DNA of 64,000 nt from a virus. Below, piece after piece: positions 1 to 64,000 of this stretch. Numbering within the stretch: position 1 is the first letter of the stretch; each line of letters opens with the position of its first letter. A program made the position numbers and the translations under genes. The stretch covers positions 7,611-71,610 of IMG/VR virus record IMGVR_UViG_3300025000_000084; one strand, given 5' to 3'. The notes under the pieces were generated by a model that was not told the origin of the DNA, did not search any database, and was given only the letters and a program-made list of their open reading frames with translations.

Positions 1-1
1 A

Positions 2-562
2 GCTTTAGCCATAGGTTCTTCACTCGTTTCCCTGTTCGGCTCGCTGAAGTCAGCGCAAGCGAATGAGAAATACGATAACTACCTCAACAAGAGGGAAACA
101 GACCTCGATAACTGGTACAACAAAGAGTATAACACCAACTTCCTTGACACAACCCAGGGAAGATCCGCAGTCGGAGCACTCCGCACACAGTATGGTGAGA
201 CCATGAAACGTGTGAATCAAAATTCGGCAATTTCAGGAGCGTCTGATGAAGCGAAGGTGGCGGTAGGTGATAAGGTTCAGCGGGGCATGGCTGACCAGGT
301 ATCACGCATAGCGGGATACGGAACTGTATATAAGGACAATATTCGCCGCGAGTATCAAGGGCTTAAACATAATCTCCAGAATATGCAGCAAAATAATCTT
401 TTGCGCAAATCAGAAAATTGGTCAACGTTAATGGACAATTCTACTAAGGCGGGCATTGGTTTTGCCGAAGCAGATGCTAACGGAGCCTTTGATGGGGTAG
501 ACGGATGGCTTAAAAATCTCTTTGGAAAGATCAAGGTTGACCCAACTACTCTCGCAGGATAA
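2..562 (+). CDS. Probable internal virion/ejection protein, 5'-truncated by the window edge
   Basis: The frame of ORF 203..562 stays open back to position 2 (ALAIGSSLVSLFGSLKSAQANEKY...). It has a hydrophobic Gly/Ala/Ser start, a helical Q/N-rich body, and lies before two other ejection-type genes. Confidence 0.6.
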   Translation, partial: ALAIGSSLVSLFGSLKSAQANEKYDNYLNKRETDLDNWYNKEYNTNFLDTTQGRSAVGALRTQYGETMKRVNQNSAISGASDEAKVAVGDKVQRGMADQVSRIAGYGTVYKDNIRREYQGLKHNLQNMQQNNLLRKSENWSTLMDNSTKAGIGFAEADANGAFDGVDGWLKNLFGKIKVDPTTLAG

Positions 563-1260
563 TGAAAATATCCGGCATATATCAGATCAAGTCTTTATGC
601 AAGCCCGAGAGGATATACATCGGGAGTGCCGTTAATATCCATAGGAGATGGACTGTCCATCTATGTAACCTTAAAAGCAATATTCATCATTCTGGTAAAC
701 TTCAAAATCACTTCAATAAATACGGTAAGAATGACTTGGTATTTTCAGTATTAATAGGCTGCGATAAAGAAGATTTGATTTCGACAGAGCAATACTTTCT
801 TGATTTATATAAACCGTATTTCAATAATTGTATGATTGCGGGAAGTTGCATAGGTATTAAGCATTCCGAAGAGACAAAAAGCAAAATAAGTGCGGCTAAT
901 AAGGGTAAAATTCTTTCAGAAGTGACTCGCAAAAGAATGAGTGAGGCCGGGAAGAACAAGTCAGAGGAAACCAAAAGAAGAATAGGCGATGCGGTAAGAA
1001 GAAGGCCTCCTGTTTCTGAGGAGACTAAAAGGAGAATTAGTTTGGCTAAGAAGGGGAAAAAGATATCTGAGGAAACCAGAATAAAAAGAATTGAGACGCG
1101 AGGCCCCATATCAGATGAGACAAGGGAAAGAATGAGTGAAGCGAGCAAAGGGAGAATAGTATCTAAGGAAACACGAAGAAAGCACAGTGAGGCAATGAAA
1201 GGAAATAGATATGGGGTAAGAGCCAAACCTAAAATTGAACTTGAGTTAAATCTTAATTAA
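562..1260 (+). CDS. Free-standing GIY-YIG homing endonuclease with NUMOD3 repeats
   Basis: GIYQI...IYIGSAVN motif, repeated SEET(K/R)x(K/R)(I/M)S units, TAATG overlap with the upstream gene. Confidence 0.9.
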   Translation: MKISGIYQIKSLCKPERIYIGSAVNIHRRWTVHLCNLKSNIHHSGKLQNHFNKYGKNDLVFSVLIGCDKEDLISTEQYFLDLYKPYFNNCMIAGSCIGIKHSEETKSKISAANKGKILSEVTRKRMSEAGKNKSEETKRRIGDAVRRRPPVSEETKRRISLAKKGKKISEETRIKRIETRGPISDETRERMSEASKGRIVSKETRRKHSEAMKGNRYGVRAKPKIELELNLN

Positions 1261-1266
1261 TATACC

Positions 1267-2487
1267 ATGCCTACCACAAACTATCTCGAGGAAGGACCTG
1301 ACTCCGCAATATTCCCATACGAGCAACTCAAAGAGGAAGAGGAGGCCAAGAAGAAGCAGCTGCAGGACTCGCAGAAAAAAATCCAGCGCACAAACAGCGT
1401 TGGTGAAGCCTTCCGGCTATTGATTGACTCCGCTGGTGGATCCAAAGGTGCAACCATCAGACCCCGCGATGTGAACCCGGGAACTATGAAGGCATCGGAG
1501 AAAATGTATCAGATAGAGAGAGACAGCGATGCGGACATGGACCGGCTCCGTCTTATGGACCTTCAGAACAAACAGAATGACCTTCGCTATAACCAAGGAC
1601 TTGCAGCAGAGGCCAGGGGTAATGAGCGCGAGGATGCAAAGATAGCAGGGCAGAGAGAGTGGGAAGAAAAGAAGATCAGCGGGGAGAGAGAGTGGAGGGA
1701 AGGTCAGGCCGAGGAAGAGTTTGGTCGTGAGAAAGAGATGGCGGGAGAACGCGAGAAATCAGCCATGAGGATTGATACTCACCAGACCAACGAGGATATC
1801 CGTAAGGCGCTGGCAGTAGATAAGGCAGAGCAGAGCAAGAACCCGTACCTCAAGCGTTACGCAACCATGTACGGGAACAAATCACCGTTTCTGGTCATCC
1901 CGGACACCGAGCAAGGGACAGACATTCCCCTGGGTGACGGAGATGCCATACAGGTCCTCAAGTGGATGCGGAGCGATCCGGCCATCAGTCAGTATGACAA
2001 AATGCAGATTGATCCCAAGGACCTGAGCAATAATCTCAAGTTTAAGAACCTTGTAGTCCAGAATTGGGACCGTTACAAGGACCTAGTGCGCAAACTTGCC
2101 TCCGGGCAGGCCATCAGCCCCGAGGAGGAGAAGGGAATCATCACCCGGGGAGAGAGAATGATAAGACAAACCGAATACGATACACGGCTCAAGGGAGTCG
2201 AGGCCATCCGCAATGATAAGAAGCGCGAGAGAGCTATGCAGGGATTGCAGGCAGAGTACCCCGATCTCCGTCAGCAAGAGCTCGAGGCAAGTCAGGCAGC
2301 CTCACAGCCTGCCGGACAGATATCCCTCAAGCCGGACCAGAGTGCAACCATTGATCAGGTCATCAATGCCACGGCCTCTCCCGAGCAGAAGCGGTCAGCT
2401 GTCTTTGGCTACCTGGTAAAGCAGGGCTATGACCAGACCGCAGCCAAGGAGTTCGCCGAGTTTGTCTATCAGAACTTAAATAACTGA
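1267..2487 (+). CDS. Probable internal virion/ejection protein
   Basis: 406 aa, charged and coiled-coil-like, directly upstream of the giant protein. Function inferred from position. Confidence 0.5.
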   Translation: MPTTNYLEEGPDSAIFPYEQLKEEEEAKKKQLQDSQKKIQRTNSVGEAFRLLIDSAGGSKGATIRPRDVNPGTMKASEKMYQIERDSDADMDRLRLMDLQNKQNDLRYNQGLAAEARGNEREDAKIAGQREWEEKKISGEREWREGQAEEEFGREKEMAGEREKSAMRIDTHQTNEDIRKALAVDKAEQSKNPYLKRYATMYGNKSPFLVIPDTEQGTDIPLGDGDAIQVLKWMRSDPAISQYDKMQIDPKDLSNNLKFKNLVVQNWDRYKDLVRKLASGQAISPEEEKGIITRGERMIRQTEYDTRLKGVEAIRNDKKRERAMQGLQAEYPDLRQQELEASQAASQPAGQISLKPDQSATIDQVINATASPEQKRSAVFGYLVKQGYDQTAAKEFAEFVYQNLNN

Positions 2488-2489
2488 CC

Positions 2490-5400
2490 ATGACTGAAGG
2501 GAATAAGCCTAAGAAGGTCCTGTCAACAGACGATCTACTCAAGAGATACAATGCACAGACACCCGCCAAGCCGGTTAATGCCGGCAAGGGCCTCGATCCC
2601 TGGGGCTCTGAGCTCGTTGATATAGACCAGCTGTTAGGCGTAGCCCCGCAGTCAAGACCAGTAGGAGAGTTTAAGAAAACCGCACTTCCTCAATCAGACG
2701 AGGACTTGTTTCAGGCATGGATGGCCGGGGAACAGGATAATGATGAGTATGACTATCGTGGTTTTTATCAATCTGAAAGGGCGGGAGGGAGCTTAAAGCC
2801 AACCATCAATGATTACGTTAAGGAAGATCCAAACTATCACTTTTACTCGATTGGTGTTGATGGTAAAGTTCTGAAATCACCGAAACACAAAACCTTTGAT
2901 AAGACCATTGCGGCTGAAAAGGCCCTGGGTAACGAGCTTTATACAGATGAGAATGGAGATTTAAGGACCCGAAAGGCACAGCCTCCGCAAGGGGAGCAGG
3001 ATGATTGGATAAATGCCAACCGCGAAGAATGGGAGGCAGAGTGGGCCGATAAGAACATCTTCGAGAAGATAGGAACAGGCATAGAGCGCGGAGGTAAGCA
3101 GCTCAAAGGCGGTATGCAGAAGTTCGGTGCCGAGATCATGCCAAAGATAGGCGCGATAGGTGAGAGAATGTCCGGCGGTGCCTACACAGCGGATGACATC
3201 ATTGATGCAATGACCCCTATGCGCCAGAAAGGGGAGCAGAAACTTGATGAGGCCGGTGCCATACAGGGTAAAGGGCTTGCCTTTGAGTTCGGCACGTTCA
3301 TTCCACAGATGGCCGGGACCTTTGCAGCCCTGGCAGCTGCACCATTCTCCGGAGGAACATCTGCAAGCGCCATCCCGGGCATACTCGGTACGGCAAACAT
3401 TGGCGCTCTCACCAGCTCGGTAGTGGGTAGTACCCTCTATGAGGTTGAGAAATACAGCGAGGAGACCGGTAAAGAGATCTCAGAGGCAAAGAAATGGTCC
3501 GTTGCACTATTGGCCGGTACCGCGGAATTCGCTGCAGAGAAAATCCGTCTTGATCGCTTCCTCCCCAAGGGGATGACAAGCAAGATCCTCACTCGCACCA
3601 TGAAGGAGAGCCCCGAGGTAGCTGAGAGCATGATGCAGCAGTGGGCCAAAGCTCGTCCTGCCATGTATCAGAAGTTGCTACAGCTGGGCAAGACTACCTT
3701 CCGAAACTCCAAAGAGGAAGGGATAGAAGAGTTATGGACCCAGATAGCACAGGATTACGCCAATTACCTGTACCAGGATCCGGAGGACAGGATGGGATTC
3801 CAGCAGATCATGCTCAATGCCCTTAATGCAGCCAAGGGCGGTGCCATGATGGGCGGGTTTATCGGTCCGGCAAGCTACGGATCCAGCCAGCTCACCACAA
3901 ACATGATGCGCAAGCGCAAGGGAGGAGTATCATTGGTGCAAACCAGCGATGGCAAGGTCTATGAAGCCCTGGGACAGAGCAAGGATGGCGAGATTTATGT
4001 GCAGAATGCCGTTGGCAAGCAGTCAACGATCAGCAAAAAGAACGTTAAGGACCAGGTAACGCTCACCAACGAGCAGATGAAGGAGTACCTCGATGCCTAC
4101 GACCAGGGCAGCGCAGCACTCCCGGAGCTTGAGGCACGGATAGCCAATGACCCAGAGACACAGATACGGGAGCTGGGGAAGAAATACACCTTCCTGGGCT
4201 ACTCAGAGCAGGAACCACAGACAAACAGCATTCGGTTTGGGGAACTAAGGGACGGCCGCATGGTCATTCTCACCTCTGTCAATGAGGCCGAGAACGAGGA
4301 CCAGATGGTTTACACTGCCAAAGATGCAGAGAATCCAGAGGCAGCTCCGTTTATGGTCAAGGGCAATGATGTCATTAACAGAAAGTCTGTCTCTTATGAG
4401 GAGTGGGTGGCAAATGAGCTCGCTCAGTACCAGGCCACCAAGCAGCAGATGGATGCAATGGTCACCAAGGCACAGGCACCTGTGCAGGAAGGCGAGACCA
4501 TACCCATTGGCGAGAGGCTCTTCAATGTCACAGAGGTCACAGACCAGGGCATCACTCTCAATGAGATAGACAAAGATGGCAATCTCACTGCCACAACCGA
4601 GGTTATCACCCCGGATAAGTACGGAGAGGTGTTCGGTATGCCGGAAGATCAGGGTGGTCAAGAAGGTGGTCAGGCTGGTGGTCAAGTGGAAGTAGCAGCA
4701 CAGCCGGCAGCTGAGGGAGGAATTCAGACAGACGAGAATCAGCCTCAAACAGGCCCCGTTGCAGCAACAGATCAGGGAATTCAAACGCCACAGGCCCAAC
4801 CCGAGGCCATCAAGTCCCGGAAGATATCAGACGGCAGCACCGAGTTCACCATCATGCCCGAGGAGGATGGCTCATTCCGCATGCAGGAGGTCTTTGACAC
4901 CCAGAAGAAGGCCGAATCAACCCTCAAGAAGCTGACCGAGCGTTATCCCAAGCTCACCTGGGAGATGCAGATGGTTGACTCCGGGGATCCTTTCACCCCG
5001 GATGAGTATGTCATCAAGGCCGCTGTCAAACAGGCCAAGAAAGAGGCTCCGGCAGCACCGGCAGAGGCACCAGCACCCGTAGCAGCCCCAACTATTGCAG
5101 AAACAGCACAGGTTGAGGTAGAAATAGAACAGAAACCGACAGAATCGGAACAAAAATCAGAGGTTGTAGCACAAGAAACCCCGGTAGAGGTCCAAGCGGA
5201 AGCACCAGCCCAGGAAGAAGTTGAGGCGCAACCGGCAGAAACAGTAGAGGTAACACCCGAAGAGAAAGCTCAGACTGACCTCATGCGAGCCAACCGCGAG
5301 GCCAATACCAGGCCCACGGAAGCACAGAAGGAGGCCGGCAACTACAAGAAGGGTCATATGAAGTTCGCAGGGTTTGATATCTCCATTGAGAACCCGGTCG

Positions 5401-8400
5401 GATCAGTGAGATCCGGCACCGATCCCTCCGGAAAGAAGTGGTCCATGCTTCTAAACAACTCCTATGGCTACTTCCGCAGGACCAAGGCAAAGGATGGTGA
5501 TCAGGTTGATGTGTTCTTGGGTGACAATCTCGCTGCACCGGATGTTTATATCGTTGACCAGGTGAACCCGGAGACCGGGACATTTGATGAACACAAGGTA
5601 ATGATGGGCTTTAACTCAGCCGAAGATGCCCGGGATAACTACCTTGCCAACTATGAACCGGGATGGAAAGGCATGGGATCCATCTCCAAGATGTCACTCG
5701 AAGGTTTCAAGAAGTGGTTGGGTAGTGGTACCAGGACCCGCAAGCCGGTTGACAGTAATGTGCCTGTCAAGGCCAAGGAAGAGCCAAAGGAAGCTGAATA
5801 CCCCAATCCAGAGATACCCCTTGAGGAAACCCTACCTAATGGCAGGGTAGTATATAACCAAGAAGGTGATAATGACCTTCAGGTTGTTGATACATACAAA
5901 AGAGTTGATGCCTTCAGAAAAAAACACAATACAATAGCATTGTGGCAGGCCAAAACAGGCGACGTGGTGCAGGATATATTTACAGGGGAGGTTTTCACAT
6001 TATCTAAGAAGGCCAGCGGCGGTATATCAAAACTGATTAGTGATGATGGTGTTGAGAAGAATATTAACAACAGCGATCCTCTCTTTATCAAGATTGAAAA
6101 GCCAACCAAGCAGCCAAAAGCAAAGAAGGCACCCGAACCAGCAGAGGATACCCGTCCGGTCAAGCAACTTACCAAGAAGAAAGGCTGGCCGATGTCAAAG
6201 GTTGATATAGCCAGACTCTCCCGGGAGCCGCAGTCATTTGAGGAGGCCGTATATCAATTCTTCATCAACAGAGGCCGCATATCAACAGCAAGACTCAAGC
6301 ACCACCTCGGCACCCGCAGCCGTAGCGATTACGCCTCATTCATCTGGGCTCACAAGAAAGACGGTCAGATGACCGACAAACTCAATGAGGCTCATATCTT
6401 CCAATCACACCCGGAGTTACTTACTCAAGTGGGTGACCAGCAGGACCAGGAGAGGGCATTCTTTGATATATTACTTTCAGTCACCGGCCTCAATGACATG
6501 AGGACCCGCATTGATGAGATGCAGAGTAAGGCTGACCATGCCACCGAGGACATGCCTCCACCGCCGGATGAAGATGCAGAAACAGCAGCACTGGATACCG
6601 GTCAGGTTATTACTGAAGAAATCCTGCCTTTAGTAGAGGGAGATCCAGATATTTTGCGTATATTTGAGGTCGAGATCAATGAGTTAGGTAAAACGCTCGA
6701 GGATCTTAAAGCACTTGCGGCCAGTGACCCTAATTATTTTCAAACGTTCCCCTACGGGCTCAATGAAAAGCAGTTTAACGAACTAAAAAGCATTCTCAAT
6801 GATACAGAAAGACAAAAGCAAATTAGTGGGCTGGCTGACCAGGTTGGTAACATTGAGAGCCGCAGCCAAGGGAACGACACCTTACCAGGAGTCCCTGTCA
6901 CTGAAAGCCGAGATGATGGAGAGGGCCGAGAAGAAGGAGTCCAGCCAACAGCCTCAGCAGAACCCGCAGAAGTAGCCAAGGCCCCCGAGTTTGCAGGGGA
7001 GCAGTTCAATATACCGGAAGAGACCCCGGAGCCCAAAACACAATCTGAGTTTGCGGGAGATTTTATCAAGAAACTCCCCGGGGATTTTCTTAAAGCCAGT
7101 GATGGATCTATTGATTTTGGATATATTAAGCCTGAAACAGGCCTAAAAGAGGCCCCTATAAGGCTTACTGTAGGTAACGATAGTCATGGACTGATTCATA
7201 TTGATAACCAGCACGGAGAGCAGATTAAGAAAGCAGGTTACAGAACCATCCAGGATTTCGTAGAGGAGGTTGCCAAGAATTATTCCGTTATTCGCTCCGG
7301 CTCGACCTATAACAATAAACCAACATATCTCTTAGAACTAACTGACGACAAGAACAGGACACTTATCGTAGAAATGTCCAAGAATGGGGAATATTGGAAC
7401 GTAAATTCGGCTGGGATATTCAGGAAGGAGTACTCAAAAAATAAAGAAGTTGTTTGGTCCTTACCCGCATTAGGAATCAAGCAGTCCGTTACTACTGATG
7501 AAGTTGCGTACCCGTCAGATGGCAAGAGCGGAGCTGACAAGGTTAGCGGGAACTCTCCACAAATAACTTCTTCTGAGGCCAAAGATACGAAAAAAATTGA
7601 TGAAAGTCAAGAGTCGCAGGAGAAAAAAACCGCGGAGTTCGCTGGGGAGATATTTGATAAGCCGGAGGAAACCGCTGAGATCATCAAACTCAGGGAGGAG
7701 AATACGGCCGCCAATGAGATAATAGAAAAGCGGATACAACGGCTAAGGGCTGAGAGGGATGCCAAGGAAGAGAGCCTTCAAAAGCGCAATGAACTATTTG
7801 GTGACCGCAAGGAGGAAGAGGAGAAGGCCGAGGGGATGCAGCCCATGTTCGCCGGTGATATCTTTAAGCCTACCTCCGAGAACCTTCAGACGGCACTCAA
7901 GCCATTCAATGATGGCATCAAGAAGGCAGAGGAGGAGATCGCTCGCAATAACCAGATCCTTGACGAGAAGATAGCCCTGGTACTCTCCGGGGCACAGATG
8001 ACCATTGACATGGAGGCGCCGGCTGAACCAGGTGAGAAGGCCGAGACTCCGAAGGAGGATGAACCGGATGCACTCAAGCTCGAGATGGTTGAATCAGTCA
8101 AACCCTCAGGTAAGATAGAGGATTTTGGAGAGAAGATATCGGGAGCAAAAAAAGAGATCCGTGGTCAGATTAAAAAGCATCTTGACACCACCAATGAGGA
8201 TATCCTCAATAATTCCATTTCGAAGACCCTGCCGCCGATTGACTATAAGCAGCTCATTGATAGTGGCGCCGCAACACGGGAGGAGGCAGCCTTCCTCCAG
8301 TATTTCCGCCACGAGATAGGCCCCAAGCCCAAGTCAACATACAAGCAACAGAGGTGGCTCCGTGGAGTGAATGCCTACAAGGATGTCCTGCGCTGGATAA

Positions 8401-11400
8401 CAGACAAAGAGACATTCAAGGCAGAGCATAAGGGTATGACATTCATGGAGTTGATGAATGACAATATGAATGACTATGCCGTTCAGCAGATGAAAGAGCA
8501 GGTGAGCCTGTTACTTGATCTCGGCTTCCCGGAGATCACATCACTGAAGGGCTATGAGTTAAGGCATTTCGAGGCCCGCAAAACTCTAAATAAGGACCGG
8601 CAGTTAGTTGATATGCCGGCTGTCTTTGCTATCACCAAGGGTAATATGATCGTTCATAAGTTCGACACCCGTGAGGAGGCCATTGCCGGACTGAAATATA
8701 TCCTCACCACAGATAGCGAGGCGCCGCAGAAGGTCAAGTTCGATATGTGGCGCGAGCGCAATAAGCCCGGGATATTCATTGGCAAGAAGCTGGCAGCGGG
8801 TAAGTTCATCACCCTGGCTCAGGGATTTGATAAGGTATCCGAGGCATCAGCATACGTTAAGAACCACCAGGAGGAGCTTGAGAGATTGCTCGAAGAGAAG
8901 AAGGTTATTCCATATGAGCGCCCTGAGGAGAGAGGCCCGAGAGTAGGGAAGGACTACCGGGGAGGTGATAACATTACCCCGGAGGTGTTCTCTGAGACCT
9001 TTGGTTTTCGGGGAGTGCAGTTCGGTAACTATGTAGAGCAGCTGCGCCGGCAAGAGGACCTTAATGAGGCCTATGATGCCCTCGTTGACCTGGCTGATGT
9101 AATTGGAGTACCACCGAGAGCTTTGAGTCTTTCAGGACAGCTTGGAGTGGCCTTTGGTGCCAGAGGCTCCGGAGGCAAGAATGCAGCTGCAGCACATTAC
9201 GAGCCACATGAGATAGTTATAAACCTCACCAAGGGTAACGGACCCGGCAGCTTTGCTCATGAGTGGTTTCATGCCGTTGACAGTTATTTCTCCCGTGCAA
9301 GAGGCCGTAAGATGGAGTTCATAACAGACCGGCCCCGTCCATTGATCAAACAGGACGGTAGTACCGATGAGTCCATCAGACCCGAGGTACTTGAAGCATT
9401 TGATGGTCTTGTCAAGGCAATCAATCAATCAAAACTCCCGCTGAGATCCCGCGAGCTCGACAAGCGAAGGTCAAAGGACTATTGGAGTACTACCATTGAG
9501 ATGGGAGCCAGGTCCTTTGAATCCTATGTACGGACACGGATGGCAGACAAAGAGACAAAGAACGACTACTTGGTTGCCTTCCGCGACATGGTTGACTATA
9601 TTGTTGCTGCCGGAGGCGCCGAGGATGCTTATCCCTACCCGACCGAGGCAGAGCTCGGGCCGATAGGAGAGGCGTTTGATAAACTATTTCAGACGATAAG
9701 CACTAAAGAAGAGGACGGCAGGACGGTGATGTTCCGCGTCATTGGCGAGAGAGGCGCAACACTTAATGATGTTCTCATTGACAACCTGGCAACTGCTAAA
9801 AAGATGGAGCCTGATCACTCACCCCGGGCGGTATTCCTTGCTACCGGATGGCAGAGAGGGGCAGATGGGTTGTGGAGGTATGAGACAAGGGATATTGAAC
9901 TGAAGAAAGATATTGACTTTATAGGTGAACTGAAACCTCAGAATGAGGCATTCACCGAAGAGATACCATTAACCGAGATTGTGGATGACGAAGAATTATT
10001 CAATTCTTATCCGCAGCTCAAAAATGTCAAACTAACATTCTACAACTATGGAAGCTACCCAGAACTCACAAACACAGGAGCTTTTGCGAATTTTACGCAG
10101 AAAATTATTGCTATCGGAACAAAGGACATGGCGAATGTTCATAAAAGCCAGTCGACCTTATTATCCAGAAACAGCAGAAGTAATACCAACGATGAAGCAG
10201 TTGATTTATTTGTTTATGATAGAGATAGTCTCCGCTCCGTCCTATCACATGAGCTGCAACACTATATCCAACGAATTGAAGGATTTGGAGAAGGTGGCAC
10301 GCTTCCAGGTAGAGGATCTGTCGGTCAGGGCGATTCTAAATACCAATATTCTCGCCTCGTTGGGGAAGTGGAAGCCAGAAATGTTCAGCGAAGGCTCGGC
10401 AGCACTCCAGAAGTACGCAGACAAACAATGCTATCCGAGACAGAAGACGTCGCCAGAGACCAACAAATAATTATCCGAAACAAGTACGATAATCAGGAGA
10501 ACAGGGGAATTGTCCCCAAGACTCCGCAACCTACCGGGTGGAATGCTCTTTCAGACCTACTCGAAGAGGATGACCGCCTTGACCGCGAGGCAGAGGTAAA
10601 GACCAGGATAAACCAACTGGCCAAGTCCCTTAATACCGATGTAGTTATCGTTCAGAACAGAGCAGCCCTACCCACGTCATTACAGGGAGCCGCCAAAAGA
10701 GTGGGACTTTGGGATTTCTCTACCCTGTATGGAATATGGGATCCGAATACGGACACAATGTACGTTATGATGGATGACCTGATGAAATCCGGGCCGCAGA
10801 ATGCTATAATTGAGGCAACCAAGACCGTGCTGCATGAGGCTATAGCTCATAAAGGACTGCCAGCCATGCTCGGTACGGAAGAATATATCAAGCTCCTCGA
10901 TGATATTTATGACAGTATCCCAAAGGCGGACAGGACTACTCTCGAGAATGACTATAACACAGAGGATAAGAGGACCATTGCACATGAATACCTGGGCATG
11001 ATGGCTGAGGATAATGTCAACCCCAACCTGTTCCAGCGCATACTTGCCAAAATTCGTGAGCTTATCCGTAAATTCTATAAGGTTGACTATACCGCAAATG
11101 ATATTCATAGCCTGCTGAGACAGAGCCGAAAGAACCTTGAGAGAGGACCGGAGGGGCAGTCGGGCTACTACCGCAGCCGCCCCGTTGCCATGGACTTTGA
11201 GTATGCCGGTGAATTCATGGAGGCATCACAGGCATCTTTACGAGCTCGCAAGGCAGCAGCAGCCAATGAGCCTCAGTTTGCCGGCCAGTACTTTGGCTCA
11301 CCGCTTGAGACTGCAGCCAAGGCCTATGCAGAGAAGAAGGCAGAGCGCACCGGCAAGGAGGTAGTGCAGGGGATCCGTGAGTACATACAGGACATGAGCC

Positions 11401-14225
11401 TGCCGATACGCCGGTTTGAGGAAGAGGTGCTCCGCAGGGGTGGTAAGCAGGATAATAACTCCAAGCCCTACCGCGACATGAGCCTGTCATTCGGACGGCA
11501 GGAGAAGCTCTACAATGACTACTACGAGCAGAAGATGAAACCGGTCCTGGAGTCTGTGGCTGCCATCAAGCGATCAGGCATGCCCGGGGAAGAGGTGCTG
11601 CCCTATATCATTGCCAAACATGCCATGGAGCGTAACCCGATCTTCCGCGGCCGTGAGCTCAGGGAGTGGACCGATGCACAGGACGGTAATGTGTCATTGG
11701 ATGAGATTGACCAGAAGAAGGAGCAGCTCAAGGATAAGGACTACTCCGGGGTGATGGGCTTTGATACCACCGGCACATTCACCAACCCGGACCAGCTGGC
11801 CGCTGTAATAGTCAGCGAGTTTGAGGGTAAGATAGATAAGAAGCTCATCAATGACCTGTGGGATAATGTAAGGACCGCGACATCATCAATACTCGATACA
11901 TGGGAGAAAGGCAATCAGATATCCGCAGCCCAGAAGCAGGAGTACCTTGACCAGTTCCGTTACTTCGTTCCCCTTCGAGGATGGAGAGATGGGGCAGCCA
12001 AGGAGCTTGTCTATACCCGCGGAGATGGTTTCAGCGCATCGCTGCAACATGCACAGGGGAGAAAGTCACTTGCTGATAACCCGCTGGCATACCTCCTTAA
12101 TGTTGAGTTCCAGGCTATCGGTGAACAGGTGGATAATGAGGTCAAAAACTCCATGCTCAACCTGATCCTGCGCAATTTAGGCAATAACGAGATCCACGAC
12201 CTTGCTACTATCAAGAAGCTGTACTATGTGAAGATCACCCTTCCCGATGGAACCGAGGAGTGGGAGCCGACAATCATACGGCCCTCACAGGACTTGTTTG
12301 ACTCCGGTGCTGCCCGGACCAAGATATTCCGCGAGCATGAACGGTTGAGAAAACCAAGCCATGCCCGTGAGCATGAGGTGGTGGTCAGCAAGCCCGGAGG
12401 GGATATGGTCATCGTATTCAATGGCAAGCAGCTCTCAACAGCTCAGGCCATGAACCGGCAGAACTACATGTACCGGACCATCTTCGGTAACGTGTACGAT
12501 GCTCGGGACCTGAATAAGGTCATGGCGCTGATGGGACACCTCAATAATATGCTCAAGGCTCTTTACACCAGCTGGAACGTGGTATTCCCCTTTACCAACT
12601 TCATGCGTGACTTCCAGGAGGCCTCAATCACCCAGAGCATCAAATCACGGACAGGACTCAAGGTTGTCAGCGGATACCGGCAAGCATTCCCGGCAATCCT
12701 GCGTAGGATCCGCGGTAAGCAAGACCTCACCAATCCCATTGACCAGCAGCTTGAGGACTTCTATAACTACGGAGGTGCCACCGGTTACACCCACATGAAA
12801 ACACCGGATGAGATCGAAAAGGATATCAATAGCGAGATAGGACGCATGACCCGCAAGGGAACGGTAATAGGTGGAATCGGTGATGCCGGCCATACTATGC
12901 TCGAGGCAGTTGAGTCCTGGAATAAGATCTTCGAGGATGCCACCCGGTTCTCGGTCTATCTGTCATCTCTCTCCATTGGCAAGTCCAAGGAGGATGCCGC
13001 TTACGATGCAAAGGAGGCCTCGGTAAATTTCAATACTAAGGGCAAGGGATCAAAGGCATGGGACGCATGGCTCGCATTTTGGAATGTGGCCGTTCAATCC
13101 CTGCAGAAGAACTTTAAACTTGCCAAAGACTCACCCAAGCGATTTACACAGGTGGCAATGTCCTTTGTTATGCTCGGATTCTTGGAGGCTTTAATGAATG
13201 CCATGACCGATGATGATGACCCGGATAACTCATATTACAATCTCAACCCCTACATGAGGCAGAACTACCTGGTCATCCCTCTGCCAAACCTGAGAGATGG
13301 AGGCAAGGGCAACAAATATATCAGCATACCCCTGCCGCAGTTCTGGAGAGGCTTCAAGAGCGCCGGTACAATAGCCTTTGATGTGGCTACCGGTAAGATG
13401 AAGGCCAAAGAAGCCGTGGCAAGCGCCATCGGTAACTTTGCCGGAGGACTTCTGCCGGTTGATATCGGTGGTTTCTACAAGTCCGGAGAGTTCAGCTTTG
13501 CCCCGATTGTGCCGACTATCTTCAAACCGGGAGTGGAGCTGATGGAGAACCGCAATTACATGGGGTACACCATCAAGAAAGAGCCGTTCACCCGGGAGCA
13601 GGAGAAGTACCTGGCCGATGCCGGTCTTGGGAAGGATAACGTGAATCCGGGAATTAAATTTTTTACGGATTTATTATTCAGATGGGGCGGTGGGGATACT
13701 AAATATAAATATTACACAGATCGTCAGGGACGCACCCGTAAGGTATTCCTTGATATTAACCCATCGAGTGTGGAGCATCTATTCAAAGGGTATGCGGGGG
13801 GAACCGGAGGTGTATTTTCCGACTTAATCACCACTATCTCTCAAGTACTTGATCCCGGAGAAGAAGTTTCCTTCAAAAATACACCCTTCATTAACAAATT
13901 TTTGAGAGAAACGCCCGAACATAAGTGGCGAATAATTTCTGAGTACTATTCTCAAAAGGAGCAGCTGTCTAAAGAGCAGACGGTATTCAAAGAGTACATG
14001 AAGCAGGCAGAAGAAGGACAGGATTATACAAAGGCTGCCCGGATTTCAAATGATGAATACACACAAACCCTGTGGAGTGTTTTTGATAACTACGAGGATC
14101 AGATTAAGGACCTCAATAAGGATAAGACTAAAGACGATACGGAAACGACTGATTTAATTATTGAGCTCATGGACATGTGCTTACAGGATGTAGATCAGAT
14201 AAAAAGAAAGTATAATAAGAAATGA
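2490..14225 (+). CDS. Giant polyvalent virion/ejection protein (iPPase-like, PBECR-like nuclease, LPD5/LPD1/LPD23/LPD38-like and zincin domains)
   Basis: 3911 aa. ISIENPVGSVRSG...YGY...DGDQVDVF...FDEHKVMMGF (iPPase-like); HGLIHI...YWNVNSAG (PBECR-like); KIEDFGEKI (LPD5-like); GVQFGNY...AHEWFHAVD (LPD1 region); TGWQRGADGLWRYE (LPD23-like); HELQH...GEVEARNVQ; HEAIAH; LPD38-like C-terminus. Confidence 0.85.
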   Translation: MTEGNKPKKVLSTDDLLKRYNAQTPAKPVNAGKGLDPWGSELVDIDQLLGVAPQSRPVGEFKKTALPQSDEDLFQAWMAGEQDNDEYDYRGFYQSERAGGSLKPTINDYVKEDPNYHFYSIGVDGKVLKSPKHKTFDKTIAAEKALGNELYTDENGDLRTRKAQPPQGEQDDWINANREEWEAEWADKNIFEKIGTGIERGGKQLKGGMQKFGAEIMPKIGAIGERMSGGAYTADDIIDAMTPMRQKGEQKLDEAGAIQGKGLAFEFGTFIPQMAGTFAALAAAPFSGGTSASAIPGILGTANIGALTSSVVGSTLYEVEKYSEETGKEISEAKKWSVALLAGTAEFAAEKIRLDRFLPKGMTSKILTRTMKESPEVAESMMQQWAKARPAMYQKLLQLGKTTFRNSKEEGIEELWTQIAQDYANYLYQDPEDRMGFQQIMLNALNAAKGGAMMGGFIGPASYGSSQLTTNMMRKRKGGVSLVQTSDGKVYEALGQSKDGEIYVQNAVGKQSTISKKNVKDQVTLTNEQMKEYLDAYDQGSAALPELEARIANDPETQIRELGKKYTFLGYSEQEPQTNSIRFGELRDGRMVILTSVNEAENEDQMVYTAKDAENPEAAPFMVKGNDVINRKSVSYEEWVANELAQYQATKQQMDAMVTKAQAPVQEGETIPIGERLFNVTEVTDQGITLNEIDKDGNLTATTEVITPDKYGEVFGMPEDQGGQEGGQAGGQVEVAAQPAAEGGIQTDENQPQTGPVAATDQGIQTPQAQPEAIKSRKISDGSTEFTIMPEEDGSFRMQEVFDTQKKAESTLKKLTERYPKLTWEMQMVDSGDPFTPDEYVIKAAVKQAKKEAPAAPAEAPAPVAAPTIAETAQVEVEIEQKPTESEQKSEVVAQETPVEVQAEAPAQEEVEAQPAETVEVTPEEKAQTDLMRANREANTRPTEAQKEAGNYKKGHMKFAGFDISIENPVGSVRSGTDPSGKKWSMLLNNSYGYFRRTKAKDGDQVDVFLGDNLAAPDVYIVDQVNPETGTFDEHKVMMGFNSAEDARDNYLANYEPGWKGMGSISKMSLEGFKKWLGSGTRTRKPVDSNVPVKAKEEPKEAEYPNPEIPLEETLPNGRVVYNQEGDNDLQVVDTYKRVDAFRKKHNTIALWQAKTGDVVQDIFTGEVFTLSKKASGGISKLISDDGVEKNINNSDPLFIKIEKPTKQPKAKKAPEPAEDTRPVKQLTKKKGWPMSKVDIARLSREPQSFEEAVYQFFINRGRISTARLKHHLGTRSRSDYASFIWAHKKDGQMTDKLNEAHIFQSHPELLTQVGDQQDQERAFFDILLSVTGLNDMRTRIDEMQSKADHATEDMPPPPDEDAETAALDTGQVITEEILPLVEGDPDILRIFEVEINELGKTLEDLKALAASDPNYFQTFPYGLNEKQFNELKSILNDTERQKQISGLADQVGNIESRSQGNDTLPGVPVTESRDDGEGREEGVQPTASAEPAEVAKAPEFAGEQFNIPEETPEPKTQSEFAGDFIKKLPGDFLKASDGSIDFGYIKPETGLKEAPIRLTVGNDSHGLIHIDNQHGEQIKKAGYRTIQDFVEEVAKNYSVIRSGSTYNNKPTYLLELTDDKNRTLIVEMSKNGEYWNVNSAGIFRKEYSKNKEVVWSLPALGIKQSVTTDEVAYPSDGKSGADKVSGNSPQITSSEAKDTKKIDESQESQEKKTAEFAGEIFDKPEETAEIIKLREENTAANEIIEKRIQRLRAERDAKEESLQKRNELFGDRKEEEEKAEGMQPMFAGDIFKPTSENLQTALKPFNDGIKKAEEEIARNNQILDEKIALVLSGAQMTIDMEAPAEPGEKAETPKEDEPDALKLEMVESVKPSGKIEDFGEKISGAKKEIRGQIKKHLDTTNEDILNNSISKTLPPIDYKQLIDSGAATREEAAFLQYFRHEIGPKPKSTYKQQRWLRGVNAYKDVLRWITDKETFKAEHKGMTFMELMNDNMNDYAVQQMKEQVSLLLDLGFPEITSLKGYELRHFEARKTLNKDRQLVDMPAVFAITKGNMIVHKFDTREEAIAGLKYILTTDSEAPQKVKFDMWRERNKPGIFIGKKLAAGKFITLAQGFDKVSEASAYVKNHQEELERLLEEKKVIPYERPEERGPRVGKDYRGGDNITPEVFSETFGFRGVQFGNYVEQLRRQEDLNEAYDALVDLADVIGVPPRALSLSGQLGVAFGARGSGGKNAAAAHYEPHEIVINLTKGNGPGSFAHEWFHAVDSYFSRARGRKMEFITDRPRPLIKQDGSTDESIRPEVLEAFDGLVKAINQSKLPLRSRELDKRRSKDYWSTTIEMGARSFESYVRTRMADKETKNDYLVAFRDMVDYIVAAGGAEDAYPYPTEAELGPIGEAFDKLFQTISTKEEDGRTVMFRVIGERGATLNDVLIDNLATAKKMEPDHSPRAVFLATGWQRGADGLWRYETRDIELKKDIDFIGELKPQNEAFTEEIPLTEIVDDEELFNSYPQLKNVKLTFYNYGSYPELTNTGAFANFTQKIIAIGTKDMANVHKSQSTLLSRNSRSNTNDEAVDLFVYDRDSLRSVLSHELQHYIQRIEGFGEGGTLPGRGSVGQGDSKYQYSRLVGEVEARNVQRRLGSTPEVRRQTMLSETEDVARDQQIIIRNKYDNQENRGIVPKTPQPTGWNALSDLLEEDDRLDREAEVKTRINQLAKSLNTDVVIVQNRAALPTSLQGAAKRVGLWDFSTLYGIWDPNTDTMYVMMDDLMKSGPQNAIIEATKTVLHEAIAHKGLPAMLGTEEYIKLLDDIYDSIPKADRTTLENDYNTEDKRTIAHEYLGMMAEDNVNPNLFQRILAKIRELIRKFYKVDYTANDIHSLLRQSRKNLERGPEGQSGYYRSRPVAMDFEYAGEFMEASQASLRARKAAAANEPQFAGQYFGSPLETAAKAYAEKKAERTGKEVVQGIREYIQDMSLPIRRFEEEVLRRGGKQDNNSKPYRDMSLSFGRQEKLYNDYYEQKMKPVLESVAAIKRSGMPGEEVLPYIIAKHAMERNPIFRGRELREWTDAQDGNVSLDEIDQKKEQLKDKDYSGVMGFDTTGTFTNPDQLAAVIVSEFEGKIDKKLINDLWDNVRTATSSILDTWEKGNQISAAQKQEYLDQFRYFVPLRGWRDGAAKELVYTRGDGFSASLQHAQGRKSLADNPLAYLLNVEFQAIGEQVDNEVKNSMLNLILRNLGNNEIHDLATIKKLYYVKITLPDGTEEWEPTIIRPSQDLFDSGAARTKIFREHERLRKPSHAREHEVVVSKPGGDMVIVFNGKQLSTAQAMNRQNYMYRTIFGNVYDARDLNKVMALMGHLNNMLKALYTSWNVVFPFTNFMRDFQEASITQSIKSRTGLKVVSGYRQAFPAILRRIRGKQDLTNPIDQQLEDFYNYGGATGYTHMKTPDEIEKDINSEIGRMTRKGTVIGGIGDAGHTMLEAVESWNKIFEDATRFSVYLSSLSIGKSKEDAAYDAKEASVNFNTKGKGSKAWDAWLAFWNVAVQSLQKNFKLAKDSPKRFTQVAMSFVMLGFLEALMNAMTDDDDPDNSYYNLNPYMRQNYLVIPLPNLRDGGKGNKYISIPLPQFWRGFKSAGTIAFDVATGKMKAKEAVASAIGNFAGGLLPVDIGGFYKSGEFSFAPIVPTIFKPGVELMENRNYMGYTIKKEPFTREQEKYLADAGLGKDNVNPGIKFFTDLLFRWGGGDTKYKYYTDRQGRTRKVFLDINPSSVEHLFKGYAGGTGGVFSDLITTISQVLDPGEEVSFKNTPFINKFLRETPEHKWRIISEYYSQKEQLSKEQTVFKEYMKQAEEGQDYTKAARISNDEYTQTLWSVFDNYEDQIKDLNKDKTKDDTETTDLIIELMDMCLQDVDQIKRKYNKK

Positions 14226-14905
14226 ACTCGCCGGGAATATATAAGATTCAATCAAAGATAAAACCCGAAAGGATTTATGTGGGTTCTGCTGTGAACGTAA
14301 AGCATAGGTGGGTAAGCCATTTAAGTGACCTAAGACTGAATAAACATGGGAATAGCAGGCTCCAAAATCATTTTAATAAGTATGGGGCATCAGATCTGGT
14401 ATTTATTTTATTAGAGTCATGTACGCGTGAAAATTTACTTATCAGAGAACAGGTTTATATTGATGAATTATATCCGTGGTTTAATATCTGCAAATTTGCC
14501 ACAAGTCGAAAAGGAGTAATACACTCATTAGAGACTCGTGAAAAATCAAGAATTGGGCACTTGGGGCAAGTACCTTGGAATAAAGGGAAAACGGAAATAT
14601 ACTCCGAAGAGACCAGACAAAATATAAGCGAAAGTGTATCTAAATCTTTAATAGGGAACAATAGGGCTGTTGGCCATATGCCGTGGAATAAGGATAAGAA
14701 AACCGGAATTAAGCCTCCAAATGCCTTTAAACCAGGCGAGCCTTCATGGAATAAAGATATTCCACACTCGGATCAACACAAAGATAATTTAAGTAAGGCT
14801 TGGGAAAGAAGAAGGCTAACCCCCATGTCAGAAGAAACGCGCAATAAAATCAGCGAGGCAGTGAAACAATTTTGGGCTAATAAGAAACAGGATAAAGCAG
14901 CATAA
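14222..14905 (+). CDS. Free-standing GIY-YIG homing endonuclease
   Basis: GIYKI...IYVGSAVN, NUMOD3-like PWNK repeats, ATGA overlap with the giant gene. Confidence 0.9.
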   Translation: MNSPGIYKIQSKIKPERIYVGSAVNVKHRWVSHLSDLRLNKHGNSRLQNHFNKYGASDLVFILLESCTRENLLIREQVYIDELYPWFNICKFATSRKGVIHSLETREKSRIGHLGQVPWNKGKTEIYSEETRQNISESVSKSLIGNNRAVGHMPWNKDKKTGIKPPNAFKPGEPSWNKDIPHSDQHKDNLSKAWERRRLTPMSEETRNKISEAVKQFWANKKQDKAA

Positions 14906-14906
14906 C

Positions 14907-16904
14907 ATGAAACTTATAGAATCTAAAGAACAATTGCTCGGGAAAACTAATACCCGCTTGGGTATGCGAAAGCAAAAGACCGTACCGCTGCCAACGGCTG
15001 TTATGGACCGGGATGTGCGCGAAAACATGGATCTGCTTGAGGAGTCCCGGAGGATGTGGGAGTCTATGGCTGACTTCCGGACACGCAGACTGCGAAACAG
15101 GCAGTATTACAGAGGAAATCAGTGGTCCGACATGATGACCGATCCGGATTCAGGCGAAACTATAACCGAGGAAACCTATCTTATGAACCAGGGTAAGGTG
15201 CCGCTAAAGCAGAACCGTATCCGGTCCCTGGTAGAAAACCTCATCGGGCAGTACCGCAGCAATCCTTCCAAGGCCGTTGTCATCGCCCGGGGAAGGGAGA
15301 ATGCACAGGCAGCCGAGATGCTCTCTAATGCCCTGCAATGCGCTCTGGAGAACAACGAGATCAAGGATCTTGATGCAAGGCTCTTCGAGGAATTTGCCCT
15401 TTCGGGTGCAGCCGTGCAGAAGGTAGGATACAAGTATTGGAAGGAGCGCAACCTTGAGGACCTGTTCCTTGAGAATACCAACGTCAACCGTCTGATAGTT
15501 AACACCGATCTCTCGGATATACGCCTTTTTGATCTCCGGCTCATTGGTGAGATCATTGACACAACCGTTGAAAACATCGTCAGCACCTTTGCCAAGAATA
15601 CGGCCGAAGAGAAACTTATCCGCGAGCTCTATGCTCATGCCAGTAACCCGGCCTTCTATTCAGACTACGGCCTTGATGCTACACGGATAGACTCACTTGA
15701 CTTTTACATACCCCGCGAACCCAATGCGGCTCGCCTGTACGAAATATGGAAGCTCCGCGGTGAGTGGAGGGTTTATGCACATGACCCGCTTGACGGCACT
15801 AACAACATTGTGCCCTATACCCTTAAACAGATTGCCGCACAGAACCAGGAGCGATTGCGCCTTGGTGCCGAGGAGGGGATCCCCGATGAAGAGATACCGC
15901 TGATTGAGGCAGAGGAAACGTATGAGCAGTTCTGGTATGTTAAGTTCTTAACACCTCACGGACACTGCCTGTTTGAGGGAGAGACCCCGTACAAGCATGA
16001 GGAACACCCCTACTCACTCATCCTCTTCCCGTTGCTTGATGGCGAGGTCTGGGGCTTCATTGAGGACATCATAGACCAGCAGAGGTATATCAACCGCATG
16101 ATTATCCTGCTTGACTTCATCATAGGAGCCTCGGCCAAGGGTGTGCTCATGGTGCCCGAAGGAATGGTGCCGGATAGCATGACCCCGGAGGAGTTCAGCG
16201 AACAGTACCGCAAGTTCAACGGAGTGATCTTTTATAAGCCCCGAGCTGACGGGCAGATGCCGAAACAGATCAGCGCCAACTCATCTCAGGTGGGTATCTT
16301 CGAGATGCTGAACCTACAGATGACCTTGTTAGAGAAAAACTCCGGTATCAATGAGTCAATACAAGGACAGAGAGCGCCATCAGGCACCCCGGCAGCCCTG
16401 TACGCACAGGAGGCACAGAACGCCACTATAAATGTACTGGACCAGATACAGAGCTTCCAGGGTCTTGTGCAGAAGCGTAACCGCAAATCACTGAAGGTCA
16501 TCACTCAGTTCTATAAGGATAAGAGGTACCTGGCTATCAACGGCCGGGCTATATCGGACGAGGCGAAGATGTACGATCCGGATCTGGTCAAGAAGCTGGA
16601 CTTCGAGGTCGTTGTCACCCAGGGAACCGACACACCGGTTTACCGTCAGGTGGTGGATGACATGCTTTTTGAACTGCTTAAAGGCAATCTCATCTCACTG
16701 GAGATGTATCTTGAACAGACCTCCATGCCGTTCGCAGACAAGCTGCTTGCGACAGTGAGATCTCAGAGAGAGGCGATGGAACAGGGAGGTGTTATGCCAG
16801 GTGGAGCAGGAATCCCTCCGGAGATGGCAGCACAGGCACAACAGGCTAACCCGCAGTCAATGGCTATGCTTCAGCAAGCCCTTGCCGGCGGCAGGCCGAG
16901 ATAA
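14907..16904 (+). CDS. Portal protein (podovirus-type)
   Basis: 665 aa. YYRGNQW, NRIRSLVENLIG, IIDQQRYIN, SGINESIQG motifs and a Q/A/M-rich tail typical of P22-like portals. Confidence 0.85.
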   Translation: MKLIESKEQLLGKTNTRLGMRKQKTVPLPTAVMDRDVRENMDLLEESRRMWESMADFRTRRLRNRQYYRGNQWSDMMTDPDSGETITEETYLMNQGKVPLKQNRIRSLVENLIGQYRSNPSKAVVIARGRENAQAAEMLSNALQCALENNEIKDLDARLFEEFALSGAAVQKVGYKYWKERNLEDLFLENTNVNRLIVNTDLSDIRLFDLRLIGEIIDTTVENIVSTFAKNTAEEKLIRELYAHASNPAFYSDYGLDATRIDSLDFYIPREPNAARLYEIWKLRGEWRVYAHDPLDGTNNIVPYTLKQIAAQNQERLRLGAEEGIPDEEIPLIEAEETYEQFWYVKFLTPHGHCLFEGETPYKHEEHPYSLILFPLLDGEVWGFIEDIIDQQRYINRMIILLDFIIGASAKGVLMVPEGMVPDSMTPEEFSEQYRKFNGVIFYKPRADGQMPKQISANSSQVGIFEMLNLQMTLLEKNSGINESIQGQRAPSGTPAALYAQEAQNATINVLDQIQSFQGLVQKRNRKSLKVITQFYKDKRYLAINGRAISDEAKMYDPDLVKKLDFEVVVTQGTDTPVYRQVVDDMLFELLKGNLISLEMYLEQTSMPFADKLLATVRSQREAMEQGGVMPGGAGIPPEMAAQAQQANPQSMAMLQQALAGGRPR

Positions 16905-16943
16905 GATAAGAGGTTTTTTTTCATAGGTTAGGTTTAGGGGTTG

Positions 16944-16978
16944 GAGCTCCCTGTGCGAAAGTTCGGGGAGTTCTTTTT
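16944..16978 (+). terminator. Intrinsic terminator after the portal gene
   Basis: GAGCTCCC...GGGAGTTC stem followed by TTTTT. Confidence 0.6.
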
Positions 16979-17183
16979 AGTATCTTCCAGAGGGTTTATG
17001 GATGTTGTACAAAAAATATCCCTCACCGGTAACCTTCCCTGTCCATTTATCAAGAACGCAATTACTTTCTATCACAGCATAGCGATTAGAGAGTGCATTC
17101 AGGAAGAGGCAGCCACAGATTAATGTGACTGCGACAATAGCCGAGATAATAAAAGTTGATTTTCTTGTCATTTCATACTGCAT
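16977..17183 (-). CDS. Small membrane protein (moron-like)
   Basis: 68 aa with an N-terminal TM helix, AT-rich, opposite to flanking genes. Confidence 0.55.
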   Translation of the reverse strand: MQYEMTRKSTFIISAIVAVTLICGCLFLNALSNRYAVIESNCVLDKWTGKVTGEGYFLYNIHKPSGRY

Positions 17184-17271
17184 TTATGACGTAAAATTAA
17201 TAATATTTACTACCTTCGTGTTGTGTTAATAAAATATTCATTAACAGAGTGCAAGATATAAAAAATTATAT

Positions 17272-17279
17272 TATGTTTG
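17272..17279 (+). promoter_or_regulatory. Bacteroidetes -7 promoter element of the antirepressor unit
   Basis: TATGTTTG matches TAnnTTTG and directly precedes the structured leader. Confidence 0.65.
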
Positions 17280-17281
17280 TG

Positions 17282-17453
17282 ATGCGTGAATTATCCAATA
17301 CAGATGAGGCAAAACATCACAAGCAGACTGAAACAAAGCCAAAGGGAAGGCGAACCGGCGAAAGTCCGGCAGTCCGATTCGTGCCTCGCATGGATGGTTC
17401 ACGCAGCGACCTTCCCCCTTTGTTTAACTAAAATCAAATCATTATGCGTGAAC
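17282..17453 (+). ncRNA. C4-like antisense/structured leader RNA upstream of the antirepressor
   Basis: AAAGGGAAGG/CCTTCCCCCTTT closing stem, CCGG-CGAAAGT-CCGG hairpin, and TGGATGGTTCACGCA complementary to 17283-17297 and to the start-codon region 17445-17454. Confidence 0.65.
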
Positions 17454-18232
17454 CGATGGATGAGAACGCTACGGGCGTTCAGATTTTCAACAATCCTCAG
17501 TTTGGTGAGGTAAGAATCAACAATGAAAACGGGAAGCCTCTTTTTATGGCTTCAGACATTGCCAGGGCTCTGGGCTATTCCAATCCCTTAAAAGCAATTC
17601 GCGACCACTGCAAAGGGGTGAACGAAATAGACACCCCCACACAGGGAGGCGTTCAGAAGGTGAAATTCATTTCAGAGGCAGATGTTTACCGCCTTGTCAT
17701 GCGCTCGAAACTACCCGATGCCGAGAAGTTTCAGGATTGGGTAGTCGAAGAAGTCCTTCCGTCTATTCGTCGTGATGGTGGCTATATTGCAGCCGCACCG
17801 GAGGAAACCCCGGAGGAGATTATGGCAAGGGCGCTCATTGTTGCTCAGAAGACCATCGAGGCCAACAAACAGAGGCTTCAGATGCTTCAGGGAGAGAACG
17901 AGGTACTGGTGGAGGAACGCAAAGCCCTCAAGCCGAGTGCCGACTACACCAATGAGGTACTTCAGTCAACGAGTACTTTCACTCTTACCCAGGTAGCACA
18001 TGATCTTGGATTCAGGAGTGTATATGCCTTCACCGACTGGTGTAGGAACAGAAGTATTCTTTACCGTCAGAGCGATCAATGGCAGCCGACAGCATTGGTG
18101 GCAGGCAAGGGGTATTTCACCACCCGCACCTCGAGGTACGTTAAAAACGACAACACGATAGGCACCAGCATATCAACAGTTGTCACCGAAAGAGGACGTA
18201 TGTATCTTCACGGATTACGGAGGGCAGCGTGA
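17444..18232 (+). CDS. Phage antirepressor (BRO-N plus KilA-C/ANT domain)
   Basis: FNNPQFGEVR...FMASDIARALGY...ISEADVYRLVMRSKLPDAEKFQDWVVEEVLPSIR and a C-terminal TVVTERGR. Confidence 0.92.
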   Translation: MREPMDENATGVQIFNNPQFGEVRINNENGKPLFMASDIARALGYSNPLKAIRDHCKGVNEIDTPTQGGVQKVKFISEADVYRLVMRSKLPDAEKFQDWVVEEVLPSIRRDGGYIAAAPEETPEEIMARALIVAQKTIEANKQRLQMLQGENEVLVEERKALKPSADYTNEVLQSTSTFTLTQVAHDLGFRSVYAFTDWCRNRSILYRQSDQWQPTALVAGKGYFTTRTSRYVKNDNTIGTSISTVVTERGRMYLHGLRRAA

Positions 18233-18468
18233 TGGGTGAAGTTATAAGTATTCCCGCTATCACAGCCGAAGAGCTTGTGAAAGATGTGATCCTATCCGAT
18301 GAGCTGCCAACGATGAGACAGCATCTCAGAGAGATGGCCGATGCCTTTCTTCTCACAGACGAGGTGGGCGAATACAGGCATAAAGTGTACTGCACTTACA
18401 TGAATCTGGATCACTTCCTTGCCGGAGCAGAAAGACTGGCAAAGTTTCAGGAACGAAAAGCGTCCTGA
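18229..18468 (+). CDS. Hypothetical protein
   Basis: Overlaps the antirepressor stop and is followed by a terminator. Confidence 0.6.
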   Translation: MMGEVISIPAITAEELVKDVILSDELPTMRQHLREMADAFLLTDEVGEYRHKVYCTYMNLDHFLAGAERLAKFQERKAS

Positions 18469-18485
18469 AAATATACAAAAGAATG

Positions 18486-18513
18486 AAAGCCCCTTTTGCG
18501 AGGGGCTTTTTTT
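18486..18513 (+). terminator. Intrinsic terminator
   Basis: AAAGCCCCT-TTTGCG-AGGGGCTTT plus T tract. Confidence 0.85.
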
Positions 18514-18575
18514 ATCGGAGTAAAACACCGCCATTATACGGAATGGCATGATACAAGATGTATCATACAAAATGT

Positions 18576-18983
18576 TTATTGCTTCCCGTAAACTGTTTCT
18601 GAGTAGTCAACCCCCTGGCTGAGCCAGCTGACGATAACACCATCCTTGAATATCAGCTTGACGTATGAGGTGTAGGTGCGGGAGGTGGCCCCTCCTCCGT
18701 AAGTACTTGTGTTTGCCCTGCCGCTGACATTGTAAACCCCGGGAGTGACAGTGGCCGTTGTCGTGGATCTCGAAGGCCGGACGCTTGTGACGGTCTTTTG
18801 CCCCCGGTCATAGAGCCATTGTTCATACTCTCCTTCCACCGCTTTCTCATCCGGCATGCCGAAGTTGGTAATGACGAAATCCTTTGTCTTACCGAGAAAC
18901 ACCTGATCCATGACCTGATCATGGGTGTAGTAGGTGACGGCACAGGAAGAGAGAGTGAGTAAGATCAGCAGGATAAGAGTCAT
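18576..18983 (-). CDS. Lipoprotein, SmpA/BamE-like fold, possible superinfection exclusion (ORF open upstream to 19178)
   Basis: MTLILLILLTLSSC lipobox; LGKTKDFVITNFGMPD...EQWLY...LIFKDGVIVSW pattern; GGAGG before the ATG. Confidence 0.65.
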   Translation of the reverse strand: MTLILLILLTLSSCAVTYYTHDQVMDQVFLGKTKDFVITNFGMPDEKAVEGEYEQWLYDRGQKTVTSVRPSRSTTTATVTPGVYNVSGRANTSTYGGGATSRTYTSYVKLIFKDGVIVSWLSQGVDYSETVYGKQ

Positions 18984-19199
18984 GGGCTTGCCTCCGATGA
19001 TTACATGGTCCGGAGAGGTCTGCGATTTATCACAGGCGCTTATCACAGTAAACCCTTTATCTGACACATGTGTACCGGGGCCGATCCAATGAAAGCTCAC
19101 TATCTCACCTTTCTTTGCTTTGGCAATTCCTTTCTTTACCCTGGCAATAAACTCGTCTGCTGTCTCCTGTTTATTCATGGTGTTTGATTAAATACTAAT

Positions 19200-19207
19200 C
19201 AAAGGTA
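19200..19207 (-). promoter_or_regulatory. Bacteroidetes -7 element upstream of the lipoprotein ORF
   Basis: TACCTTTG on the minus strand. Confidence 0.5.
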
Positions 19208-19216
19208 CGAGAAATT

Positions 19217-19480
19217 TCAATGCGAGTCAAGAGGCGTCGGTTTATCCTTCTTATGATGGCGTGTGGGATAGTAAATAATGATACTCTCAGCAGGAACACC
19301 ATTCTTTATAAAGTAGTCGTAATCCTCCTGTCTGAATGCCATGAGCTTGGGCGGTCTTTGCGAGTCTGGCATATTAAATATCTCTTTGGTCCACTCGACA
19401 AATGTTTCCTGAGTGATTGGTTCAGCATTTGGTGAGTACTCGACCATCACCGTCTCCTCTGGAGTCAGCGGCTCCGGCAT
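19217..19480 (-). CDS. Hypothetical protein
   Basis: 87-aa ORF in the minus-strand operon. Confidence 0.55.
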   Translation of the reverse strand: MPEPLTPEETVMVEYSPNAEPITQETFVEWTKEIFNMPDSQRPPKLMAFRQEDYDYFIKNGVPAESIIIYYPTRHHKKDKPTPLDSH

Positions 19481-19498
19481 ACTACCCCATTGTGAGAT

Positions 19499-19666
19499 CT
19501 ACATATTGATGATAGCTTCGGCTATATCCTTCTGATATCTCCTTTCGCCCCGTTCAAGCCTCCACCATTGGATCCGGTGCCGGATCCCACTGAGCCATGG
19601 CAGTGCATACCATAGGATAACGGTAAACGCCAAGACGATTGCGATAATTGCGAGTGCTGTTTTCAT
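19499..19666 (-). CDS. Small membrane protein (55 aa, not in the ORF track)
   Basis: MKTALAIIAIVLAFTVILWYALPW..., ATGA overlap with the upstream ORF. Confidence 0.55.
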   Translation of the reverse strand: MKTALAIIAIVLAFTVILWYALPWLSGIRHRIQWWRLERGERRYQKDIAEAIINM

Positions 19667-19794
19667 TTCCTTCTGTTTTTGATTATTGTTTGTGCATCTT
19701 CATCCACCTCCTGCAGGAACTTGCACAGCCTGGTCGCACCGTCATACAGCGCAACCAGGTAGGCAAGGACCACTATGATGATAAAGAGTGTCAT
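19663..19794 (-). CDS. Small membrane protein (43 aa, not in the ORF track)
   Basis: MTLFIIIVVLAYLVALYD..., ATGA overlaps at both ends. Confidence 0.55.
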   Translation of the reverse strand: MTLFIIIVVLAYLVALYDGATRLCKFLQEVDEDAQTIIKNRRK

Positions 19795-19925
19795 TTCTTT
19801 GGTGCATCATGTGGCTTTTCAACCGCCTTGCTCTGCTTGATCATCCCGGCCTCTATTGCCTTCCTGGTTGTCACCGGCTCCCCGGAGACAATATACCCTA
19901 CAAAGGGGCGTTTCTTTTCAGTCAT
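19791..19925 (-). CDS. Small hypothetical protein (44 aa, not in the ORF track)
   Basis: MTEKKRPFVGYIVSGE..., overlaps both neighbours. Confidence 0.5.
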   Translation of the reverse strand: MTEKKRPFVGYIVSGEPVTTRKAIEAGMIKQSKAVEKPHDAPKK

Positions 19926-20244
19926 GGTTAATGCGCTTTAGTAATACTACTCTCCGGCCGCGTTCATAATCACAATAGGGATCCTTGGTGAACCGTCCTT
20001 TCTCATCCCGCACCTGGACTGCATAGGATCCGGGCATGTCGGGCAGTCCCTCACACATAGCATCCAGCTCCTCCATGAGCTTTACATACCTCTTCTGCCA
20101 CCATGCCGGGGCGCTCTGAAGGATTGACCTGGGTAACACCTGGTATGAGGCGTATGACAGTCCAAAGAACATGTGGACCGGATCTTGCTCTTTGTAGATC
20201 CATGCTACCGGTAATTCTTCTTTCTTTGTGCTTTTCACTTCCAT
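19918..20244 (-). CDS. Hypothetical phage protein
   Basis: 108 aa with an FGLSYASYQVLPRSILQS motif; operon context. Confidence 0.65.
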   Translation of the reverse strand: MEVKSTKKEELPVAWIYKEQDPVHMFFGLSYASYQVLPRSILQSAPAWWQKRYVKLMEELDAMCEGLPDMPGSYAVQVRDEKGRFTKDPYCDYERGRRVVLLKRINHD

Positions 20245-20630
20245 AGTTTCATTGATTTGCGAAAGGCTTTAAATGTCATATCCGTAAGCCATCCTACATG
20301 ATAAGCCAGGTTCTCTGTATCATCAAGGTTGGATTTTATTCCCCTGTCATTAAAGATGCTACAAATGCAGTGAATACATTCGTGTGCCATTGTCCCGACC
20401 GTGGCATTAGGTGACATCAGCAAATACATGTCACTGAAGCCCACCCTAAAGGTCATCGCATCAGTATGATCCTGCAAGTCCTGATCCGGATAATCCTTCA
20501 CCCAACCAGATATGCCGGCGTTCTCAACATAGGAGTTTGGATCCTCGGTTATCACGATATAGATATCAGCCTCAAACACCTCAAGGGTTACCTTCTCAAC
20601 AAATGACTTGGGCTTCTTTATCTTTGACAT
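20235..20630 (-). CDS. Putative zincin-like metallopeptidase
   Basis: AHECIH followed by ENLAY. Confidence 0.65.
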   Translation of the reverse strand: MSKIKKPKSFVEKVTLEVFEADIYIVITEDPNSYVENAGISGWVKDYPDQDLQDHTDAMTFRVGFSDMYLLMSPNATVGTMAHECIHCICSIFNDRGIKSNLDDTENLAYHVGWLTDMTFKAFRKSMKLWK

Positions 20631-20643
20631 TGTTGTACACTTT

Positions 20644-21018
20644 TTAGTTTTCCGGAATATCATAATCTACTGCATTAGCAAAGTCAGGCTCAAACGATCC
20701 CTTTTTGCAGGGGATCTCCATAATTATTTCATCTGTTACATGACAATAACCATATCCAATCCCGCTGTTCTGGCAGAAGTCATGCGCAAGGCTTTTCGAC
20801 AGGGCAGGGATATTCGGACCTCCGTATGTGGTCAGTTCACCCGTAATAGGGCTGATTGCGTATATCTCGGCCATCACTATGGTTGACTTGAACTTGGGAT
20901 TGATAGCCGGAGCCTTCTTCCGCTTCCTCTCTTCCCTGTTCATCCTCCGCACGATCTTGTCAAGTTGCTTCATAAACCAATCATGCGTGTTGGGTCCCAT
21001 GCTTATTCCGTAGCTCAT
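20644..21018 (-). CDS. Hypothetical protein
   Basis: 124-aa ORF with ATGA coupling. Confidence 0.55.
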   Translation of the reverse strand: MSYGISMGPNTHDWFMKQLDKIVRRMNREERKRKKAPAINPKFKSTIVMAEIYAISPITGELTTYGGPNIPALSKSLAHDFCQNSGIGYGYCHVTDEIIMEIPCKKGSFEPDFANAVDYDIPEN

Positions 21019-21440
21019 AACATCATTCCAGATCTGATCTGTTCCAGGTTTGACACACCAAAGTCTTTGAACAATTCCTTTATCATAAGGTCACATAACT
21101 TCATGGCTATGGAGTTGGCTACCGCCTGGTTACCGTAAGCGTTGGTGTCTATGATATCCCTGCGGGAGACTTGGCCCTTTAACTCGCAGGACCTTCCATT
21201 GAAGGTGAACTTTGCAATGAAATCTATGGCATCAATGGCCGGTCCTCTAACAAGGTAGAGCACGACAGCATTCATGGTGTTGTCCTTAACGGTCACAGAT
21301 CTGATGATGTTCTGCAGGGTCTTTTCCTGCATCTCATTCAGAAGTGCAACACTCTCGTCTGTCGGTGCCCTCTTAATGGTGACACTCTTTTCATACGGGA
21401 CCATCTCTCTCTCGTAAATAATCGTATTCTTTCCAAACAT
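21015..21440 (-). CDS. Hypothetical phage protein
   Basis: 141 aa with a RAPTDESVALLNEM motif; operon context. Confidence 0.6.
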   Translation of the reverse strand: MFGKNTIIYEREMVPYEKSVTIKRAPTDESVALLNEMQEKTLQNIIRSVTVKDNTMNAVVLYLVRGPAIDAIDFIAKFTFNGRSCELKGQVSRRDIIDTNAYGNQAVANSIAMKLCDLMIKELFKDFGVSNLEQIRSGMML

Positions 21441-21452
21441 TGTCTTTCAGTT

Positions 21453-21875
21453 TTAAAGTTCAGCTTCAAAAATCAGTTCATCAATCCAGCACTCATCCGG
21501 AAGGAGCAGGGTGATGCCGAGAATGATCTGCGCCTCTGCCCGGATCTTCAATACATAGTCCATCATCTCTTTGTTATCGGTCTTGGTGGTGGATCTCACC
21601 CCCGAGACAAACTCCCATGCCCTGAGCTCGTTGTTGTACTCGAAGTCATACCGCCAGTTGAACTTGCGCTTGCACTCCTCATGGACCTCCTCGGCAGTAT
21701 GCCCGGTCAGCAAACTCAGCGGACCGTAGATGAATCCCCAGAGGTATGCATTGAAGTCTATGGTCCGGTCCGGGTAAATGTCCTTTACCGCCACCTTAAA
21801 CGGTAGTCTGCGCTGCTTGATCTCTGCGATCAGCTTGTCGCGCTGGCTGTTGTTCCGGATGACGGCAAAGTCCAT
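21453..21875 (-). CDS. NinB/Orf-like recombination accessory protein
   Basis: RTIDFNAYLWG...HEECK...RSTT...MMDYVLKI...GITL pattern, adjacent to ssb. Confidence 0.6.
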   Translation of the reverse strand: MDFAVIRNNSQRDKLIAEIKQRRLPFKVAVKDIYPDRTIDFNAYLWGFIYGPLSLLTGHTAEEVHEECKRKFNWRYDFEYNNELRAWEFVSGVRSTTKTDNKEMMDYVLKIRAEAQIILGITLLLPDECWIDELIFEAEL

Positions 21876-21900
21876 AATATGCAGATAATCAGTTAATTAA

Positions 21901-22326
21901 TTAAAAAGGTAAATCATCCGGTGGCGCTATCGGAGGCACTGCATCAGGAGGGGTTGCTTCATCCTGGATGACGGGGTACTGGTCCTTTGCTCCGGCCTCT
22001 GCTGGCCATGATAGGAAGGTGATCTCTGAGGCAATGATCTCGGTCCGGTTCTTCTTTGCCCCGGTGTTCTTATCCTCCCAGGTCCGGGTTTCGATCTCGC
22101 CTACAACCGCGAGCTTCATCCCCTTGCGGAGGTACTTTTCAATGGTCTGGGCCCTCTTATCCCATGCGACAATGTTATGCCACTCGGTCTTTGTCTGCTT
22201 TACACCGTGCTTGTCGGTCCAGCTCTTACTTGTCGCAAGGCTGAAGGTTGCTACCGGCTTACCGTTATCCAGGTACTTGACATCAGGTTCTTGGCCCACA
22301 TTTCCAATCAAAATTGCTTGATTCAT
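21901..22326 (-). CDS. ssb: Single-stranded DNA-binding protein
   Basis: MNQAILIGNVGQEP...FSLAT...TEWHNIVAW and C-terminal DDLPF. Confidence 0.97.
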   Translation of the reverse strand: MNQAILIGNVGQEPDVKYLDNGKPVATFSLATSKSWTDKHGVKQTKTEWHNIVAWDKRAQTIEKYLRKGMKLAVVGEIETRTWEDKNTGAKKNRTEIIASEITFLSWPAEAGAKDQYPVIQDEATPPDAVPPIAPPDDLPF

Positions 22327-22330
22327 ATTA

Positions 22331-22843
22331 TTAACTCCTTTTAAGTTTCACAATTACATCTATTTCAAAGCCTATGTGCGAGATGACATCGGCTATCAGC
22401 TCGTCACCCGTCTTGACCGGAGGCTTGGTACTCTTTGCCGGCTTTATGCCCTTGGGTGGATTCTTCTTCGTCTTGGGCTTTTCAACACGGAGCTCCCTGA
22501 GCCTTCTGTTAATCTCTTCGGCAGGGATGAAAACCGTCTTGTGATGAACAATACCCTCGGAGGGTTTCGGTAATACTTCTTCCGGCTCTTGGTCGGGCTT
22601 TAACTCTATCACTTTCATATCAGTAGGCTTGTACTCTTTCAGCGGTAGCCCGGAGTGATACCATTCGTGCATTTTCACCCATGCTACCTCGGGGCACTTG
22701 TCAAACTGCTCATGCTTTTTGATCATGCTCAGATAAGCGGGGTTGATGCCAAGGTTCTTTGCAGCTTGGACATTCATCAGGTTTTCTGTCTCGATTGCCA
22801 GTATTACTTTCGCGGCAATCTTTTCTTTTGTTTGCGGGTTCAT
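22331..22843 (-). CDS. HTH-containing hypothetical protein
   Basis: QAAKNLGINPAYLSMIK is HTH-like. Confidence 0.55.
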   Translation of the reverse strand: MNPQTKEKIAAKVILAIETENLMNVQAAKNLGINPAYLSMIKKHEQFDKCPEVAWVKMHEWYHSGLPLKEYKPTDMKVIELKPDQEPEEVLPKPSEGIVHHKTVFIPAEEINRRLRELRVEKPKTKKNPPKGIKPAKSTKPPVKTGDELIADVISHIGFEIDVIVKLKRS

Positions 22844-23244
22844 TTTGCGGCCTCCTTGTTTTTGGATTTATTTGATTTTAAGCGGTCATAATTAAGCTGT
22901 GTCATTCTATTGCTTGTCACAACAGCAATAGAAGCCTCAAGCCTCTGCATGTAATTCATCCGCGGGAGTGCTTTCAGCCGGACGAGCATCGCGATCTCCT
23001 TGGAGTTTACCTCATTGATACCTCCCCCGCTGTTACGCATGATGTAATAGGTCCGGTTATCCCTGGCATTCTTGACCTTTGCCCTCTCTATTGCTGAGTC
23101 AATCATCCGTTGGTCCCGGAGCACATCACGCCTTGCCCGGCGCTGCTTGAACCTCTCAATCCATGCTAACTTCTGGTATGTGGACCACTCCTTCCAATCT
23201 ACTGTGACCCTCTGCAGGAAATCCTGTAAATAGTTTTTTGCCAT
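22840..23244 (-). CDS. Hypothetical basic protein
   Basis: 134-aa ORF with ATGA coupling. Confidence 0.6.
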   Translation of the reverse strand: MAKNYLQDFLQRVTVDWKEWSTYQKLAWIERFKQRRARRDVLRDQRMIDSAIERAKVKNARDNRTYYIMRNSGGGINEVNSKEIAMLVRLKALPRMNYMQRLEASIAVVTSNRMTQLNYDRLKSNKSKNKEAAK

Positions 23245-23246
23245 GG

Positions 23247-23495
23247 TTATTTATTAAAGTGTTTTGCGTACTGTGCTTTTACATACTCTCTCTCATCTAC
23301 CCCTTCGACATAGATCACCAGCCGTCCATTAACTCCCACATCAGGCTTTACTATCCCTTCGGAATACAGCTCATTGAGAGCTTCGGTGGTATCCGCGCCA
23401 AACAAGTGCATGAGGTTTGCCAAATAGATATTTGGCCAGCGGGTCTTACTGTATTCCTGTTCAAGGTATTCCCGGATTTTCTCTTTCGTTGTCAT
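23247..23495 (-). CDS. Hypothetical protein (winged-helix-like)
   Basis: MTTKEKIREYL...ALNELYSEGIV; likely start overlaps the terL stop. Confidence 0.55.
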   Translation of the reverse strand: MTTKEKIREYLEQEYSKTRWPNIYLANLMHLFGADTTEALNELYSEGIVKPDVGVNGRLVIYVEGVDEREYVKAQYAKHFNK

Positions 23496-25498
23496 ATCGT
23501 TGCTTCGGTTATTTTTCTGTTGCCTGTACGGTTGGTCCTGGGCTTGATCTCCTGGGGTAATGGCAGGCACTTATAACAGCCCCATACCCCGATTGCTGTT
23601 GTCATCACAATGTCATCATGGCACCCTTCCACAGCACCATACCTCCCGTTGGGCTTGGTCTCATAGGTATCCATCTCATCACATGCCCTGGCATCAGTCT
23701 CGACATACAGATCATCGCGCATGATCCCATTGAGGAAGTCAATGACCATTGGCTTGGTCTGGGCGTTGGTATGAAACCCGTATCTCAGAGGAAGGCCCTG
23801 CCGTATCTTCTCCTGGTCGGTCCGGGCATAGATATTCGGATAGAACTTAACAACCTCATCAATGATGGTGAGGAAGTGATCCCCCTCGGACTCAATGGAG
23901 TTGCGGTCAAAGGAGTTGGACTCCGGGATGAACATGGCATTGTTATAGATCTTGCATATCTGCACTCCCTTCCAGGCGAGTAGGTCCTGATCAATGTGCG
24001 AACGCCATGTAGCAATAGCCGTAGGTGTGCCTCCGTCACTCATCCAGTAGCGGTCAAAGACACGGATCACCGAGTAGTCGGCATCCTTTGTACGACCTCC
24101 GATATCCATTGATACAACATACCGGTCAGCGATATTGACTGACTTATCCGGCATCTCCCATATCTGAAAGTTGCCCCGGTCATTTTCATTGAGCACAATA
24201 TCCTCGAGCGCATCCTTACCCCTCTGGCTCCGGCCGGCAATCTCCCCGGTGAATATGGGCTTGCAGTTCCCCTTGCGTAGTCTCTCGACATAGGCCGGGC
24301 TGAATACCCTGGCACCGGAGGCCTGAAAGCTCTCCTGCCATGTAGAGGGGTATTCTTCGTGCATGCGCCAATCATCATAATTCTCCCCGCGCTTGGTCTC
24401 GAAATACCACTTGATACCTTCCAATGTTGCACCCAGGGACCACAGGTAAGAGGCGTAAGTATCCGACTGCATCCACTTGATGAACTTGGCATAGTCCTGT
24501 ATATCCTGTTGGTATAGCTCGATCTCGAACCATGGAACGAAGATTGGAGCATAGGAGCTCTTACCCTCCATTGCTGACAGCCATTCCCGGTGAAAGAAGT
24601 TTCCCACACCCTTTGCTGTGGACTCGATCACAATCATCGAATACGGCACGTTTGACACGGCAGCACGGACACTCTGAGCAAGGTCCTCGGCTGACCGCTG
24701 TTCGGTGGAACGCCAGAAGGCAACCTCCGAAAGATGACACATTGCCAGGTCAAAGGTCCTTATGCTGTTGGGCTGTTGTGATGAGCCTATAATAATATTG
24801 TTTCCCCTCTCGACAAGTTGCCTGTTCTTGGTGGATCCCTCAAACGGAGCGAGATCGAAGGTGCCGAAAGCCTGCGGATACTTGCGGACCAGCCGCGAAT
24901 ACATCGCCCGGATGTTACGGGCCTGGTCCTCTACTTCGGTGACAATAGCAGAGTGCCATCCTGTCTTATGGATTATCTGGAACCACGACATGTAGATCTG
25001 AACCAATGTCGAGCCACCCCACTGCCGGGCCTTGTCAATGATGATACGGATAGGTACCTCGGCAAGGCGCATCTGCTCGAGCTTGACCAGCACCCTATAC
25101 CTCTGCGGCCAGTTCAGCTTAAAGGGAATGATCTGCTTTGTCTTTTTGTCCGTTATCCTCGCGCAAGTGACGGCCCAGAACTCAAAGTCATGCCGGAATC
25201 GCTGCTCGGTAAAGTCACTGAGGAACCGGTTGACGGTTGCAGGATTGGCATTTTGTCCGGTGGCCTCAAGGAGTTTCTCAATACTATGGTGTGACTCAAT
25301 GGCATCAATGAGATCCTTATTCTCCTGGTACATGGTCTGAGGTATGCCCCAGGTGACCGTATGACCACCAACTTCAAATATGATGGTACGCCTGGGGATG
25401 GGAGAGCCTATGCCCGTTGTCGGATCATAAGGAGCGAAGAGGACCTTCCGGCGCTTTTCGTTCTCCCGCAGGATAGTATTGACTGCGGCATCGGTCAT
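23492..25498 (-). CDS. terL: Terminase large subunit
   Basis: FKLNWPQ, KARQWGGST (Walker A), HLSEVAFW (Walker B), ESTAKG, nuclease motifs MDIGG...DYS and HDDIVM. Confidence 0.95.
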   Translation of the reverse strand: MTDAAVNTILRENEKRRKVLFAPYDPTTGIGSPIPRRTIIFEVGGHTVTWGIPQTMYQENKDLIDAIESHHSIEKLLEATGQNANPATVNRFLSDFTEQRFRHDFEFWAVTCARITDKKTKQIIPFKLNWPQRYRVLVKLEQMRLAEVPIRIIIDKARQWGGSTLVQIYMSWFQIIHKTGWHSAIVTEVEDQARNIRAMYSRLVRKYPQAFGTFDLAPFEGSTKNRQLVERGNNIIIGSSQQPNSIRTFDLAMCHLSEVAFWRSTEQRSAEDLAQSVRAAVSNVPYSMIVIESTAKGVGNFFHREWLSAMEGKSSYAPIFVPWFEIELYQQDIQDYAKFIKWMQSDTYASYLWSLGATLEGIKWYFETKRGENYDDWRMHEEYPSTWQESFQASGARVFSPAYVERLRKGNCKPIFTGEIAGRSQRGKDALEDIVLNENDRGNFQIWEMPDKSVNIADRYVVSMDIGGRTKDADYSVIRVFDRYWMSDGGTPTAIATWRSHIDQDLLAWKGVQICKIYNNAMFIPESNSFDRNSIESEGDHFLTIIDEVVKFYPNIYARTDQEKIRQGLPLRYGFHTNAQTKPMVIDFLNGIMRDDLYVETDARACDEMDTYETKPNGRYGAVEGCHDDIVMTTAIGVWGCYKCLPLPQEIKPRTNRTGNRKITEATI

Positions 25499-25695
25499 TA
25501 ATGCTTCTTCAGGTGAGCGACAATGACCTTCCCCACGTATTCAGCGGAGTAGTTCAGCCTGTCGGCCACTTCAGTGTAGAGATATTGCTTTGACAAATGA
25601 GGCCCTTTGCTTCCGTTCTCGGATAGCACTTTTTCATACTCACGAAATATGGCCTCTCGCCTTGCCGATGCGTTATCGCTTGGGTTAGGGTTCAT
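25498..25695 (-). CDS. Small HTH-like protein upstream of terL
   Basis: Likely start MNPNPSD...; LYTEVADRLNYSAEYVGKVI; TAATG coupling to terL. Confidence 0.55.
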   Translation of the reverse strand: MNPNPSDNASARREAIFREYEKVLSENGSKGPHLSKQYLYTEVADRLNYSAEYVGKVIVAHLKKH

Positions 25696-25833
25696 GGATA
25701 CTGCGTTTGTGTTGTAAAAATAAGATTTATTATCCGCTATCTGCACCTTAATATCCGTGGAGTTTTGCACACTAATAATAGATTTGATGGTGAATAAATG
25801 CCACAGAAGTGCAGTATTAACAAATAACACAGT

Positions 25834-26862
25834 ATGAGCGAATCAGGATCAAGTAGTAGTGCCGCAGCAAGCACCGCAGGCGCAACAGCCGCAGGGACAC
25901 CCGCTTCTTCAAGCGAGTCCTCGGCCCCGCGTAGCGATGCCGCAGCTGAGACTGCCTCTAAGCCCACTCCTACTAAGGAGGCTGAGAAGGCAGAGCCAAC
26001 GGCAGAAAAGAAACCAACACCCGAGAAGGCAGAGGCAGTTGATAAAAAAGAGAAAGCCACTGACCAGAAAGAGAGCCAGGACACAGATAAGCCGGCAGAA
26101 GAGAAGCAGGCCAAGGAGGAGAAAAAGGAAGTACCACCTCACCGTTATGCCGACCGGCTTGCAACGGCTTTCCCGGACCGCAAGTATGAGAAGGCCGAGG
26201 ATTATGACACGGCCATGGATGAATACCTTGGCAACCTCGAGGGGTATCACAAGAGAGGACAGGAGGCAAACAAGAAGCTCATTCACCTCTTTGACTCCGA
26301 GCCCCAGGTGGGAGATATAGTCCGTGACATGATTGCCGGTGCAACCTTCCGCGAGGCTATGGCAAGGCATATCTCCCCGGATGACCTCACGGCCATCGAG
26401 GGTGATCCCGACTTCGAGGGATGGAAGAAGAATGCCAAGGAACGCGATGAGAAAGCTGCCAAGCGCAAGGAACGCCAGCAGATGTACTCAGAGAATTTAA
26501 CCGTATCACAGAAGGAGATATCGGCATGGGCCAAGGAAAACAACCTTGACGAGAAATCCGTGGACGGATTGCTGACAGAGATTGATACTCTATTGGAGGA
26601 TCTCAATAACGGGAAGATCACAAAGAAGGCTCTCACAAGAATGATGAAGGCCTTTACTTACGAAAAAGATATTGCAGCTGCCCGGGAAGAGGCGAAGATT
26701 GCGACCCGCAATGAAGAGATAGTGGCTAAGAAAGAATCACCGGAGAAATCCGGTGACGGGTTGCCACGACCAACTAAGGCCGCAAGCCCACCGAAACAGG
26801 AGGTAGCTGAGGATTATTTCACGGGACTCTCACGCCGTATTAAAGAGCGCGAGATTACTTAA
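25834..26862 (+). CDS. Probable capsid scaffolding protein
   Basis: Low-complexity S/A/E/K N-terminus, helical body, immediately before the major capsid gene. Confidence 0.7.
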   Translation: MSESGSSSSAAASTAGATAAGTPASSSESSAPRSDAAAETASKPTPTKEAEKAEPTAEKKPTPEKAEAVDKKEKATDQKESQDTDKPAEEKQAKEEKKEVPPHRYADRLATAFPDRKYEKAEDYDTAMDEYLGNLEGYHKRGQEANKKLIHLFDSEPQVGDIVRDMIAGATFREAMARHISPDDLTAIEGDPDFEGWKKNAKERDEKAAKRKERQQMYSENLTVSQKEISAWAKENNLDEKSVDGLLTEIDTLLEDLNNGKITKKALTRMMKAFTYEKDIAAAREEAKIATRNEEIVAKKESPEKSGDGLPRPTKAASPPKQEVAEDYFTGLSRRIKEREIT

Positions 26863-26884
26863 TTATTAACCATTTTAATCACTA

Positions 26885-28267
26885 ATGACAGAGATGAAAA
26901 ACTCGAACCTTTTTAATATCGGCTTTAAGCTGTTCGGAGTGCTGTTTATGATGGCTCTCCTTTCGGCTTTCTCACATATCGCAGCCGCATCAGGTGTTGT
27001 CGTTGCTCTTACCGGGGCTGTTGTCACCGGTGCAGCTGACGGAACCGGTGCTGTTACGGTTGAGGCTACAAAAGCAGGCTCCGCTGACCTGGATATGGAT
27101 TATGTGTCCAAGTTGGTTACTCAGATGCGACCGGCCGCTACGCCGTTGGATACTATCATGCGTCAGATACGCAAGGCTACATCAATGAAATCATTTGTCA
27201 GCGAGTATTACGCTGTTGACAGCCGTCCTCTTTATGACACGGTTGCCACTGCTTATACTCATTCTGGTGATGGTGCTCTCTCCACTGACCTGGTTGTGGC
27301 TAATGTTTCTATGTGGACAGCAGATGATATGGCGATGTTCTACGGTGTTACCGGAAGTGACTCACTGGACCTTGTTTGCTTTGTTGTGTCCAAGAATGCC
27401 TCGGCCAACACTATCAAGATCCAACCTCTTAACGGAAACGCAGGATCGGGAACAACTGCCGGAGAAATAATTCTTCCGACCATACCTATCAGCGGGAGGA
27501 TTGTTCGCCTCGGCTCATGTAAGAATGAGCTCGATGCACAGACCTCTCCTTATGCTATCCTGCCTGTGAAGGCCTACAACTATGTGCAGCGTTTCATGGC
27601 ACAGGTTGAAGAATCAACCTTCCAGAGGATACATGCTAAGGAAGTGGATTGGGGCTTTACGGATTACGAAGCTCAGAACATCTATGACATGAAGGCTACC
27701 ATGGAGCAGTCCTTCCTGTTTGGCGTTCGCGCCAAGTTTGACGATGTGACCAATAACAAGGAAAGATATTCTACCGGTGGTATCACCAGGTTCATATCCA
27801 AAGCCCTTGAGTATGGCACCGGAGGCACAGACCGCACCATTGACAATCATACCTTTGTAGATTGGACTCAATCAGTTTTTGCTGGTAACAGTGGAGCCGA
27901 CACCCGCTATCTCTTCGGAGGTAATGGCCTGATGGCAAACCTTATGAAGGTTGACACGGTTATCAAACAGATTGAAGCCAAGCAGACCTTGGTTAAGTTC
28001 GGCCTCACCTTCAAGGAGATTGAGACCAACTTCGGCCGTCTGTTGTTCTACCATCACCCGCTGCTTGATCAGGCAGGATGGGCTGATAGAGGTATAATCC
28101 TTGACCTTAACTACATCGAGAAACACACCTTTGTACCCCTGAGCTCGAAGAAACTCGACCTCAAAACATCAGGACAGAGGAACGTTGATGCAGTTGTCAT
28201 CGAGGAGACTACCGGTGTAATCTGCCGTTATCCCGACACTCACGCCATCATCAAGCCTAAGGCGTAA
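26885..28267 (+). CDS. Major capsid protein (SU10/DUF5309-like) with hydrophobic N-terminal extension
   Basis: PAATPLDTIMR, NYVQRF, MEQSFLFG, TGGI, ETNFGRL...HHPLL; follows the scaffold gene. Confidence 0.85.
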   Translation: MTEMKNSNLFNIGFKLFGVLFMMALLSAFSHIAAASGVVVALTGAVVTGAADGTGAVTVEATKAGSADLDMDYVSKLVTQMRPAATPLDTIMRQIRKATSMKSFVSEYYAVDSRPLYDTVATAYTHSGDGALSTDLVVANVSMWTADDMAMFYGVTGSDSLDLVCFVVSKNASANTIKIQPLNGNAGSGTTAGEIILPTIPISGRIVRLGSCKNELDAQTSPYAILPVKAYNYVQRFMAQVEESTFQRIHAKEVDWGFTDYEAQNIYDMKATMEQSFLFGVRAKFDDVTNNKERYSTGGITRFISKALEYGTGGTDRTIDNHTFVDWTQSVFAGNSGADTRYLFGGNGLMANLMKVDTVIKQIEAKQTLVKFGLTFKEIETNFGRLLFYHHPLLDQAGWADRGIILDLNYIEKHTFVPLSSKKLDLKTSGQRNVDAVVIEETTGVICRYPDTHAIIKPKA

Positions 28268-28280
28268 ATCATATGGTATT

Positions 28281-28313
28281 GACCTCGGGAGTGCATGAGG
28301 CGCTCCCCTGGTC
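28281..28313 (+). promoter_or_regulatory. Stem-loop after the capsid gene (mRNA stabiliser or attenuator)
   Basis: GACC..GGGAGTGC-ATGAG-GCGCTCCC..GGTC, with no strong T tract. Confidence 0.45.
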
Positions 28314-28343
28314 CTTACCTATTATAAATAAACACTAATAATC

Positions 28344-28793
28344 ATGGGTTACAGGAAAATTTATCAATCACTCCATTACAAAGATCTCGACACGTATGTC
28401 GTTGTGAATGGACAAAAAGTACTGATCCAGTTCCGCGGAGGTAGTTTGCAACCGAAAGTAAACGGAAAATTCACCACCACCGACCAGGATCTTGTCAAAG
28501 CCATGGACTCAGACAGCGGTCTTAATACGAGTTTCAAGTGCATCTACTCTGAGAAGATAGCAGAGGAGAAGCCACGCTACACAGCGGAAGATGAAGCTAC
28601 TCTGGATGCTCCGGAAGAAAAGCCCGAAGAGACCAAGAACGAGTTTACCAAGGTCCCGGGGATAAAAACCATTCAGGCCGCAAGGACCTACATAGTGGAA
28701 AACTTTGGGATCCCGGCCTCTAAGATGCTTAACGGAGTTGCCGTTAAGGAGTATGCCGCAGAGAAGAAAATAGTCTTTGTTGACTTACCGTAA
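28344..28793 (+). CDS. Hypothetical head-associated protein
   Basis: 149 aa, directly after the capsid gene. Confidence 0.6.
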   Translation: MGYRKIYQSLHYKDLDTYVVVNGQKVLIQFRGGSLQPKVNGKFTTTDQDLVKAMDSDSGLNTSFKCIYSEKIAEEKPRYTAEDEATLDAPEEKPEETKNEFTKVPGIKTIQAARTYIVENFGIPASKMLNGVAVKEYAAEKKIVFVDLP

Positions 28794-28796
28794 GCA

Positions 28797-29411
28797 ATGG
28801 ATAAAGGGGGTTTAGCCAACAGGGTAAAAGTCAAACTGGACGAGTTCACTCCCGAGGGAGTGGGCTTGCCCTTTGACGAATACATAGGCCCTCTCCTGGA
28901 CGAGAGTGCAAGGGATCTTGTATTGCAGGGTCCTTTGCACTTATTGTCACCGACCTCCATTCCTCTTACATCTGTCGCGTATGCAGACGGTAAAGCATAC
29001 ATACCCGTCCCAGCGGATTGGGTGCGCCTCTATGAGCTGAAATACCCTTTATGGAAGAAACCTGTTCGAGAGGCCATATCAAAAGAGAATCCTGAGTATA
29101 AGCTGCAGGAAAACGAATATCTCCGGTCCGGCTATGGAAGGCCGAGTGTAGCGGTGGTCACTACCGTAATAGGTGGTGGCGCTGTCACACGATACCTGGA
29201 GTGCGGACGGGTGGATGATCCCGGTGCAACTCCCTTAACTCCCGTGGCCCTCTACGTTGCCGAAACTAAGCCTGAAGATCTTAATGACCAGCTTGTTGAT
29301 GCACTCACTTGGAATGCGACCGCAAAAGTGCTATCAGTTATGGGTATGCAGGACAAAGCGCGCGCGGCTATGGAGCAGTATGTTATTGCCTTGAAGTCAC
29401 TTATGCTATGA
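28797..29411 (+). CDS. Probable head-tail adaptor
   Basis: YIPVPADWVRL...RSGYGRPSV...DALTWNATAKVL; position. Confidence 0.6.
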   Translation: MDKGGLANRVKVKLDEFTPEGVGLPFDEYIGPLLDESARDLVLQGPLHLLSPTSIPLTSVAYADGKAYIPVPADWVRLYELKYPLWKKPVREAISKENPEYKLQENEYLRSGYGRPSVAVVTTVIGGGAVTRYLECGRVDDPGATPLTPVALYVAETKPEDLNDQLVDALTWNATAKVLSVMGMQDKARAAMEQYVIALKSLML

Positions 29412-30094
29412 AAATATCCGGCATATATAGAATTGAATCATTAACAAAGCCCGAAAGAGTTTACGTTGGGAGCTCTGTAAACATTAAGACAAGATGGAGG
29501 AAGCATTTACGTGAATTGCGATCTAATAATCACGTTAACCAGATACTCCAAAACCATTTCAATAAATACGGAGAAACGGATTTTGTCTTTGTAATTGTGG
29601 AACTATGCTTCCCGGAGTTTCTTACAGCAAGGGAACAATATTATATAAACAAAGAGAAGCCACATTTCAATATTTGCGGAATTGCCGGGACTACTTTAGG
29701 ATTTAACCATTCAGAAGAAGCAAAAAAGAAAATAGGCAAGGCGTCAGAAGGAAATAAAAATATGGCGGGTAAACACCATTCCGAAGAATCAAAGAGAAAA
29801 ATTAGCGAGGCCTTGAAAGGCAAACGCATCTCCGAAGAGACAAGGGAAAAATTAAGTGTAGCCAAAAAAGGTAAAGCTTGCAAAGGACACCCTCATACCG
29901 AGGAAACCAAAAAGAGAATAAGTGAAAGCCGAAAAAACAGACCTCCTATTTCAGAAGAGACTCGTAAAAAAATGAGTGAAGCACGTAATGGCAAGGCCCC
30001 TTGGAATAAAGGAAAGAAGGGACTTCAGATAGCGTGGAATAAAGGACTTAAAAGGTCAAACGGCACAAGTGAAAAAAAATTACGAGCAGCATAA
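29408..30094 (+). CDS. Free-standing GIY-YIG homing endonuclease with NUMOD3 repeats
   Basis: Likely start MKISGIYRI...VYVGSSVN, HSEE repeats, ATGA overlap. Confidence 0.9.
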   Translation: MKISGIYRIESLTKPERVYVGSSVNIKTRWRKHLRELRSNNHVNQILQNHFNKYGETDFVFVIVELCFPEFLTAREQYYINKEKPHFNICGIAGTTLGFNHSEEAKKKIGKASEGNKNMAGKHHSEESKRKISEALKGKRISEETREKLSVAKKGKACKGHPHTEETKKRISESRKNRPPISEETRKKMSEARNGKAPWNKGKKGLQIAWNKGLKRSNGTSEKKLRAA

Positions 30095-30159
30095 AAAGCT
30101 GTTCCGGTAAATAAACATGATAATTAACTAATAGTACTAACACTTAAAAAACTACGGAT

Positions 30160-30924
30160 ATGATGTTTGGACAAATATTTCGGATAGTAATGGCTCACCC
30201 GAAGCTCTTTTTAAAGTCTCGTTTCTACGGGACCGAACAGGAACTTGGAGTCAATGCCTTACAGTTTACTCACGGAGGGGTTCCCTTCTCGAATGTAAAA
30301 ACCGTCAAACTAACCATCGGCGGCGTCGGTGTCGCAGGATGCGACAAAAACTTTGCTACGGCAGCCAACACCTCAGAGCAGGTCATTGACATGGGATCTA
30401 TCGTCCCGGCTCTTGCCAGGGTGCTCGATGTCAAATCACATACCCCGGTTGCCTTCAACTCAAAAGCAGTGGCATCAGCACTGGTTTCATTAACTTCTAA
30501 TGTGGCTACAATAACCACAGGAGCAGTTCATGGACTCGTAACCGGAAATACTGTTACTCTTGCAGGATTTACCGAGGCTGATCTTAACGGATCATTTACT
30601 GCCACGGTTACCAGTACTACCGAATTTACGGTGCCTCTTACTCATGCAGACATAGAGGAGGTAGCGGACACAGGTGGAACGGTCACTCCTACCGTTACTC
30701 TTGTTGCCGAGGCTGGTAACTCATCCAGCGGACATGAGTTCGTAGGGAGCACGACCATCAAGGCTGCCGCTGCAATTACCTGTATGGCTGCAGACCATTC
30801 TATGACGGTTGCCCCGGCTGCTGCTGCAAGCAAGGTCTATGTGGCTGTCACGCCTAACGTTTTCTGGGCGAACCTTACAAGTGGGTACGTTGACTACTAT
30901 ATCACGTACATAGAGGCCGTTTAA
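30160..30924 (+). CDS. Virion structural or decoration protein
   Basis: T/A/V-rich beta protein with an inserted ATITTGAVHGLVTGNTVTLAG module common in phage structural proteins. Confidence 0.6.
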   Translation: MMFGQIFRIVMAHPKLFLKSRFYGTEQELGVNALQFTHGGVPFSNVKTVKLTIGGVGVAGCDKNFATAANTSEQVIDMGSIVPALARVLDVKSHTPVAFNSKAVASALVSLTSNVATITTGAVHGLVTGNTVTLAGFTEADLNGSFTATVTSTTEFTVPLTHADIEEVADTGGTVTPTVTLVAEAGNSSSGHEFVGSTTIKAAAAITCMAADHSMTVAPAAAASKVYVAVTPNVFWANLTSGYVDYYITYIEAV

Positions 30925-30934
30925 ATACGCAGCC

Positions 30935-31318
30935 ATGGCCGTATTTGCAGGGAGTACCCCAAAATATCTGCTGCGCATCCGGAATGAGGCAGGGACTCAG
31001 CTCGATCCCTCAAACCTCGCTCAGGTGACGGAGGTAAAGGTGTTCATATATAACGCCATTACTGGTGCTTATGTTGCCCGGTTCATTCTGAATGCCAGTA
31101 CCCTACCAGCGGGATTTACAGTTTTAAGTACCAAGGACCTGGGTGATGGAGACATCCGGGTCCTGATGGTACTCACGGCTGTCATGACCACCGCGGCTGA
31201 AGGCAATCGGAATGAAATTCAGGTCAATGTCGAGATGCCGGATGCCGAGGTTCCTTCCGGGACAAAGGTGCTGATATTGAAGGGGAAATTCCACGAAGTT
31301 CTGCCAGCTAAAACGTAA
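30935..31318 (+). CDS. Virion structural protein (BppU-like adaptor)
   Basis: 127-aa beta-rich ORF preceding fibre genes. Confidence 0.5.
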   Translation: MAVFAGSTPKYLLRIRNEAGTQLDPSNLAQVTEVKVFIYNAITGAYVARFILNASTLPAGFTVLSTKDLGDGDIRVLMVLTAVMTTAAEGNRNEIQVNVEMPDAEVPSGTKVLILKGKFHEVLPAKT

Positions 31319-31321
31319 TCC

Positions 31322-32338
31322 ATGGACGACTCCAGGATAGATATAAACCTTGCCGATAGCCCTGGACTATTCATTCAGGAGCTTGATGATAACATCGGTA
31401 TTGATGTGGTCTTTGATGATCATATCGAGGTTGATATCTTTGCCACGGAGCGTCTTGCCGATCACGGAGGGCTGCAGGGCCTCACCGATGATGACCATAC
31501 TCAATACTACAATCAGGCCCGGGGAGATGCCAGGTACGAGAGGTACCTTGGCCTCCCTGCGGCTAATGATTATGTTCTCTATGGCCGAACTGACGGCACC
31601 CGTTATTGGGGAGTGCCAACGGGAGAAGGAGGTACGGGCTCCGTATATCATAATCTTCTGCTCGGGATCCAGGGAGGCGCGACCGATGACTATTACCATC
31701 TCCCGGCCAACCTCTACAATGCCTTTGAGTATGTTCCCAACGGAGGCAATCCCTATCTGAGGGTTAAGCTGCCGATAGCCTGTGACGGAGATGTTCAGGC
31801 ATTTTCTGATACGGGCTGGCTGCCTCCGGATATATGGGCTGCCATGCCTTATGCTACAAACAGCTCTATAGGTGGGATACAGTTTACAACCGCGAGCCCC
31901 GCGGCCAAGTACCTCAGAGAAGATGGAGCTTGGGTAGTGCCTCCGGTTGGCAGTGGTAGCGGAATGGTTTACCCGGGAGAGGGTATTGCCCGGTCCACCG
32001 GTGCAGCCTGGGCCGCCTCGCTCACAGATAACTCAGTCGGGTGGAATGCTGCCTCAGTATGGGTAGCCGCCAACGGAGCCAACGCTGTGACAGCCTACGG
32101 ATGGGGCAACCATGCGAGCGCCGGCTATCTCACGGCTATCAATAAGGCCCTGGTAGAAGCGGTGCTCACCGGATCCATTACCAGCCATAACCATCCAACG
32201 GTGAATACAGCAAACTACTCCATCGTTCAGGAGAGTGGCAAGCTGGTGATAAAATACGGGGCAACAGCAATAGCGAGCTTCAGTTCGGCAGGGCTATTGA
32301 CTGTGGCTGATGATGTAGAAGCCTTTGGAACACCTTGA
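31322..32338 (+). CDS. Tail fibre-like protein without a signal peptide
   Basis: DHGGLQGLTDDDHTQY, HNLLLGIQGG...YYHL, KYLREDGAW, AYGWGNHASAGY motifs typical of phage fibres. Confidence 0.75.
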   Translation: MDDSRIDINLADSPGLFIQELDDNIGIDVVFDDHIEVDIFATERLADHGGLQGLTDDDHTQYYNQARGDARYERYLGLPAANDYVLYGRTDGTRYWGVPTGEGGTGSVYHNLLLGIQGGATDDYYHLPANLYNAFEYVPNGGNPYLRVKLPIACDGDVQAFSDTGWLPPDIWAAMPYATNSSIGGIQFTTASPAAKYLREDGAWVVPPVGSGSGMVYPGEGIARSTGAAWAASLTDNSVGWNAASVWVAANGANAVTAYGWGNHASAGYLTAINKALVEAVLTGSITSHNHPTVNTANYSIVQESGKLVIKYGATAIASFSSAGLLTVADDVEAFGTP

Positions 32339-32340
32339 CC

Positions 32341-33489
32341 ATGGGAGCGAAAAGACTATATACAACATTTTGGCAGCCTTCAGATTTGAAGTTAGATGCC
32401 TCGTTCCCGCTGCCGGCGAATATTTCTACCGGCACAGGGTACCTGGACTGCATCAATATGAATCTGGCTCTTCTTCGTCAGGTATTGGTATCTGCCTCAA
32501 ATAAGGTGCATGAGTCTGCGGTTATTGAGGGCACCTTTGTTGCCGGAGGAGAGAACGGCAAGGTCAACGCCTGGGCCCGATACAAGCCCGGGACAACGGC
32601 CTATGATACACAACTGCCGGCCAACTGTTATGATAACCCCACCTTTGTTTACAACGCTCCAACTGTATCCTCTGCAAGGATAGGGGATTTTGCCGGCTAT
32701 AATCACTTGGAGGCAACCCGGCCCGTCTATTGGGGTAGTCCTCATCAAAGCGAGGAATATGTATTCTATGGTCCTTTGGAGATTAAGGGAGGCCTGCAGA
32801 GAGGCAAGCTCGGCCCTCTGCTTGGGAGTGGTCCGGAGGACGAGGCTTTTTGGAGCCGGGTCAAGGTGCAGGCATGGCTCAAGGTCAATGACGGAGCCTA
32901 CTCACTTATTGAAACCAGCGACTATGTTGATTTGAGCGAGCCTACCGGGGAAGATGCAACAGTCCTCTTCACCATGGGAGATCACAGCGAGACCATAGGT
33001 AATAACTACACTCTCTGCCTGCGGCCGGTTTATATGGATACCGATGACGTTACTCCACTGGCCGTCTGCGAGGGAGGTGTAGAGATACTTACCTACCGCA
33101 AGTGGGGATCGGCTCAGGATATAGCCGATGCTCTTTCAGTCACCCTCAACGATGTTGACACCCAGGAACCCGTTGGAGGCAACCCGACTACGTTCACCTA
33201 CGACTTTGACCTGAATAACATCTCTGCCGGTGCCATGAGCATGGCCGTCAGACTCAGGGCAGAGGATAACGATGCCTGGTTCAATCAGACATACCTTCTT
33301 ACCTCAGAGGTCACGATCCCGGCCAGCGGCTCGCAGAACTTTGTGGACAGTACCGGCGTGAATCTGCCGGCTACCTTATACGATGGCACCTTCAAGCTGA
33401 CCGTGGAGATCTCAGTGGACGGAGCAGTGACCTGGATTGATGTAGATGACCTTGGAACAGCATTACAACATTGGCAATCATTACCATAA
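32341..33489 (+). CDS. Tail-associated protein
   Basis: KVNAWARYKP...RIGDFAGYNH motif seen in Bacteroidetes phage tail proteins. Confidence 0.6.
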   Translation: MGAKRLYTTFWQPSDLKLDASFPLPANISTGTGYLDCINMNLALLRQVLVSASNKVHESAVIEGTFVAGGENGKVNAWARYKPGTTAYDTQLPANCYDNPTFVYNAPTVSSARIGDFAGYNHLEATRPVYWGSPHQSEEYVFYGPLEIKGGLQRGKLGPLLGSGPEDEAFWSRVKVQAWLKVNDGAYSLIETSDYVDLSEPTGEDATVLFTMGDHSETIGNNYTLCLRPVYMDTDDVTPLAVCEGGVEILTYRKWGSAQDIADALSVTLNDVDTQEPVGGNPTTFTYDFDLNNISAGAMSMAVRLRAEDNDAWFNQTYLLTSEVTIPASGSQNFVDSTGVNLPATLYDGTFKLTVEISVDGAVTWIDVDDLGTALQHWQSLP

Positions 33490-33773
33490 TGAAAGTGAAC
33501 TTCAATACACTCATGCTCTCCTACAGGGGAGAACCGATGAAGGACGAGAAGAACGAGGCGGTATATGCCAAAACCGTCATCTGTGATGTGCTCTCGGCAA
33601 TCAACCAGGCACCGGTAGATGAGAAGATGGAGATGGCAAAACTTGTCGCTGCTATCTGGCAGTCGGTAGGAGAAATAGAGGTCAGCCCCAAACAGGTTGA
33701 GCTCATAAGGAAATATTGCAAGGGGCTCCCGGTGAACCTCTTTGCACAGATTTATAAACTGCTTGAACAATAA
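33489..33773 (+). CDS. Small tail-associated or chaperone-like protein
   Basis: MKVNFN...EIEVSPKQVELI; TAATG coupling. Confidence 0.55.
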   Translation: MKVNFNTLMLSYRGEPMKDEKNEAVYAKTVICDVLSAINQAPVDEKMEMAKLVAAIWQSVGEIEVSPKQVELIRKYCKGLPVNLFAQIYKLLEQ

Positions 33774-33787
33774 AATACACATATACC

Positions 33788-34102
33788 ATGAAAATGCGCA
33801 TAGATAACAACGGAAACCCGGTACCGGTACTTGCAATCGGAGCAAAGGGTGTCTATATAGATGGCACATCAGCAACGGCTAAGTCCGCTGCCCTGGCAGC
33901 TGGTATTTACCGCATCTGTCCTCCGGAGGCTACGGCAGACGGGGTGAACTATACGGCCGGTGCAGATAGTATTGCAGCTCCACTTGAGGCCGAGGCAACA
34001 GACACATACCTGGCTGTGGGAGCCATTGAATCAATCTATGTTCCCGATGGTCATAAGATAGCCGTATTAGGTGGTAAACTGAGTATCACTCTGCTGGATT
34101 AA
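33788..34102 (+). CDS. Small virion protein
   Basis: 104-aa beta-rich ORF starting MRIDNNGNPVPVL. Confidence 0.55.
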   Translation: MKMRIDNNGNPVPVLAIGAKGVYIDGTSATAKSAALAAGIYRICPPEATADGVNYTAGADSIAAPLEAEATDTYLAVGAIESIYVPDGHKIAVLGGKLSITLLD

Positions 34103-34629
34103 TGAGACTGATCAACAACATAGGGCGCACTCTCAACCGGCTCGGATCTAACTTCGGCAAGCCGACTGGACTACCGTCTGCCTTGCGTGATAAGTTCCTG
34201 TTCATCTGGACCGGCAAGTATGACGGGGATAATCTGCTTTCAGACCTGGATGCTGAGGTGATCACGGTAACGGATAAGGATTGGATCACCAGGTTCATCC
34301 CTCCGACTACCGCGGCCACTTTTGCGGTCCCGGATGATGCCACGTTCCTTGCAGCTGACGGTGATGATGACTTCTGGTTTAATGCCGGGGGTGATCTTCA
34401 GGAAAAGACCCATGCGAATCTCATTTCCAGCACAACCGAGAGGTCCTTTGTTAAGTATGCGGACACCGAGCCTCATAACGTGATAGGCATAGGCATCCTC
34501 AAGACGGGTGAAGTGCTGAGTGCCGGGGAGATAATCAAGGTGAACCGGTACTTCCGTCTGTGGGCTGAGTATTGGGGTGAGCTGATGGATAGCGGGTACA
34601 TGAAAGACAACAGGATAGGTAACGAATAA
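34102..34629 (+). CDS. Hypothetical structural protein
   Basis: 175 aa, TAATG coupling. Confidence 0.55.
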   Translation: MRLINNIGRTLNRLGSNFGKPTGLPSALRDKFLFIWTGKYDGDNLLSDLDAEVITVTDKDWITRFIPPTTAATFAVPDDATFLAADGDDDFWFNAGGDLQEKTHANLISSTTERSFVKYADTEPHNVIGIGILKTGEVLSAGEIIKVNRYFRLWAEYWGELMDSGYMKDNRIGNE

Positions 34630-34639
34630 ACTCAAGACA

Positions 34640-36556
34640 ATGAAGAAGATAATAATCATTCTGATAGCGGTTATGCTGATGGGACTGGCCGGTTGTATCG
34701 GGACAAAAATATATCTCGGCAAGGAGCAGTCCATCACAAAGGACCTGGAGCTTCTGGATGAGGGACCAATAGCCAGGGCAATAGATCCGACTACCGTTCC
34801 TGCCGGAGGTACCTGGGGCACGGTCCGCGGGATCCTGAACACTAACTTCAGTAATATCAACGGGACCCTGGACTCGGTGGAGGTCACGCTGGCGGAGTTT
34901 GCCGATAGCATCACGAACTATTCAGCGGATATTGCACTGCGAACTCTCATCGGTGATGTACGAGATGAAATTGCGGATAGTCTCAACGTCTTGCGTCCAT
35001 CTGTGCTTTTTAAATCCGATAGTACACTTTATGCTACTCAAAGCGATCTTGCAGCTATTGAAACCGGGGCAGTTGATAGTGCTGTTTATGCCACAAGAAA
35101 TTATGTCGGGATAACCTTTGCTCCAATAGCAAACCCGGTATTTACCGGAATACAGAAGGTAAGTACGACTGATACTCTTGCAACAATGGCATATGCCCGT
35201 CAGTATGGAGGAACCGGAACGGTCACAATATCTGATGTGCAGGATGAGATTGCTGATAGCTTGAATGTCCTTAGACCTCTTACCCTTGTTGGTGATGCAA
35301 CTGCCGGTCCGTTTTTTGATGGAAGTTCTGATGGTGGTCAATTACTCTATTTCTACGGAGACAATGGGTTCTATACGGCCCTCCAGGGAGGAGCGCCAAC
35401 GGCAAATAGGAGTTACAGACTTCCTATAGCAGCACTTCCGTCCGCTGGCACTACAAGTTTATTGAATATTGATGAGAATGGTAACATGGGATTTGTTGCT
35501 TCGGCTACATTCAACGCGGCAACAGTTACCGGGTTTACTCCTGCAAGTGGTTCTTTAACTTTGAGTGGAGCAGATGCGTTAACTTTTACTACAACAGCTA
35601 CTACAGGTGTAACCCTGCCAACTTCAGGCACATTAGCTACAATAGAGAACATTAATGACAGTCTTGACGCAAGGATAGGAGGGGGCGTAGAGCTCTCGGA
35701 TGTAGCTATAATGATTGCAGACAGTACCGGAAACGCTGTAGGTAATTATGTCACACGAAAGGCCCTTATTGACAGCCTTGCGGCTAATCCGGCGGGGTTA
35801 TCTTCTGGGGCCGTTGCTACAATGATTAATGACAGCATACAGGCACGACTTGACGTGGCTGTTGACGGGGTTAGACTTGCCGATTCTGTGAACTACGTCA
35901 ATGGTTATATGTCGAGATATGATGGAGTGACTGGATTAGCTACAAAGATTAATGTTGCCGATAGTACAGGTAATGCCCCAGGGAACTATGTCACACGAAA
36001 AGCATTAGTTGACAGCCTTAATGCAATAGCCGGAGGATTGGTGATTGGCGATGTCCGTGACGAGATAGCCGACAGCTTAAACGCTCTGCGACCAAGCATA
36101 CTTACCGAGGCAGACCTACGAAAGTATGACAGCGACACTACAACCCTCTTTGTCTTCGGTGCTGGCAGCGGAGGGGCAGAGGCAGACACAGCCTTATTTA
36201 CGGCAAGCAATATCTATGGGTCTTTCTACAATGCGGGGTCGGATACTTTGGTGGTGACATCGCTTCGGGCGGTGATGATAGCAGGGACAACGCCATTAGG
36301 AACAGATACTCTCTCAATACAGATATATTGGAACGACACGATAAACGTGACTACTGGCAATAGCTTCGTTGTACTGAACACCGACCCTCTCGGCATAAAC
36401 TCCACGACCACGGGAACGGTTGATTCATCTTTCGATAACTCAGCTATCCCGCCTAACGTGTGGGTGTTCTGTAAGTCGCCCGGGGTAGTGACGGGGCGAA
36501 AGCCAAAGGCATTGATTGTGAATATGACCGGGTACAAACGTAACAGAAGTTATTAA
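34640..36556 (+). CDS. Tail-fibre-like protein with a lipoprotein signal peptide and internal repeats
   Basis: MKKIIIILIAVMLMGLAGC lipobox; fibre motifs GTWG..ILNTNF, APIANPVFTG, VTLPTSGTLAT; three DV(R/Q)DEIADSLNxLRP repeats. Confidence 0.75.
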   Translation: MKKIIIILIAVMLMGLAGCIGTKIYLGKEQSITKDLELLDEGPIARAIDPTTVPAGGTWGTVRGILNTNFSNINGTLDSVEVTLAEFADSITNYSADIALRTLIGDVRDEIADSLNVLRPSVLFKSDSTLYATQSDLAAIETGAVDSAVYATRNYVGITFAPIANPVFTGIQKVSTTDTLATMAYARQYGGTGTVTISDVQDEIADSLNVLRPLTLVGDATAGPFFDGSSDGGQLLYFYGDNGFYTALQGGAPTANRSYRLPIAALPSAGTTSLLNIDENGNMGFVASATFNAATVTGFTPASGSLTLSGADALTFTTTATTGVTLPTSGTLATIENINDSLDARIGGGVELSDVAIMIADSTGNAVGNYVTRKALIDSLAANPAGLSSGAVATMINDSIQARLDVAVDGVRLADSVNYVNGYMSRYDGVTGLATKINVADSTGNAPGNYVTRKALVDSLNAIAGGLVIGDVRDEIADSLNALRPSILTEADLRKYDSDTTTLFVFGAGSGGAEADTALFTASNIYGSFYNAGSDTLVVTSLRAVMIAGTTPLGTDTLSIQIYWNDTINVTTGNSFVVLNTDPLGINSTTTGTVDSSFDNSAIPPNVWVFCKSPGVVTGRKPKALIVNMTGYKRNRSY

Positions 36557-36557
36557 G

Positions 36558-37091
36558 ATGAAGAAATATATTATCATTCCGATACTACTCCTCAGCATCA
36601 TTTGTAACGCTCAGTTCACAAAGGGAGGAGGGCAATTTCTGAAGACGGGGAGCGGTTTTATGTCGGCTCCGGCAATAGTAGAACCTCCCGCTGTCAATAT
36701 GCTTTCTAATGGCACATTTGATGATGCAACGGATTGGACTTGTAGTAGTGTGGTTTGGACAATAACGGGAGGTAAGGCTAATTATGATAATACCGGAAAT
36801 TCGAGAATATATCAAGCCTCTGGAGATATGGTTATATCGATAGAGGCGAGTACGGCCTATACCATAACTTTTGATGTAGATATCATTGCTGGTGCTCCAC
36901 CCGAACTTACCCTGCAATTTTGTTCTTCAAACGCATTAATTGTGTATGCGGCCTATGCAAATTTTACCGAAGGAGCCATGAGCGCAAGTTTTACTACACC
37001 AAGCGATATAGGCGATGGGGGATTGGGTATAAGGGCAGCAGTAGGTGGAGCCACCGCCACTATAGATAATCTTGTATTAACCGAAGATTAA
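36558..37091 (+). CDS. Secreted carbohydrate-binding-module-like protein
   Basis: Signal peptide ending ICNA|Q; NMLSNGTFD...YTITFDV...IDNLVL resembles a CBM4/9-type jelly roll. Confidence 0.65.
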   Translation: MKKYIIIPILLLSIICNAQFTKGGGQFLKTGSGFMSAPAIVEPPAVNMLSNGTFDDATDWTCSSVVWTITGGKANYDNTGNSRIYQASGDMVISIEASTAYTITFDVDIIAGAPPELTLQFCSSNALIVYAAYANFTEGAMSASFTTPSDIGDGGLGIRAAVGGATATIDNLVLTED

Positions 37092-37092
37092 A

Positions 37093-39693
37093 ATGAAAAA
37101 AACACTTTATATAATACTGTTCTTGCTGGTTTCTATTAATCTTTATTCACAAAGCGTTTATTTCGTTCAAGATACAGCATACAATGCGAATGCGTCGGAC
37201 AGTAACGCCGGTACGGATATTGACTATCCTTGGGCAACCTGGCAAAAAGCGTTAGTGACAGCACAAGCCGGAGATACAGTTTATTTTAGAGGTGGTGTAT
37301 GGTATCCCGAAGCCAGGATAAAGAAAGACCCTGACAATACTCAGTTGTATGGTGCAAGCGGCTACAACGGAACGTATGACGCTCCTATAGTCTACATGGC
37401 TTACCCTCCCGATGTGGCCGAAGGAGATATACCAATATTAGATTGCATTAATCATACTACTCTTAGTTCTTTTGATCAGGGTATGCAGTTTTTTGGGACA
37501 TACCAAAAGCTGATTGGCCCAATGGAAATTCGTCATGTTAAAGAGAAGGTATATAATCAAGAAATAAGGGGTATTGAATTTGGCAACGGTAGCTTGGGAG
37601 GAAATGTCTGGCTTGAAAGAATTGTATCTCATGATCATGGTGGTTATGGTTTTTTAATGAATGGGTTTGATACTTTATATATTACCAACTGTGACGCATA
37701 TAATTGCGTGGATAGTATTTCAGATCATCCGGGGAATAGGTCAGATGGATTCGGAGGTGGTAGTGGAGGTACGGCAGTTGATACTTTTAAGGTGGCTTAT
37801 TTTACGGGATGCAGATCATGGCATAATTCAGATAACGCCTTTGATCTTGCTGCTGGTTTCCAATTATATGTTGAAGACTGTTGGGCATGGAGTTGTGGTT
37901 ATCTTGAGGAAGGTGCTGGAGGTCATTTTAAATTTGCGGGTAGTGCAGTAAGAGATATGACAAAGCGGGTTGTTAAAAACACTATATCAGCATTTGCGAC
38001 AGGAGCGGGATATGTAACAGAAAATCTTTATTATCCTAATTACGGGCCAGTAATGTCATTTTATAATAACACTTCTTATAAAGACCAAATAGCATTCCAA
38101 GATGCTAATGAATGTGATGATGATCCTGATTGGGGGTGGACGCAGAGTTTAACAACCGGAAGATGTGTTTTTAGAAATAATATTGCCTACCAAACAAGGG
38201 GTAATAACGGCTTTAATGTATATGGTGCAACATTTGCTGCATGGTGTTATCAATACCCACAACACATAACACAAGATCATAATAACTGGGAACAGTTTGG
38301 GGACTATTATGCAACGCAGGTAAATGCAGATTACACCATTACTGACGATGACTTTACTTCAGTAGATTCTGTAACTATAGTTACACAGTTATCTGCTCCA
38401 AGAAAAGATGACGGTTCTCTTCCTGACATAACTGTATTAAAATTAGCGCCTGGCAGTGATCTTATTGACGGTGGTGTTAATGTAGGACTACCTTATTCTG
38501 GTACTGCACCCGACCTGGGATATTCTGAATTTGCTCCAATAATAGCCGATCATACGGTTGTAGATCGGTTTGATGACATACCTCAATATTACATTGATAA
38601 AGTAAAAGAAATGAGATTTGTCATTGCAGGCGAATCACACGCCTTGGGCTATGGCAGAGGATTGGAGAGATTAGAGGTTGACTATCCTCAGTTTGTTGTT
38701 AATTACCAATATAATCCAGGATCGCCTGAGGCTTATACAACATCACGTTTAAGAGCCGATCTATATACCTGGGGAGATGTAACCCATGCAACAGGTTGGA
38801 TATGGGGTTACGGAGAAGAAGACTGGTTTACATCGGCGGCTGCTATAGCACAGACAAAGGTAGGCTTATCTTATACTAATAATACAGTTTATGAACCATA
38901 TGCATTCGGATTCGGATGGTGTTATGATGGTGCAATAATAGATGCTACTGATTATATAGAGGCTACTAAAGAATACATTGACTATTGTGCAGATAGTATT
39001 GATACTAAGATTTACTATACTACAGGCCCAGTTGATTTGATGTACGATGAAATAGGCTACAATAAATATCTCATGTATGAACAAATACGAGATTCTGTAT
39101 CTGCCGATCCAAGCAGAATGTTGTTCGATTTTGCTGACATATTATACTATGATGACAGCGGTGATTATAGCACGGAACCATACACCGTTACATGGGATGG
39201 TCATACATACCCCGTTGGAACGCCAACTAATGTAGAGGATGATTTTGGTGCGCATATGTCTTGGGAGGCCGCCGTCAGGCTTGCAAAAGGCGTTTGGTGG
39301 ATGCTGGCAAGGATGGCCGGATGGGATGGATTATCGGTATCTGCACCATCAGAAAGCGATGCCACCGACATAACCGCCTTTTCCTTTACCGAGCAGACGG
39401 GAGCAGCAACCATCAACACCACCAACCACACGATAAGCATAGAGGTAGCCTACGGGACAAGCCTGACATCTCTCAGCCCCTCGATAACCGTATCCTACGG
39501 GGCATCTATTGACCCTCCCGGTGGCACGGCAAGGAACTTCACCTCTCCGGTTACCTACACGGTGATGGCAGAAGATGGGACGACCACACAGGTATGGACG
39601 GTGACGGTGACGGTTGAGGACTTGCCAATAGGACATGCAGCTAAGACAGGCAACAGGATAATGCTTCACAACGGAGAACCGGTAAGACTATGA
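37093..39693 (+). CDS. Secreted multidomain enzyme: PL9-like beta-helix, SGNH-like domain, DUF5018-like Ig domain
   Basis: Signal peptide ending LYS|Q; PWATWQK...AGDTVYFRGG; GNRSDG...NSDNAFD...HFK; LIDGG...APDLG; IAGESH; NFTSPVTYTVMAEDG. Confidence 0.8.
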   Translation: MKKTLYIILFLLVSINLYSQSVYFVQDTAYNANASDSNAGTDIDYPWATWQKALVTAQAGDTVYFRGGVWYPEARIKKDPDNTQLYGASGYNGTYDAPIVYMAYPPDVAEGDIPILDCINHTTLSSFDQGMQFFGTYQKLIGPMEIRHVKEKVYNQEIRGIEFGNGSLGGNVWLERIVSHDHGGYGFLMNGFDTLYITNCDAYNCVDSISDHPGNRSDGFGGGSGGTAVDTFKVAYFTGCRSWHNSDNAFDLAAGFQLYVEDCWAWSCGYLEEGAGGHFKFAGSAVRDMTKRVVKNTISAFATGAGYVTENLYYPNYGPVMSFYNNTSYKDQIAFQDANECDDDPDWGWTQSLTTGRCVFRNNIAYQTRGNNGFNVYGATFAAWCYQYPQHITQDHNNWEQFGDYYATQVNADYTITDDDFTSVDSVTIVTQLSAPRKDDGSLPDITVLKLAPGSDLIDGGVNVGLPYSGTAPDLGYSEFAPIIADHTVVDRFDDIPQYYIDKVKEMRFVIAGESHALGYGRGLERLEVDYPQFVVNYQYNPGSPEAYTTSRLRADLYTWGDVTHATGWIWGYGEEDWFTSAAAIAQTKVGLSYTNNTVYEPYAFGFGWCYDGAIIDATDYIEATKEYIDYCADSIDTKIYYTTGPVDLMYDEIGYNKYLMYEQIRDSVSADPSRMLFDFADILYYDDSGDYSTEPYTVTWDGHTYPVGTPTNVEDDFGAHMSWEAAVRLAKGVWWMLARMAGWDGLSVSAPSESDATDITAFSFTEQTGAATINTTNHTISIEVAYGTSLTSLSPSITVSYGASIDPPGGTARNFTSPVTYTVMAEDGTTTQVWTVTVTVEDLPIGHAAKTGNRIMLHNGEPVRL

Positions 39694-39782
39694 GCCTTCT
39701 GGGATAAGATAACAATAAAGGTCAACCTGGTATCGGTGATAAAGCTGGTGCGATGGTGGAAGAAAAGACGGAGGAAAGAATA

Positions 39783-40076
39783 ATGAACGATTTGATATTA
39801 CACTTCGGATTCGGGGCGCTGATAACAGCGGCGATCCTCTTGATATTCAGCAAACCGACTGCCGGACGCAGACCTGATTGGTTGGTAGTGCTGGCCGTTG
39901 GTGCCTCTCTCACCCTTGGTGGCATAAAAGAGGCCGGGGATCTATGGCTCGGATGGGGTACTCCGGAGGTGGCAGATCTCACGTTAACCTGGTCGGGAGG
40001 GATAGTGGCCCTTGCGGTCATTGCCATGGTTGATTGGATCATTTATGTAATATGCTTTAACCGTAATAAACGATGA
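39783..40076 (+). CDS. Small multi-pass membrane protein
   Basis: Hydrophobic helices with a KExxD...D..T..G pattern common in phage late regions. Confidence 0.6.
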   Translation: MNDLILHFGFGALITAAILLIFSKPTAGRRPDWLVVLAVGASLTLGGIKEAGDLWLGWGTPEVADLTLTWSGGIVALAVIAMVDWIIYVICFNRNKR

Positions 40077-41617
40077 AAAAGATTCTCATATCTACAATAC
40101 TTGTTTTGGCAATAGTCATCAATAGCTGTGCGCCAAAGAAGATGATGACGAGCGCCAGGGCGTTTGATACATCGCCCTTGGACTCCATAAATGTCGGGGC
40201 GTACAACAATGATCCGTCAGCGGATAAACTTCGTACCTCCTTTATCAAGGCAAACCAGCCGATCAACTTGGCCAATTACCTTGAGCTTTATACCTTCTCT
40301 CCAGCTGAGTTCGCAATTCTTCGCGGAGGGCTTATTACTACTGCCGAACTGAATCGTCTTTCAGGAGTGACCTCTAACGTCCAGACACAGCTCAATGCCC
40401 GGATAGAGACCGCAGACAGCACCGGGAATGCTGCTGGCAACTATGTCACCAGGAAGGCGCTGCGAGATACCATCGCAAGCGGTGACTATGCCACAAAACA
40501 AAACATTAATGATACTATGAGCACTTACCTTGCTACCGCAACGGTAGGTGTTGCTGCCGCGGATTCAAACATCTATGCGGGTTACACCACGCGAACATAC
40601 GTTGAGTCATTATTAGGCAGCGGATCGGGGTTATCTGCCCAACGACTGGCGTTTATTATAGGCGTGACCACAGGTGCGCCATCGGCTGCTGACTCAATAG
40701 TAGTTCATTCGTCCTTTGAAGGTAAGCATATAGATGTTTACCGTAATACTAATACTATAACTGGTGGAGCCAAACAATTTCAACAGTTCACAGCAACAAA
40801 TATTTATGATGGATTTAGGGTAAAACATGATACCATTACTGTTAATCCAGTATGGGTTGCCGGCGAACAAGTAATGATAGACATTATTGAACCTATTTTA
40901 TGGAGCTACCTGTCACTTGAGGGGGAGGAGTCAGCTTTGCTTGACAGTTTGAATGGTTATTGGAAGTTCGATGAAGCATCGGGTACTGCGGTGGTTGATG
41001 CTACCGGCACACAGAACGGAACAACTAACGCCACGGCTGGGGTTGCTGGTAAACTTGGATTGGCACGAGACTTTGATGCAGCAAATGATGTGGTTAATAT
41101 AGCCTACAACGCCAATACGGTTCCGAGTGGTGCTGATTTCTCAGTAGCCATGTGGTTTAAGATGGATAGCTTACCTTCAGTGATGGCGCAGAGTAACTAC
41201 CTGTTCCAACAGAACAGAGGCTCAAGCCCATATAGCGCTCATTATTTATATATAAATAGTGCTGACGATAAGTTAAAGGGAGTGACAAGGAATACGGACG
41301 GAACATCTTATGAAGTGCTTTCCTCGGGGGCGTTATCAGTAGATACGTGGTATCATGTGGTATTCGTAAATAGAGGTGACGGACAGACCTTGCAGATGTA
41401 TCTTAACGGAACAGATGTATCTGCATCAGCAGGAACATTTAGTGGAACTTTAATGGAAAGCGCATCAACTACTTGCTTTGGTAATTCTTATAGTGGAGCA
41501 GGAAGTTATTTTGAAGGAATAATTGACTCTCCCGGGATATGGAACAGGGCATTAACATCGGGCGAGGTAACAACCTTATATAATTCAGGCAACGGGAATA
41601 CCCATCCATTTAATTGA
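40073..41617 (+). CDS. Fibre-like lipoprotein with a C-terminal LamG/ConA domain
   Basis: MKKILISTILVLAIVINSC lipobox; NDPSADKLRTSFIKAN; TAELNRLSGVTSNVQTQLN; GYWKFDE...WYHVV...IWNRALTSGEV. Confidence 0.8.
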   Translation: MKKILISTILVLAIVINSCAPKKMMTSARAFDTSPLDSINVGAYNNDPSADKLRTSFIKANQPINLANYLELYTFSPAEFAILRGGLITTAELNRLSGVTSNVQTQLNARIETADSTGNAAGNYVTRKALRDTIASGDYATKQNINDTMSTYLATATVGVAAADSNIYAGYTTRTYVESLLGSGSGLSAQRLAFIIGVTTGAPSAADSIVVHSSFEGKHIDVYRNTNTITGGAKQFQQFTATNIYDGFRVKHDTITVNPVWVAGEQVMIDIIEPILWSYLSLEGEESALLDSLNGYWKFDEASGTAVVDATGTQNGTTNATAGVAGKLGLARDFDAANDVVNIAYNANTVPSGADFSVAMWFKMDSLPSVMAQSNYLFQQNRGSSPYSAHYLYINSADDKLKGVTRNTDGTSYEVLSSGALSVDTWYHVVFVNRGDGQTLQMYLNGTDVSASAGTFSGTLMESASTTCFGNSYSGAGSYFEGIIDSPGIWNRALTSGEVTTLYNSGNGNTHPFN

Positions 41618-41618
41618 T

Positions 41619-43043
41619 ATGAGAAAATATCTAACTATATTATTGATTTTACTGCCGCTTCTCCTGAATGCGGGGACATACTACGTGGCTACAACGGGAA
41701 GTGATGCGGCGGCAGGGTCGCTTGCCGCTCCGTGGGCAACGTGGCAAAAGGGATTCTCTACAATTATTGCTGGTGATACATTATATATAAGAGGTGGCAC
41801 ATATCAACCGATAGGAACGTCTATTGGAACTATTTTTACAACCGAATGGTGGGGGTGTGTGGGACTGTATAACCACAACGGCACGGCACTGAACAGAATA
41901 GTAGTGATGAATTATCCGGGGGAGATACCGATCCTTGACGGTGTGAATAATACCGCAGCAAATAACGGACGGGGCGGTTCACGCTTTGGAATAGTGATGC
42001 GCCACTGTGACTACTGGACATTTAAGGGCTTAAATGTAACGGGCGTGGTTCAGCTTACAGGAGAATTAGGGGTTGCCGGATTTAGGATGCAAGAAAATTC
42101 AGACCATAACGAAATAATCGAATGTAATGTTTATGGTATGGGAGGTTCGGGTATTTCTCTCATGTATGACTGCACGGATAATTTGATATACAACTGTGAC
42201 GTATATGATAATGAAGACCCGCTAAGTACGCCAACCCCGGGAAATAACTCTGACGGGATAGAGATAGCAGACATAACCGACACAGCTATGGTCAATACCA
42301 TTAGAGGCGTAAGGATGTGGGGGAACTCTGACGACGGAGTGGATTTAATGCGTAATGAGGGTAAGGTAATTATTGATAGCTGTTGGGCTTTTTATAATGG
42401 TCTTCTCGCCGGGAAGGTTGCAAACGGGTTTAAGTTAGGTTGGGCAGAAGACCCTCCGGTGATTGAATACAATCGTGTCGTCACAAATTGTATGGCAGCA
42501 TATAACACCAGCACGGGGTTTAACGCAAATAACTGTATGCAGAAGATGCAGATATACAATAACCTGTCAATAGGAAATGATAATGATGGTTTCTGGTGGT
42601 ATATTTTTGGAGCAAGGGGTGGGGCATCAATATTCAGAAATAACATATCAATCTTAAATGACGGGTATCAGTACTCTTATATTTATCTTGATACTTATAC
42701 TTTCGATCATAATAATTGGGATGCACTCTACGATCAGACGGGGCCCGTGGCAAGCGTTGAGGACTTTGTAACGTTGGATACGTTAGGCTTGCGGTATTCG
42801 AGAAAAGCCAATGGCAGTCTCCCTGATATAAATTTTGCCAAGCTAAGGTCAACATCAGATTTAATTGATGCGGGAATAGATGTTGAGATCGCATACACCG
42901 GGATATATCCCGATTTAGGGCTATTTGAATATGTTGTCGAGGAGATAGATGAAGAGGATTTCCCGAGGGTTACAGCGATAGGCACGGGTACGGGCAATAA
43001 CTTATTAGTTGATAAAAACGGAAGAGTAATAATCATACAATAA
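41619..43043 (+). CDS. Secreted PL9 (Pel9A-like) right-handed beta-helix lyase
   Basis: Signal peptide; YYVATTGSD...PWATWQK...GDTLYIRGGTY; GNNSDG, NSDDGVD, NGFKLG. Confidence 0.85.
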   Translation: MRKYLTILLILLPLLLNAGTYYVATTGSDAAAGSLAAPWATWQKGFSTIIAGDTLYIRGGTYQPIGTSIGTIFTTEWWGCVGLYNHNGTALNRIVVMNYPGEIPILDGVNNTAANNGRGGSRFGIVMRHCDYWTFKGLNVTGVVQLTGELGVAGFRMQENSDHNEIIECNVYGMGGSGISLMYDCTDNLIYNCDVYDNEDPLSTPTPGNNSDGIEIADITDTAMVNTIRGVRMWGNSDDGVDLMRNEGKVIIDSCWAFYNGLLAGKVANGFKLGWAEDPPVIEYNRVVTNCMAAYNTSTGFNANNCMQKMQIYNNLSIGNDNDGFWWYIFGARGGASIFRNNISILNDGYQYSYIYLDTYTFDHNNWDALYDQTGPVASVEDFVTLDTLGLRYSRKANGSLPDINFAKLRSTSDLIDAGIDVEIAYTGIYPDLGLFEYVVEEIDEEDFPRVTAIGTGTGNNLLVDKNGRVIIIQ

Positions 43044-43054
43044 TTGATACAGCC

Positions 43055-43423
43055 ATGCCGCCTACGAGAACAACCGTCCACACCTGCAATAAAACAAATG
43101 AGATTCATGCTCTGGCTAAGAAGGTGGACAAGTTGGATCAGGATTACAACGGCAGCGGGACTGAACCTGGCATGAAGGGACAACTGGCCACCCTGATCGG
43201 TTTGGTAACACCTATGAGTCAGGATGTCAAGATGTCTAAAGAGTTTATTCTGAATTATAAGGAGAGGGAGAGAGTATTAAAGGAACAGGCCGATAAGAAG
43301 AGAGCCGAAGAGGATAAGCGGAACCGGAGCGTTAATAAGTGGGTGAATATTGCAATTGCTGTTATAGCTTTTAGTGCATTCATCTTGTCTGCCTTCGCGC
43401 TCAAGGGTTGTGCACCATTATAA
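43055..43423 (+). CDS. Coiled-coil protein with a C-terminal TM helix (lysis-module membrane protein)
   Basis: 122 aa, TM segment WVNIAIAVIAFSAFILSAFAL. Confidence 0.6.
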   Translation: MPPTRTTVHTCNKTNEIHALAKKVDKLDQDYNGSGTEPGMKGQLATLIGLVTPMSQDVKMSKEFILNYKERERVLKEQADKKRAEEDKRNRSVNKWVNIAIAVIAFSAFILSAFALKGCAPL

Positions 43424-43433
43424 CATCACTACC

Positions 43434-43658
43434 ATGGAGTTCATAAACAGCTGGAAGTCGAAAAAGAAACAGGGTGACAAGATCGCCATCAAGGTAAGGA
43501 TAGGCAAGTTTACCCTCTTCGATCTGTACTATGACCATGCCAAACGCCAGTTTGGAATCATATTGTTTAACCTGGGAGCCAGAACGTCACTCCCGAAAAA
43601 GTGTGAAAGCAATGAAAACTATAAAGGTTCTACTTATGAAGATAGCCGCTTTCTTTAA
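43434..43658 (+). CDS. Small hypothetical protein
   Basis: Likely start MEFINSWKSKKKQGDK; beta-rich. Confidence 0.55.
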   Translation: MEFINSWKSKKKQGDKIAIKVRIGKFTLFDLYYDHAKRQFGIILFNLGARTSLPKKCESNENYKGSTYEDSRFL

Positions 43659-44448
43659 GAGGATTTTCACTCCGGCACCGGAGCAGCCATTTGTTTACGG
43701 GATGTATTGCTGTCTGTCCTTTGCCATCAATAAGTACACCCAGAGCCCTCTGAGGGGTTGCCTTAACGATCAGAAAAGGATTGTAGCCAGGATAAAGCAG
43801 TTCTGGTCACAGTTTGTGTTCCGGTTGTTTCAGGACTCCGATGCTACTTGGCAGAAGTTCGAGGCCGAGATCCTGAAAGCTTTTGAAAACATGCCTACCG
43901 GATGGCTGATAATTCACTACTCGGGGCATGGGACCTACAAACGTAATCCCCGGGAGATAGACGGGTTCAGCGAGGCATTCTATTTCCATAACGGCTCTTA
44001 TGCCGACTACCAGCTCTATGAACTTATGAAGAAGAAGCCGGCAGGACTGAAGGTGGTCTTTATTCTCGACTGCTGCTTCTCTACCGGTATCACTGTCCCA
44101 AGGGTCAAGTATAATCCACACTACAAGCAGGCCCGTTTCCTTGTCTCTGAGCCGATGCCGGAGAACTTCAATGTATCCAAGAGAGCAATCATCGAAGAAG
44201 ATATTGACTGGATTGTATTCGCTGCCTGTGGTGAACGGGAGACAGCGGCAGATGCTTACATCAATGGGGATTATACAGGAGCATTCTCATGGTACTTTTC
44301 TCAGATCATGCGACCGGGGATCTTCTTTGCCAATTGGCAAAAAGAAGTTGATAAGTACCTTCCGTCAACTGATTATAAGCAGTCCCCTTCGCTTACGGGA
44401 AGCAATGAGCTTATGCACCAGCTTCCATTTGAGATACCGGCAGTATAA
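43612..44448 (+). CDS. Caspase-family (C14, metacaspase-like) cysteine protease
   Basis: INKY..SPLRGCLND, HYSGHG, ILDCCFS, AACGERETAAD, GAFS, QSP. Confidence 0.9.
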   Translation: MKTIKVLLMKIAAFFKRIFTPAPEQPFVYGMYCCLSFAINKYTQSPLRGCLNDQKRIVARIKQFWSQFVFRLFQDSDATWQKFEAEILKAFENMPTGWLIIHYSGHGTYKRNPREIDGFSEAFYFHNGSYADYQLYELMKKKPAGLKVVFILDCCFSTGITVPRVKYNPHYKQARFLVSEPMPENFNVSKRAIIEEDIDWIVFAACGERETAADAYINGDYTGAFSWYFSQIMRPGIFFANWQKEVDKYLPSTDYKQSPSLTGSNELMHQLPFEIPAV

Positions 44449-44546
44449 TATTTTTTTGCACACAATACGACAGAAACGCAGTACATTACAACAAAAGTGA
44501 TAACTTTGATACGCTAAAACATTAATGTTTAACTAAATCCAACAAA

Positions 44547-45335
44547 ATGAAACAAAGTAAGTTTTTAAATCTGAATTGGGCTGACCTGGGAAAGGGACTG
44601 CTCATTGCATTCCTTACTGCCCTGCTGGGCGGCATACTTGAACTTCTACAGGCCGGTGAACTACCGACTACATGGGTAGCGTTTCAGCCTATCCTTGAGG
44701 TTTCTCTTTCGGCAGCGGTGGCATATTTGCTCAAGAACATGTTTACAAACAGTGAAGGCCAGCTAATGAAGGGAGAGCTCTCCGCACAGAGAAAGCGAGC
44801 CTCAAGGATGGGAAGGGTCATGCCTCTGCTTATCCTGTTATGCTTATTGAGTTTCGGAGTCAATGCACAGGGGTTTGTAAAAGATGTAACGCCCGAGAGA
44901 ATCGCCAAGAAACAGGCGGTCAGAGAACGGAGTACGGACACCTTAGTGTATAACGACCAGCATGCTTATTTTCTCAGGGGAGGACTTACGGCTGGGTATA
45001 AAAAGCTCTATTATTCCTCTACCGAAAAGAAGATTCTTGGCAACGATTATGAGAGACCAGGCGTAGGACTTGAATACGCAAAGTACACCGTGGTAAATGG
45101 AGAGGCTGTGAGTGATATTGGGTTCGGAGGATATCTCATGATTCCGGTTAAGGATGCGGAGAATTACATATCCATTCTCGCTACAGTACAGATATATGAC
45201 CTCGCACGAAAGTTCAAATTAGACTTTCTACCTCCGGGGCTTAGTATTGGATGCGGCCCGTGTTACGACTTTAATAACGCCATACCACTTATCGAGAGAT
45301 TTGGCATTGTGCCAACCATTGCGATAAAATTCTGA
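44547..45335 (+). CDS. Holin-like N-terminal domain fused to a signal-peptide-bearing, beta-barrel-like domain
   Basis: DLGKGLLIAFL...AYLLKNMFTNSEG (two TM helices); internal MPLLILLCLLSFGVNA|Q; alternating beta strands ending IAIKF. Confidence 0.6.
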   Translation: MKQSKFLNLNWADLGKGLLIAFLTALLGGILELLQAGELPTTWVAFQPILEVSLSAAVAYLLKNMFTNSEGQLMKGELSAQRKRASRMGRVMPLLILLCLLSFGVNAQGFVKDVTPERIAKKQAVRERSTDTLVYNDQHAYFLRGGLTAGYKKLYYSSTEKKILGNDYERPGVGLEYAKYTVVNGEAVSDIGFGGYLMIPVKDAENYISILATVQIYDLARKFKLDFLPPGLSIGCGPCYDFNNAIPLIERFGIVPTIAIKF

Positions 45336-45341
45336 TAACCC

Positions 45342-45860
45342 GTGAAGATCACCGCAGTTATAGGACGAAGATATGAGGCCGCCCAGACCCCTGGGGGCCT
45401 CTTCGTCTTTGACCAGGATCAGGTGATCCTCGATGTATTGACCTTGGAGCTCCCATGGTTGGACAACGAGAGGGAGATCAGCTGTATTCCGGCCGGCACC
45501 TATAAGTGCGAGCGATTAAACCATCCCAGGTTTGGGCATTGCTGGTGGGTTAAAGATGTGCCCGGCAGAAGTGAGATTTTGTTCCACTCTGGAAATTATG
45601 CAAGTGAACGTGCAATAAAGATGATAAGCCTATCGAGTTTCTTGCACTTCATTAAAAGACTATTCAACTATCACTGGAACGGGATCCCGATGGAACCGCT
45701 CAGCAACCCGCGTAAGGTGGATACTGAAGGCTGCATCATGCCTGGGCTTCAGTTCGTAGATATAAATAAAGATGGTATTCTCGACATTGCAGACTCACAA
45801 AAAGCCATGAAACAGTTAAGAGCTGTCCTACCAGATCGATTTAACCTTGTAATACTTTAA
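45342..45860 (+). CDS. DUF5675-family putative endolysin
   Basis: TLELPWLDN...SCIPAGTY...DVPGRSEILFHSGN...DTEGCI. Confidence 0.85.
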   Translation: MKITAVIGRRYEAAQTPGGLFVFDQDQVILDVLTLELPWLDNEREISCIPAGTYKCERLNHPRFGHCWWVKDVPGRSEILFHSGNYASERAIKMISLSSFLHFIKRLFNYHWNGIPMEPLSNPRKVDTEGCIMPGLQFVDINKDGILDIADSQKAMKQLRAVLPDRFNLVIL

Positions 45861-45863
45861 GCC

Positions 45864-46676
45864 ATGATACTCCTGTTCAACACCTCCGCGCACACATATG
45901 TGAACATCGCAGACTATTTGGAGAGCATTGAGATCTCTGACGGGGTAAACTACCGGCTGTTGCTGCTCTTCAATCTCGATGACATCTTCACGGACACCAA
46001 AAAGAGAACCGCATGGAGAGCCCGGAACGCCAGGGACGAGCAGGGCAAGCCCATGGTTGACAAGTTGGTCCTCACCGATGATGACCGGTCCATGTTTGAC
46101 GACCTTATCAAGAAGATATCAGCAGAGGCCTTCCGCAAGGCAAGCGCCTGGGCCAAGGGGATCCCGGGAGCATACCGGCACAATGTCAAGTTTGGGGATC
46201 CGCAAGCCTCCGGCACCATCGTCAGCGGAGTAACCGCGTCCCTGTTTACCACCCCGGCTCAGGTACTTACCACCAACGAGCTCGCCGGCATGAAGTTTGT
46301 CATCACCTCCCCGGGACTTTCGATGAACCAGGAGAGGACCATCGTGAGCAATACGGCAGATACCATCGTTGTGGACTCAGCCTTTGCAGCTGATGTGACG
46401 GGATTGGAGTTTGCCGTGATGACACAGACAGATGACTTTATTATCTTCTACCTGGATATGGCAAACACCTGGGACATCAATCAGCTTATGGCCGCAACAG
46501 AGGCTATCAGAGAGGCGCTGGTGACGGGCTTTGTTAAAGAGTGGTATTTGTATAACCGGTACATGGATGATGCCGGCATTGAGGCCGTGGCCTATGCTGA
46601 GAGCCTGGAGAACATCAAGTCATTACTGTCACAGAGAAACACCCCCTACCGGAGATCCGGAGAAATCTTTTCTTGA
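45864..46676 (+). CDS. Probable virion structural/adaptor protein
   Basis: Helical termini (IREALVTGFVKEWY) with an inserted beta module; last late gene before the terminator. Confidence 0.5.
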   Translation: MILLFNTSAHTYVNIADYLESIEISDGVNYRLLLLFNLDDIFTDTKKRTAWRARNARDEQGKPMVDKLVLTDDDRSMFDDLIKKISAEAFRKASAWAKGIPGAYRHNVKFGDPQASGTIVSGVTASLFTTPAQVLTTNELAGMKFVITSPGLSMNQERTIVSNTADTIVVDSAFAADVTGLEFAVMTQTDDFIIFYLDMANTWDINQLMAATEAIREALVTGFVKEWYLYNRYMDDAGIEAVAYAESLENIKSLLSQRNTPYRRSGEIFS

Positions 46677-46710
46677 AGTCTGTTTTCATAATATGTTTAT
46701 TGGTTCTAAA

Positions 46711-46786
46711 TGAGAAAACCCCGCCTGACAAACGGGGTTTTCAACACGCAACGAAATGAGTGACGCTAATCGAGCACATTCTGACA
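46711..46786 (-). ncRNA. Predicted small RNA (about 75 nt)
   Basis: Minus-strand TATATTTG (46797-46790) with TTTG 22 nt upstream, reading into the terminator hairpin; too short for a tracked ORF. Confidence 0.5.
46714..46742. terminator. Bidirectional terminator hairpin
   Basis: GAAAACCCCG-CCTGACAAA-CGGGGTTTTC. Confidence 0.8.
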
Positions 46787-46985
46787 CCACAAATATAACT
46801 ATTTTTGGCAATGGAGAGGCAAAAGTTTTGCACCGTCTTAGATAAAAATCCGGTCTAAATCTCTAACTTGCATGCTCCGATTATAGCTTCCCGGAGGGCT
46901 CTGGCGTAAGAGAATTGTTCGAGAATGAAAACCGCAAATCTCTGCAACAATCACAAATATAATTGAATACAGAGATGCGAGAGTA

Positions 46986-47033
46986 TGACTCTTAATCAGC
47001 GGGTCCAGGGTTCGAGTCCCTGCAGACCGACCA
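46986..47033 (+). mobile_element. attP core: 3' half of tRNA-Lys(CTT)
   Basis: TGA-CTCTTAA-TCAG anticodon arm, CAGGG-TTCGAGT-CCCTG T arm, CAGACCG-A-CCA; no 5' half or D arm; about 170 bp upstream of the integrase. Confidence 0.85.
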
Positions 47034-47034
47034 G

Positions 47035-47063
47035 GAGACTGACATAAACGCAGTCTCTTTTTT
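47035..47063 (+). terminator. Terminator after the tRNA fragment
   Basis: GAGACTG-ACATAAACG-CAGTCTC-TTTTTT. Confidence 0.8.
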
Positions 47064-47201
47064 ATTGTATCATAGTGAGTTACGGACTTGAGAAAAATAC
47101 ATGCTGCATACATGCCGCCTACTTTGTTTTACTTTGAAAAGCAAAATACACTACATTTGTTAGCGGAATTGTTCGAGAATTAAAATGAGCACACCTGACA
47201 A

Positions 47202-48464
47202 ATGGCAAAATTCAAGACCGTTATTCTCGCCTCCGAGAAGAGGCAGGATAAAAAAAGCAATGTTAAGATCCGGGTAACACATAACCGGTACGTCCGTTTT
47301 GTTGCTACCGAGTATCATGTACTGGAGAAATACTTTGACCATGACTCCGGGACCATCCTCCCCGGTGGAGGGTTTACAGCCGACCAGGCTGACCGGGCCA
47401 ACGGCAAGATACAAATGCTCATCGGAGATATGGTGCGAAAGACCGAGGCCCTACGGAACCTCCGCTTTATGGATATGCCATCGCTTATGACCATCCTCCG
47501 GGACAAACACCGCGAGCAGGACCTTTACGCCCTGGTTGACGAGAGGATAAGCCGGCATGACGGGGAAGGGAATTTCAACTATGCAAAATGCTTCCGGTCC
47601 ACCAAGGCCGTATTGAAGGCATACACCAGCGCCAGGGTGGTCCCGTTCACAACTATTGACGCGGAGTGGCTCAAACGATATGAGAGGTGGATGCGCACCC
47701 ACGGCATCAGAAAAGAGACAAAGGGTATGTCTGCAAATAGCATCGGGGTACACATGCGAAACATCCGGACCGTTTACCGGGAGGCTATGGATATCGGGCT
47801 GACTGATCGCGCGGCATACCCCTTCCACCGCTACCGGATCCCCAGGGAAGATACACGCAAGCGAAACCTCACGGCCGAAGAGATGCAGAAGATCATTCAC
47901 GTTAAGTTGAGCAACCCAACTATGGCCTGGTCTCGGGACATGTTTCTGTTGAGCTTCTATCTTATAGGTATTAACATGCGGGATCTGATGTTCCTAACCT
48001 CAGAGAACATTGACGAGGGCAGAGTATATTATAGAAGGAGTAAGGGCAAGCAGGACTACTCTATTAAGATCTTCCCCGTGGCCCAGGCAATCATTGACCG
48101 ATACCCGGGCCGAAAGTTTATCCTTGACACCATGGAGCGATACACCGACTACCGGACCGCTACCAGGCTGATCAATAAGAAGCTCAAGGCGATTGCCACG
48201 GACCTGAAGATCACCAAGCCCGTCACAATCTATTGGGCCCGGCATACCTGGGCTACCGTAGCAATAGGCAAAGAGGTAGGTGCATCAAGGGACGTTATAC
48301 GTTATGCCTTGGGGCATGGCATTGGTAGCCTGGTAACAGATATTTACATACAATTCGACCTGTCCCAAGTAGATGCGGTAAACCGAAAAGTAATTAAGTT
48401 GGTTCAGATGCAGCCTAAACAGCCTCGCGCCGGATCAGTCCCTTCACGCGAAACAAAGCAATGA
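47202..48464 (+). CDS. int: Tyrosine integrase (Bacteroidetes type)
   Basis: Arm-binding N-terminus VKIRVTHNR, SAM-like domain, GINMRDL, RSKG, YWARHTWAT, LGH, TDIY. Confidence 0.95.
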   Translation: MAKFKTVILASEKRQDKKSNVKIRVTHNRYVRFVATEYHVLEKYFDHDSGTILPGGGFTADQADRANGKIQMLIGDMVRKTEALRNLRFMDMPSLMTILRDKHREQDLYALVDERISRHDGEGNFNYAKCFRSTKAVLKAYTSARVVPFTTIDAEWLKRYERWMRTHGIRKETKGMSANSIGVHMRNIRTVYREAMDIGLTDRAAYPFHRYRIPREDTRKRNLTAEEMQKIIHVKLSNPTMAWSRDMFLLSFYLIGINMRDLMFLTSENIDEGRVYYRRSKGKQDYSIKIFPVAQAIIDRYPGRKFILDTMERYTDYRTATRLINKKLKAIATDLKITKPVTIYWARHTWATVAIGKEVGASRDVIRYALGHGIGSLVTDIYIQFDLSQVDAVNRKVIKLVQMQPKQPRAGSVPSRETKQ

Positions 48465-49056
48465 TCTCGTCCCGCCTCATCTCATAGTCCTCAAACCGGG
48501 GATTCTCAGCGCCCAGCTTTAACACTCCTTCTGAGGGAGAGCTTTTAATATAGCGGACCGATGGCTCGCTGCTGGTGCATATCATATAAGCCTCTCCGTA
48601 GGCAATCGGCTCTCCGGCCTTTACCTCCTTACAGATAACAACATCACCCGACACGATCCGCGGTGCCATGCTATCACCGAACACATCCACGGCCAGCTCG
48701 CAATCTGAGTAGCCATGGATACGCATGCGGTCAACTGGCTCTTTATCCTCTTTAACAAGATTTTTGGATGCGCAGAACTCCTTCCTATAATATACAGTCC
48801 AGAGGTCGCGGCTCATTATCTCATCCTTATCCAACATCTTCCCCTTACCCAGGATCAGCCATCGGGCAGACACCTCCGGGAACGCTTCAAGAATTAAACT
48901 CAGGATCTCAAACGAGGGGTACCTGTCCGGGTGGTTGGCAAGCCTGGTTATGGATGTGTTTGCGGTGAAACCGAGTCTCACCGAGAGGGAGTTTTTGTTG
49001 AGCCGATAATAATACATCAGCTCTTTTAGCCGATCAGCAAAGGTGTAGGTGCTCAT
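48415..49056 (-). CDS. CI-like repressor (HTH plus S24 peptidase)
   Basis: N-terminal HTH, VSARWLILGKG, VFGDSMAP, YIK. Confidence 0.9.
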   Translation of the reverse strand: MSTYTFADRLKELMYYYRLNKNSLSVRLGFTANTSITRLANHPDRYPSFEILSLILEAFPEVSARWLILGKGKMLDKDEIMSRDLWTVYYRKEFCASKNLVKEDKEPVDRMRIHGYSDCELAVDVFGDSMAPRIVSGDVVICKEVKAGEPIAYGEAYMICTSSEPSVRYIKSSPSEGVLKLGAENPRFEDYEMRRDEIIALFRVKGLIRREAV

Positions 49057-49133
49057 TTATAAATAGTTAAACAAAATCAAGTCAGGTCAAGGCGTCAATC
49101 GTGCCGTATCAAATGTTAAAGAATGTTAAAATA

Positions 49134-49199
49134 TTTGCAAATACAACAAATGTGCAGTATATTTGCTTCAACATCAACGTAAGGCACACGACAAAGTTA
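49134..49199. promoter_or_regulatory. Lysis/lysogeny switch promoters
   Basis: Rightward TTTG(49134)-N20-TATATTTG(49158-49165) is a full Bacteroidetes consensus; leftward TAACTTTG at 49199-49192 faces it. Confidence 0.7.
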
Positions 49200-49205
49200 A
49201 GTAAA

Positions 49206-49514
49206 ATGAGTGGATTGACAATGCAAAACGAGAAAAAACTTACTCCCCGGTTCGGGACCCTGACAATAGATGAACAGCTGGCGGCCTTTATCAATGGGCT
49301 TATTGACAAAAAAATAGAGGTGGTAATGGATAACATTTCGCCTCGCTTTGTCACCCGCAGCCAGGCTATGAAGGAGATAGGCCGCAAGGCTTATGAAGAG
49401 GGGATCCGCACCGGACTGCTCACCCCAATAGCCAACGCCGGCCGTAATGCCAAGATCCGGATACGCCGGAGGGAGTATGAGATGTATATAGACTCGCTGG
49501 CACTTCATCAATAA
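49206..49514 (+). CDS. Excisionase/Cro-like DNA-binding protein (start 49206 or 49221)
   Basis: First gene divergent from the repressor; FVTRSQAMKEIG...KIRIRRREY. Confidence 0.6.
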   Translation: MSGLTMQNEKKLTPRFGTLTIDEQLAAFINGLIDKKIEVVMDNISPRFVTRSQAMKEIGRKAYEEGIRTGLLTPIANAGRNAKIRIRRREYEMYIDSLALHQ

Positions 49515-49538
49515 TATAAACTAACACGCAACTGACAA

Positions 49539-49748
49539 ATGAAAAATGACAACAATGGTTGCTCCACCTGCCCCAAGGGCGAAGAGAGATATGAGAGAAA
49601 TAGCTATTTCCGCAGAGGGAGAACGGAAACTTACTATGAATACGACTACCGCCATACCAGTGGCGCTCTCTTTACCTGTGTTAAACCTTCCCTCGAAGAG
49701 TGCAGGGCAGCCAGGGATCGTGCAATAGCAAACGGAACCCTTAGCTGA
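49539..49748 (+). CDS. DUF3873-like protein
   Basis: NGCSTC..GEERYE...YDYRHTSGALFTCVKPSLEECR..RD. Confidence 0.8.
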   Translation: MKNDNNGCSTCPKGEERYERNSYFRRGRTETYYEYDYRHTSGALFTCVKPSLEECRAARDRAIANGTLS

Positions 49749-49755
49749 TCAGGCC

Positions 49756-49953
49756 ATGACAACAATTACAATTGGTAGCAGAGTAGAAAGAACCCAACCC
49801 GGCGATTATACAGATGGTCGCAGGGGAAATGTGGTTGACCTCGAGGGTGACAGGATAAGAGTCAAATGGGATATGCACCCAAATGGCGTAATGATGGCAC
49901 ACCCTATTCGTACATGGGTGAATATTAAGAGGCTGGTTAAGATAGGTCACTAA
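49756..49953 (+). CDS. Small SH3-like hypothetical protein
   Basis: IGSRVER...GNVVD...IRVKWD...RTWV. Confidence 0.6.
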   Translation: MTTITIGSRVERTQPGDYTDGRRGNVVDLEGDRIRVKWDMHPNGVMMAHPIRTWVNIKRLVKIGH

Positions 49954-49966
49954 ACACAACTGACAA

Positions 49967-50158
49967 ATGACCGCAACAGTAAAGTACAACATCGGCACCT
50001 ACGAGGGAACCATGACTGTGGGGTGCAAGCCTGAAGATACACCCGAGATCATCATATCCAAGGCCGCTGTAATCATGGGAATGGCCACCTATCCATTCTC
50101 TATCAGCCGGTGGACCCACAACTGGAGAGTAATATCAAGAACTGACAATAACAACTAA
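49967..50158 (+). CDS. Small hypothetical protein
   Basis: 63 aa, preceded by the repeated leader motif. Confidence 0.6.
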   Translation: MTATVKYNIGTYEGTMTVGCKPEDTPEIIISKAAVIMGMATYPFSISRWTHNWRVISRTDNNN

Positions 50159-50170
50159 CACACAACTGAC

Positions 50171-50452
50171 ATGAGCACAATTACAACGATTCAGGAAGCC
50201 ATTGAAGAAAGGGCAAAGATAAAACTTGACCGCGATATTGATAAGTTGACTGAGGCCTACTGGCAGTTTTTGAGGGACCAGGATCTTACCAGTAACATAT
50301 CCATCAAGATCATGGCAAAAGATGGTACTACATCACACCCCTATATTAGCCAGCTCTTTCAGGCCGAGGCTGTGCTGACTCAGATAAAGGAAAAATATCT
50401 GCCGTCATATATCAGAGCCGAGATCTCCGCTATCCTAAACAACCCCAAATAA
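50171..50452 (+). CDS. Hypothetical protein
   Basis: 93 aa, preceded by the repeated leader motif. Confidence 0.6.
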   Translation: MSTITTIQEAIEERAKIKLDRDIDKLTEAYWQFLRDQDLTSNISIKIMAKDGTTSHPYISQLFQAEAVLTQIKEKYLPSYIRAEISAILNNPK

Positions 50453-50554
50453 ATGAAACTCACCCAACACGCCCGTAACGAGATCATCAGCTGCATTGTT
50501 GTGGCTCTGATCTTCGCCCTAATTGTCTATGCAGGACTTAAACTCGATTGGTGA
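50453..50554 (+). CDS. 33-aa membrane peptide (not in the ORF track)
   Basis: MKLTQHARNEIISCIVVALIFALIVYAGLKLDW; abuts the upstream gene, TGATG overlap downstream. Confidence 0.55.
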   Translation: MKLTQHARNEIISCIVVALIFALIVYAGLKLDW

Positions 50555-50937
50555 TGGCAGAGCAACGAGAATACGTCCTTTACCGCGAGCTGGCGGCATA
50601 CCTTCGGCTGCAGTACCCGAAGGTCCGGTTTCACTACGACTATGCTGGACTTGCACACACCAAAGCCCAAGCTGGACAGATGAAGGCCATCCAGCACTCC
50701 AAGGGCTTCCCTGATCTGACAATCATCAATCCCAACGGAGGGATCCTCTTCCTGGAACTAAAGGCCGAGGGTAATAATGTTTTCAAGAAGAACGGGGAGC
50801 TGATCTCTGACGAGCATGTGACCGAGCAGGCCATGTGGCTGTACGCCCTTAGTAGCGCCGGCTTCTCTGCATATTTCGCTACCGGGTTTGATCAAGCGAA
50901 ATTTATTATAGACACATTCCTGACAAAGAAACAATGA
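50554..50937 (+). CDS. VRR-NUC-like PD-(D/E)xK nuclease / resolvase
   Basis: GFPDL...LFLELK...EQ..WL..L...GF. Confidence 0.85.
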   Translation: MAEQREYVLYRELAAYLRLQYPKVRFHYDYAGLAHTKAQAGQMKAIQHSKGFPDLTIINPNGGILFLELKAEGNNVFKKNGELISDEHVTEQAMWLYALSSAGFSAYFATGFDQAKFIIDTFLTKKQ

Positions 50938-51203
50938 ACTACTTACTACCACTGCAGAAGGATCTCGAGATCCACCGGCAGCTTGTAAACCGTCCAACGG
51001 GAAAGTTTGACTATCTGCTATTCCACAAAGGAGAGCACATTGCCACGCGCAAGGATAATCGCGAGATGACCTTTGGCGCTGTCTATGTTGACCGCAACGG
51101 GGATATCTACCTTGACAGCCTCCGGGCCAACAAAGCCTCATTCGAGAACTACATCCTCGAGGACAACCGCACATACATTTTACCAGTAATAATTAAATCA
51201 TAA
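50934..51203 (+). CDS. Hypothetical protein
   Basis: 89 aa, ATGA coupling. Confidence 0.6.
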   Translation: MNYLLPLQKDLEIHRQLVNRPTGKFDYLLFHKGEHIATRKDNREMTFGAVYVDRNGDIYLDSLRANKASFENYILEDNRTYILPVIIKS

Positions 51204-51208
51204 ACGCA

Positions 51209-51925
51209 ATGATCACGGGCATTTATCAGATAAAATCCATGTGTAGGCCGGATAGAATATATATCGGTAGTGCCGTAAATTATGCACATAGGAGAAGGCG
51301 TCACCTAAATGCCCTGCGTCAAAACAGACACCACTCGATCAAATTGCAAAGACATTATAATACCTATGGTAAGGATGACTTGAGGTTTACCCTTATTCAT
51401 TCATGTTCTGTAGAAGAATTAATACAGGCAGAGCAGTTCTTTCTTGACTCTCATAAAACATATTTCAATACATGTAAGATTGCTGGTAGTTTATCCAGAA
51501 TTGGTATTCCTCATTCTGAAGAGACAAAAAGGAAGATCAAGTTAAACGGCAAAAATCATCTACCAGAATATCGGCTTAAAATGAGCCTTGCACTGAAGGG
51601 GAGAATAATTACCGAGGAGACCAAACAAAAAATGAGGGGCAGAAAGGTGTCCGATGAGACACGGATGCGAATGAGTAGGGCTCAAAAGGGACTAAAACGA
51701 AAACCGCGCGATCCTAAATTTCGAGAGGCTTTTTCAAGATGTCATATGAAGCCTGTACTTCAATATGACCTACAGATGAACCTTATCCGAGAATGGGATT
51801 GTGCAAAAAATGCAATGGCAGTTATTTCTCCGGGCACTACAAATACGGGGATTACCCATTGCATCAGAGGAAGAAAAAAAACCTATAAGGGATATATATG
51901 GAGATACGCACCAATAAATAAATAG
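51209..51925 (+). CDS. Free-standing GIY-YIG endonuclease with NUMOD3 and a NUMOD1-like C-terminus
   Basis: GIYQI...IYIGSAVN; KPVLQYDL...YKGYIWRY. Confidence 0.9.
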   Translation: MITGIYQIKSMCRPDRIYIGSAVNYAHRRRRHLNALRQNRHHSIKLQRHYNTYGKDDLRFTLIHSCSVEELIQAEQFFLDSHKTYFNTCKIAGSLSRIGIPHSEETKRKIKLNGKNHLPEYRLKMSLALKGRIITEETKQKMRGRKVSDETRMRMSRAQKGLKRKPRDPKFREAFSRCHMKPVLQYDLQMNLIREWDCAKNAMAVISPGTTNTGITHCIRGRKKTYKGYIWRYAPINK

Positions 51926-51928
51926 AAT

Positions 51929-53881
51929 ATGAAGACAACGTTAACGAAAATTACCATGAAAAACTTCATGGGTATCAGAGATCTGACAGCCTCATTTGGC
52001 AAAAGCACGACAATTCGAGGGGCGAATGCCACCGGAAAGACAACTATTATGAACGCTTTTTTGTGGGTACTTTTTAACAAGAACACAGATGATCGTACAG
52101 ACTTCAATGTGAAAACCTTGGGACCTGACGGAAAGGCCATACCCTATCTTGATCACGAAGTAGAAATGACTCTTCAGATTGATGATCAGGTATTGGTCCT
52201 TCGTAAGGTGCTCTCGGAAAAATGGACCAAAGCTAAAGGCAAGGCAGATGCAGAGTTCTCTGGTAATACTGCAACCTACTATATCAACGGAGTCCCGGTA
52301 ACCATGCGCGAGTTCAACCTGAAGGTGGAGACCATCTGCCCTCCGAACATCTTCAAGCTGCTCACCAACCCTCTGTACTTCCCATCAATGCCGTGGGAAC
52401 AACAGCGGTCCAAGCTCTTTGAGATGGCCGGGGAGGTGAGTGATGATGACCTTGCTCTTACCCCTGCCATGAAAGCCATGCTCCAGCACAAGGGAGACAA
52501 GTCAGTCGAGTGGTATAACCGTGAGATCACGGCCACCAAGCGCAAGATCAAGGAGGAGCTTGATGCTATCCCTGCCCGTATTGACGAGGTGAACCGCAAT
52601 ACCCCGGACCGGAGTAACTGGTCCGAGATAGAGAAGGAGATCGCATGGAGGGAAGAGAAACTCAAGAAGATCAACGAGGCCCTGGTAGATAAGTCCAAGG
52701 CAATGGAGGCCCATGCCGAGAGTATCCGTGGCCTTCAGGAAGAGATCAATAAACGCAAGACGCGCAGGCAGGCAATCGAGTTTGAGGTTGAATACAACGC
52801 CTCAAAGGATACCAAGGAGGCCGAGAATGCCGTGCGCCAGGCCGAGGATACCATTGCACTCAAAAAGAGCCGGCAGCAGGGGATAATCATCACCCAGGAT
52901 GACACGGCCCGGGAGATGGCAAGGCTCACCAAGCAGAGGGAGGAGTTGATAGCCGAATGGAAGGATATCAATGCCGTGCAGTTCTTTATGGACGAGAGCT
53001 CAATTATCTGCCCCACATGCAAGAGGCAGCTGGACGATGATGACATCATGGCCAGGCGCAAGGACATGGAGGCCAATTTCAATACCGATAAGGTCAAGCG
53101 CCTTGAGATCAACAAAGGCAAGGGCATGGCTGTGGCAGCGGAGATACAGAAGCTCAAGGACCAGCAGTTTGCCAATGAAGGACAGGCCAGCACCCTCTCA
53201 GCCGAGATTGATAAGCTCACCGAGCAATTACCCAAGCTCCGGGCAAAGGTCCCGCAGAAGAAGGCTGACCCCACTACATTGCTTGCCTCCCATGAGGAGT
53301 ACAACAGGGTAGGTGCCGAGATAGCAGACCTGGAGAAGAAGATCGCGGATACCAGCCCTGAAAAAGGAGAGATGCTCCTTGAGTATGAGACCGAGAGCGC
53401 ACCGCTGAAAAGGGAGATCGAGGAGTTTAAGAGCAAACTCAATGACCGGACCACCATCGAGAAGATGGACCTCCGGCATAAGGAGCTCAAGGCCGATCAG
53501 AAGAGGCTCTCCGAGGAGCTCTCTCAGCTCGAAAAGAAGGAGGCGCTGATCCATGACTATAACAAGCTCCGTATTGAGGCCATCGAGCAGAAAGTCAACG
53601 GCCGCTTTAAGCTGGTCCGCTTCAAGCTCTTTGACAACCTGATTAACGGGACCGAAACAGAAACATGCGTCCTGACCATTGAAGGAGTGCCCTATCCGGA
53701 TATTAACCATGCCGGTAAGATTGTGGGAGGTATGGATGTTATCTCCGCATTCAGCGAACACTACAATATGTATCTGCCTGTTTGGACGGACAATGCTGAA
53801 TCGGCCAACGAATTACCGAAGATGAAATCACAACAGATCAACCTTTATGTAACAACAGATGAGAAACTAATAATCGAGTAA
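51929..53881 (+). CDS. Rad50/SbcC-like SMC-type ATPase
   Basis: KNFMG, GANATGKTT, long coiled coil with a central CPTC hook, WTDNAES. Confidence 0.9.
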   Translation: MKTTLTKITMKNFMGIRDLTASFGKSTTIRGANATGKTTIMNAFLWVLFNKNTDDRTDFNVKTLGPDGKAIPYLDHEVEMTLQIDDQVLVLRKVLSEKWTKAKGKADAEFSGNTATYYINGVPVTMREFNLKVETICPPNIFKLLTNPLYFPSMPWEQQRSKLFEMAGEVSDDDLALTPAMKAMLQHKGDKSVEWYNREITATKRKIKEELDAIPARIDEVNRNTPDRSNWSEIEKEIAWREEKLKKINEALVDKSKAMEAHAESIRGLQEEINKRKTRRQAIEFEVEYNASKDTKEAENAVRQAEDTIALKKSRQQGIIITQDDTAREMARLTKQREELIAEWKDINAVQFFMDESSIICPTCKRQLDDDDIMARRKDMEANFNTDKVKRLEINKGKGMAVAAEIQKLKDQQFANEGQASTLSAEIDKLTEQLPKLRAKVPQKKADPTTLLASHEEYNRVGAEIADLEKKIADTSPEKGEMLLEYETESAPLKREIEEFKSKLNDRTTIEKMDLRHKELKADQKRLSEELSQLEKKEALIHDYNKLRIEAIEQKVNGRFKLVRFKLFDNLINGTETETCVLTIEGVPYPDINHAGKIVGGMDVISAFSEHYNMYLPVWTDNAESANELPKMKSQQINLYVTTDEKLIIE

Positions 53882-53883
53882 CA

Positions 53884-54750
53884 ATGACAAACAACGCACA
53901 ATCACAGCCGCCGGCTATCCAGCCGACACCGACACAGACGAACATCGCAAGGATGAGGTCCGTGCTGGACAATGTTTCAATCAAGAAACAGTTTGAGAAC
54001 GCCCTGGGCAAAGAGTCAGCCCCGTTCATTGCATCGGTCATGGAGATCTACTCCAGCGACAGTAAATTGATAGCATGCAACCCCGACCTGGTAGTGAAGG
54101 AGGCGCTCAAGGCAGCTATCCTCAAGCTCCCGGTGATTAAGGCCCTGGGACATGCTTACATCGTTCCTTACAACAAGAACGTTAAGAAGGATGACGGCAC
54201 TTGGGGTAAAGTGGCAATCCCGACATTCATCATCGGATACAAGGGGCTCATACAGCTCGCTATCCGGTCCGGCCAGTATGAAACCATAAATGCAGATGTG
54301 GTCTATAAGGGTGAGCTGCAGCTGGTGGATAAGATCTCCGGGGAGATAGCCTTTAAGGGCAATCGCACTTCAGATGATATTGAGGGCTACTTCGCATACT
54401 TCAAGCTGCTCAACGGATTCTCCAAAACTCTCTACATGTCTAAGGATAACCTCGAGGCTCATGCCAAGAAGTACTCAAAGACATGGGGATTAAAGGATGG
54501 TGTCTGGGAAACCAACCGCGATGAGATGGCTCTTAAAACAGTACTCCGCAACCTACTTACAAAGTGGGGTCTGCTTTCAATAGAGATGATAAGTGTAGTT
54601 GCCCAGGACGAGGACTTCAACGAGGACGAGGAGCATAAGAATGAGCCCGGAGGCAACGGCAAGAGTCTCATTGCTACCGATGTTCAGTATGAGGATGTGA
54701 ACGCTACCCCGAAAGAGGCTGAGGTGAAGGAAGAGGACCCGGGATACTAA
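53884..54750 (+). CDS. recT: RecT-family single-strand annealing protein
   Basis: LGHAYIVPY, FIIGYKGLIQLAIRSGQY, MALKTVLR. Confidence 0.92.
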   Translation: MTNNAQSQPPAIQPTPTQTNIARMRSVLDNVSIKKQFENALGKESAPFIASVMEIYSSDSKLIACNPDLVVKEALKAAILKLPVIKALGHAYIVPYNKNVKKDDGTWGKVAIPTFIIGYKGLIQLAIRSGQYETINADVVYKGELQLVDKISGEIAFKGNRTSDDIEGYFAYFKLLNGFSKTLYMSKDNLEAHAKKYSKTWGLKDGVWETNRDEMALKTVLRNLLTKWGLLSIEMISVVAQDEDFNEDEEHKNEPGGNGKSLIATDVQYEDVNATPKEAEVKEEDPGY

Positions 54751-54756
54751 GGAGCT

Positions 54757-55350
54757 ATGGAGGGAGTGATGGAAGAGGTTTGGAAGGATATAAATGGAAG
54801 TGAGGGGATATACCAGGTCTCTTCCCTTGGTAGGATAAGAAGCTGTGATAGGATAATAGTTGAGCGGCCAACACAAAAAACGCAAAGAGTTAAGGGGAAA
54901 ATTATTAAAACCGTCCCGGGAACTACTGGCTACTTAATATTTAGCCTGCATAATAAGTATAGGCAAGTATCCGCTCGCGTTCATAGAATAGTTGCCATGA
55001 CATTCCTTCCTCTGTTAGAAGGTAAAAATCATGTAAACCATAAAAATGGCATAAAAACAGATAATCGCGTTGATAATCTCGAGTGGGTTACCAGGTCTGA
55101 AAATGAACTTCATAAGCATAGGGTATTAGGAATTAAGGGCGCCTGTATTGGACGTTTTGGCTCAGATCATCCTCAATCAAGGAAACGAATACAATTAACC
55201 CCCGACGATGTTGTCATACGGGAGTGGAATTGCGCTGCAGATATTGAAAGGGAATTAGGATTTTTATCCAGTGGTATAAGTGCTTGCTGTTCGGGCGTTC
55301 AAAAAACAGCTTATGGTTATAAATGGAAATTTAAAGAAGAGATGCTATGA
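54757..55350 (+). CDS. NUMOD4-HNH homing endonuclease
   Basis: EVWKDI...YQVSSLGRIRS; VHRIVA...VNHKNGIKTDNRVDNLEW. Confidence 0.92.
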   Translation: MEGVMEEVWKDINGSEGIYQVSSLGRIRSCDRIIVERPTQKTQRVKGKIIKTVPGTTGYLIFSLHNKYRQVSARVHRIVAMTFLPLLEGKNHVNHKNGIKTDNRVDNLEWVTRSENELHKHRVLGIKGACIGRFGSDHPQSRKRIQLTPDDVVIREWNCAADIERELGFLSSGISACCSGVQKTAYGYKWKFKEEML

Positions 55351-56087
55351 AGTGTCACGTTCTCGGGTCTGGAAGCCAACGTAACGGATATGTCTTAACC
55401 AACGGTGAAGAGACCCTTATAATAGAGGTTGGTTGTAAATTATTGGAGGTCAAAAAGGTTCTTAATTATAACATGTCCTCCATTGTAGGCGCATTACTGA
55501 CACATTCACATAACGATCATGCCGGCTACATTGACAGTTATATGAAGGCCGGAATTACAATACTTGCATCGGAGGAGACCCTTGTCGAGAAGAAGGTTAC
55601 GAAGATGCGGTACATGACCAAATCGGTTGTTCCAGGCAAGGGGTACAAGTTGGGTAACTTCAAGCTCATACCATTCAGCTTAACCCACGATGTACCCTGC
55701 CTGGGATACCTGATCGAGCACCCCTCCATTGGCCTTGCTGCTTTCATCACGGACACGGCAGAGTGTGATTACATTTTTCCTCCGCTGAACCATATTTTCA
55801 TTGAAACTAATTTTTCGGAGGACATCATGGAGCGCAATATTGTCGAGGGCAGACTATCCCCAGCCATGCGCCCGAGACTGAAGAGGTCCCACCTGGAGAT
55901 CGAGAGTACAAAAGAGATTCTCCGGGCCCAAGATCTCAGTAAGGTAATGAACATTTTACTCATCCATTTATCTGCCGGCAACAGCGACCAGGCCCGGTTC
56001 ATAGCCGAAGTATCGGCCGTGACCGGTAAGCCTGTGATAGCAGCGGAGAAGGGTGTAACAGTGAACTTTAATCTTAACCCATATTAA
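55347..56087 (+). CDS. MBL-fold metallo-hydrolase (exonuclease partner of RecT)
   Basis: LGSGS.RNG, THSHNDH, HDV, TDT, HLS. Confidence 0.9.
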   Translation: MKCHVLGSGSQRNGYVLTNGEETLIIEVGCKLLEVKKVLNYNMSSIVGALLTHSHNDHAGYIDSYMKAGITILASEETLVEKKVTKMRYMTKSVVPGKGYKLGNFKLIPFSLTHDVPCLGYLIEHPSIGLAAFITDTAECDYIFPPLNHIFIETNFSEDIMERNIVEGRLSPAMRPRLKRSHLEIESTKEILRAQDLSKVMNILLIHLSAGNSDQARFIAEVSAVTGKPVIAAEKGVTVNFNLNPY

Positions 56088-56088
56088 T

Positions 56089-56682
56089 ATGAAAGATGAA
56101 TTTTACAGACCAGCAGTTATTGAGTTTGACGTAGCTCTCGATGGGAGCAACGTCCCTGAATCCCTTGGCGAGTTTCCGACAGCGGAAGATGCCGCCAAGT
56201 ACATAGGTGCAAACCTCATTGTGATCAACCAGGCGGTGACGGTTTCCCGGTACATGGATAACAAGGAGAAGAATGACCTCCGCAGGGAGTACTCAGACAT
56301 CCTTGAGAACATCCTGCCGGTTCATGCCAAGGATCTCTCCCGGACTGAGAACCAACTGGCCGAGGCAAAGAAGATGCAGAAGGCAGCCGAAGAGCTCTAC
56401 AACGGAACCGTGACACAGGCCAAGCAGATGGCAGCAGAAGTGAAGCGGGGCCTGGTGGAGATGAGACTTGACGATCTCTTTACCTACCGCGTGACCTACA
56501 AGGGCCGGTACTACTACTACACCTATGTTGACAAGCAGCTCAAGCTCTGTATGATCCGGGATATCCCTGAGTTTGAAAAGACTGAGCTCTGGAACTCCAT
56601 GGCCCAGAATGAGGAGTTTATTGACAAGCTCAGGATAACTGATGTTCAGTTTGAAGGTGAAGGACCCGAGAAAATCGAGTAA
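56089..56682 (+). CDS. Hypothetical phage protein
   Basis: 197 aa in the early operon. Confidence 0.65.
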   Translation: MKDEFYRPAVIEFDVALDGSNVPESLGEFPTAEDAAKYIGANLIVINQAVTVSRYMDNKEKNDLRREYSDILENILPVHAKDLSRTENQLAEAKKMQKAAEELYNGTVTQAKQMAAEVKRGLVEMRLDDLFTYRVTYKGRYYYYTYVDKQLKLCMIRDIPEFEKTELWNSMAQNEEFIDKLRITDVQFEGEGPEKIE

Positions 56683-56690
56683 TAAGGACC

Positions 56691-56805
56691 TCCCCTGTGG
56701 ATAGTTCATGTCCAACATGGCAAGCCTCAAGGATAAGATTCCTCCCATGAACTACAGGAGGGTAATAATCGGGCGAAGCCTGTTCAAATCAGGCCAGGGG
56801 AGCAA
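56691..56805 (+). ncRNA. tRNA-like RNA (canonical acceptor stem and T arm, non-canonical core)
   Basis: TCCCCTG/CAGGGGA acceptor stem, GCCTG-TTCAAAT-CAGGC T arm, internal TAGTTCATG/CATGAACTA stem; intergenic. Confidence 0.6.
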
Positions 56806-56823
56806 AGAGTAAAACACGAAACG

Positions 56824-57180
56824 ATGAGCCAACAATTCACTATTGATTTCACCCGCGGAGAGGACCTCCGGGATGAGGGCATAGAGAGAGCCATCACCCA
56901 TGCCGACTATGCCTCTGAGGGCTGGTCTGAGCTCGCCTATGCCTTCCTGAAGAAGTACATAGAGTCTCACAGCATCTTCATGGCAGAGGATGTCCGGCAG
57001 GCAGCAAGCGGTATCGTTCCCCTGCCACCGAGCAACCGGGCCTGGGGAGGGATAATGGTCCGGGCAGCACATGAGAACCTGATCTACCGGTGCGGCTTCC
57101 GCAATGTAAAGAACGCCCGGGCACACTGCACCCCCGCAGCTCTCTGGGCAGCACAGTCAATTAACGAAAAGGTGGCATAG
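56824..57180 (+). CDS. Hypothetical phage protein
   Basis: 118 aa; FMAEDVR...RAWG...AH. Confidence 0.7.
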   Translation: MSQQFTIDFTRGEDLRDEGIERAITHADYASEGWSELAYAFLKKYIESHSIFMAEDVRQAASGIVPLPPSNRAWGGIMVRAAHENLIYRCGFRNVKNARAHCTPAALWAAQSINEKVA

Positions 57181-57182
57181 AC

Positions 57183-57977
57183 ATGGCAAAGGACCCCGCA
57201 TTTCTGTTTTACCCTAAAGACTGGCTATCCGGCACAGCCGAGTATATGCCCGATGAAAAGGGTGTCTATATTGATCTTCTTTGCCATCAGCATCAAAAAG
57301 GATCACTGCCATCAGACACCGAGAGGCTTGCCCGGATGGTGGGTCTTTCTTATGAATCGTTCCTGAAAATATGGGAAGTCATTAACGTTCATTTCGAGCA
57401 AACGGATAACCAAACGGATAACCGATTGGTTAACCAAAAGCTCTACCAGTTGACTGTACGAAGGGCAGAAAAAAGTCTCATAAATACCATAAACGGGACC
57501 TTTGCAGGGCTACTCAGAGTGGGTAATTATGATACTAAAACCTATAAACACCTTAAAACAGAGTTTAATGCCAGCCTCTTTATTCCATACAATAAGGATG
57601 AATTAAGCGAACGGTTAACCGAATGGATAACCGAACGGTCAAAAAGCATTGGAAATGGAAATATAAGTAATTATATTCTTTTGTTTAATAAAGTAATTAC
57701 AGATTATAAAATTGAATTAACAGAAGAATTTCGGTCTTTATTTCTTGAATGGCTGAAGTACAAATCTGAGAAAGGTCAGACCTATAAGGAGACAGGATTA
57801 AAGAGTCTCCTAACCCAATCACTAAAGGATTGTAACAATAACCCCACAGAGCTGCGGCAGATGATCCTTTATTCTACATCAAAGAACTACGATGGACTAT
57901 TTAAAGAAAAACAATATGGAAGCAATCAATCAAATCATTCAGGACAGTCTAAGGACGTTAACAGGCAGTGGGAATAG
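57183..57977 (+). CDS. Replication initiator (DUF1376/YdaU-like)
   Basis: KDPAFLFYPKDWL...EKGVYIDLLC; C-terminal EWLKYK...YDGLF; internal iterons. Confidence 0.85.
   Translation: MAKDPAFLFYPKDWLSGTAEYMPDEKGVYIDLLCHQHQKGSLPSDTERLARMVGLSYESFLKIWEVINVHFEQTDNQTDNRLVNQKLYQLTVRRAEKSLINTINGTFAGLLRVGNYDTKTYKHLKTEFNASLFIPYNKDELSERLTEWITERSKSIGNGNISNYILLFNKVITDYKIELTEEFRSLFLEWLKYKSEKGQTYKETGLKSLLTQSLKDCNNNPTELRQMILYSTSKNYDGLFKEKQYGSNQSNHSGQSKDVNRQWE
57399..57643 (+). repeat. Iterons / probable replication origin
   Basis: Two clusters of three tandem 12-mers (CAAACGGATAAC x2, CGATTGGTTAAC; CGAACGGTTAAC, CGAATGGATAAC, CGAACGGTCAAA) followed by an AT-rich tract. Confidence 0.7.
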
Positions 57978-58590
57978 GAGGATAGTGTACGCACCGTACA
58001 AGATGGACACCGCCCTTGAGGTAGTGACCCGGATAGGTAAGGGCATGGATCCCGCATTTGAATTAACCCCAGATGTTAAGCCTGTTTTTATTCAGCTGAT
58101 CCGGTTCTTTCATGGAGACACCGCATTTGACGGAGATGTCAACAAGGGTATTCTCTTAATGGGACCCACCGGAACCGGCAAGACAATGGCCATGGAGGTA
58201 ATGAGGATCTACCAAACCATTGACAATATCGCTTACCTCCTGAATGGTAAGATGGTCCGCATGAACTACAACATTGTTGATGTGAGCATATTAGTCAGCT
58301 CCTTTATGGATGCTGGTTATGACGGCATAGAAATGTACCGCCACCGCTATGCCATGTGTATAGATGATATTGGAGCTGAGAGCAATCAGATCAAACATTA
58401 CGGCAATGATTGTGATGTAGTAGGCTACATCCTGGCTGAGAGGTATGCTCGCAGACTTATGACATTCGGCACAACCAACTTTAAGGTTGAGAGCCTTACC
58501 GCCAAGTATGGTGACAGGATAGTAAGCCGGATGTATGCGCTATTCAACTTCGTAGTGATGAAAGGCAAAGATTTTAGAAAAACCAAATAA
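57916..58590 (+). CDS. DnaC/IstB-like AAA+ helicase loader
   Basis: GPTGTGKT, CIDDIG, TTN, YGDRIVSR. Confidence 0.88.
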   Translation: MEAINQIIQDSLRTLTGSGNRRIVYAPYKMDTALEVVTRIGKGMDPAFELTPDVKPVFIQLIRFFHGDTAFDGDVNKGILLMGPTGTGKTMAMEVMRIYQTIDNIAYLLNGKMVRMNYNIVDVSILVSSFMDAGYDGIEMYRHRYAMCIDDIGAESNQIKHYGNDCDVVGYILAERYARRLMTFGTTNFKVESLTAKYGDRIVSRMYALFNFVVMKGKDFRKTK

Positions 58591-58593
58591 CCC

Positions 58594-58794
58594 ATGACCT
58601 ACCGAAAATTAACAGAAGAAGAGATCCTCGCCCTGGAGAACGAGGAGTACCACCAGCCCCTAAGAGCAGCCACAGGCATTTTTACAGCACTGTTGTTTGT
58701 GCTTGCAGTAGTTCTCGGAACCATCTTGATAGTACATACCATCCACTATTTCAACGAGAAAGCACAGAAACCTGTAATGACGATAACAAAATGA
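58594..58794 (+). CDS. Small membrane protein
   Basis: 66 aa, single TM helix. Confidence 0.6.
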   Translation: MTYRKLTEEEILALENEEYHQPLRAATGIFTALLFVLAVVLGTILIVHTIHYFNEKAQKPVMTITK

Positions 58795-59474
58795 AAGAGA
58801 GACCTATTTTATTCAGCACCCCGATGGTACGGGCGATCCTCGAAGGTCGGAAGGGCCAGACGAGAAGGATTGTAAAACATCCGATAAGGCAGTATCAAAA
58901 TAGCCTGCAGAAGTGCCTTTCGTTTCACATAGACGGAGGAGGTAATTGGGTTGGGTGGTCAAGTAACCGTGCCAGCCTTCCAAAAGAAACAAAAGTGATT
59001 TACTCTAACGGCGAAGGGATTAAATGTCCTTACGGTCAGCCCGGAGACATCCTTTGGGTGCGGGAGACATGGGCATTTTTGGAGGGACCGCCGAGCGAGC
59101 AGGACAATACTACGGATTGGGGATTTTGCTACAAAGCCGATGATCCACATATAGCAGATAAGTGGAAGCCATCAATCTTCATGCCCAAAGAAGCCTGCCG
59201 GATACGGCTTGAGGTAACGGATGTGAGGGTGGAGAGGTTGAATGACATAACTGACGATGATGCAAAAGCAGAGGGAGTTTATTTCTACGGATGGGATGAC
59301 TACCATCAGGATGATTACAAAAACTATCTATACGACGATAAAAATTATGACGATTGGGGAGTTCAAACAGCAAAAGAAAGTTATGAAACTCTTTGGGAGT
59401 CCATCAACAGCAAAGGTTCATGGAAAAAGAATCCGTGGGTGTGGGTGATAACGTTCAAAAGAATACAGCCATGA
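58791..59474 (+). CDS. ASCH/PUA-like phage protein
   Basis: MKERPILFSTPMVRAILEGRK.QTRR, GDILWVRETW, WKPSIFMPK, NPWVWVI. Confidence 0.85.
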   Translation: MKERPILFSTPMVRAILEGRKGQTRRIVKHPIRQYQNSLQKCLSFHIDGGGNWVGWSSNRASLPKETKVIYSNGEGIKCPYGQPGDILWVRETWAFLEGPPSEQDNTTDWGFCYKADDPHIADKWKPSIFMPKEACRIRLEVTDVRVERLNDITDDDAKAEGVYFYGWDDYHQDDYKNYLYDDKNYDDWGVQTAKESYETLWESINSKGSWKKNPWVWVITFKRIQP

Positions 59475-59683
59475 CCAGCTACCAGAAAAGGAAAGAGGAT
59501 ATCCGGGCTCTCCTGGCAACCATAGAAATACTGATCGGTGATGATCAGTACAAGGCTGAGGAGATGAAGCAGCGGCTCCAAATGGAAAGAGACACTCTCA
59601 GAATGATATACTTCGGATCCCGTCAGTCAGAGCCCCCCTTCAGGACCGGAGGCATCATTGAGCAAATAACAAAAACGAACTGA
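59471..59683 (+). CDS. Small hypothetical protein
   Basis: Likely start MTSYQKRK, ATGA coupling. Confidence 0.6.
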   Translation: MTSYQKRKEDIRALLATIEILIGDDQYKAEEMKQRLQMERDTLRMIYFGSRQSEPPFRTGGIIEQITKTN

Positions 59684-59769
59684 AATTATATACAAGTTAT
59701 GAGTAAAATTATATATCAGCCGAAAGGCACAGAAAGAAGGATTATATCTCAGGCCATAACGGTAAGTCC

Positions 59770-59898
59770 GTGAATAGCAAAACAGAGATATCAAAAAGAG
59801 CCGGGCTGTCATATCAAACCGTTTTGAATTACTACAAGGGAATAAAAATCAGGAAATCATCTATTCAGAAAATAGAAAGGGCCATTTGTCATGAGTAA
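59770..59898 (+). CDS. 42-aa Cro-like HTH peptide (not in the ORF track)
   Basis: GTG start; NSKTEISKRAGLSYQTVLNYYKG...IQKIERAI. Confidence 0.5.
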   Translation: MNSKTEISKRAGLSYQTVLNYYKGIKIRKSSIQKIERAICHE

Positions 59899-60733
59899 GA
59901 TAATTTACGCACCAAAGGGTGCCGCTGCAGAATATAGCAAGTATGCTGCCAATTTCTATGTAGGATGCCTCGGAGACAAGGGATGCTCATATTGCTACTG
60001 TCTAAGGGTATTAAGGGGCTACTGGCCCGATAAGCCCACCCTGAAGAAGTGCCTCGAAAACGAGGATAAGGCAATGCAGATCTTCATGAAGGAGGCAGAC
60101 CAGAACATTAAGGATCTGCGCAAGCATGGTCTGTTCTTCAACTTTGTTTCAGATCCCTTCCTGCCGGAGACAATAGATCTCAATACATTAGCAATGAGGT
60201 ATTGCATCATTAACGAAATCCCGGTCATAGCCCTCACAAAGCAGACCAGGTGGGTTGAGGACTTTATAATGGAGATGGATCAGAATGAAACCGTCTGGAA
60301 TTTAGACTACCACAGAGTTCAGCAGTTGATGGCCTTTGGCTTCACCCTCACCGGCCATGATGACCTCGAGCCAGGCTGTGCCACAAACGAGGACCGTATC
60401 AGAGCCATGAGGGTGCTCAGTGATGAAGGATTCAAGACCTGGGCCAGCATTGAGCCGATCATTGACTTTGATAGCAGTTGGCGGATGATCGAACAGACTC
60501 TTGGATCCTGCGACCTCTACAAGATTGGCCTGAAGTCGGGAGGGAAGTATAATGTGAGTGAAGCACAACGTTTCACCCTAAGAGTTATGGCCGCTGCACG
60601 TTGTAACCACACAAAGGTGTACTTCAAAGACAGTTTTGTTTCAATGCTTCGAGTGACACGCGAAGAAATGAGTCATTGGCAATGGGGTGGTTGTCTTGTT
60701 GACCGGGATTATAACATGTTCACGGAGCAATGA
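59891..60733 (+). CDS. Radical SAM-like protein (SplB/DUF5131-like)
   Basis: YVGCLGDKGCSYCY, FVSDPF, LTK, EPG, WASIEP, YFKDS. Confidence 0.8.
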   Translation: MSKIIYAPKGAAAEYSKYAANFYVGCLGDKGCSYCYCLRVLRGYWPDKPTLKKCLENEDKAMQIFMKEADQNIKDLRKHGLFFNFVSDPFLPETIDLNTLAMRYCIINEIPVIALTKQTRWVEDFIMEMDQNETVWNLDYHRVQQLMAFGFTLTGHDDLEPGCATNEDRIRAMRVLSDEGFKTWASIEPIIDFDSSWRMIEQTLGSCDLYKIGLKSGGKYNVSEAQRFTLRVMAAARCNHTKVYFKDSFVSMLRVTREEMSHWQWGGCLVDRDYNMFTEQ

Positions 60734-61587
60734 TTGACCGAAAGATGCAAAAGTACGTCAACCTGATATCATACTTTGGAGGTAAGTACCCTCACTTGAA
60801 ATGGCTGATCAGTAAGTTTCCGGCCGGCAATTATCACTTTATTGATATCATGTGCGGGAGTGCTAATGTGGCACTTAATGTCAATTATCCTTTGGTTACG
60901 GTTAATGATATGAATGATGAGATACATAACCTTTTCCAGGTACTCCGTAACGACTACGATGAATTTATGCGGATCCTTTATTTCACCCCATTCAGCCGGA
61001 CCGAACTAAATAATATTATCACAGCCTTAAAAAACAACGAGTCTGTATCAAATGTCGAAAGGGCAAGGAGATATTTTGTAAAGAGTCAACTTGGTTATGG
61101 TGCGAATGGATCTCAGAACAATCACTATGGAATGGGATTTGAGTGGGCGTTACATGAAACTAACTTTTACCGGACCGACAACTGGAACCTGAAACTCCAG
61201 AGGCTTGCTAAGGTTGTTGATAAACTCAGACATTTTCAAATCGAAAGCAGAGATGCACTTGAATTATTCGATAGTGTTAACTCACGGGGTAACATAGTTT
61301 ATTTTGATCCGCCCTACTTATTAAGCACACGCAAATCAAAGAAGCGGTACCACCACGAACAAGAGGATGACTTTCATGTAAGGTTGGCTGAGAAGATCTC
61401 GGATGCCAAATGCTTTGTTGCTGTCTCCGGGTACGATTCACCTCTATACGATGAGCTTTTCTCGTCCATGCACAAATCAATGGATATCCCCAAAAAAAGT
61501 AATGTAGGGAAATTGATAACCCGGGAATGTCTTTGGACAAACTATGATCCCATAACTGTGAATGGATCCTACAAACTTAACTTATAA
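60730..61587 (+). CDS. DNA adenine methyltransferase (Dam/D12 class)
   Basis: YFGGK, DIMCGSANV, VND, YFDPPY, SGY. Confidence 0.92.
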   Translation: MIDRKMQKYVNLISYFGGKYPHLKWLISKFPAGNYHFIDIMCGSANVALNVNYPLVTVNDMNDEIHNLFQVLRNDYDEFMRILYFTPFSRTELNNIITALKNNESVSNVERARRYFVKSQLGYGANGSQNNHYGMGFEWALHETNFYRTDNWNLKLQRLAKVVDKLRHFQIESRDALELFDSVNSRGNIVYFDPPYLLSTRKSKKRYHHEQEDDFHVRLAEKISDAKCFVAVSGYDSPLYDELFSSMHKSMDIPKKSNVGKLITRECLWTNYDPITVNGSYKLNL

Positions 61588-61680
61588 GTTAACTATACCC
61601 TTAAACCACGCGCAATGGAATACTTACAGAAAAGACCTCGCTAACATGAGTAAGTATTAACCATCACTAACAAACGAACA

Positions 61681-62136
61681 ATGATCTGCAAGAGATGTCA
61701 AACAGAAATGAACAAAAACGGCCACAGCCGTCAAGGATGGCAAAAATGGATTTGCCCAAACTGTCACCACAACCACGAAGAGCGCCCATCATCTGCGCTA
61801 CCTACTACACAAAACCCCGTAGTGGAACCTATAAAGAGTCCCGCCGCGGCTCCCGTAAAGAACGAGGGCAAGCCAATGGGACTGACTGAGGAACAGCTGA
61901 GGTCAAAACATGATATGAGATATATCATTGAGACCAAGTGCAAGGAACTCAAGAAGGGAACATATCTCCCCCAGGGAGAGTTTGTCCAGTTCTGCGGCAT
62001 CAATGCCGGTGCCAGGTACAAGGATATCCTCGAACACCCCAAGCATAATGACTTCCACGGCAAGGCCGGAGGGACAGTCTATTGGGGCCATCCCGACAGC
62101 ATCCGAAAACTCAAAGATGAAGGAGTATTAACTTAA
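61681..62136 (+). CDS. Hypothetical protein with an N-terminal zinc ribbon
   Basis: CKRC...KNG...QKWICPNC. Confidence 0.65.
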   Translation: MICKRCQTEMNKNGHSRQGWQKWICPNCHHNHEERPSSALPTTQNPVVEPIKSPAAAPVKNEGKPMGLTEEQLRSKHDMRYIIETKCKELKKGTYLPQGEFVQFCGINAGARYKDILEHPKHNDFHGKAGGTVYWGHPDSIRKLKDEGVLT

Positions 62137-62149
62137 TAACCAACGCAAA

Positions 62150-63211
62150 ATGCCACTAAACGAAAATGAAATTCGATCCGAACACTCAGAGAAGGTCGAA
62201 GAACTCAAGCGCCAGATCAAGGAGCGCGACAACAGAATCCAGGGCTACCGGCGCGAGCACGGTAAGCTGCAGCTATTCTTCGAGGAGGTGAGCTCCGCAA
62301 TAGAGCCCATCTCCGAGAGAGAACCTATCCTCTTCCCCAAGAAGTTGAAGAAGGGCACACTGGTAGAGCCGGTCATGCACATCACGGACACGCATGTCGG
62401 AGCGGTCCAGGAGCCAAACGAGATCGAGGGCTTTAACGCCTTCGATCCTGCCATAGCACACCAGAGGTCTATCCTGTATGCTCAGAAGTGGCTCAAGTGG
62501 GTCAATGACCATACTACTGCCCACCATATTCAGGAGGCATCGGTGATCATTACCGGGGATCTGATCTCCGGTGACATCCATGACGAACTCCGCATAACCA
62601 ATGCCTACCCCTCCCCGGTACAGGTGGTGGAGTCGGCAAGGGATATCGCCCTGCAGATCTCAATGATTGCACCCTACTTCCGCAAGGTGAAGATCCATTT
62701 CATCACCGAGGACAACCACTCCCGCCTGACAAAGAAACCCCAGGCGAAAGAGGCAGGGCTTAACTCGCTCAATTATCTTGTGGCCATGCTGGTGCAGTCG
62801 TATATCGCAAACCTCTCCAATGTTGAGATGCACATCTATGCCATGTTGGAGAAGGTGGTCCATGTCAATCACCGTCAGTACCTCATCACCCACGGCCATA
62901 ACGTCCGGGGATGGATGGGAGTACCCTGGTATGGTATCGAGCGCAAGGTAGGCAAGGAAGCACAGGCAAGACTTCAGCTTATCATGCAGGAGATTGAGAG
63001 AGCCAAGGAGATAGGCTTTCATAAGTATGTATTTGGTCACTTCCACAGTCCCATCTTTGTTGAGTTATATATCGGAGGTGCCTCACTTCAGGGAACCGAT
63101 GCCTATGACCACCAGGCCGGAAGGTATGGAGGCCCGGGACAGGGAGCATGGATGGTCCATCCTGAGTACGGAGAGTTTGACTACATCTCATTTAACCTGA
63201 CGAGACCATGA
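62150..63211 (+). CDS. Calcineurin-like metallophosphoesterase
   Basis: TDTHVG, GDLISG, DNH, THGH, GHFH. Confidence 0.88.
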   Translation: MPLNENEIRSEHSEKVEELKRQIKERDNRIQGYRREHGKLQLFFEEVSSAIEPISEREPILFPKKLKKGTLVEPVMHITDTHVGAVQEPNEIEGFNAFDPAIAHQRSILYAQKWLKWVNDHTTAHHIQEASVIITGDLISGDIHDELRITNAYPSPVQVVESARDIALQISMIAPYFRKVKIHFITEDNHSRLTKKPQAKEAGLNSLNYLVAMLVQSYIANLSNVEMHIYAMLEKVVHVNHRQYLITHGHNVRGWMGVPWYGIERKVGKEAQARLQLIMQEIERAKEIGFHKYVFGHFHSPIFVELYIGGASLQGTDAYDHQAGRYGGPGQGAWMVHPEYGEFDYISFNLTRP

Positions 63212-63795
63212 AAGTCCATCCGTACATCTATGTTGGCCTCCTAACCGATTCCAGGAGATCAGTAAGGGGAGGAGATCAATATACCCACCTCCGCGTATTA
63301 ATTGAGCAGGAGTTTGAGGTTAAACCCGGTGAGCTATTTGTCACCAGCCGCAAGAAAGAGGTGAAAGACGGCAGACATCTATTCTCTGCCATCGTTTATC
63401 ATACCACTAAACTCAGTGAGCATAAGATCGCTTCCATGATAAACAAGAACCACTCCACCATCAACCATGCCCGGAAGAACATTGCCAAGTGGCTTGTCAA
63501 TGAACGCCCGTTCCGTGAAAAGGTCATCCGGGTTCTGGTCGAATACTTCAACTACCGCTTTAATGCAGAGCCAGAGGTAATCAAGGTAAGAGTGAAGGAG
63601 AGTATTGAGAAGATGATCGTCAACGAGCCCTATAAGATGCCGAAGGTGGAGGTAAAAAAGCCTTACCTCCCCCCGGTCTATATGATCAGTCCGCTGCGGA
63701 TGATACCCTGCCGGACCGAATCAAGAGAACAAGAGGCTTTCGCTACTGCATGCAGGAGCTCCCGGCACGGAGGCTCAAAAAACGAGCATAAATAA
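63208..63795 (+). CDS. DnaA C-terminal (domain IV)-like HTH protein
   Basis: SRKKEVKDGRH...IASMINKNHSTINHA. Confidence 0.8.
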   Translation: MKVHPYIYVGLLTDSRRSVRGGDQYTHLRVLIEQEFEVKPGELFVTSRKKEVKDGRHLFSAIVYHTTKLSEHKIASMINKNHSTINHARKNIAKWLVNERPFREKVIRVLVEYFNYRFNAEPEVIKVRVKESIEKMIVNEPYKMPKVEVKKPYLPPVYMISPLRMIPCRTESREQEAFATACRSSRHGGSKNEHK

Positions 63796-64000
63796 ATCAA
63801 AGCTATGACAAATTTAATGGATGTACTTGGATTATCCGATCCATGCTCAGAGCAAGAATTTGAATTGGCAATAACTAAAGCAGAAGAGAGATGAGTAGGC
63901 AAACAACAAATAAAAATGGTGAAACAGTAAGGTGTTCAAAAGCATTAATCTCTCCAAAGCACTTTTGGTGTCCACGAAATAAAAAGGGCTATAAGTTTCC

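What the first reader, a model, noticed from the sequence alone, without database searches (positions are those of the whole stretch)
34640..43043. Exported tail-fibre cassette: virion-type fibre proteins carry lipoprotein and Sec signal peptides
Seen: five late-operon genes begin with export signals (lipoboxes LAGC at 34640 and INSC at 40073; SPI peptides at 36558, 37093 and 41619, two obeying the Bacteroidetes Q-rule). The two lipoproteins continue with motifs I recognise from phage fibres and baseplate anchors (GTWG..ILNTNF, APIANPVFTG, VTLPTSGTLAT, NDPSADKLRTSFIKAN, TAELNRLSGVTSNVQTQLN, LamG tip). Established: tailed phages normally assemble fibres in the cytoplasm. Inference: part of the adsorption apparatus is built in the periplasm or on a membrane and joined to the virion at lysis, or fibre scaffolds have been repurposed as a lysogen surface appendage.
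Basis: partly seen in the sequence, partly recalled or inferred. Interest (0 to 1): 0.88.

Follow-up and report, generated by a model that had tools for sequence, protein, structure and literature searches.

The report
Exported tail-fibre-like cassette in phage
A groundwater phage that probably infects a Bacteroidota bacterium puts bacterial export signals on five neighbouring late genes for fibre-like and sugar-cutting proteins, so this gear seems to mature outside the cytoplasm, where tailed phages are not known to build parts; whether it ends up on the virus particle is still open.

Summary
The window lies in a complete 71.6-kb tailed-phage genome. Five adjacent late genes (34640-43043) all start with Sec or lipoprotein leaders. 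By a crude rule they are 5 of only 6 such ORFs among 88.

The leaders are conserved: 96 of 120 and 49 of 61 metagenomic homologues of the two fibre-like proteins carry one. Lipobox and signal-peptidase-I/Gln types swap between relatives.

The two lipoproteins are mosaic proteins built from tail-fibre modules that normally sit on leaderless fibres; only 7 of 143 such proteins have a leader. The other three genes encode a stand-alone fibre-tip domain and two Pel9A-type beta-helix enzymes related to host secreted enzymes.

The cassette travels between phage backbones together with two leaderless proteins and a three-helix membrane protein.

Export is well supported. The final destination is not. 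My odds:
- late envelope or egress helpers that are not in the virion: 0.45
- virion parts added after export: 0.30
- lysogen surface appendage: about 0.08

This scan has found the same phenomenon on other DNA. The nearest work in print is the unknown-function Q-rule genes of Porphyromonas phages. No trained signal-peptide predictor or experiment was available.

The parts
33788..34102 (+). p104, a small leaderless protein that travels with the module
   Evidence: Homologues lie upstream of p175 in L004, L005, L016 and L017 (33-79% identity). No Pfam hit.
34102..34629 (+). p175, a conserved leaderless protein immediately upstream of the exported fibre gene. Probably a virion-side or cytoplasmic partner; function unknown.
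   Evidence: 50-78% identity across five loci. It lies directly upstream of the fibre gene in 7 of the 9 loci where the upstream side is visible. In L004 it is fused to a C-terminal Fib_succ_major lectin-type domain (E 5e-21). The fold model has low confidence (pLDDT 49).
34640..36556 (+). Exported mosaic fibre-like lipoprotein (638 aa; leader ends LAGC)
   Evidence: It has a conserved N-terminal and central domain, a mosaic shaft and swapped C-terminal tips. The C-terminal 500-638 is a confident beta-sandwich, with best VIA Z 8.4 to phage decoration or fibre-tip proteins and CBMs (not decisive). It carries 20 D-(S/T)-(A/I/L/V/M/T) motifs against 4.5 expected.
36558..37091 (+). Exported stand-alone tip or CBM-like domain (177 aa; ..CNA|Q)
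   Evidence: 39% identical over 134 aa (E 1e-21) to the C-terminal domain of P0091, a member of the 638-aa fibre family. Homologues sit at the same position in L005, L013, L015 and L016.
37093..39693 (+). Exported three-part enzyme (866 aa; ..LYS|Q): Pel9A-like beta-helix, an uncharacterised secreted mid domain, and DUF5018
   Evidence: Pfam PF22842 (E 6.8e-17, residues 17-272) and PF16410 (E 1e-10, residues 755-847). The mid domain 485-750 belongs to an unnamed secreted family and is only weakly SGNH-like. It is split into two leader-bearing ORFs in L004. It has 11 Cys.
39753..40076 (+). Small membrane protein with three hydrophobic segments (holin-like), embedded in the cassette
   Evidence: Read from the sequence. 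Small hydrophobic ORFs of 100-139 aa lie at the same place after the beta-helix gene in L004, L008, L013 and L018. No family hit.
40073..41617 (+). Exported fibre-like lipoprotein with a LamG tip (514 aa; leader ends INSC)
   Evidence: Laminin_G_3 E 1.6e-21. The N-terminal motif after the leader aligns with the N-terminus of leaderless P0110 (14 of 23 identical), which hits PHROG 677, baseplate wedge tail fibre connector (E 1.6e-9). Residues 30-135 hit 1,888 library proteins, mostly leaderless fibres. It carries 8 sequons against 2.3-2.5 expected in two shuffle runs.
41619..43043 (+). Exported Pel9A-like beta-helix enzyme (474 aa; ..LNA|G)
   Evidence: PF22842 E 1.4e-22 (residues 18-265) and PF13229 E 7.1e-8. 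It has 8 Cys. Relatives of 54-78% identity lie on small contigs; relatives of 35-43% identity are bacterial proteins with the T9SS sorting domain PF18962 on contigs of up to 6.3 Mb.
43531..44448 (+). Caspase-family (C14) peptidase without a leader. It is a neighbour that co-occurs with the cassette; its role is unknown.
   Evidence: PF00656 E 1.6e-15. Homologues lie next to the cassette or the lysis genes in L004, L010 and L018.

Best explanation
The cassette is a mobile late-gene module of Bacteroidota phages. Its five products are translocated by the host Sec system into the periplasm late in infection.

There they are processed like host envelope proteins:
- two are lipidated at a lipobox Cys;
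- two are cut to expose an N-terminal Gln (Q-rule), and one is cut before Gly;
- the Cys-rich enzymes can form disulfides;
- the fibre-like proteins are probably O-glycosylated.

They lack both a T9SS sorting domain and an acidic lipoprotein surface signal, so they stay between the membranes until lysis.

My most likely reading is that they are not virion parts. I read them as a glycan-binding and glycan-cutting kit that acts on the dying cell's own envelope polysaccharides and debris. It would clear capsule or EPS for egress and mask or destroy receptors, so that progeny are not lost on debris.

Shown: the leaders, their conservation, the domain make-up, and the module's linkage and mobility.
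Inferred: the translocation itself, the processing, the timing and the function.
For: Leaders:
- 5 of the 6 flagged ORFs among 88 are this block.
- In the 638-aa family, 96 of 120 homologues are flagged. By eye, 16 more show a leader displaced or cut by the start call, 5 are fragments and 3 look leaderless.
- In the 514-aa family, 49 of 61 are flagged.
- Leader types swap: 35 lipobox, 60 SPI-Gln, 1 other and 24 none of 120; and 10, 38, 1 and 12 of 61. This shows selection for export, not for a particular sequence.
- Only 35 of 95 and 11 of 48 have any Met within 30 residues after the predicted cut, so a leaderless isoform is not a conserved feature.
- The fused 866-aa enzyme is two ORFs in L004, each with its own leader.

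Host-type enzymes:
- The Pel9A match begins at residues 17-18, right after the leader.
- Relatives of 35-43% identity are chromosomal proteins with T9SS domains.
- The mid domain's structural neighbours are secreted Bacteroidota proteins.
- The enzymes have 8-11 Cys, against 1 Cys in the 3,911-aa virion-type protein.

Late and lysis-linked:
- The genes are tightly packed, and a three-helix membrane protein is embedded in the block.
- No TTTG..TAnnTTTG motif lies inside the cassette.
- The caspase, an OMP-like protein and DUF5675 follow.

Other points:
- Lipid-anchored and soluble forms interchange, which suits an envelope-located function.
- The phage has its own leaderless fibre-like protein with variable C-termini in relatives (31322-32338), so the cassette is not needed as the only receptor binder.
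- In print: Porphyromonas phages carry Q-rule signal-peptide genes of unknown function, read there as envelope modifiers (PMC10367356 and PMC10653852, passages read).
Against: - The two fibre-like proteins have the hallmark of virion receptor-binding proteins: a conserved N-terminal module, a mosaic shaft and swapped tips.
- Right after the leader the 514-aa family keeps the motif that starts leaderless fibre and baseplate-connector proteins. A free helper would not need it.
- Two leaderless proteins (p104, p175) are co-inherited with the cassette across unrelated backbones. p175 carries an extracellular-type lectin domain in L004, which suggests a virion-side partner.
- In the compact structural operons of L005 and L006, the exported proteins are the only receptor-binder-like genes in the part I could see.
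- The cassette takes 8.4 kb of 71.6 kb, a large investment for a helper.
- The strong, motif-specific enrichment of the O-glycosylation sequon in the fibres (3.9-fold, n=112) suits a long-lived extracellular part better than a protein needed for minutes.
- No direct evidence of egress or receptor-masking activity exists.
Confidence: 0.45

Rival explanations
1. Two-compartment virion assembly. The fibre-like proteins, perhaps with the tip domain and the enzymes, are true adsorption organelles. They are exported and mature in the periplasm (pGlu cap, O-glycans, disulfides). They dock onto cytoplasmically built particles only when the holin opens the inner membrane or the cell bursts, possibly through the co-inherited leaderless p104 and p175 proteins.
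For: - The fibre repeats of the 514-aa protein are those of ordinary leaderless tail fibres: 1,888 library hits, and only 7 of the 143 best new representatives carry a leader.
- Homologue P0173 hits nine PHROG families, seven of them annotated tail fibre protein (best E 2.3e-12). Leaderless P0110 hits the baseplate-fibre connector PHROG 677 with the same N-terminal motif.
- The architecture is conserved N-terminus, mosaic shaft and swapped tips.
- A tip domain occurs either fused or as a separate exported protein. The Fib_succ_major domain occurs either on leaderless p175 (L004) or as an exported protein (L009).
- p175 is adjacent in 7 of 9 loci.
- The cassette sits in the tail-fibre slot in several backbones.
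- Sequon enrichment is specific to the fibres: ratios 3.93 and 2.34, against 1.00 for the enzymes and 0.64-1.24 for control motifs.
- From recalled knowledge: fibreless T4 particles accept fibres in vitro, so late attachment is physically possible.
Against: - There is no precedent and no proteomic data.
- 35 of 96 and 10 of 49 leader-bearing family members are lipoproteins. Their acylated N-terminus would be held in a membrane at the very end expected to dock.
- The enzymes have no N-terminal particle-binding domain.
- The phage has a leaderless fibre-like protein of its own.
- The AF2 monomer of the fibre is low-confidence (pLDDT 48.8), so trimeric fibre geometry is not shown.
- A similar claim on other DNA was priced at 30 in 100 by a later check of this scan (note e1-3444272).
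Confidence: 0.3
2. Lysogenic conversion. The cassette is expressed from the prophage. It gives the lysogen a surface or periplasmic appendage for adhesion, capsule remodelling or superinfection exclusion, like lambda Lom/Bor or the T5 Llp and TP-J34 Ltp lipoproteins.
For: - The phage is temperate: integrase at 47202-48464 and an S24 repressor at 48415-49056(-).
- Exported phage lipoproteins that block receptors or DNA entry are known (recalled).
- The cassette lies at the tail-fibre to lysis junction, where morons often sit (recalled).
Against: - The genes abut or overlap within the late operon.
- The pattern TTTG-N17-23-TAnnTTTG has 3 matches in the window, none inside or just upstream of the cassette.
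- Sigma-70-like and terminator-like sites do not exceed the shuffles.
- Neither a T9SS domain nor an acidic post-Cys signal is present, so surface exposure is not expected (the rule is recalled).
- Known exclusion lipoproteins are small (recalled), not 514-866 aa.
I did not test that phage's lifestyle.
Confidence: 0.08
3. The N-terminal hydrophobic segments are not export signals. They might be uncleaved membrane anchors or assembly tags that a phage protease removes in the cytoplasm (for example the neighbouring C14 peptidase), or artefacts of start-codon choice.
For: - No trained predictor or experiment was available.
- The major capsid protein of this phage and of L003 also starts with a long hydrophobic stretch. 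Matrishin et al. suggest that a prohead protease cuts such capsid 'signal peptides' (PMC10367356).
- A conserved leaderless C14 peptidase lies nearby.
Against: - Each leader begins at the first start codon after the upstream stop.
- The leaders have the full n-h-c layout, with a lipobox Cys or a small residue followed by Gln: 60 of 61 and 38 of 39 SPI-type leaders end [AGSCT]-Q. That is a host signal-peptidase and glutaminyl-cyclase signature (PMC5837995 abstract in a listing; PMC10653852 passage).
- Bacterial relatives of the enzymes are bona fide secreted T9SS substrates.
Confidence: 0.05

Closest known systems
Signal-peptide genes of unknown function obeying the Bacteroidetes Q-rule in Porphyromonas gingivalis phages (Matrishin et al. 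2023, PMC10367356; also mentioned in PMC10653852)
   Same: Tailed phages of Bacteroidota carry genes with host-type Sec leaders that expose Gln. Their capsid proteins also have signal-like N-termini. The authors read the genes as proteins sent to the envelope (passages read).
   Different: In the passages I read, five genes of unknown function are reported without mention of fibre-type architecture, enzymes, lipobox/SPI swapping or a mobile cassette. Their Supplementary Data 4 could not be opened, so overlap with fibre-like genes cannot be excluded. I did not compare the two gene sets by sequence, so kinship was not tested.
Multi-protein receptor-binding modules of podoviruses (fibre plus adaptor plus tailspike depolymerase, for example G7C, K1-5, CBA120; recalled, not tested here)
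   Same: Position after the tail genes. A long mosaic fibre with a conserved N-terminus and swapped tips, separate small tip or lectin proteins, and beta-helix polysaccharide enzymes. The whole set is swappable between phages.
   Different: Those proteins have no export signals and assemble in the cytoplasm. Here every member has a leader, and the enzymes lack an N-terminal particle-binding domain.
Host secreted Pel9A/DUF1565-type beta-helix enzymes of Bacteroidota with T9SS C-terminal sorting domains
   Same: 35-43% identity over about 90% of the 474-aa protein, the same Pfam domains and an N-terminal Sec leader.
   Different: The phage copies lack the PF18962 sorting domain, so by inference they should stop in the periplasm. 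They are encoded in a phage late operon.
Exported prophage lysis-cassette proteins XepA (PBSX) and YomS (SPbeta), PDB 6i56 and 6i5o
   Same: Phage-encoded proteins next to lysis genes that work outside the cytoplasm. Their beta-sandwich resembles the fibre's C-terminal domain (Z 7.3 and 7.0).
   Different: The Z scores are in the range the tool calls common. The hosts are Gram-positive, there is no fibre architecture, and no sequence similarity was found.
Receptor-masking or exclusion lipoproteins (T5 Llp, TP-J34 Ltp; recalled)
   Same: Phage lipoproteins that protect progeny or the lysogen by acting on the envelope.
   Different: Those are small, are not fibre-like, and are expressed early or from the prophage. 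No homology was tested or seen.

Membership tests
Sec/signal-peptidase-I substrates obeying the Bacteroidetes Q-rule | Basic n-region, hydrophobic h-region, small residue at -1 and Gln at +1 | tested here: met
   36558 (CNA|Q) and 37093 (LYS|Q) fit; 41619 has Gly at +1. Among homologues, 60 of 61 and 38 of 39 SPI-type leaders end [AGSCT]-Q. This rests on a crude rule of my own, not a trained predictor.
Sec/signal-peptidase-I substrates obeying the Bacteroidetes Q-rule | Actual cleavage and pyroglutamate formation | not testable with these tools
   Needs N-terminal mass spectrometry.
Bacterial lipoproteins (signal peptidase II substrates) | Lipobox [LVI][ASTVI][GAS]C at the end of the h-region | tested here: met
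   34640 has LAGC. 35 of 120 homologues keep a lipobox Cys at the same place.
Bacterial lipoproteins (signal peptidase II substrates) | Lipobox in the 514-aa protein | tested here: inconclusive
   INSC has an atypical Asn at -2. Relatives have ..SSC..TSC..ISC or ..NSC with the Cys conserved; 10 of 61 are classed as lipobox.
Phage tail fibre proteins | Sequence match to tail-fibre families | tested here: inconclusive
   The two window proteins hit no PHROG or Pfam fibre family at E 0.01 or better. Homologue P0173 hits nine PHROG families, seven of them annotated tail fibre protein (best E 2.3e-12), and P0110 hits PHROG 677. Residues 30-135 of the 514-aa protein hit 1,888 proteins whose best representatives have fibre-type repeats and are mostly leaderless.
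Phage tail fibre proteins | Conserved N-terminal module, variable shaft, exchangeable C-terminal tip | tested here: met
   Alignment A1 of 20 family members. Tips are a jelly-roll, LamG or CBM-like domain, and the same tip also exists as a separate gene.
Phage tail fibre proteins | Trimeric fibrous structure | tested here: inconclusive
   The AF2 monomer has pLDDT 48.8; only the C-terminal beta-sandwich is confident. No trimer was folded.
Phage tail fibre proteins | Presence in the virion | not testable with these tools
   No isolate relative exists: no match for the 638-aa protein, and only weak partial matches (up to 51% of the query, under 40% identity) for the 514- and 474-aa proteins among 50,697 phage records.
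Pel9A-like right-handed beta-helix polysaccharide lyases / DUF1565 | Pfam PF22842 or PF13229 above the gathering score | tested here: met
   61.9 bits against a cut-off of 25.2 (866 aa) and 80.6 bits against 25.2 (474 aa). Catalytic residues and substrate were not examined.
Lambda-type morons (own promoter and terminator inside a late operon) | Independent promoter and terminator flanking the insert | tested here: not met
   No Bacteroidetes-type promoter motif lies in or before the cassette. Sigma-70-like and terminator-like sites do not exceed the shuffles. These are consensus scans only.
T9SS cargo | C-terminal sorting domain (PF18962 or similar) | tested here: not met
   None of the five proteins has one, whereas bacterial relatives of the 474-aa protein do.

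The most novel reading that the evidence does not exclude
Tailed phages of Bacteroidota build part of their adsorption apparatus in a second compartment. Fibre-type receptor binders are exported by Sec. In the periplasm they are capped with pyroglutamate or lipid and coated with the host's O-glycans. They join the DNA-filled particle only when the holin opens the inner membrane. The co-inherited leaderless p104 and p175 proteins would be the docking site on the tail.
Probability: 0.3. Interest if true: 0.9.

Novelty: new variant of a known kind. Interest (0 to 1): 0.7.

Why it matters
Tailed-phage morphogenesis is taken to be cytoplasmic. Here a conserved, mobile module puts host export signals on fibre-type and depolymerase-type proteins.

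Either phages stage part of their host-recognition gear in the periplasm, where it can be glycosylated, disulfide-bonded and N-terminally capped, or they have turned fibre scaffolds into exported tools that act on the cell envelope at egress. Both readings are barely described.

Both also matter for three practical tasks:
- predicting host range from genomes, because receptor-binder callers ignore or misfile leader-bearing proteins;
- understanding how phages cope with capsulated Bacteroidota;
- mining stable, secretion-competent glycan binders and depolymerases.

The probable O-glycosylation of a phage protein by the host's general system would itself be new for tailed phages.

Tried and rejected
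- **Structure of the 638-aa protein.** The AF2 model from a 20-row alignment has mean pLDDT 48.8, and only residues 500-638 are usable. VIA wide gave a best Z of 8.4 (7eel_H, rmsd 3.3, 115 aligned), 7.9 for the fibre of Agrobacterium phage 7-7-1 (9rkv_M) and 7.3/7.0 for XepA/YomS. All are within the range the tool calls common. The BFVD Foldseek hits have TM 0.2 or less on a low-confidence model and I disregard them.
- **PDB sequence searches.** No match for the A1 profile. Only two weak LamG-type hits (E 0.015 and 0.03) for the 514-aa protein.
- **Complex prediction.** p175 with fibre residues 20-300 gave no verdict (score 0.00, controls not run).
- **p175.** The fold has pLDDT 49, so I ran no fold search. 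The atlas gave nothing above 0.9.
- **Similarity inside the window.** I found none between the 638-aa protein and the window's own leaderless fibre-like protein (best E 0.23).
- **Isolate anchor.** The three Bacteroides temperate phages that share the capsid protein (33% identity) have a different tail region without the cassette (BS-TP4).
- **Other collections.** Scans of genome contigs (none a relative among 72 pattern matches) and metagenome contigs (9 loci) added little context.
- **Sequencing runs.** No RNA holder is listed. Four DNA runs of one groundwater study hold the stretch and may be its source.
- **Host.** I did not determine it directly. Bacteroidota is inferred from the Q-rule leaders, T9SS-bearing relatives and distant Bacteroides-phage capsid hits.
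- **Literature.** Searches found no paper that describes export signals on tail-fibre-type proteins of tailed phages. PMC12014285 (marine phage virion proteomics) does not mention signal peptides. PMC6199706 states that phage DGR targets lack signal peptides. PMC5723332 reports only 1-2 signal peptides in two rumen Bacteroides phages and does not say which proteins.
- **Correction.** My note, 54 says 97 ORFs; the count is 88.

Full report
**What the window is.** The window is bases 7611-71610 of a 71,610-bp IMG/VR virus record with direct terminal repeats, rated complete. It is a tailed phage. Its recognisable genes are:
- a P22-like portal (14907-16904);
- a large terminase (23492-25498, minus strand);
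- an SU10-type major capsid protein (26885-28267);
- a 3,911-aa polyvalent protein (2490-14225);
- an integrase (47202-48464) and an S24 repressor (48415-49056, minus strand);
- a RecT-type early region.

The only GenBank phages with a related capsid protein are three temperate Bacteroides phages at about 33% identity. Their tail regions differ. Four DNA runs of one groundwater study hold the stretch; no RNA run does.

**The observation.** Their N-termini have the classic layout of two basic residues followed by a hydrophobic core. The core ends in LAGC (34640) or INSC (40073), or in a small residue followed by Gln (36558, 37093) or Gly (41619). A crude hydropathy and charge rule flags 6 of 88 non-overlapping ORFs of the whole genome. 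Five of these are this contiguous block. No trained predictor was at hand.

**Conservation of the leaders.**
- Of 120 listed homologues of the 638-aa protein, 96 pass the same rule. By eye, 8 more have the leader behind a mis-called upstream start or carry one acidic residue, 8 start inside the leader, 5 are fragments and 3 look leaderless.
- Of the 61 best homologues of the 514-aa protein, 49 pass.
- Leader type is interchangeable among relatives: 35 lipobox, 60 SPI with [AGSCT]-Gln and 1 other in the first family; 10, 38 and 1 in the second. The near-universal Gln fits the Bacteroidetes Q-rule (PMC5837995, abstract seen in a listing; PMC10653852, passage).
- A Met within 30 residues after the predicted cut is present in only 35 of 95 and 11 of 48, so a leaderless isoform is not conserved.
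- In L004 the beta-helix and the mid domain of the window's 866-aa protein are separate ORFs, each with its own leader.

Together these points argue that export itself is under selection.

**What the proteins are: the 638-aa family.** This family has a conserved N-terminal module, a conserved central domain, a mosaic shaft and exchangeable C-termini. The window's C-terminal 140 residues fold as a beta-sandwich. Its best structural neighbours are phage decoration and fibre-tip domains and carbohydrate-binding modules, at Z up to 8.4, which is not decisive.

**The 177-aa protein.** It is a stand-alone copy of the C-terminal domain of another family member, P0091 (39% identity, E 1e-21).

**The 514-aa protein.** It carries a LamG tip. 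Just after its leader it has a motif that aligns with the N-terminus of leaderless P0110, and P0110 matches PHROG 677, a baseplate-wedge tail-fibre connector (E 1.6e-9). Its residues 30-135 hit 1,888 of 1.84 billion library representatives. The 143 best new ones have classical fibre repeats, and only 7 have a leader. So these are fibre modules that normally live on cytoplasmic proteins.

Neither window protein hits a fibre family directly, and trimer geometry is not shown.

**The two enzymes.** Both match Pel9A-like beta-helix domains starting right after the leader. Their closer relatives (54-78% identity) lie on small contigs. At 35-43% identity the relatives are chromosomal Bacteroidota-type proteins with T9SS sorting domains. 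The 866-aa protein also has an uncharacterised secreted-type mid domain and DUF5018. The enzymes hold 11 and 8 Cys, whereas the 3,911-aa protein holds 1.

**The module.** Across 14 related loci the gene order recurs:
- p104, then p175;
- a leader-bearing fibre;
- a leader-bearing small protein (the 177-aa type, a 250-300-aa type, or a Fib_succ_major domain in L009);
- a leader-bearing beta-helix enzyme;
- a small membrane protein with three hydrophobic segments;
- often a second fibre and a second enzyme;
- then a C14 peptidase, an OMP-like protein and DUF5675.

p175 lies directly upstream of the fibre in 7 of the 9 loci where that side is visible. A window-type capsid gene is present in only 3 of the 14 loci, so the module moves between backbones. 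No relative was found in 185,579 species genomes, nor in isolated phages: there was no match for the 638-aa protein and only weak partial matches for the other two.

**A further sign of periplasmic life.** The Bacteroidota O-glycosylation motif D-(S/T)-(A/I/L/V/M/T) is known from PMC8550257 (abstract seen in a listing).
- It occurs 20 times in the 638-aa protein against 4.5 expected (z 7.6) and 8 times in the 514-aa protein against 2.3 expected (z 3.8). The window's leaderless fibre-like protein has none.
- Family-wide, the observed-to-expected ratio is 3.93 (n=112) and 2.34 (n=48). It is 1.00 for the enzyme family (n=119) and 0.64-1.24 for four control motifs.
- In the eight viral-contig loci, leader-bearing ORFs hold 1.07 motifs per 100 aa and the others 0.31.

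Much of this sits in repeated shaft motifs, so the events are not independent. A purely structural reason, such as helix capping, is not excluded.

**Where do they end up?**
- None of the five proteins has a T9SS domain. The residues after the lipobox Cys are neutral or basic, not the acidic surface signal I recall for Bacteroidota. Periplasmic retention until lysis is therefore the simplest expectation.
- The genes are packed into the late operon. No Bacteroidetes-type promoter motif lies within or before the cassette, and sigma-70-like and terminator-like sites do not exceed the shuffles. This speaks against lysogen expression.
- Between 'non-virion helpers released at lysis' and 'virion parts added after export', the evidence is split.
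- For helpers: host-type enzymes without a particle-binding domain, free interchange of lipid-anchored and soluble forms, an embedded holin-like gene, and a leaderless fibre-like gene elsewhere in the tail operon.
- For virion parts: the receptor-binder architecture, the retained fibre N-terminal motif, the co-inherited leaderless p104 and p175 (p175 bears a lectin-type domain in L004), the fibre-slot position, and the glycosylation signature.
- A complex prediction of p175 with the fibre gave no verdict.
- My odds are 0.45, 0.30, 0.08 (lysogen appendage) and 0.05 (leaders not export signals), with the remainder unassigned.

**Comparison with what is known.** The nearest report in print is Matrishin et al. 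2023. It describes Porphyromonas phage genes of unknown function with Q-rule signal peptides, and capsid proteins with signal-like N-termini (passages). My five literature searches found no description of export signals on fibre-type proteins of tailed phages. The library is partial and supplements were closed. This scan has met the phenomenon repeatedly on other DNA; one such claim was later priced at 30 in 100 for the bold reading. I file the finding as a new variant of a known kind: phage-encoded exported proteins, here recruited from tail-fibre and depolymerase modules as a mobile cassette.

Noticed in passing
window 26885-27040: The SU10-type major capsid protein starts with a long hydrophobic stretch. 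The same is seen in the 66%-identical capsid protein of L003. Matrishin et al. mention capsid 'signal peptides' in Porphyromonas phages.
   Followed up: partly
window 43531-44448; L004 17046-17831; L010 3226-4098; L018 8400-9233: A leaderless caspase-family (C14) peptidase is conserved next to the exported cassette and the lysis genes in several backbones. I recognised no prohead protease between the portal and capsid genes.
   Followed up: partly
window 44547-45335: This 262-aa ORF has an N-terminal membrane segment, an internal Q-rule-type leader and a C-terminus ending in Phe, like small outer-membrane barrels. In L004 (16192-16551 and 16553-17041) there are two separate leader-bearing ORFs at this place, of which the second looks OMP-like, and in L018 a leader-bearing 155-aa ORF (9743-10210). 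It may be a Lom-like or spanin-like envelope protein.
   Followed up: no
window 2490-14225: The 3,911-aa polyvalent protein (InPase, LPD1/5/23/38 domains) contains a single Cys, in contrast with 8-11 Cys in the exported enzymes.
   Followed up: no
window 562-1260, 14222-14905, 51209-51925 (and probably 29411-30094): Three to four GIY-YIG/NUMOD3 homing-endonuclease genes, plus an HNH/NUMOD4 gene (54757-55350), are scattered through the genome.
   Followed up: no
L012 (metagenome contig of 144,519 bases): The cassette is 100% identical on a contig about twice the phage genome length. This could be a head-to-tail dimer assembly or a prophage in a host contig; I did not resolve which.
   Followed up: no
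L004 8786-9940 and L009 10474-11202: The Fib_succ_major lectin-type domain occurs on a leaderless p175 homologue in one phage and as a leader-bearing stand-alone protein in another. Domains therefore shuttle between cytoplasmic and exported members of the module.
   Followed up: partly
window 34697-34720 and homologues: Lipobox members of the 638-aa family share a conserved short segment just after the Cys, followed by a charged linker of about 25 residues that is absent from the SPI-type members. It may be a sorting or tether element.
   Followed up: no

What the first reader, a model, noticed from the sequence alone, without database searches (positions are those of the whole stretch)
46711..46823. 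Predicted sRNA beside attP complementary to the start regions of integrase and early genes
Seen: a leftward TAnnTTTG promoter reads about 75 nt into a terminator. The plus strand of this stretch holds three look-alikes of gene leaders. CCTGACAAA (the hairpin loop, 46724-46732) recurs exactly before int (47194-47202) and before the 50934 gene (50919-50927). AACACGCAAC..AAATG (46743-46758) matches the 49539 leader. GAGCACATTCTGACA (46772-46786) resembles GAGCACACCTGACA before int and CACATTCCTGACA at 50913. Inference: the minus-strand RNA could pair in trans and silence int and several early genes, adding an RNA layer to lysogeny control. Alternatively the plus strand is a decoy for a protein that binds the motif.
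Basis: partly seen in the sequence, partly recalled or inferred. Interest (0 to 1): 0.75.

Follow-up and report, generated by a model that had tools for sequence, protein, structure and literature searches.

The report
Candidate phage small RNA beside attP
Between the last late gene and the integration site of a groundwater Bacteroidota phage sits what looks like a tiny leftward gene for a regulatory RNA that could pair with the start regions of the integrase and several early genes; related phages keep the same layout, but no transcript has been seen.

Summary
Every look-alike is at the stated coordinates. A composite motif, CAC-N1-5-CTGACA, has 7 matches at 6 sites in the 71.6-kb phage. All are on the + strand: five at the starts of int, 49539, 49967, 50171 and 50934, and the sixth inside the finding (shuffles give 1.64 per strand).

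The hairpin at 46714-46742 is a bidirectional terminator that follows the late operon. A TATATTTG box lies 48 nt to its right on the minus strand.

Six syntenic phages keep a hairpin with a T-rich tail on the minus strand. Four of the six have an exact minus-strand TAnnTTTG box 42-52 nt from it. In four of five testable phages, the + strand of this short body resembles that phage's own immunity or early gene start regions, with a different sequence in each phage (Fisher p = 0.0008).

Best reading (about 0.5): a stand-alone RNA of about 78 nt that pairs in trans with start regions.

Weak points:
- No RNA data exist.
- The loop look-alike is predicted to be paired in the minus-strand RNA.
- The evidence from this phage alone is marginal (p about 0.03-0.04).
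- The predicted targets in relatives include the repressor.

Earlier notes of this scan report similar layouts on other DNA.

The parts
46714..46742 (.). Bidirectional intrinsic-terminator hairpin just after the last late gene (stop codon ends at 46676). Arms are 46714-46723 and 46733-46742; the loop is 46724-46732 (CCTGACAAA on the + strand).
   Evidence: I2: 10-nt arms, 100% complementary. One search gives folds of both strands. The minus-strand tail is T-rich. A homologous hairpin stands after the orthologous late gene in L162, L163/G001, L011, L006 and G004.
46708..46785 (-). Candidate small RNA of about 78 nt. The start is inferred about 5 nt after the -7 box and the end after the U-rich tail. 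It has a 5' part of about 42 nt that is mostly unpaired, followed by the terminator hairpin.
   Evidence: MFE -23.5 kcal/mol, z -2.58; in the centroid only a small 3-bp stem (nt 11-21) forms in the 5' part. The ends are inferred, not observed. There is no Rfam match above chance.
46790..46797 (-). Bacteroidetes-type -7 promoter box TATATTTG on the minus strand, 48 nt from the hairpin.
   Evidence: An exact box at 42-52 nt from the hairpin is also present in G001, L011 and G004. L162 has CATCTTTG (7 of 8) at the aligned place. L006 has none.
46820..46823 (-). Possible -33 TTTG, 22 nt upstream of the -7 box. This spacing is one more than the 19-21 nt I recall as usual.
   Evidence: Read. Weak.
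46743..46758 (+). Look-alike of the leader and start codon of gene 49539 (DUF3873): AACACGCAAC..AAATG. It also resembles the leader of 50171.
   Evidence: gapped score 22; 16 of 500 shuffles reach it. An orthologous relation exists in G001, where a 13-mer is shared with its DUF3873 leader.
46772..46786 (+). Look-alike of the int leader (47187-47200) and of the 50934 leader (50913-50925). It is the sixth site of the CAC-N1-5-CTGACA motif and lies within about 21 nt that L162 lacks.
   Evidence: The insertion is seen by comparing and the alignment.
46724..46732 (+). Loop look-alike CCTGACAAA, also found before int and before gene 50934. It is displayed as a 9-nt loop only in + strand RNA.
   Evidence: The loops of the relatives do not share this resemblance.
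47187..47204 (+). int leader and start codon (GAGCACACCTGACAAATG), a predicted target.
   Evidence: (ddG -14.1, rank 11 of 88).
49523..49541 (+). Leader and start codon of the DUF3873 gene, a predicted target.
   Evidence: ddG -18.0, rank 3 of 88.
49952..49969 (+). Leader and start codon of gene 49967, which carries the motif; the predicted pairing is weak.
   Evidence: ddG -8.0, rank 44 of 88.
50157..50173 (+). Leader and start codon of gene 50171, a predicted target.
   Evidence: (ddG -15.9, rank 5 of 88).
50912..50936 (+). Leader and start codon of gene 50934, a predicted target.
   Evidence: (ddG -13.7, rank 12 of 88).
46756..46845 (+). 29-codon open frame behind the leader look-alike; probably not a gene.
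   Evidence: hydrophilic peptide. At the same place G001 has ATG plus 2 codons before the stop, and L162 has ATG plus 5 codons.

Best explanation
The stretch holds two things.

(1) The hairpin at 46714-46742 is a two-way intrinsic terminator. It ends the rightward late operon and also stops leftward transcription.

(2) Between the hairpin and the P arm of attP lies a small stand-alone leftward gene. It has a sigma-ABfr-type -7 box (TATATTTG, 46797..46790), about 42 nt of mostly unstructured RNA, then the hairpin and a U-rich tail, giving an RNA of about 78 nt.

Its 5' part is complementary to a phage-specific leader motif (ACAC..CAAC/CTGACA..AUG) that sits directly in front of the start codons of int and of early genes 49539, 50171 and 50934, and more weakly 49967 and 49206. 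The RNA would pair across the start-codon region and block translation initiation. Shine-Dalgarno-less Bacteroidetes mRNAs are known to be controlled this way by GibS and FopS.

Shown: the sequence elements, their strand bias, their excess over shuffles, and their conservation in layout.

Inferred: transcription, the RNA ends, pairing in vivo, and the direction of the effect (a brake on int and early genes, for example in the lysogen or against superinfection).
For: Motif: CAC-N1-5-CTGACA has 7 matches at 6 sites, all on the + strand, against 1.64 per strand in shuffles. Five sites are at gene starts and one is inside the finding.

Pairing in this phage:
- The cofold ddG of the putative RNA with the five leaders averages -13.9 kcal/mol. 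Versions with a shuffled 5' part give -7.3 +/- 2.0, and 0 of 200 reach the observed value.
- The five leaders score better than the other 83 start regions (one-sided rank-sum p = 0.0036). Their ranks are 3, 5, 11, 12 and 44 of 88.

Layout in relatives:
- All six syntenic phages have a hairpin right after the orthologous late gene, with 4-7 T in the 10 nt after it on the minus strand. On the + strand the counts are 0, 4, 5, 0, 1 and 0.
- An exact minus-strand TAnnTTTG box lies 48, 52, 42 and 45 nt from the hairpin in 4 of the 6. At the measured intergenic rate of about 0.001 per nt per strand, the chance of at least 4 of 6 is 0.0002-0.0013.

Strand-specific resemblance to each phage's own start regions:
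- Shuffles reaching the observed score: ours 16 of 500, G001 3 of 500, G004 9 of 500, L011 38 of 500, L006 350 of 500. Fisher combined p = 0.0008.
- The reverse complement scores lower in all five.
- The matched words differ between phages: AACACGCAAC here, and ACAAACACAACGA in G001.

G001 in detail:
- The 10-mer AACACAACGA occurs only 4 times in 67 kb. Three copies are in the leaders of the repressor, gene 11654 and the DUF3873 gene; the fourth is next to the -7 box.
- G001's predicted RNA has its DUF3873 leader as the best of 74 start regions.

Other points:
- The folds show an open 5' part plus a terminator in ours, G001, L162 and L011. FopS has this same architecture (passages of PMC11697453).
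- The + strand frame is not conserved.
Against: - No RNA evidence of any kind (see Tried and rejected).
- TAnnTTTG is not enriched in the window (36 found, 35.5 expected), and the -33 element is at best off-spacing.
- The simple scan listed neither the promoter nor the terminator.
- By plain duplex energy the five leaders rank only 8, 11, 30, 31 and 64 of 88. By cofold the best target is the unrelated gene 53884.
- The loop look-alike is predicted to be paired in the minus-strand RNA, leaving a 3-nt loop, and it is not conserved in relatives.
- On this phage alone the resemblance is marginal (21 of 500; 16 of 500).
- L006 shows neither a box nor a resemblance. L162 has a 7-of-8 box, and its early region is not in the record.
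- The relatives are kin, so the counts are not independent.
- In G001 the start inferred from the box would leave out the anti-AUG part.
- The resemblance reaches the repressor start region in G001 (secondary match), L011 and G004, which does not fit a simple pro-lysogeny role.
- The choice of the five leaders was post hoc.
Confidence: 0.5

Rival explanations
1. The element works in sense, on the + strand. The leader motif is a recognition site for a protein or for the ribosome (a translation enhancer or operator of Shine-Dalgarno-less mRNAs). The copies beside the terminator are either extra binding sites, such as a decoy displayed in the 9-nt loop at the 3' end of the late mRNA, or worn gene starts left by lost genes or by recombination at leader sequences.
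For: - All copies are in mRNA sense and sit directly before start codons.
- Each look-alike beside the hairpin is followed by ATG in ours, G001, L162 and G004.
- Only the + strand RNA shows CCUGACAAA as an open 9-nt loop.
- The core AACAC-N0-2-AAC is shared by early leaders of two phages whose proteins are about 50-65% identical, as expected of a motif with its own function.
- C/A-rich unstructured leaders fit what is known of Bacteroidetes translation (passage of PMC7366714).
Against: - The look-alikes at 46743-46786 lie behind the terminator, with no + strand promoter between them, so + strand RNA there needs read-through.
- The open frames after the ATG are 29, 2, 5 and 1 codons and are unrelated.
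- A neutral remnant should not stay identical to its own phage's leader while differing between phages.
- This reading explains neither the conserved minus-strand box at a fixed 42-52 nt nor the minus-only U tails in L011, L006 and G004.
Confidence: 0.22
2. There is nothing beyond a two-way terminator and the P-arm side of attP. On this reading the TATATTTG words are binding sites for recombination accessory proteins, or chance, and the look-alikes come from the C/A-rich make-up of intergenic DNA.
For: - CACAAATATAA occurs twice (46788 and 46952), on either side of an arm-type repeat.
- TAnnTTTG is at chance level overall.
- Significance in this phage is only 0.03-0.04, and L006 and L011 are not significant.
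- Exact 9- to 13-mers shared with random places in the genome are common.
- A minus-strand terminator could simply shield the late genes from host read-in at the prophage end.
Against: - The composite motif is restricted to six + strand sites.
- A 13-mer in G001 is reached by 0 of 500 shuffles, and the combined p is 0.0008.
- The box-to-hairpin spacing is fixed in 4 of 6 phages.
- Sense scores exceed reverse-complement scores in all five phages.
Confidence: 0.2
3. It is a cis-antisense pair of the type I toxin-antitoxin kind. The 29-codon + strand frame (46756-46845) would be a small toxin, and the minus-strand RNA would silence it.
For: - A leader-like sequence plus ATG is overlapped by the putative antisense RNA.
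Against: - The peptide is hydrophilic and has no membrane segment.
- The frame shrinks to 2 and 5 codons after the ATG in G001 and L162.
- No + strand promoter lies between the terminator and the ATG.
Confidence: 0.03

Closest known systems
FopS and GibS small RNAs of Bacteroides thetaiotaomicron (passages of PMC11697453, and PMC7366714)
   Same: - Same phylum-type signals: a sigma-ABfr -7 box.
- Similar size: 65-70 nt for FopS against about 78 nt here.
[quoted passage not shown]
- Pairing with translation initiation regions of Shine-Dalgarno-less mRNAs, often the first gene of a polycistron.
   Different: - No sequence or structure match. Rfam, which should hold FopS, gives nothing at gathering score, and the only hit at E up to 1 is an unrelated leader at E = 0.33.
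- It is encoded by a phage, next to attP.
- The predicted targets are the phage's own int and early genes, not host glycan-use loci.
- The seed word changes from phage to phage.
c4 RNA of phages P1 and P7 (passage of review PMC12197685; processing details recalled)
   Same: A phage antisense RNA acts in trans on short complementary words at the ribosome-loading region of phage mRNA. The words differ between related phages and so set specificity.
   Different: - c4 is cut out of the leader of the very operon it controls and has one target (icd-ant).
- Here the unit stands alone with its own promoter and terminator, kilobases from its predicted targets, and there are several of them.
- No antirepressor is involved at this locus.
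CI immunity RNA of satellite phage P4
   Same: A small phage RNA is complementary to repeated sites in the early transcript and acts as an RNA layer of immunity.
   Different: - P4 CI causes premature termination and replaces a protein repressor.
- This phage has an S24 CI-like repressor, and the predicted sites are start regions.
sar RNA of P22 and OOP RNA of lambda (passages of PMC12197685)
   Same: Short promoter-to-terminator phage RNAs of 68-77 nt that hold down a lysis-lysogeny gene by pairing.
   Different: Both are cis-encoded, overlapping their single target on the opposite strand. Here the pairing would be in trans and multi-target.

Membership tests
Rho-independent (intrinsic) terminator | G+C-rich hairpin | tested here: met
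   Arms are 10 nt and 100% complementary, with a CCCCG/CGGGG core. Compensatory stem changes across relatives are seen (2 of 7 consensus pairs keep the pair with both sides changed).
Rho-independent (intrinsic) terminator | U-rich tract directly after the stem on the transcribed strand | tested here: met
   Minus strand: UUUUC closes the stem and is followed by UCAUUU (4 T in the next 10 nt). + strand: only the UUUUC itself. All six relatives have 4-7 T of 10 on the minus strand. The simple scan did not list it.
Bacteroidetes sigma-ABfr promoter | -7 box TAnnTTTG | tested here: met
   TATATTTG at 46797..46790. The same word serves as the likely early promoter at 49158 and upstream of int in relatives. 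The consensus is taken from a passage of PMC7366714.
Bacteroidetes sigma-ABfr promoter | -33 TTTG at the usual distance | tested here: inconclusive
   TTTG at 46823..46820 leaves a 22-nt spacer. The usual 19-21 nt is recalled. [quoted passage not shown]
Bacteroidetes sigma-ABfr promoter | Mapped transcription start | not testable with these tools
   No RNA run is listed for this DNA.
Trans-acting base-pairing small RNA | Own promoter and terminator, with no conserved open frame | tested here: met
   The frames are not conserved.
Trans-acting base-pairing small RNA | Accessible seed complementary to targets above background | tested here: met
   0 of 200 shuffles reach the observed ddG. The 5' part is mostly open. 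But the leader ranks are 3-44 of 88, and the loop seed is closed.
Trans-acting base-pairing small RNA | Seed and target change together in relatives | tested here: inconclusive
   Matches specific to each phage appear in 4 of 5 phages (Fisher p = 0.0008). These are word-level matches among kin, not base-pair covariation on an alignment.
Trans-acting base-pairing small RNA | A transcript exists | not testable with these tools
   (DNA contigs only).
FopS family (Rfam model) | Match to the family's covariance model | tested here: not met
   No match at gathering score. At E up to 1 the only match is RF01772 at E = 0.33.
P1 c4 / P4 CI immunity RNAs | RNA processed from the leader of the operon it controls | tested here: not met
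   The unit lies at 46708-46797, about 400 nt from the int start and 2.4-4.2 kb from the early genes, on the other strand.
Type I toxin-antitoxin | Conserved small hydrophobic toxin frame overlapped by the antisense RNA | tested here: not met
   The peptide is hydrophilic, and the frames in G001 and L162 are 2 and 5 codons after the ATG.
Lambda sib-type retroregulation | Site downstream of int, across attP, read as part of the int transcript | tested here: not met
   The element lies upstream of int, and the int promoter box (47152-47159) is between them.

The most novel reading that the evidence does not exclude
A clade of temperate Bacteroidota phages carries an 'address-coded' small RNA gene at the junction of the late operon and attP. 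Its seed co-evolves with a phage-specific word placed in front of the start codons of int, early genes and, in some members, the repressor. That would add an RNA arm to the lysis-lysogeny switch, one that sets immunity specificity in a phylum without Shine-Dalgarno sequences or Hfq. Because the gene lies across attP from int, it is next to int only in the circular form and sits at the far end of the prophage.
Probability: 0.25. Interest if true: 0.8.

Novelty: new variant of a known kind. Interest (0 to 1): 0.55.

Why it matters
RNA control of phage development is well studied in enterobacterial phages. I found no case for Bacteroidota phages in my three literature searches (listings and passages only). 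Bacteroidota translate without Shine-Dalgarno sequences and lack Hfq, so how a phage there tunes many cistrons at once is open.

If this reading is right, the candidate gives a compact, testable system:
- an RNA of about 78 nt;
- five or six start regions sharing one word;
- natural variants in related phages that carry a different word.

It would also show how to find such genes by layout: a -7 box 42-52 nt from a hairpin after the last late gene. Earlier notes of this scan describe similar promoter-to-terminator units beside integrase modules of unrelated phages, so the layout may be widespread.

Tried and rejected
RNA evidence. The look-up of sequencing runs listed 17 runs, none on record as RNA ('no RNA holder listed'). 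Read laying on X2, X5, X7 and X9 gave DNA contigs only. One 253-nt contig of X9 covers 46491-46737 with 16 other letters and 5 gaps and stops inside the hairpin, so it says nothing on the RNA body. The other pieces at 46986-47035 are tRNA genes of other organisms.

Close relatives.
- Single-protein scans of viral contigs with int and with the late protein found none.
- The exact 19-mer leader found none.
- The phages collection gave only the tRNA-like core.
- A degenerate hairpin pattern gave 120 loci, and 0 of 120 encode a relative of the late gene, int or two neighbouring genes.
- The int alignment in viral contigs gave only G001 as a near relative.
- G002 (L162) lacks int, DUF3873 and the early region.
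- G004's early region was not found, and a 14-mer pattern search there was uninformative (67 matches against 37 for the control).

Methods that led nowhere.
- RNAduplex energies were dominated by long interior loops, so I moved to cofold.
- cofold cannot score loop-loop pairing, so the loop seed was judged from the fold alone.
- The unbiased list of shared 9-mers was mostly chance.

Caveats on my own counts.
- Gene starts come from a crude longest-ORF call. Between 46700 and 51208 I replaced them by a hand list.
- In G001 I dropped one ORF across the att core and moved one start from 11591 to 11654.
- In one search three start windows were off: ours 50454 and G004 7921 by one base, and L011 7762 by about 30 nt. 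The best L011 match lies in that window. By it falls about 6 to 24 nt after the repressor's ATG (7794..7792).
- The shuffles changed only the first 42 nt.
- The five leaders were chosen after seeing the motif.

Readings rejected: + strand 29-codon gene, type I toxin-antitoxin, sib-like site, FopS member (see Membership tests).

Papers. I saw passages only of PMC7366714, PMC12197685 and PMC11697453, plus the listings. P4 CI and the processing of c4 are recalled. Supplementary files were not opened. Supplementary Table S1 of PMC12197685 (38 phage sRNAs without a described function) and the FopS target tables could bear on novelty.
Full report
Setting. The window is bases 7611-71610 of a 71,610-base virus record with direct terminal repeats. 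A 144,519-base metagenome contig holds the integrase twice, 71,569 bases apart, which is two genome lengths head to tail. DNA runs that hold the stretch are groundwater metagenomes.

Around the finding lie the following:
- the last gene of a long rightward late block (45864-46676);
- an integrase (47202-48464; PF13102 and PF00589);
- a leftward S24 CI-like repressor (48415-49056);
- a rightward row of small early genes, among them a DUF3873 protein at 49539 and a VRR-NUC nuclease.

No tRNA gene and no Rfam family is found. Positions 46985-47031 are the 3' part of a tRNA and match att sites of other phages and tRNA genes of the community. So this is attP of a temperate phage with Bacteroidetes-type signals.

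The observation.
- The loop word CCTGACAAA occurs 4 times against 0.62 expected.
- AACACGCAAC plus AAATG matches the 49539 leader.
- The third look-alike needs one indel, so the ungapped search misses it.

The underlying pattern is that early leaders share a word. CTGACA occurs 23 times on the + strand and 3 times on the minus strand of the window, and 11 of the 23 lie in 46725-50920. The composite CAC-N1-5-CTGACA has 7 matches at 6 sites in the whole genome, all on the + strand. They lie before the ATG of int, 49539, 49967, 50171 and 50934, and once at 46775 in the finding (shuffles give 1.64 per strand, at most 6).

Against all 7150 genome windows of the same length, the finding shares 8-mers and 9-mers with gene start regions at the 1.6-3.2% level. 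Its longest common word with the 13 immunity and early start regions is 10 nt, which 21 of 500 shuffles reach.

Anatomy. The hairpin (arms 46714-46723 and 46733-46742) stands 38 nt after the late gene's stop codon. Its A-run and T-run pair with each other, as in two-way terminators. The consensus scan missed it, and it also missed the tRNA-side terminator at 47033-47065. Both have 9-nt loops, outside the scan's range of 3-8.

On the minus strand a TATATTTG box lies 48 nt from the hairpin. A TTTG lies 22 nt further upstream. An RNA starting about 5 nt after the box would be about 78 nt long. Its first 42 nt or so are mostly open, and the hairpin follows.

In that RNA the loop closes to 3 nt through G-U pairs, whereas the + strand RNA keeps CCUGACAAA as an open 9-nt loop.

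The 29-codon + strand frame behind the leader look-alike encodes a hydrophilic peptide.

Relatives. Distant integrase relatives (45-58% identical) show a -7 box and two tandem direct repeats just before int, different in each phage. The same repeat recurs left of the core. In this phage these are GAATTGTTCGAGAAT at 46912 and 47166. These are likely arm-type sites, and they fix the P arm to the right of the finding.

Six phages share the order late gene, hairpin, short spacer, P arm, tRNA-like core, int and repressor. They are this one, L162 (late protein 61% identical), L163/G001 (late protein 48%, int 51%), L011, L006, and a prophage in a Rikenellaceae genome, G004, whose two ends are L373 and L082. 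L013 has no hairpin or spacer, and L007 has other genes there.

In all six the 10 nt after the hairpin on the minus strand hold 4-7 T. On the + strand the counts are 0, 4, 5, 0, 1 and 0. So in L011, L006 and G004 the hairpin can only stop leftward transcription.

An exact minus-strand TAnnTTTG lies 48, 52, 42 and 45 nt from the hairpin in this phage, G001, L011 and G004. L162 has CATCTTTG at the aligned place, and L006 has none. With the measured intergenic box rate of about 0.001 per nt per strand, at least 4 of 6 has a chance of 0.0002-0.0013. The phages are kin, however, and the box is probably inherited, so this argues for conservation rather than independent recurrence.

Does the body match each phage's own leaders? 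In G001 the word AACACAACGA occurs four times in 67 kb:
- before the ATG of the DUF3873 gene (65% identical to ours);
- before the ATG of gene 11654;
- in the repressor's leader on the other strand;
- two bases from the minus-strand box beside the hairpin.

All copies are in mRNA sense. The copy beside the hairpin shares a 13-mer with the DUF3873 leader, which 0 of 500 shuffles reach.

In this phage the corresponding word is AACACGCAAC in both places, so the two phages differ by a two-base indel that is the same within each phage.

Gapped comparison of the putative RNA body with each phage's own start regions gave these numbers of shuffles reaching the observed score:
- this phage: 16 of 500;
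- G001: 3 of 500;
- G004: 9 of 500 (best match is the repressor leader);
- L011: 38 of 500 (best match is about 6 to 24 nt after the repressor's ATG);
- L006: 350 of 500.

The reverse complement scored lower in all five. Fisher's combination gives p = 0.0008.

The stretch that carries GAGCACATTCTGACA in this phage is about 21 nt that L162 lacks at the aligned place. It looks as if a second anti-leader module had been added in the phage whose leaders carry CTGACA.

The ATG after the look-alike is kept, but the frames are 29, 2, 5 and 1 codons. A + strand gene is therefore unlikely.

Pairing. With cofold, the putative RNA binds the five motif leaders with ddG -14.1, -18.0, -8.0, -15.9 and -13.7 kcal/mol. 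All 88 start regions average -8.5 +/- 4.2. The ranks are 11, 3, 44, 5 and 12, and the best target is the unrelated gene 53884.

Shuffling the first 42 nt gives -7.3 +/- 2.0 for the five, and 0 of 200 shuffles reach the observed -13.9. The one-sided rank-sum p is 0.0036. Plain duplex energies do not favour them (ranks 8-64).

G001's putative RNA has an open 5' end of 9-12 nt. Its best target of 74 is the DUF3873 leader (-15.5 against a mean of -6.3 +/- 3.1), gene 11654 is third, and the repressor is 30th.

Cognate pairs are somewhat better than cross pairs: -13.9 against -10.8 for this phage's RNA, and -11.5 against -8.4 for G001's. These means are computed by hand from the values.

Reading. 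The most economical account of the conserved box, the fixed spacing, the minus-strand U tails, the open 5' part and the strand-specific, phage-specific resemblance to start regions is a small leftward RNA that pairs in trans with start regions of immunity-region and early mRNAs. This is the architecture and mode of action shown for FopS and GibS in Bacteroides: a sigma-ABfr promoter, a single-stranded 5' seed, a terminator, and binding to translation initiation regions (passages of PMC11697453, and PMC7366714). The candidate is not a member of that family.

As a phage device it is closest in idea to P1 c4 and P4 CI (and recall). Unlike them it is a stand-alone unit far from its targets.

I put about 0.5 on this reading. 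About 0.22 goes to a sense-strand role of the motif (protein or ribosome site, decoy, or worn starts), about 0.2 to terminator plus att arm with chance look-alikes, and about 0.03 to a toxin-antitoxin pair.

The biological direction is open. In this phage the predicted targets are int and early genes. In L011 and G004 the best match is the repressor's start region, and G001 has a weaker match there.

Earlier notes of this scan describe promoter-to-terminator mini-transcripts beside integrase modules and start-region-complementary sRNA candidates in other phages. They are unchecked leads. They gave me the FopS comparison and the toxin-antitoxin rival, which I tested here. I did not test their own claims.

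Noticed in passing
46912-46926 and 47166-47180; also L006, L011, L013, L163, L082: Likely arm-type integrase sites. GAATTGTTCGAGAAT occurs on both sides of the tRNA-like core. The right copy sits in tandem with GTTAGCGGAATT, between the int -7 box (TACATTTG, 47152-47159) and the int ATG. Integrase relatives all show a -7 box plus two tandem repeats before int, with a different repeat in each phage, and the same repeat left of the core.
   Followed up: partly
46985-47065: The attP core is the 3' part of a tRNA (no full tRNA gene). It is followed by a + strand terminator hairpin at 47033-47065 with six T, which would serve the rebuilt tRNA gene after integration. G004 shows the integrated form with a full tRNA at the int end and the duplicated 3' part at the late-gene end.
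   Followed up: partly
48415-48464: int and the S24 repressor gene converge and overlap by 50 nt, leaving no room for a terminator between them.
   Followed up: no
49523-50173; G001 (L163/L165): The leader core AACAC-N0-2-AAC, placed right after the upstream stop codon, is shared by early genes of this phage (49539, 49967, 50171) and of G001 (gene 11654, the DUF3873 gene and the repressor). The proteins are only about 50-65% identical. L011 has its own repeated leader, CTCGAA(T/A)ATCTGAAACGATG, at two neighbouring genes.
   Followed up: partly
46790-46807 and 46952-46962: Back-to-back -7 boxes: minus-strand TATATTTG and + strand TATTTTTG, 2 nt apart. A second copy of CACAAATATAA (a minus-strand TATATTTG box) lies between the P-arm repeat and the core.
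   Followed up: no
47185-47187, 49056 (minus strand), 50171: AAATGAGCAC is shared by the int leader (an out-of-frame upstream ATG 17 nt before the int ATG) and the repressor start. Gene 50171 also starts ATGAGCAC.
   Followed up: no
whole record; L002/L003: A 144,519-base metagenome contig carries the integrase twice, 71,569 bases apart. This is a head-to-tail double genome, either a concatemer or an assembly artefact.
   Followed up: no
46491-46737: A run from another study holds a contig about 93% identical to this stretch, with a G inserted in the A-run of the hairpin's left arm, beside contigs identical to the window elsewhere. A close variant of the phage therefore exists.
   Followed up: no
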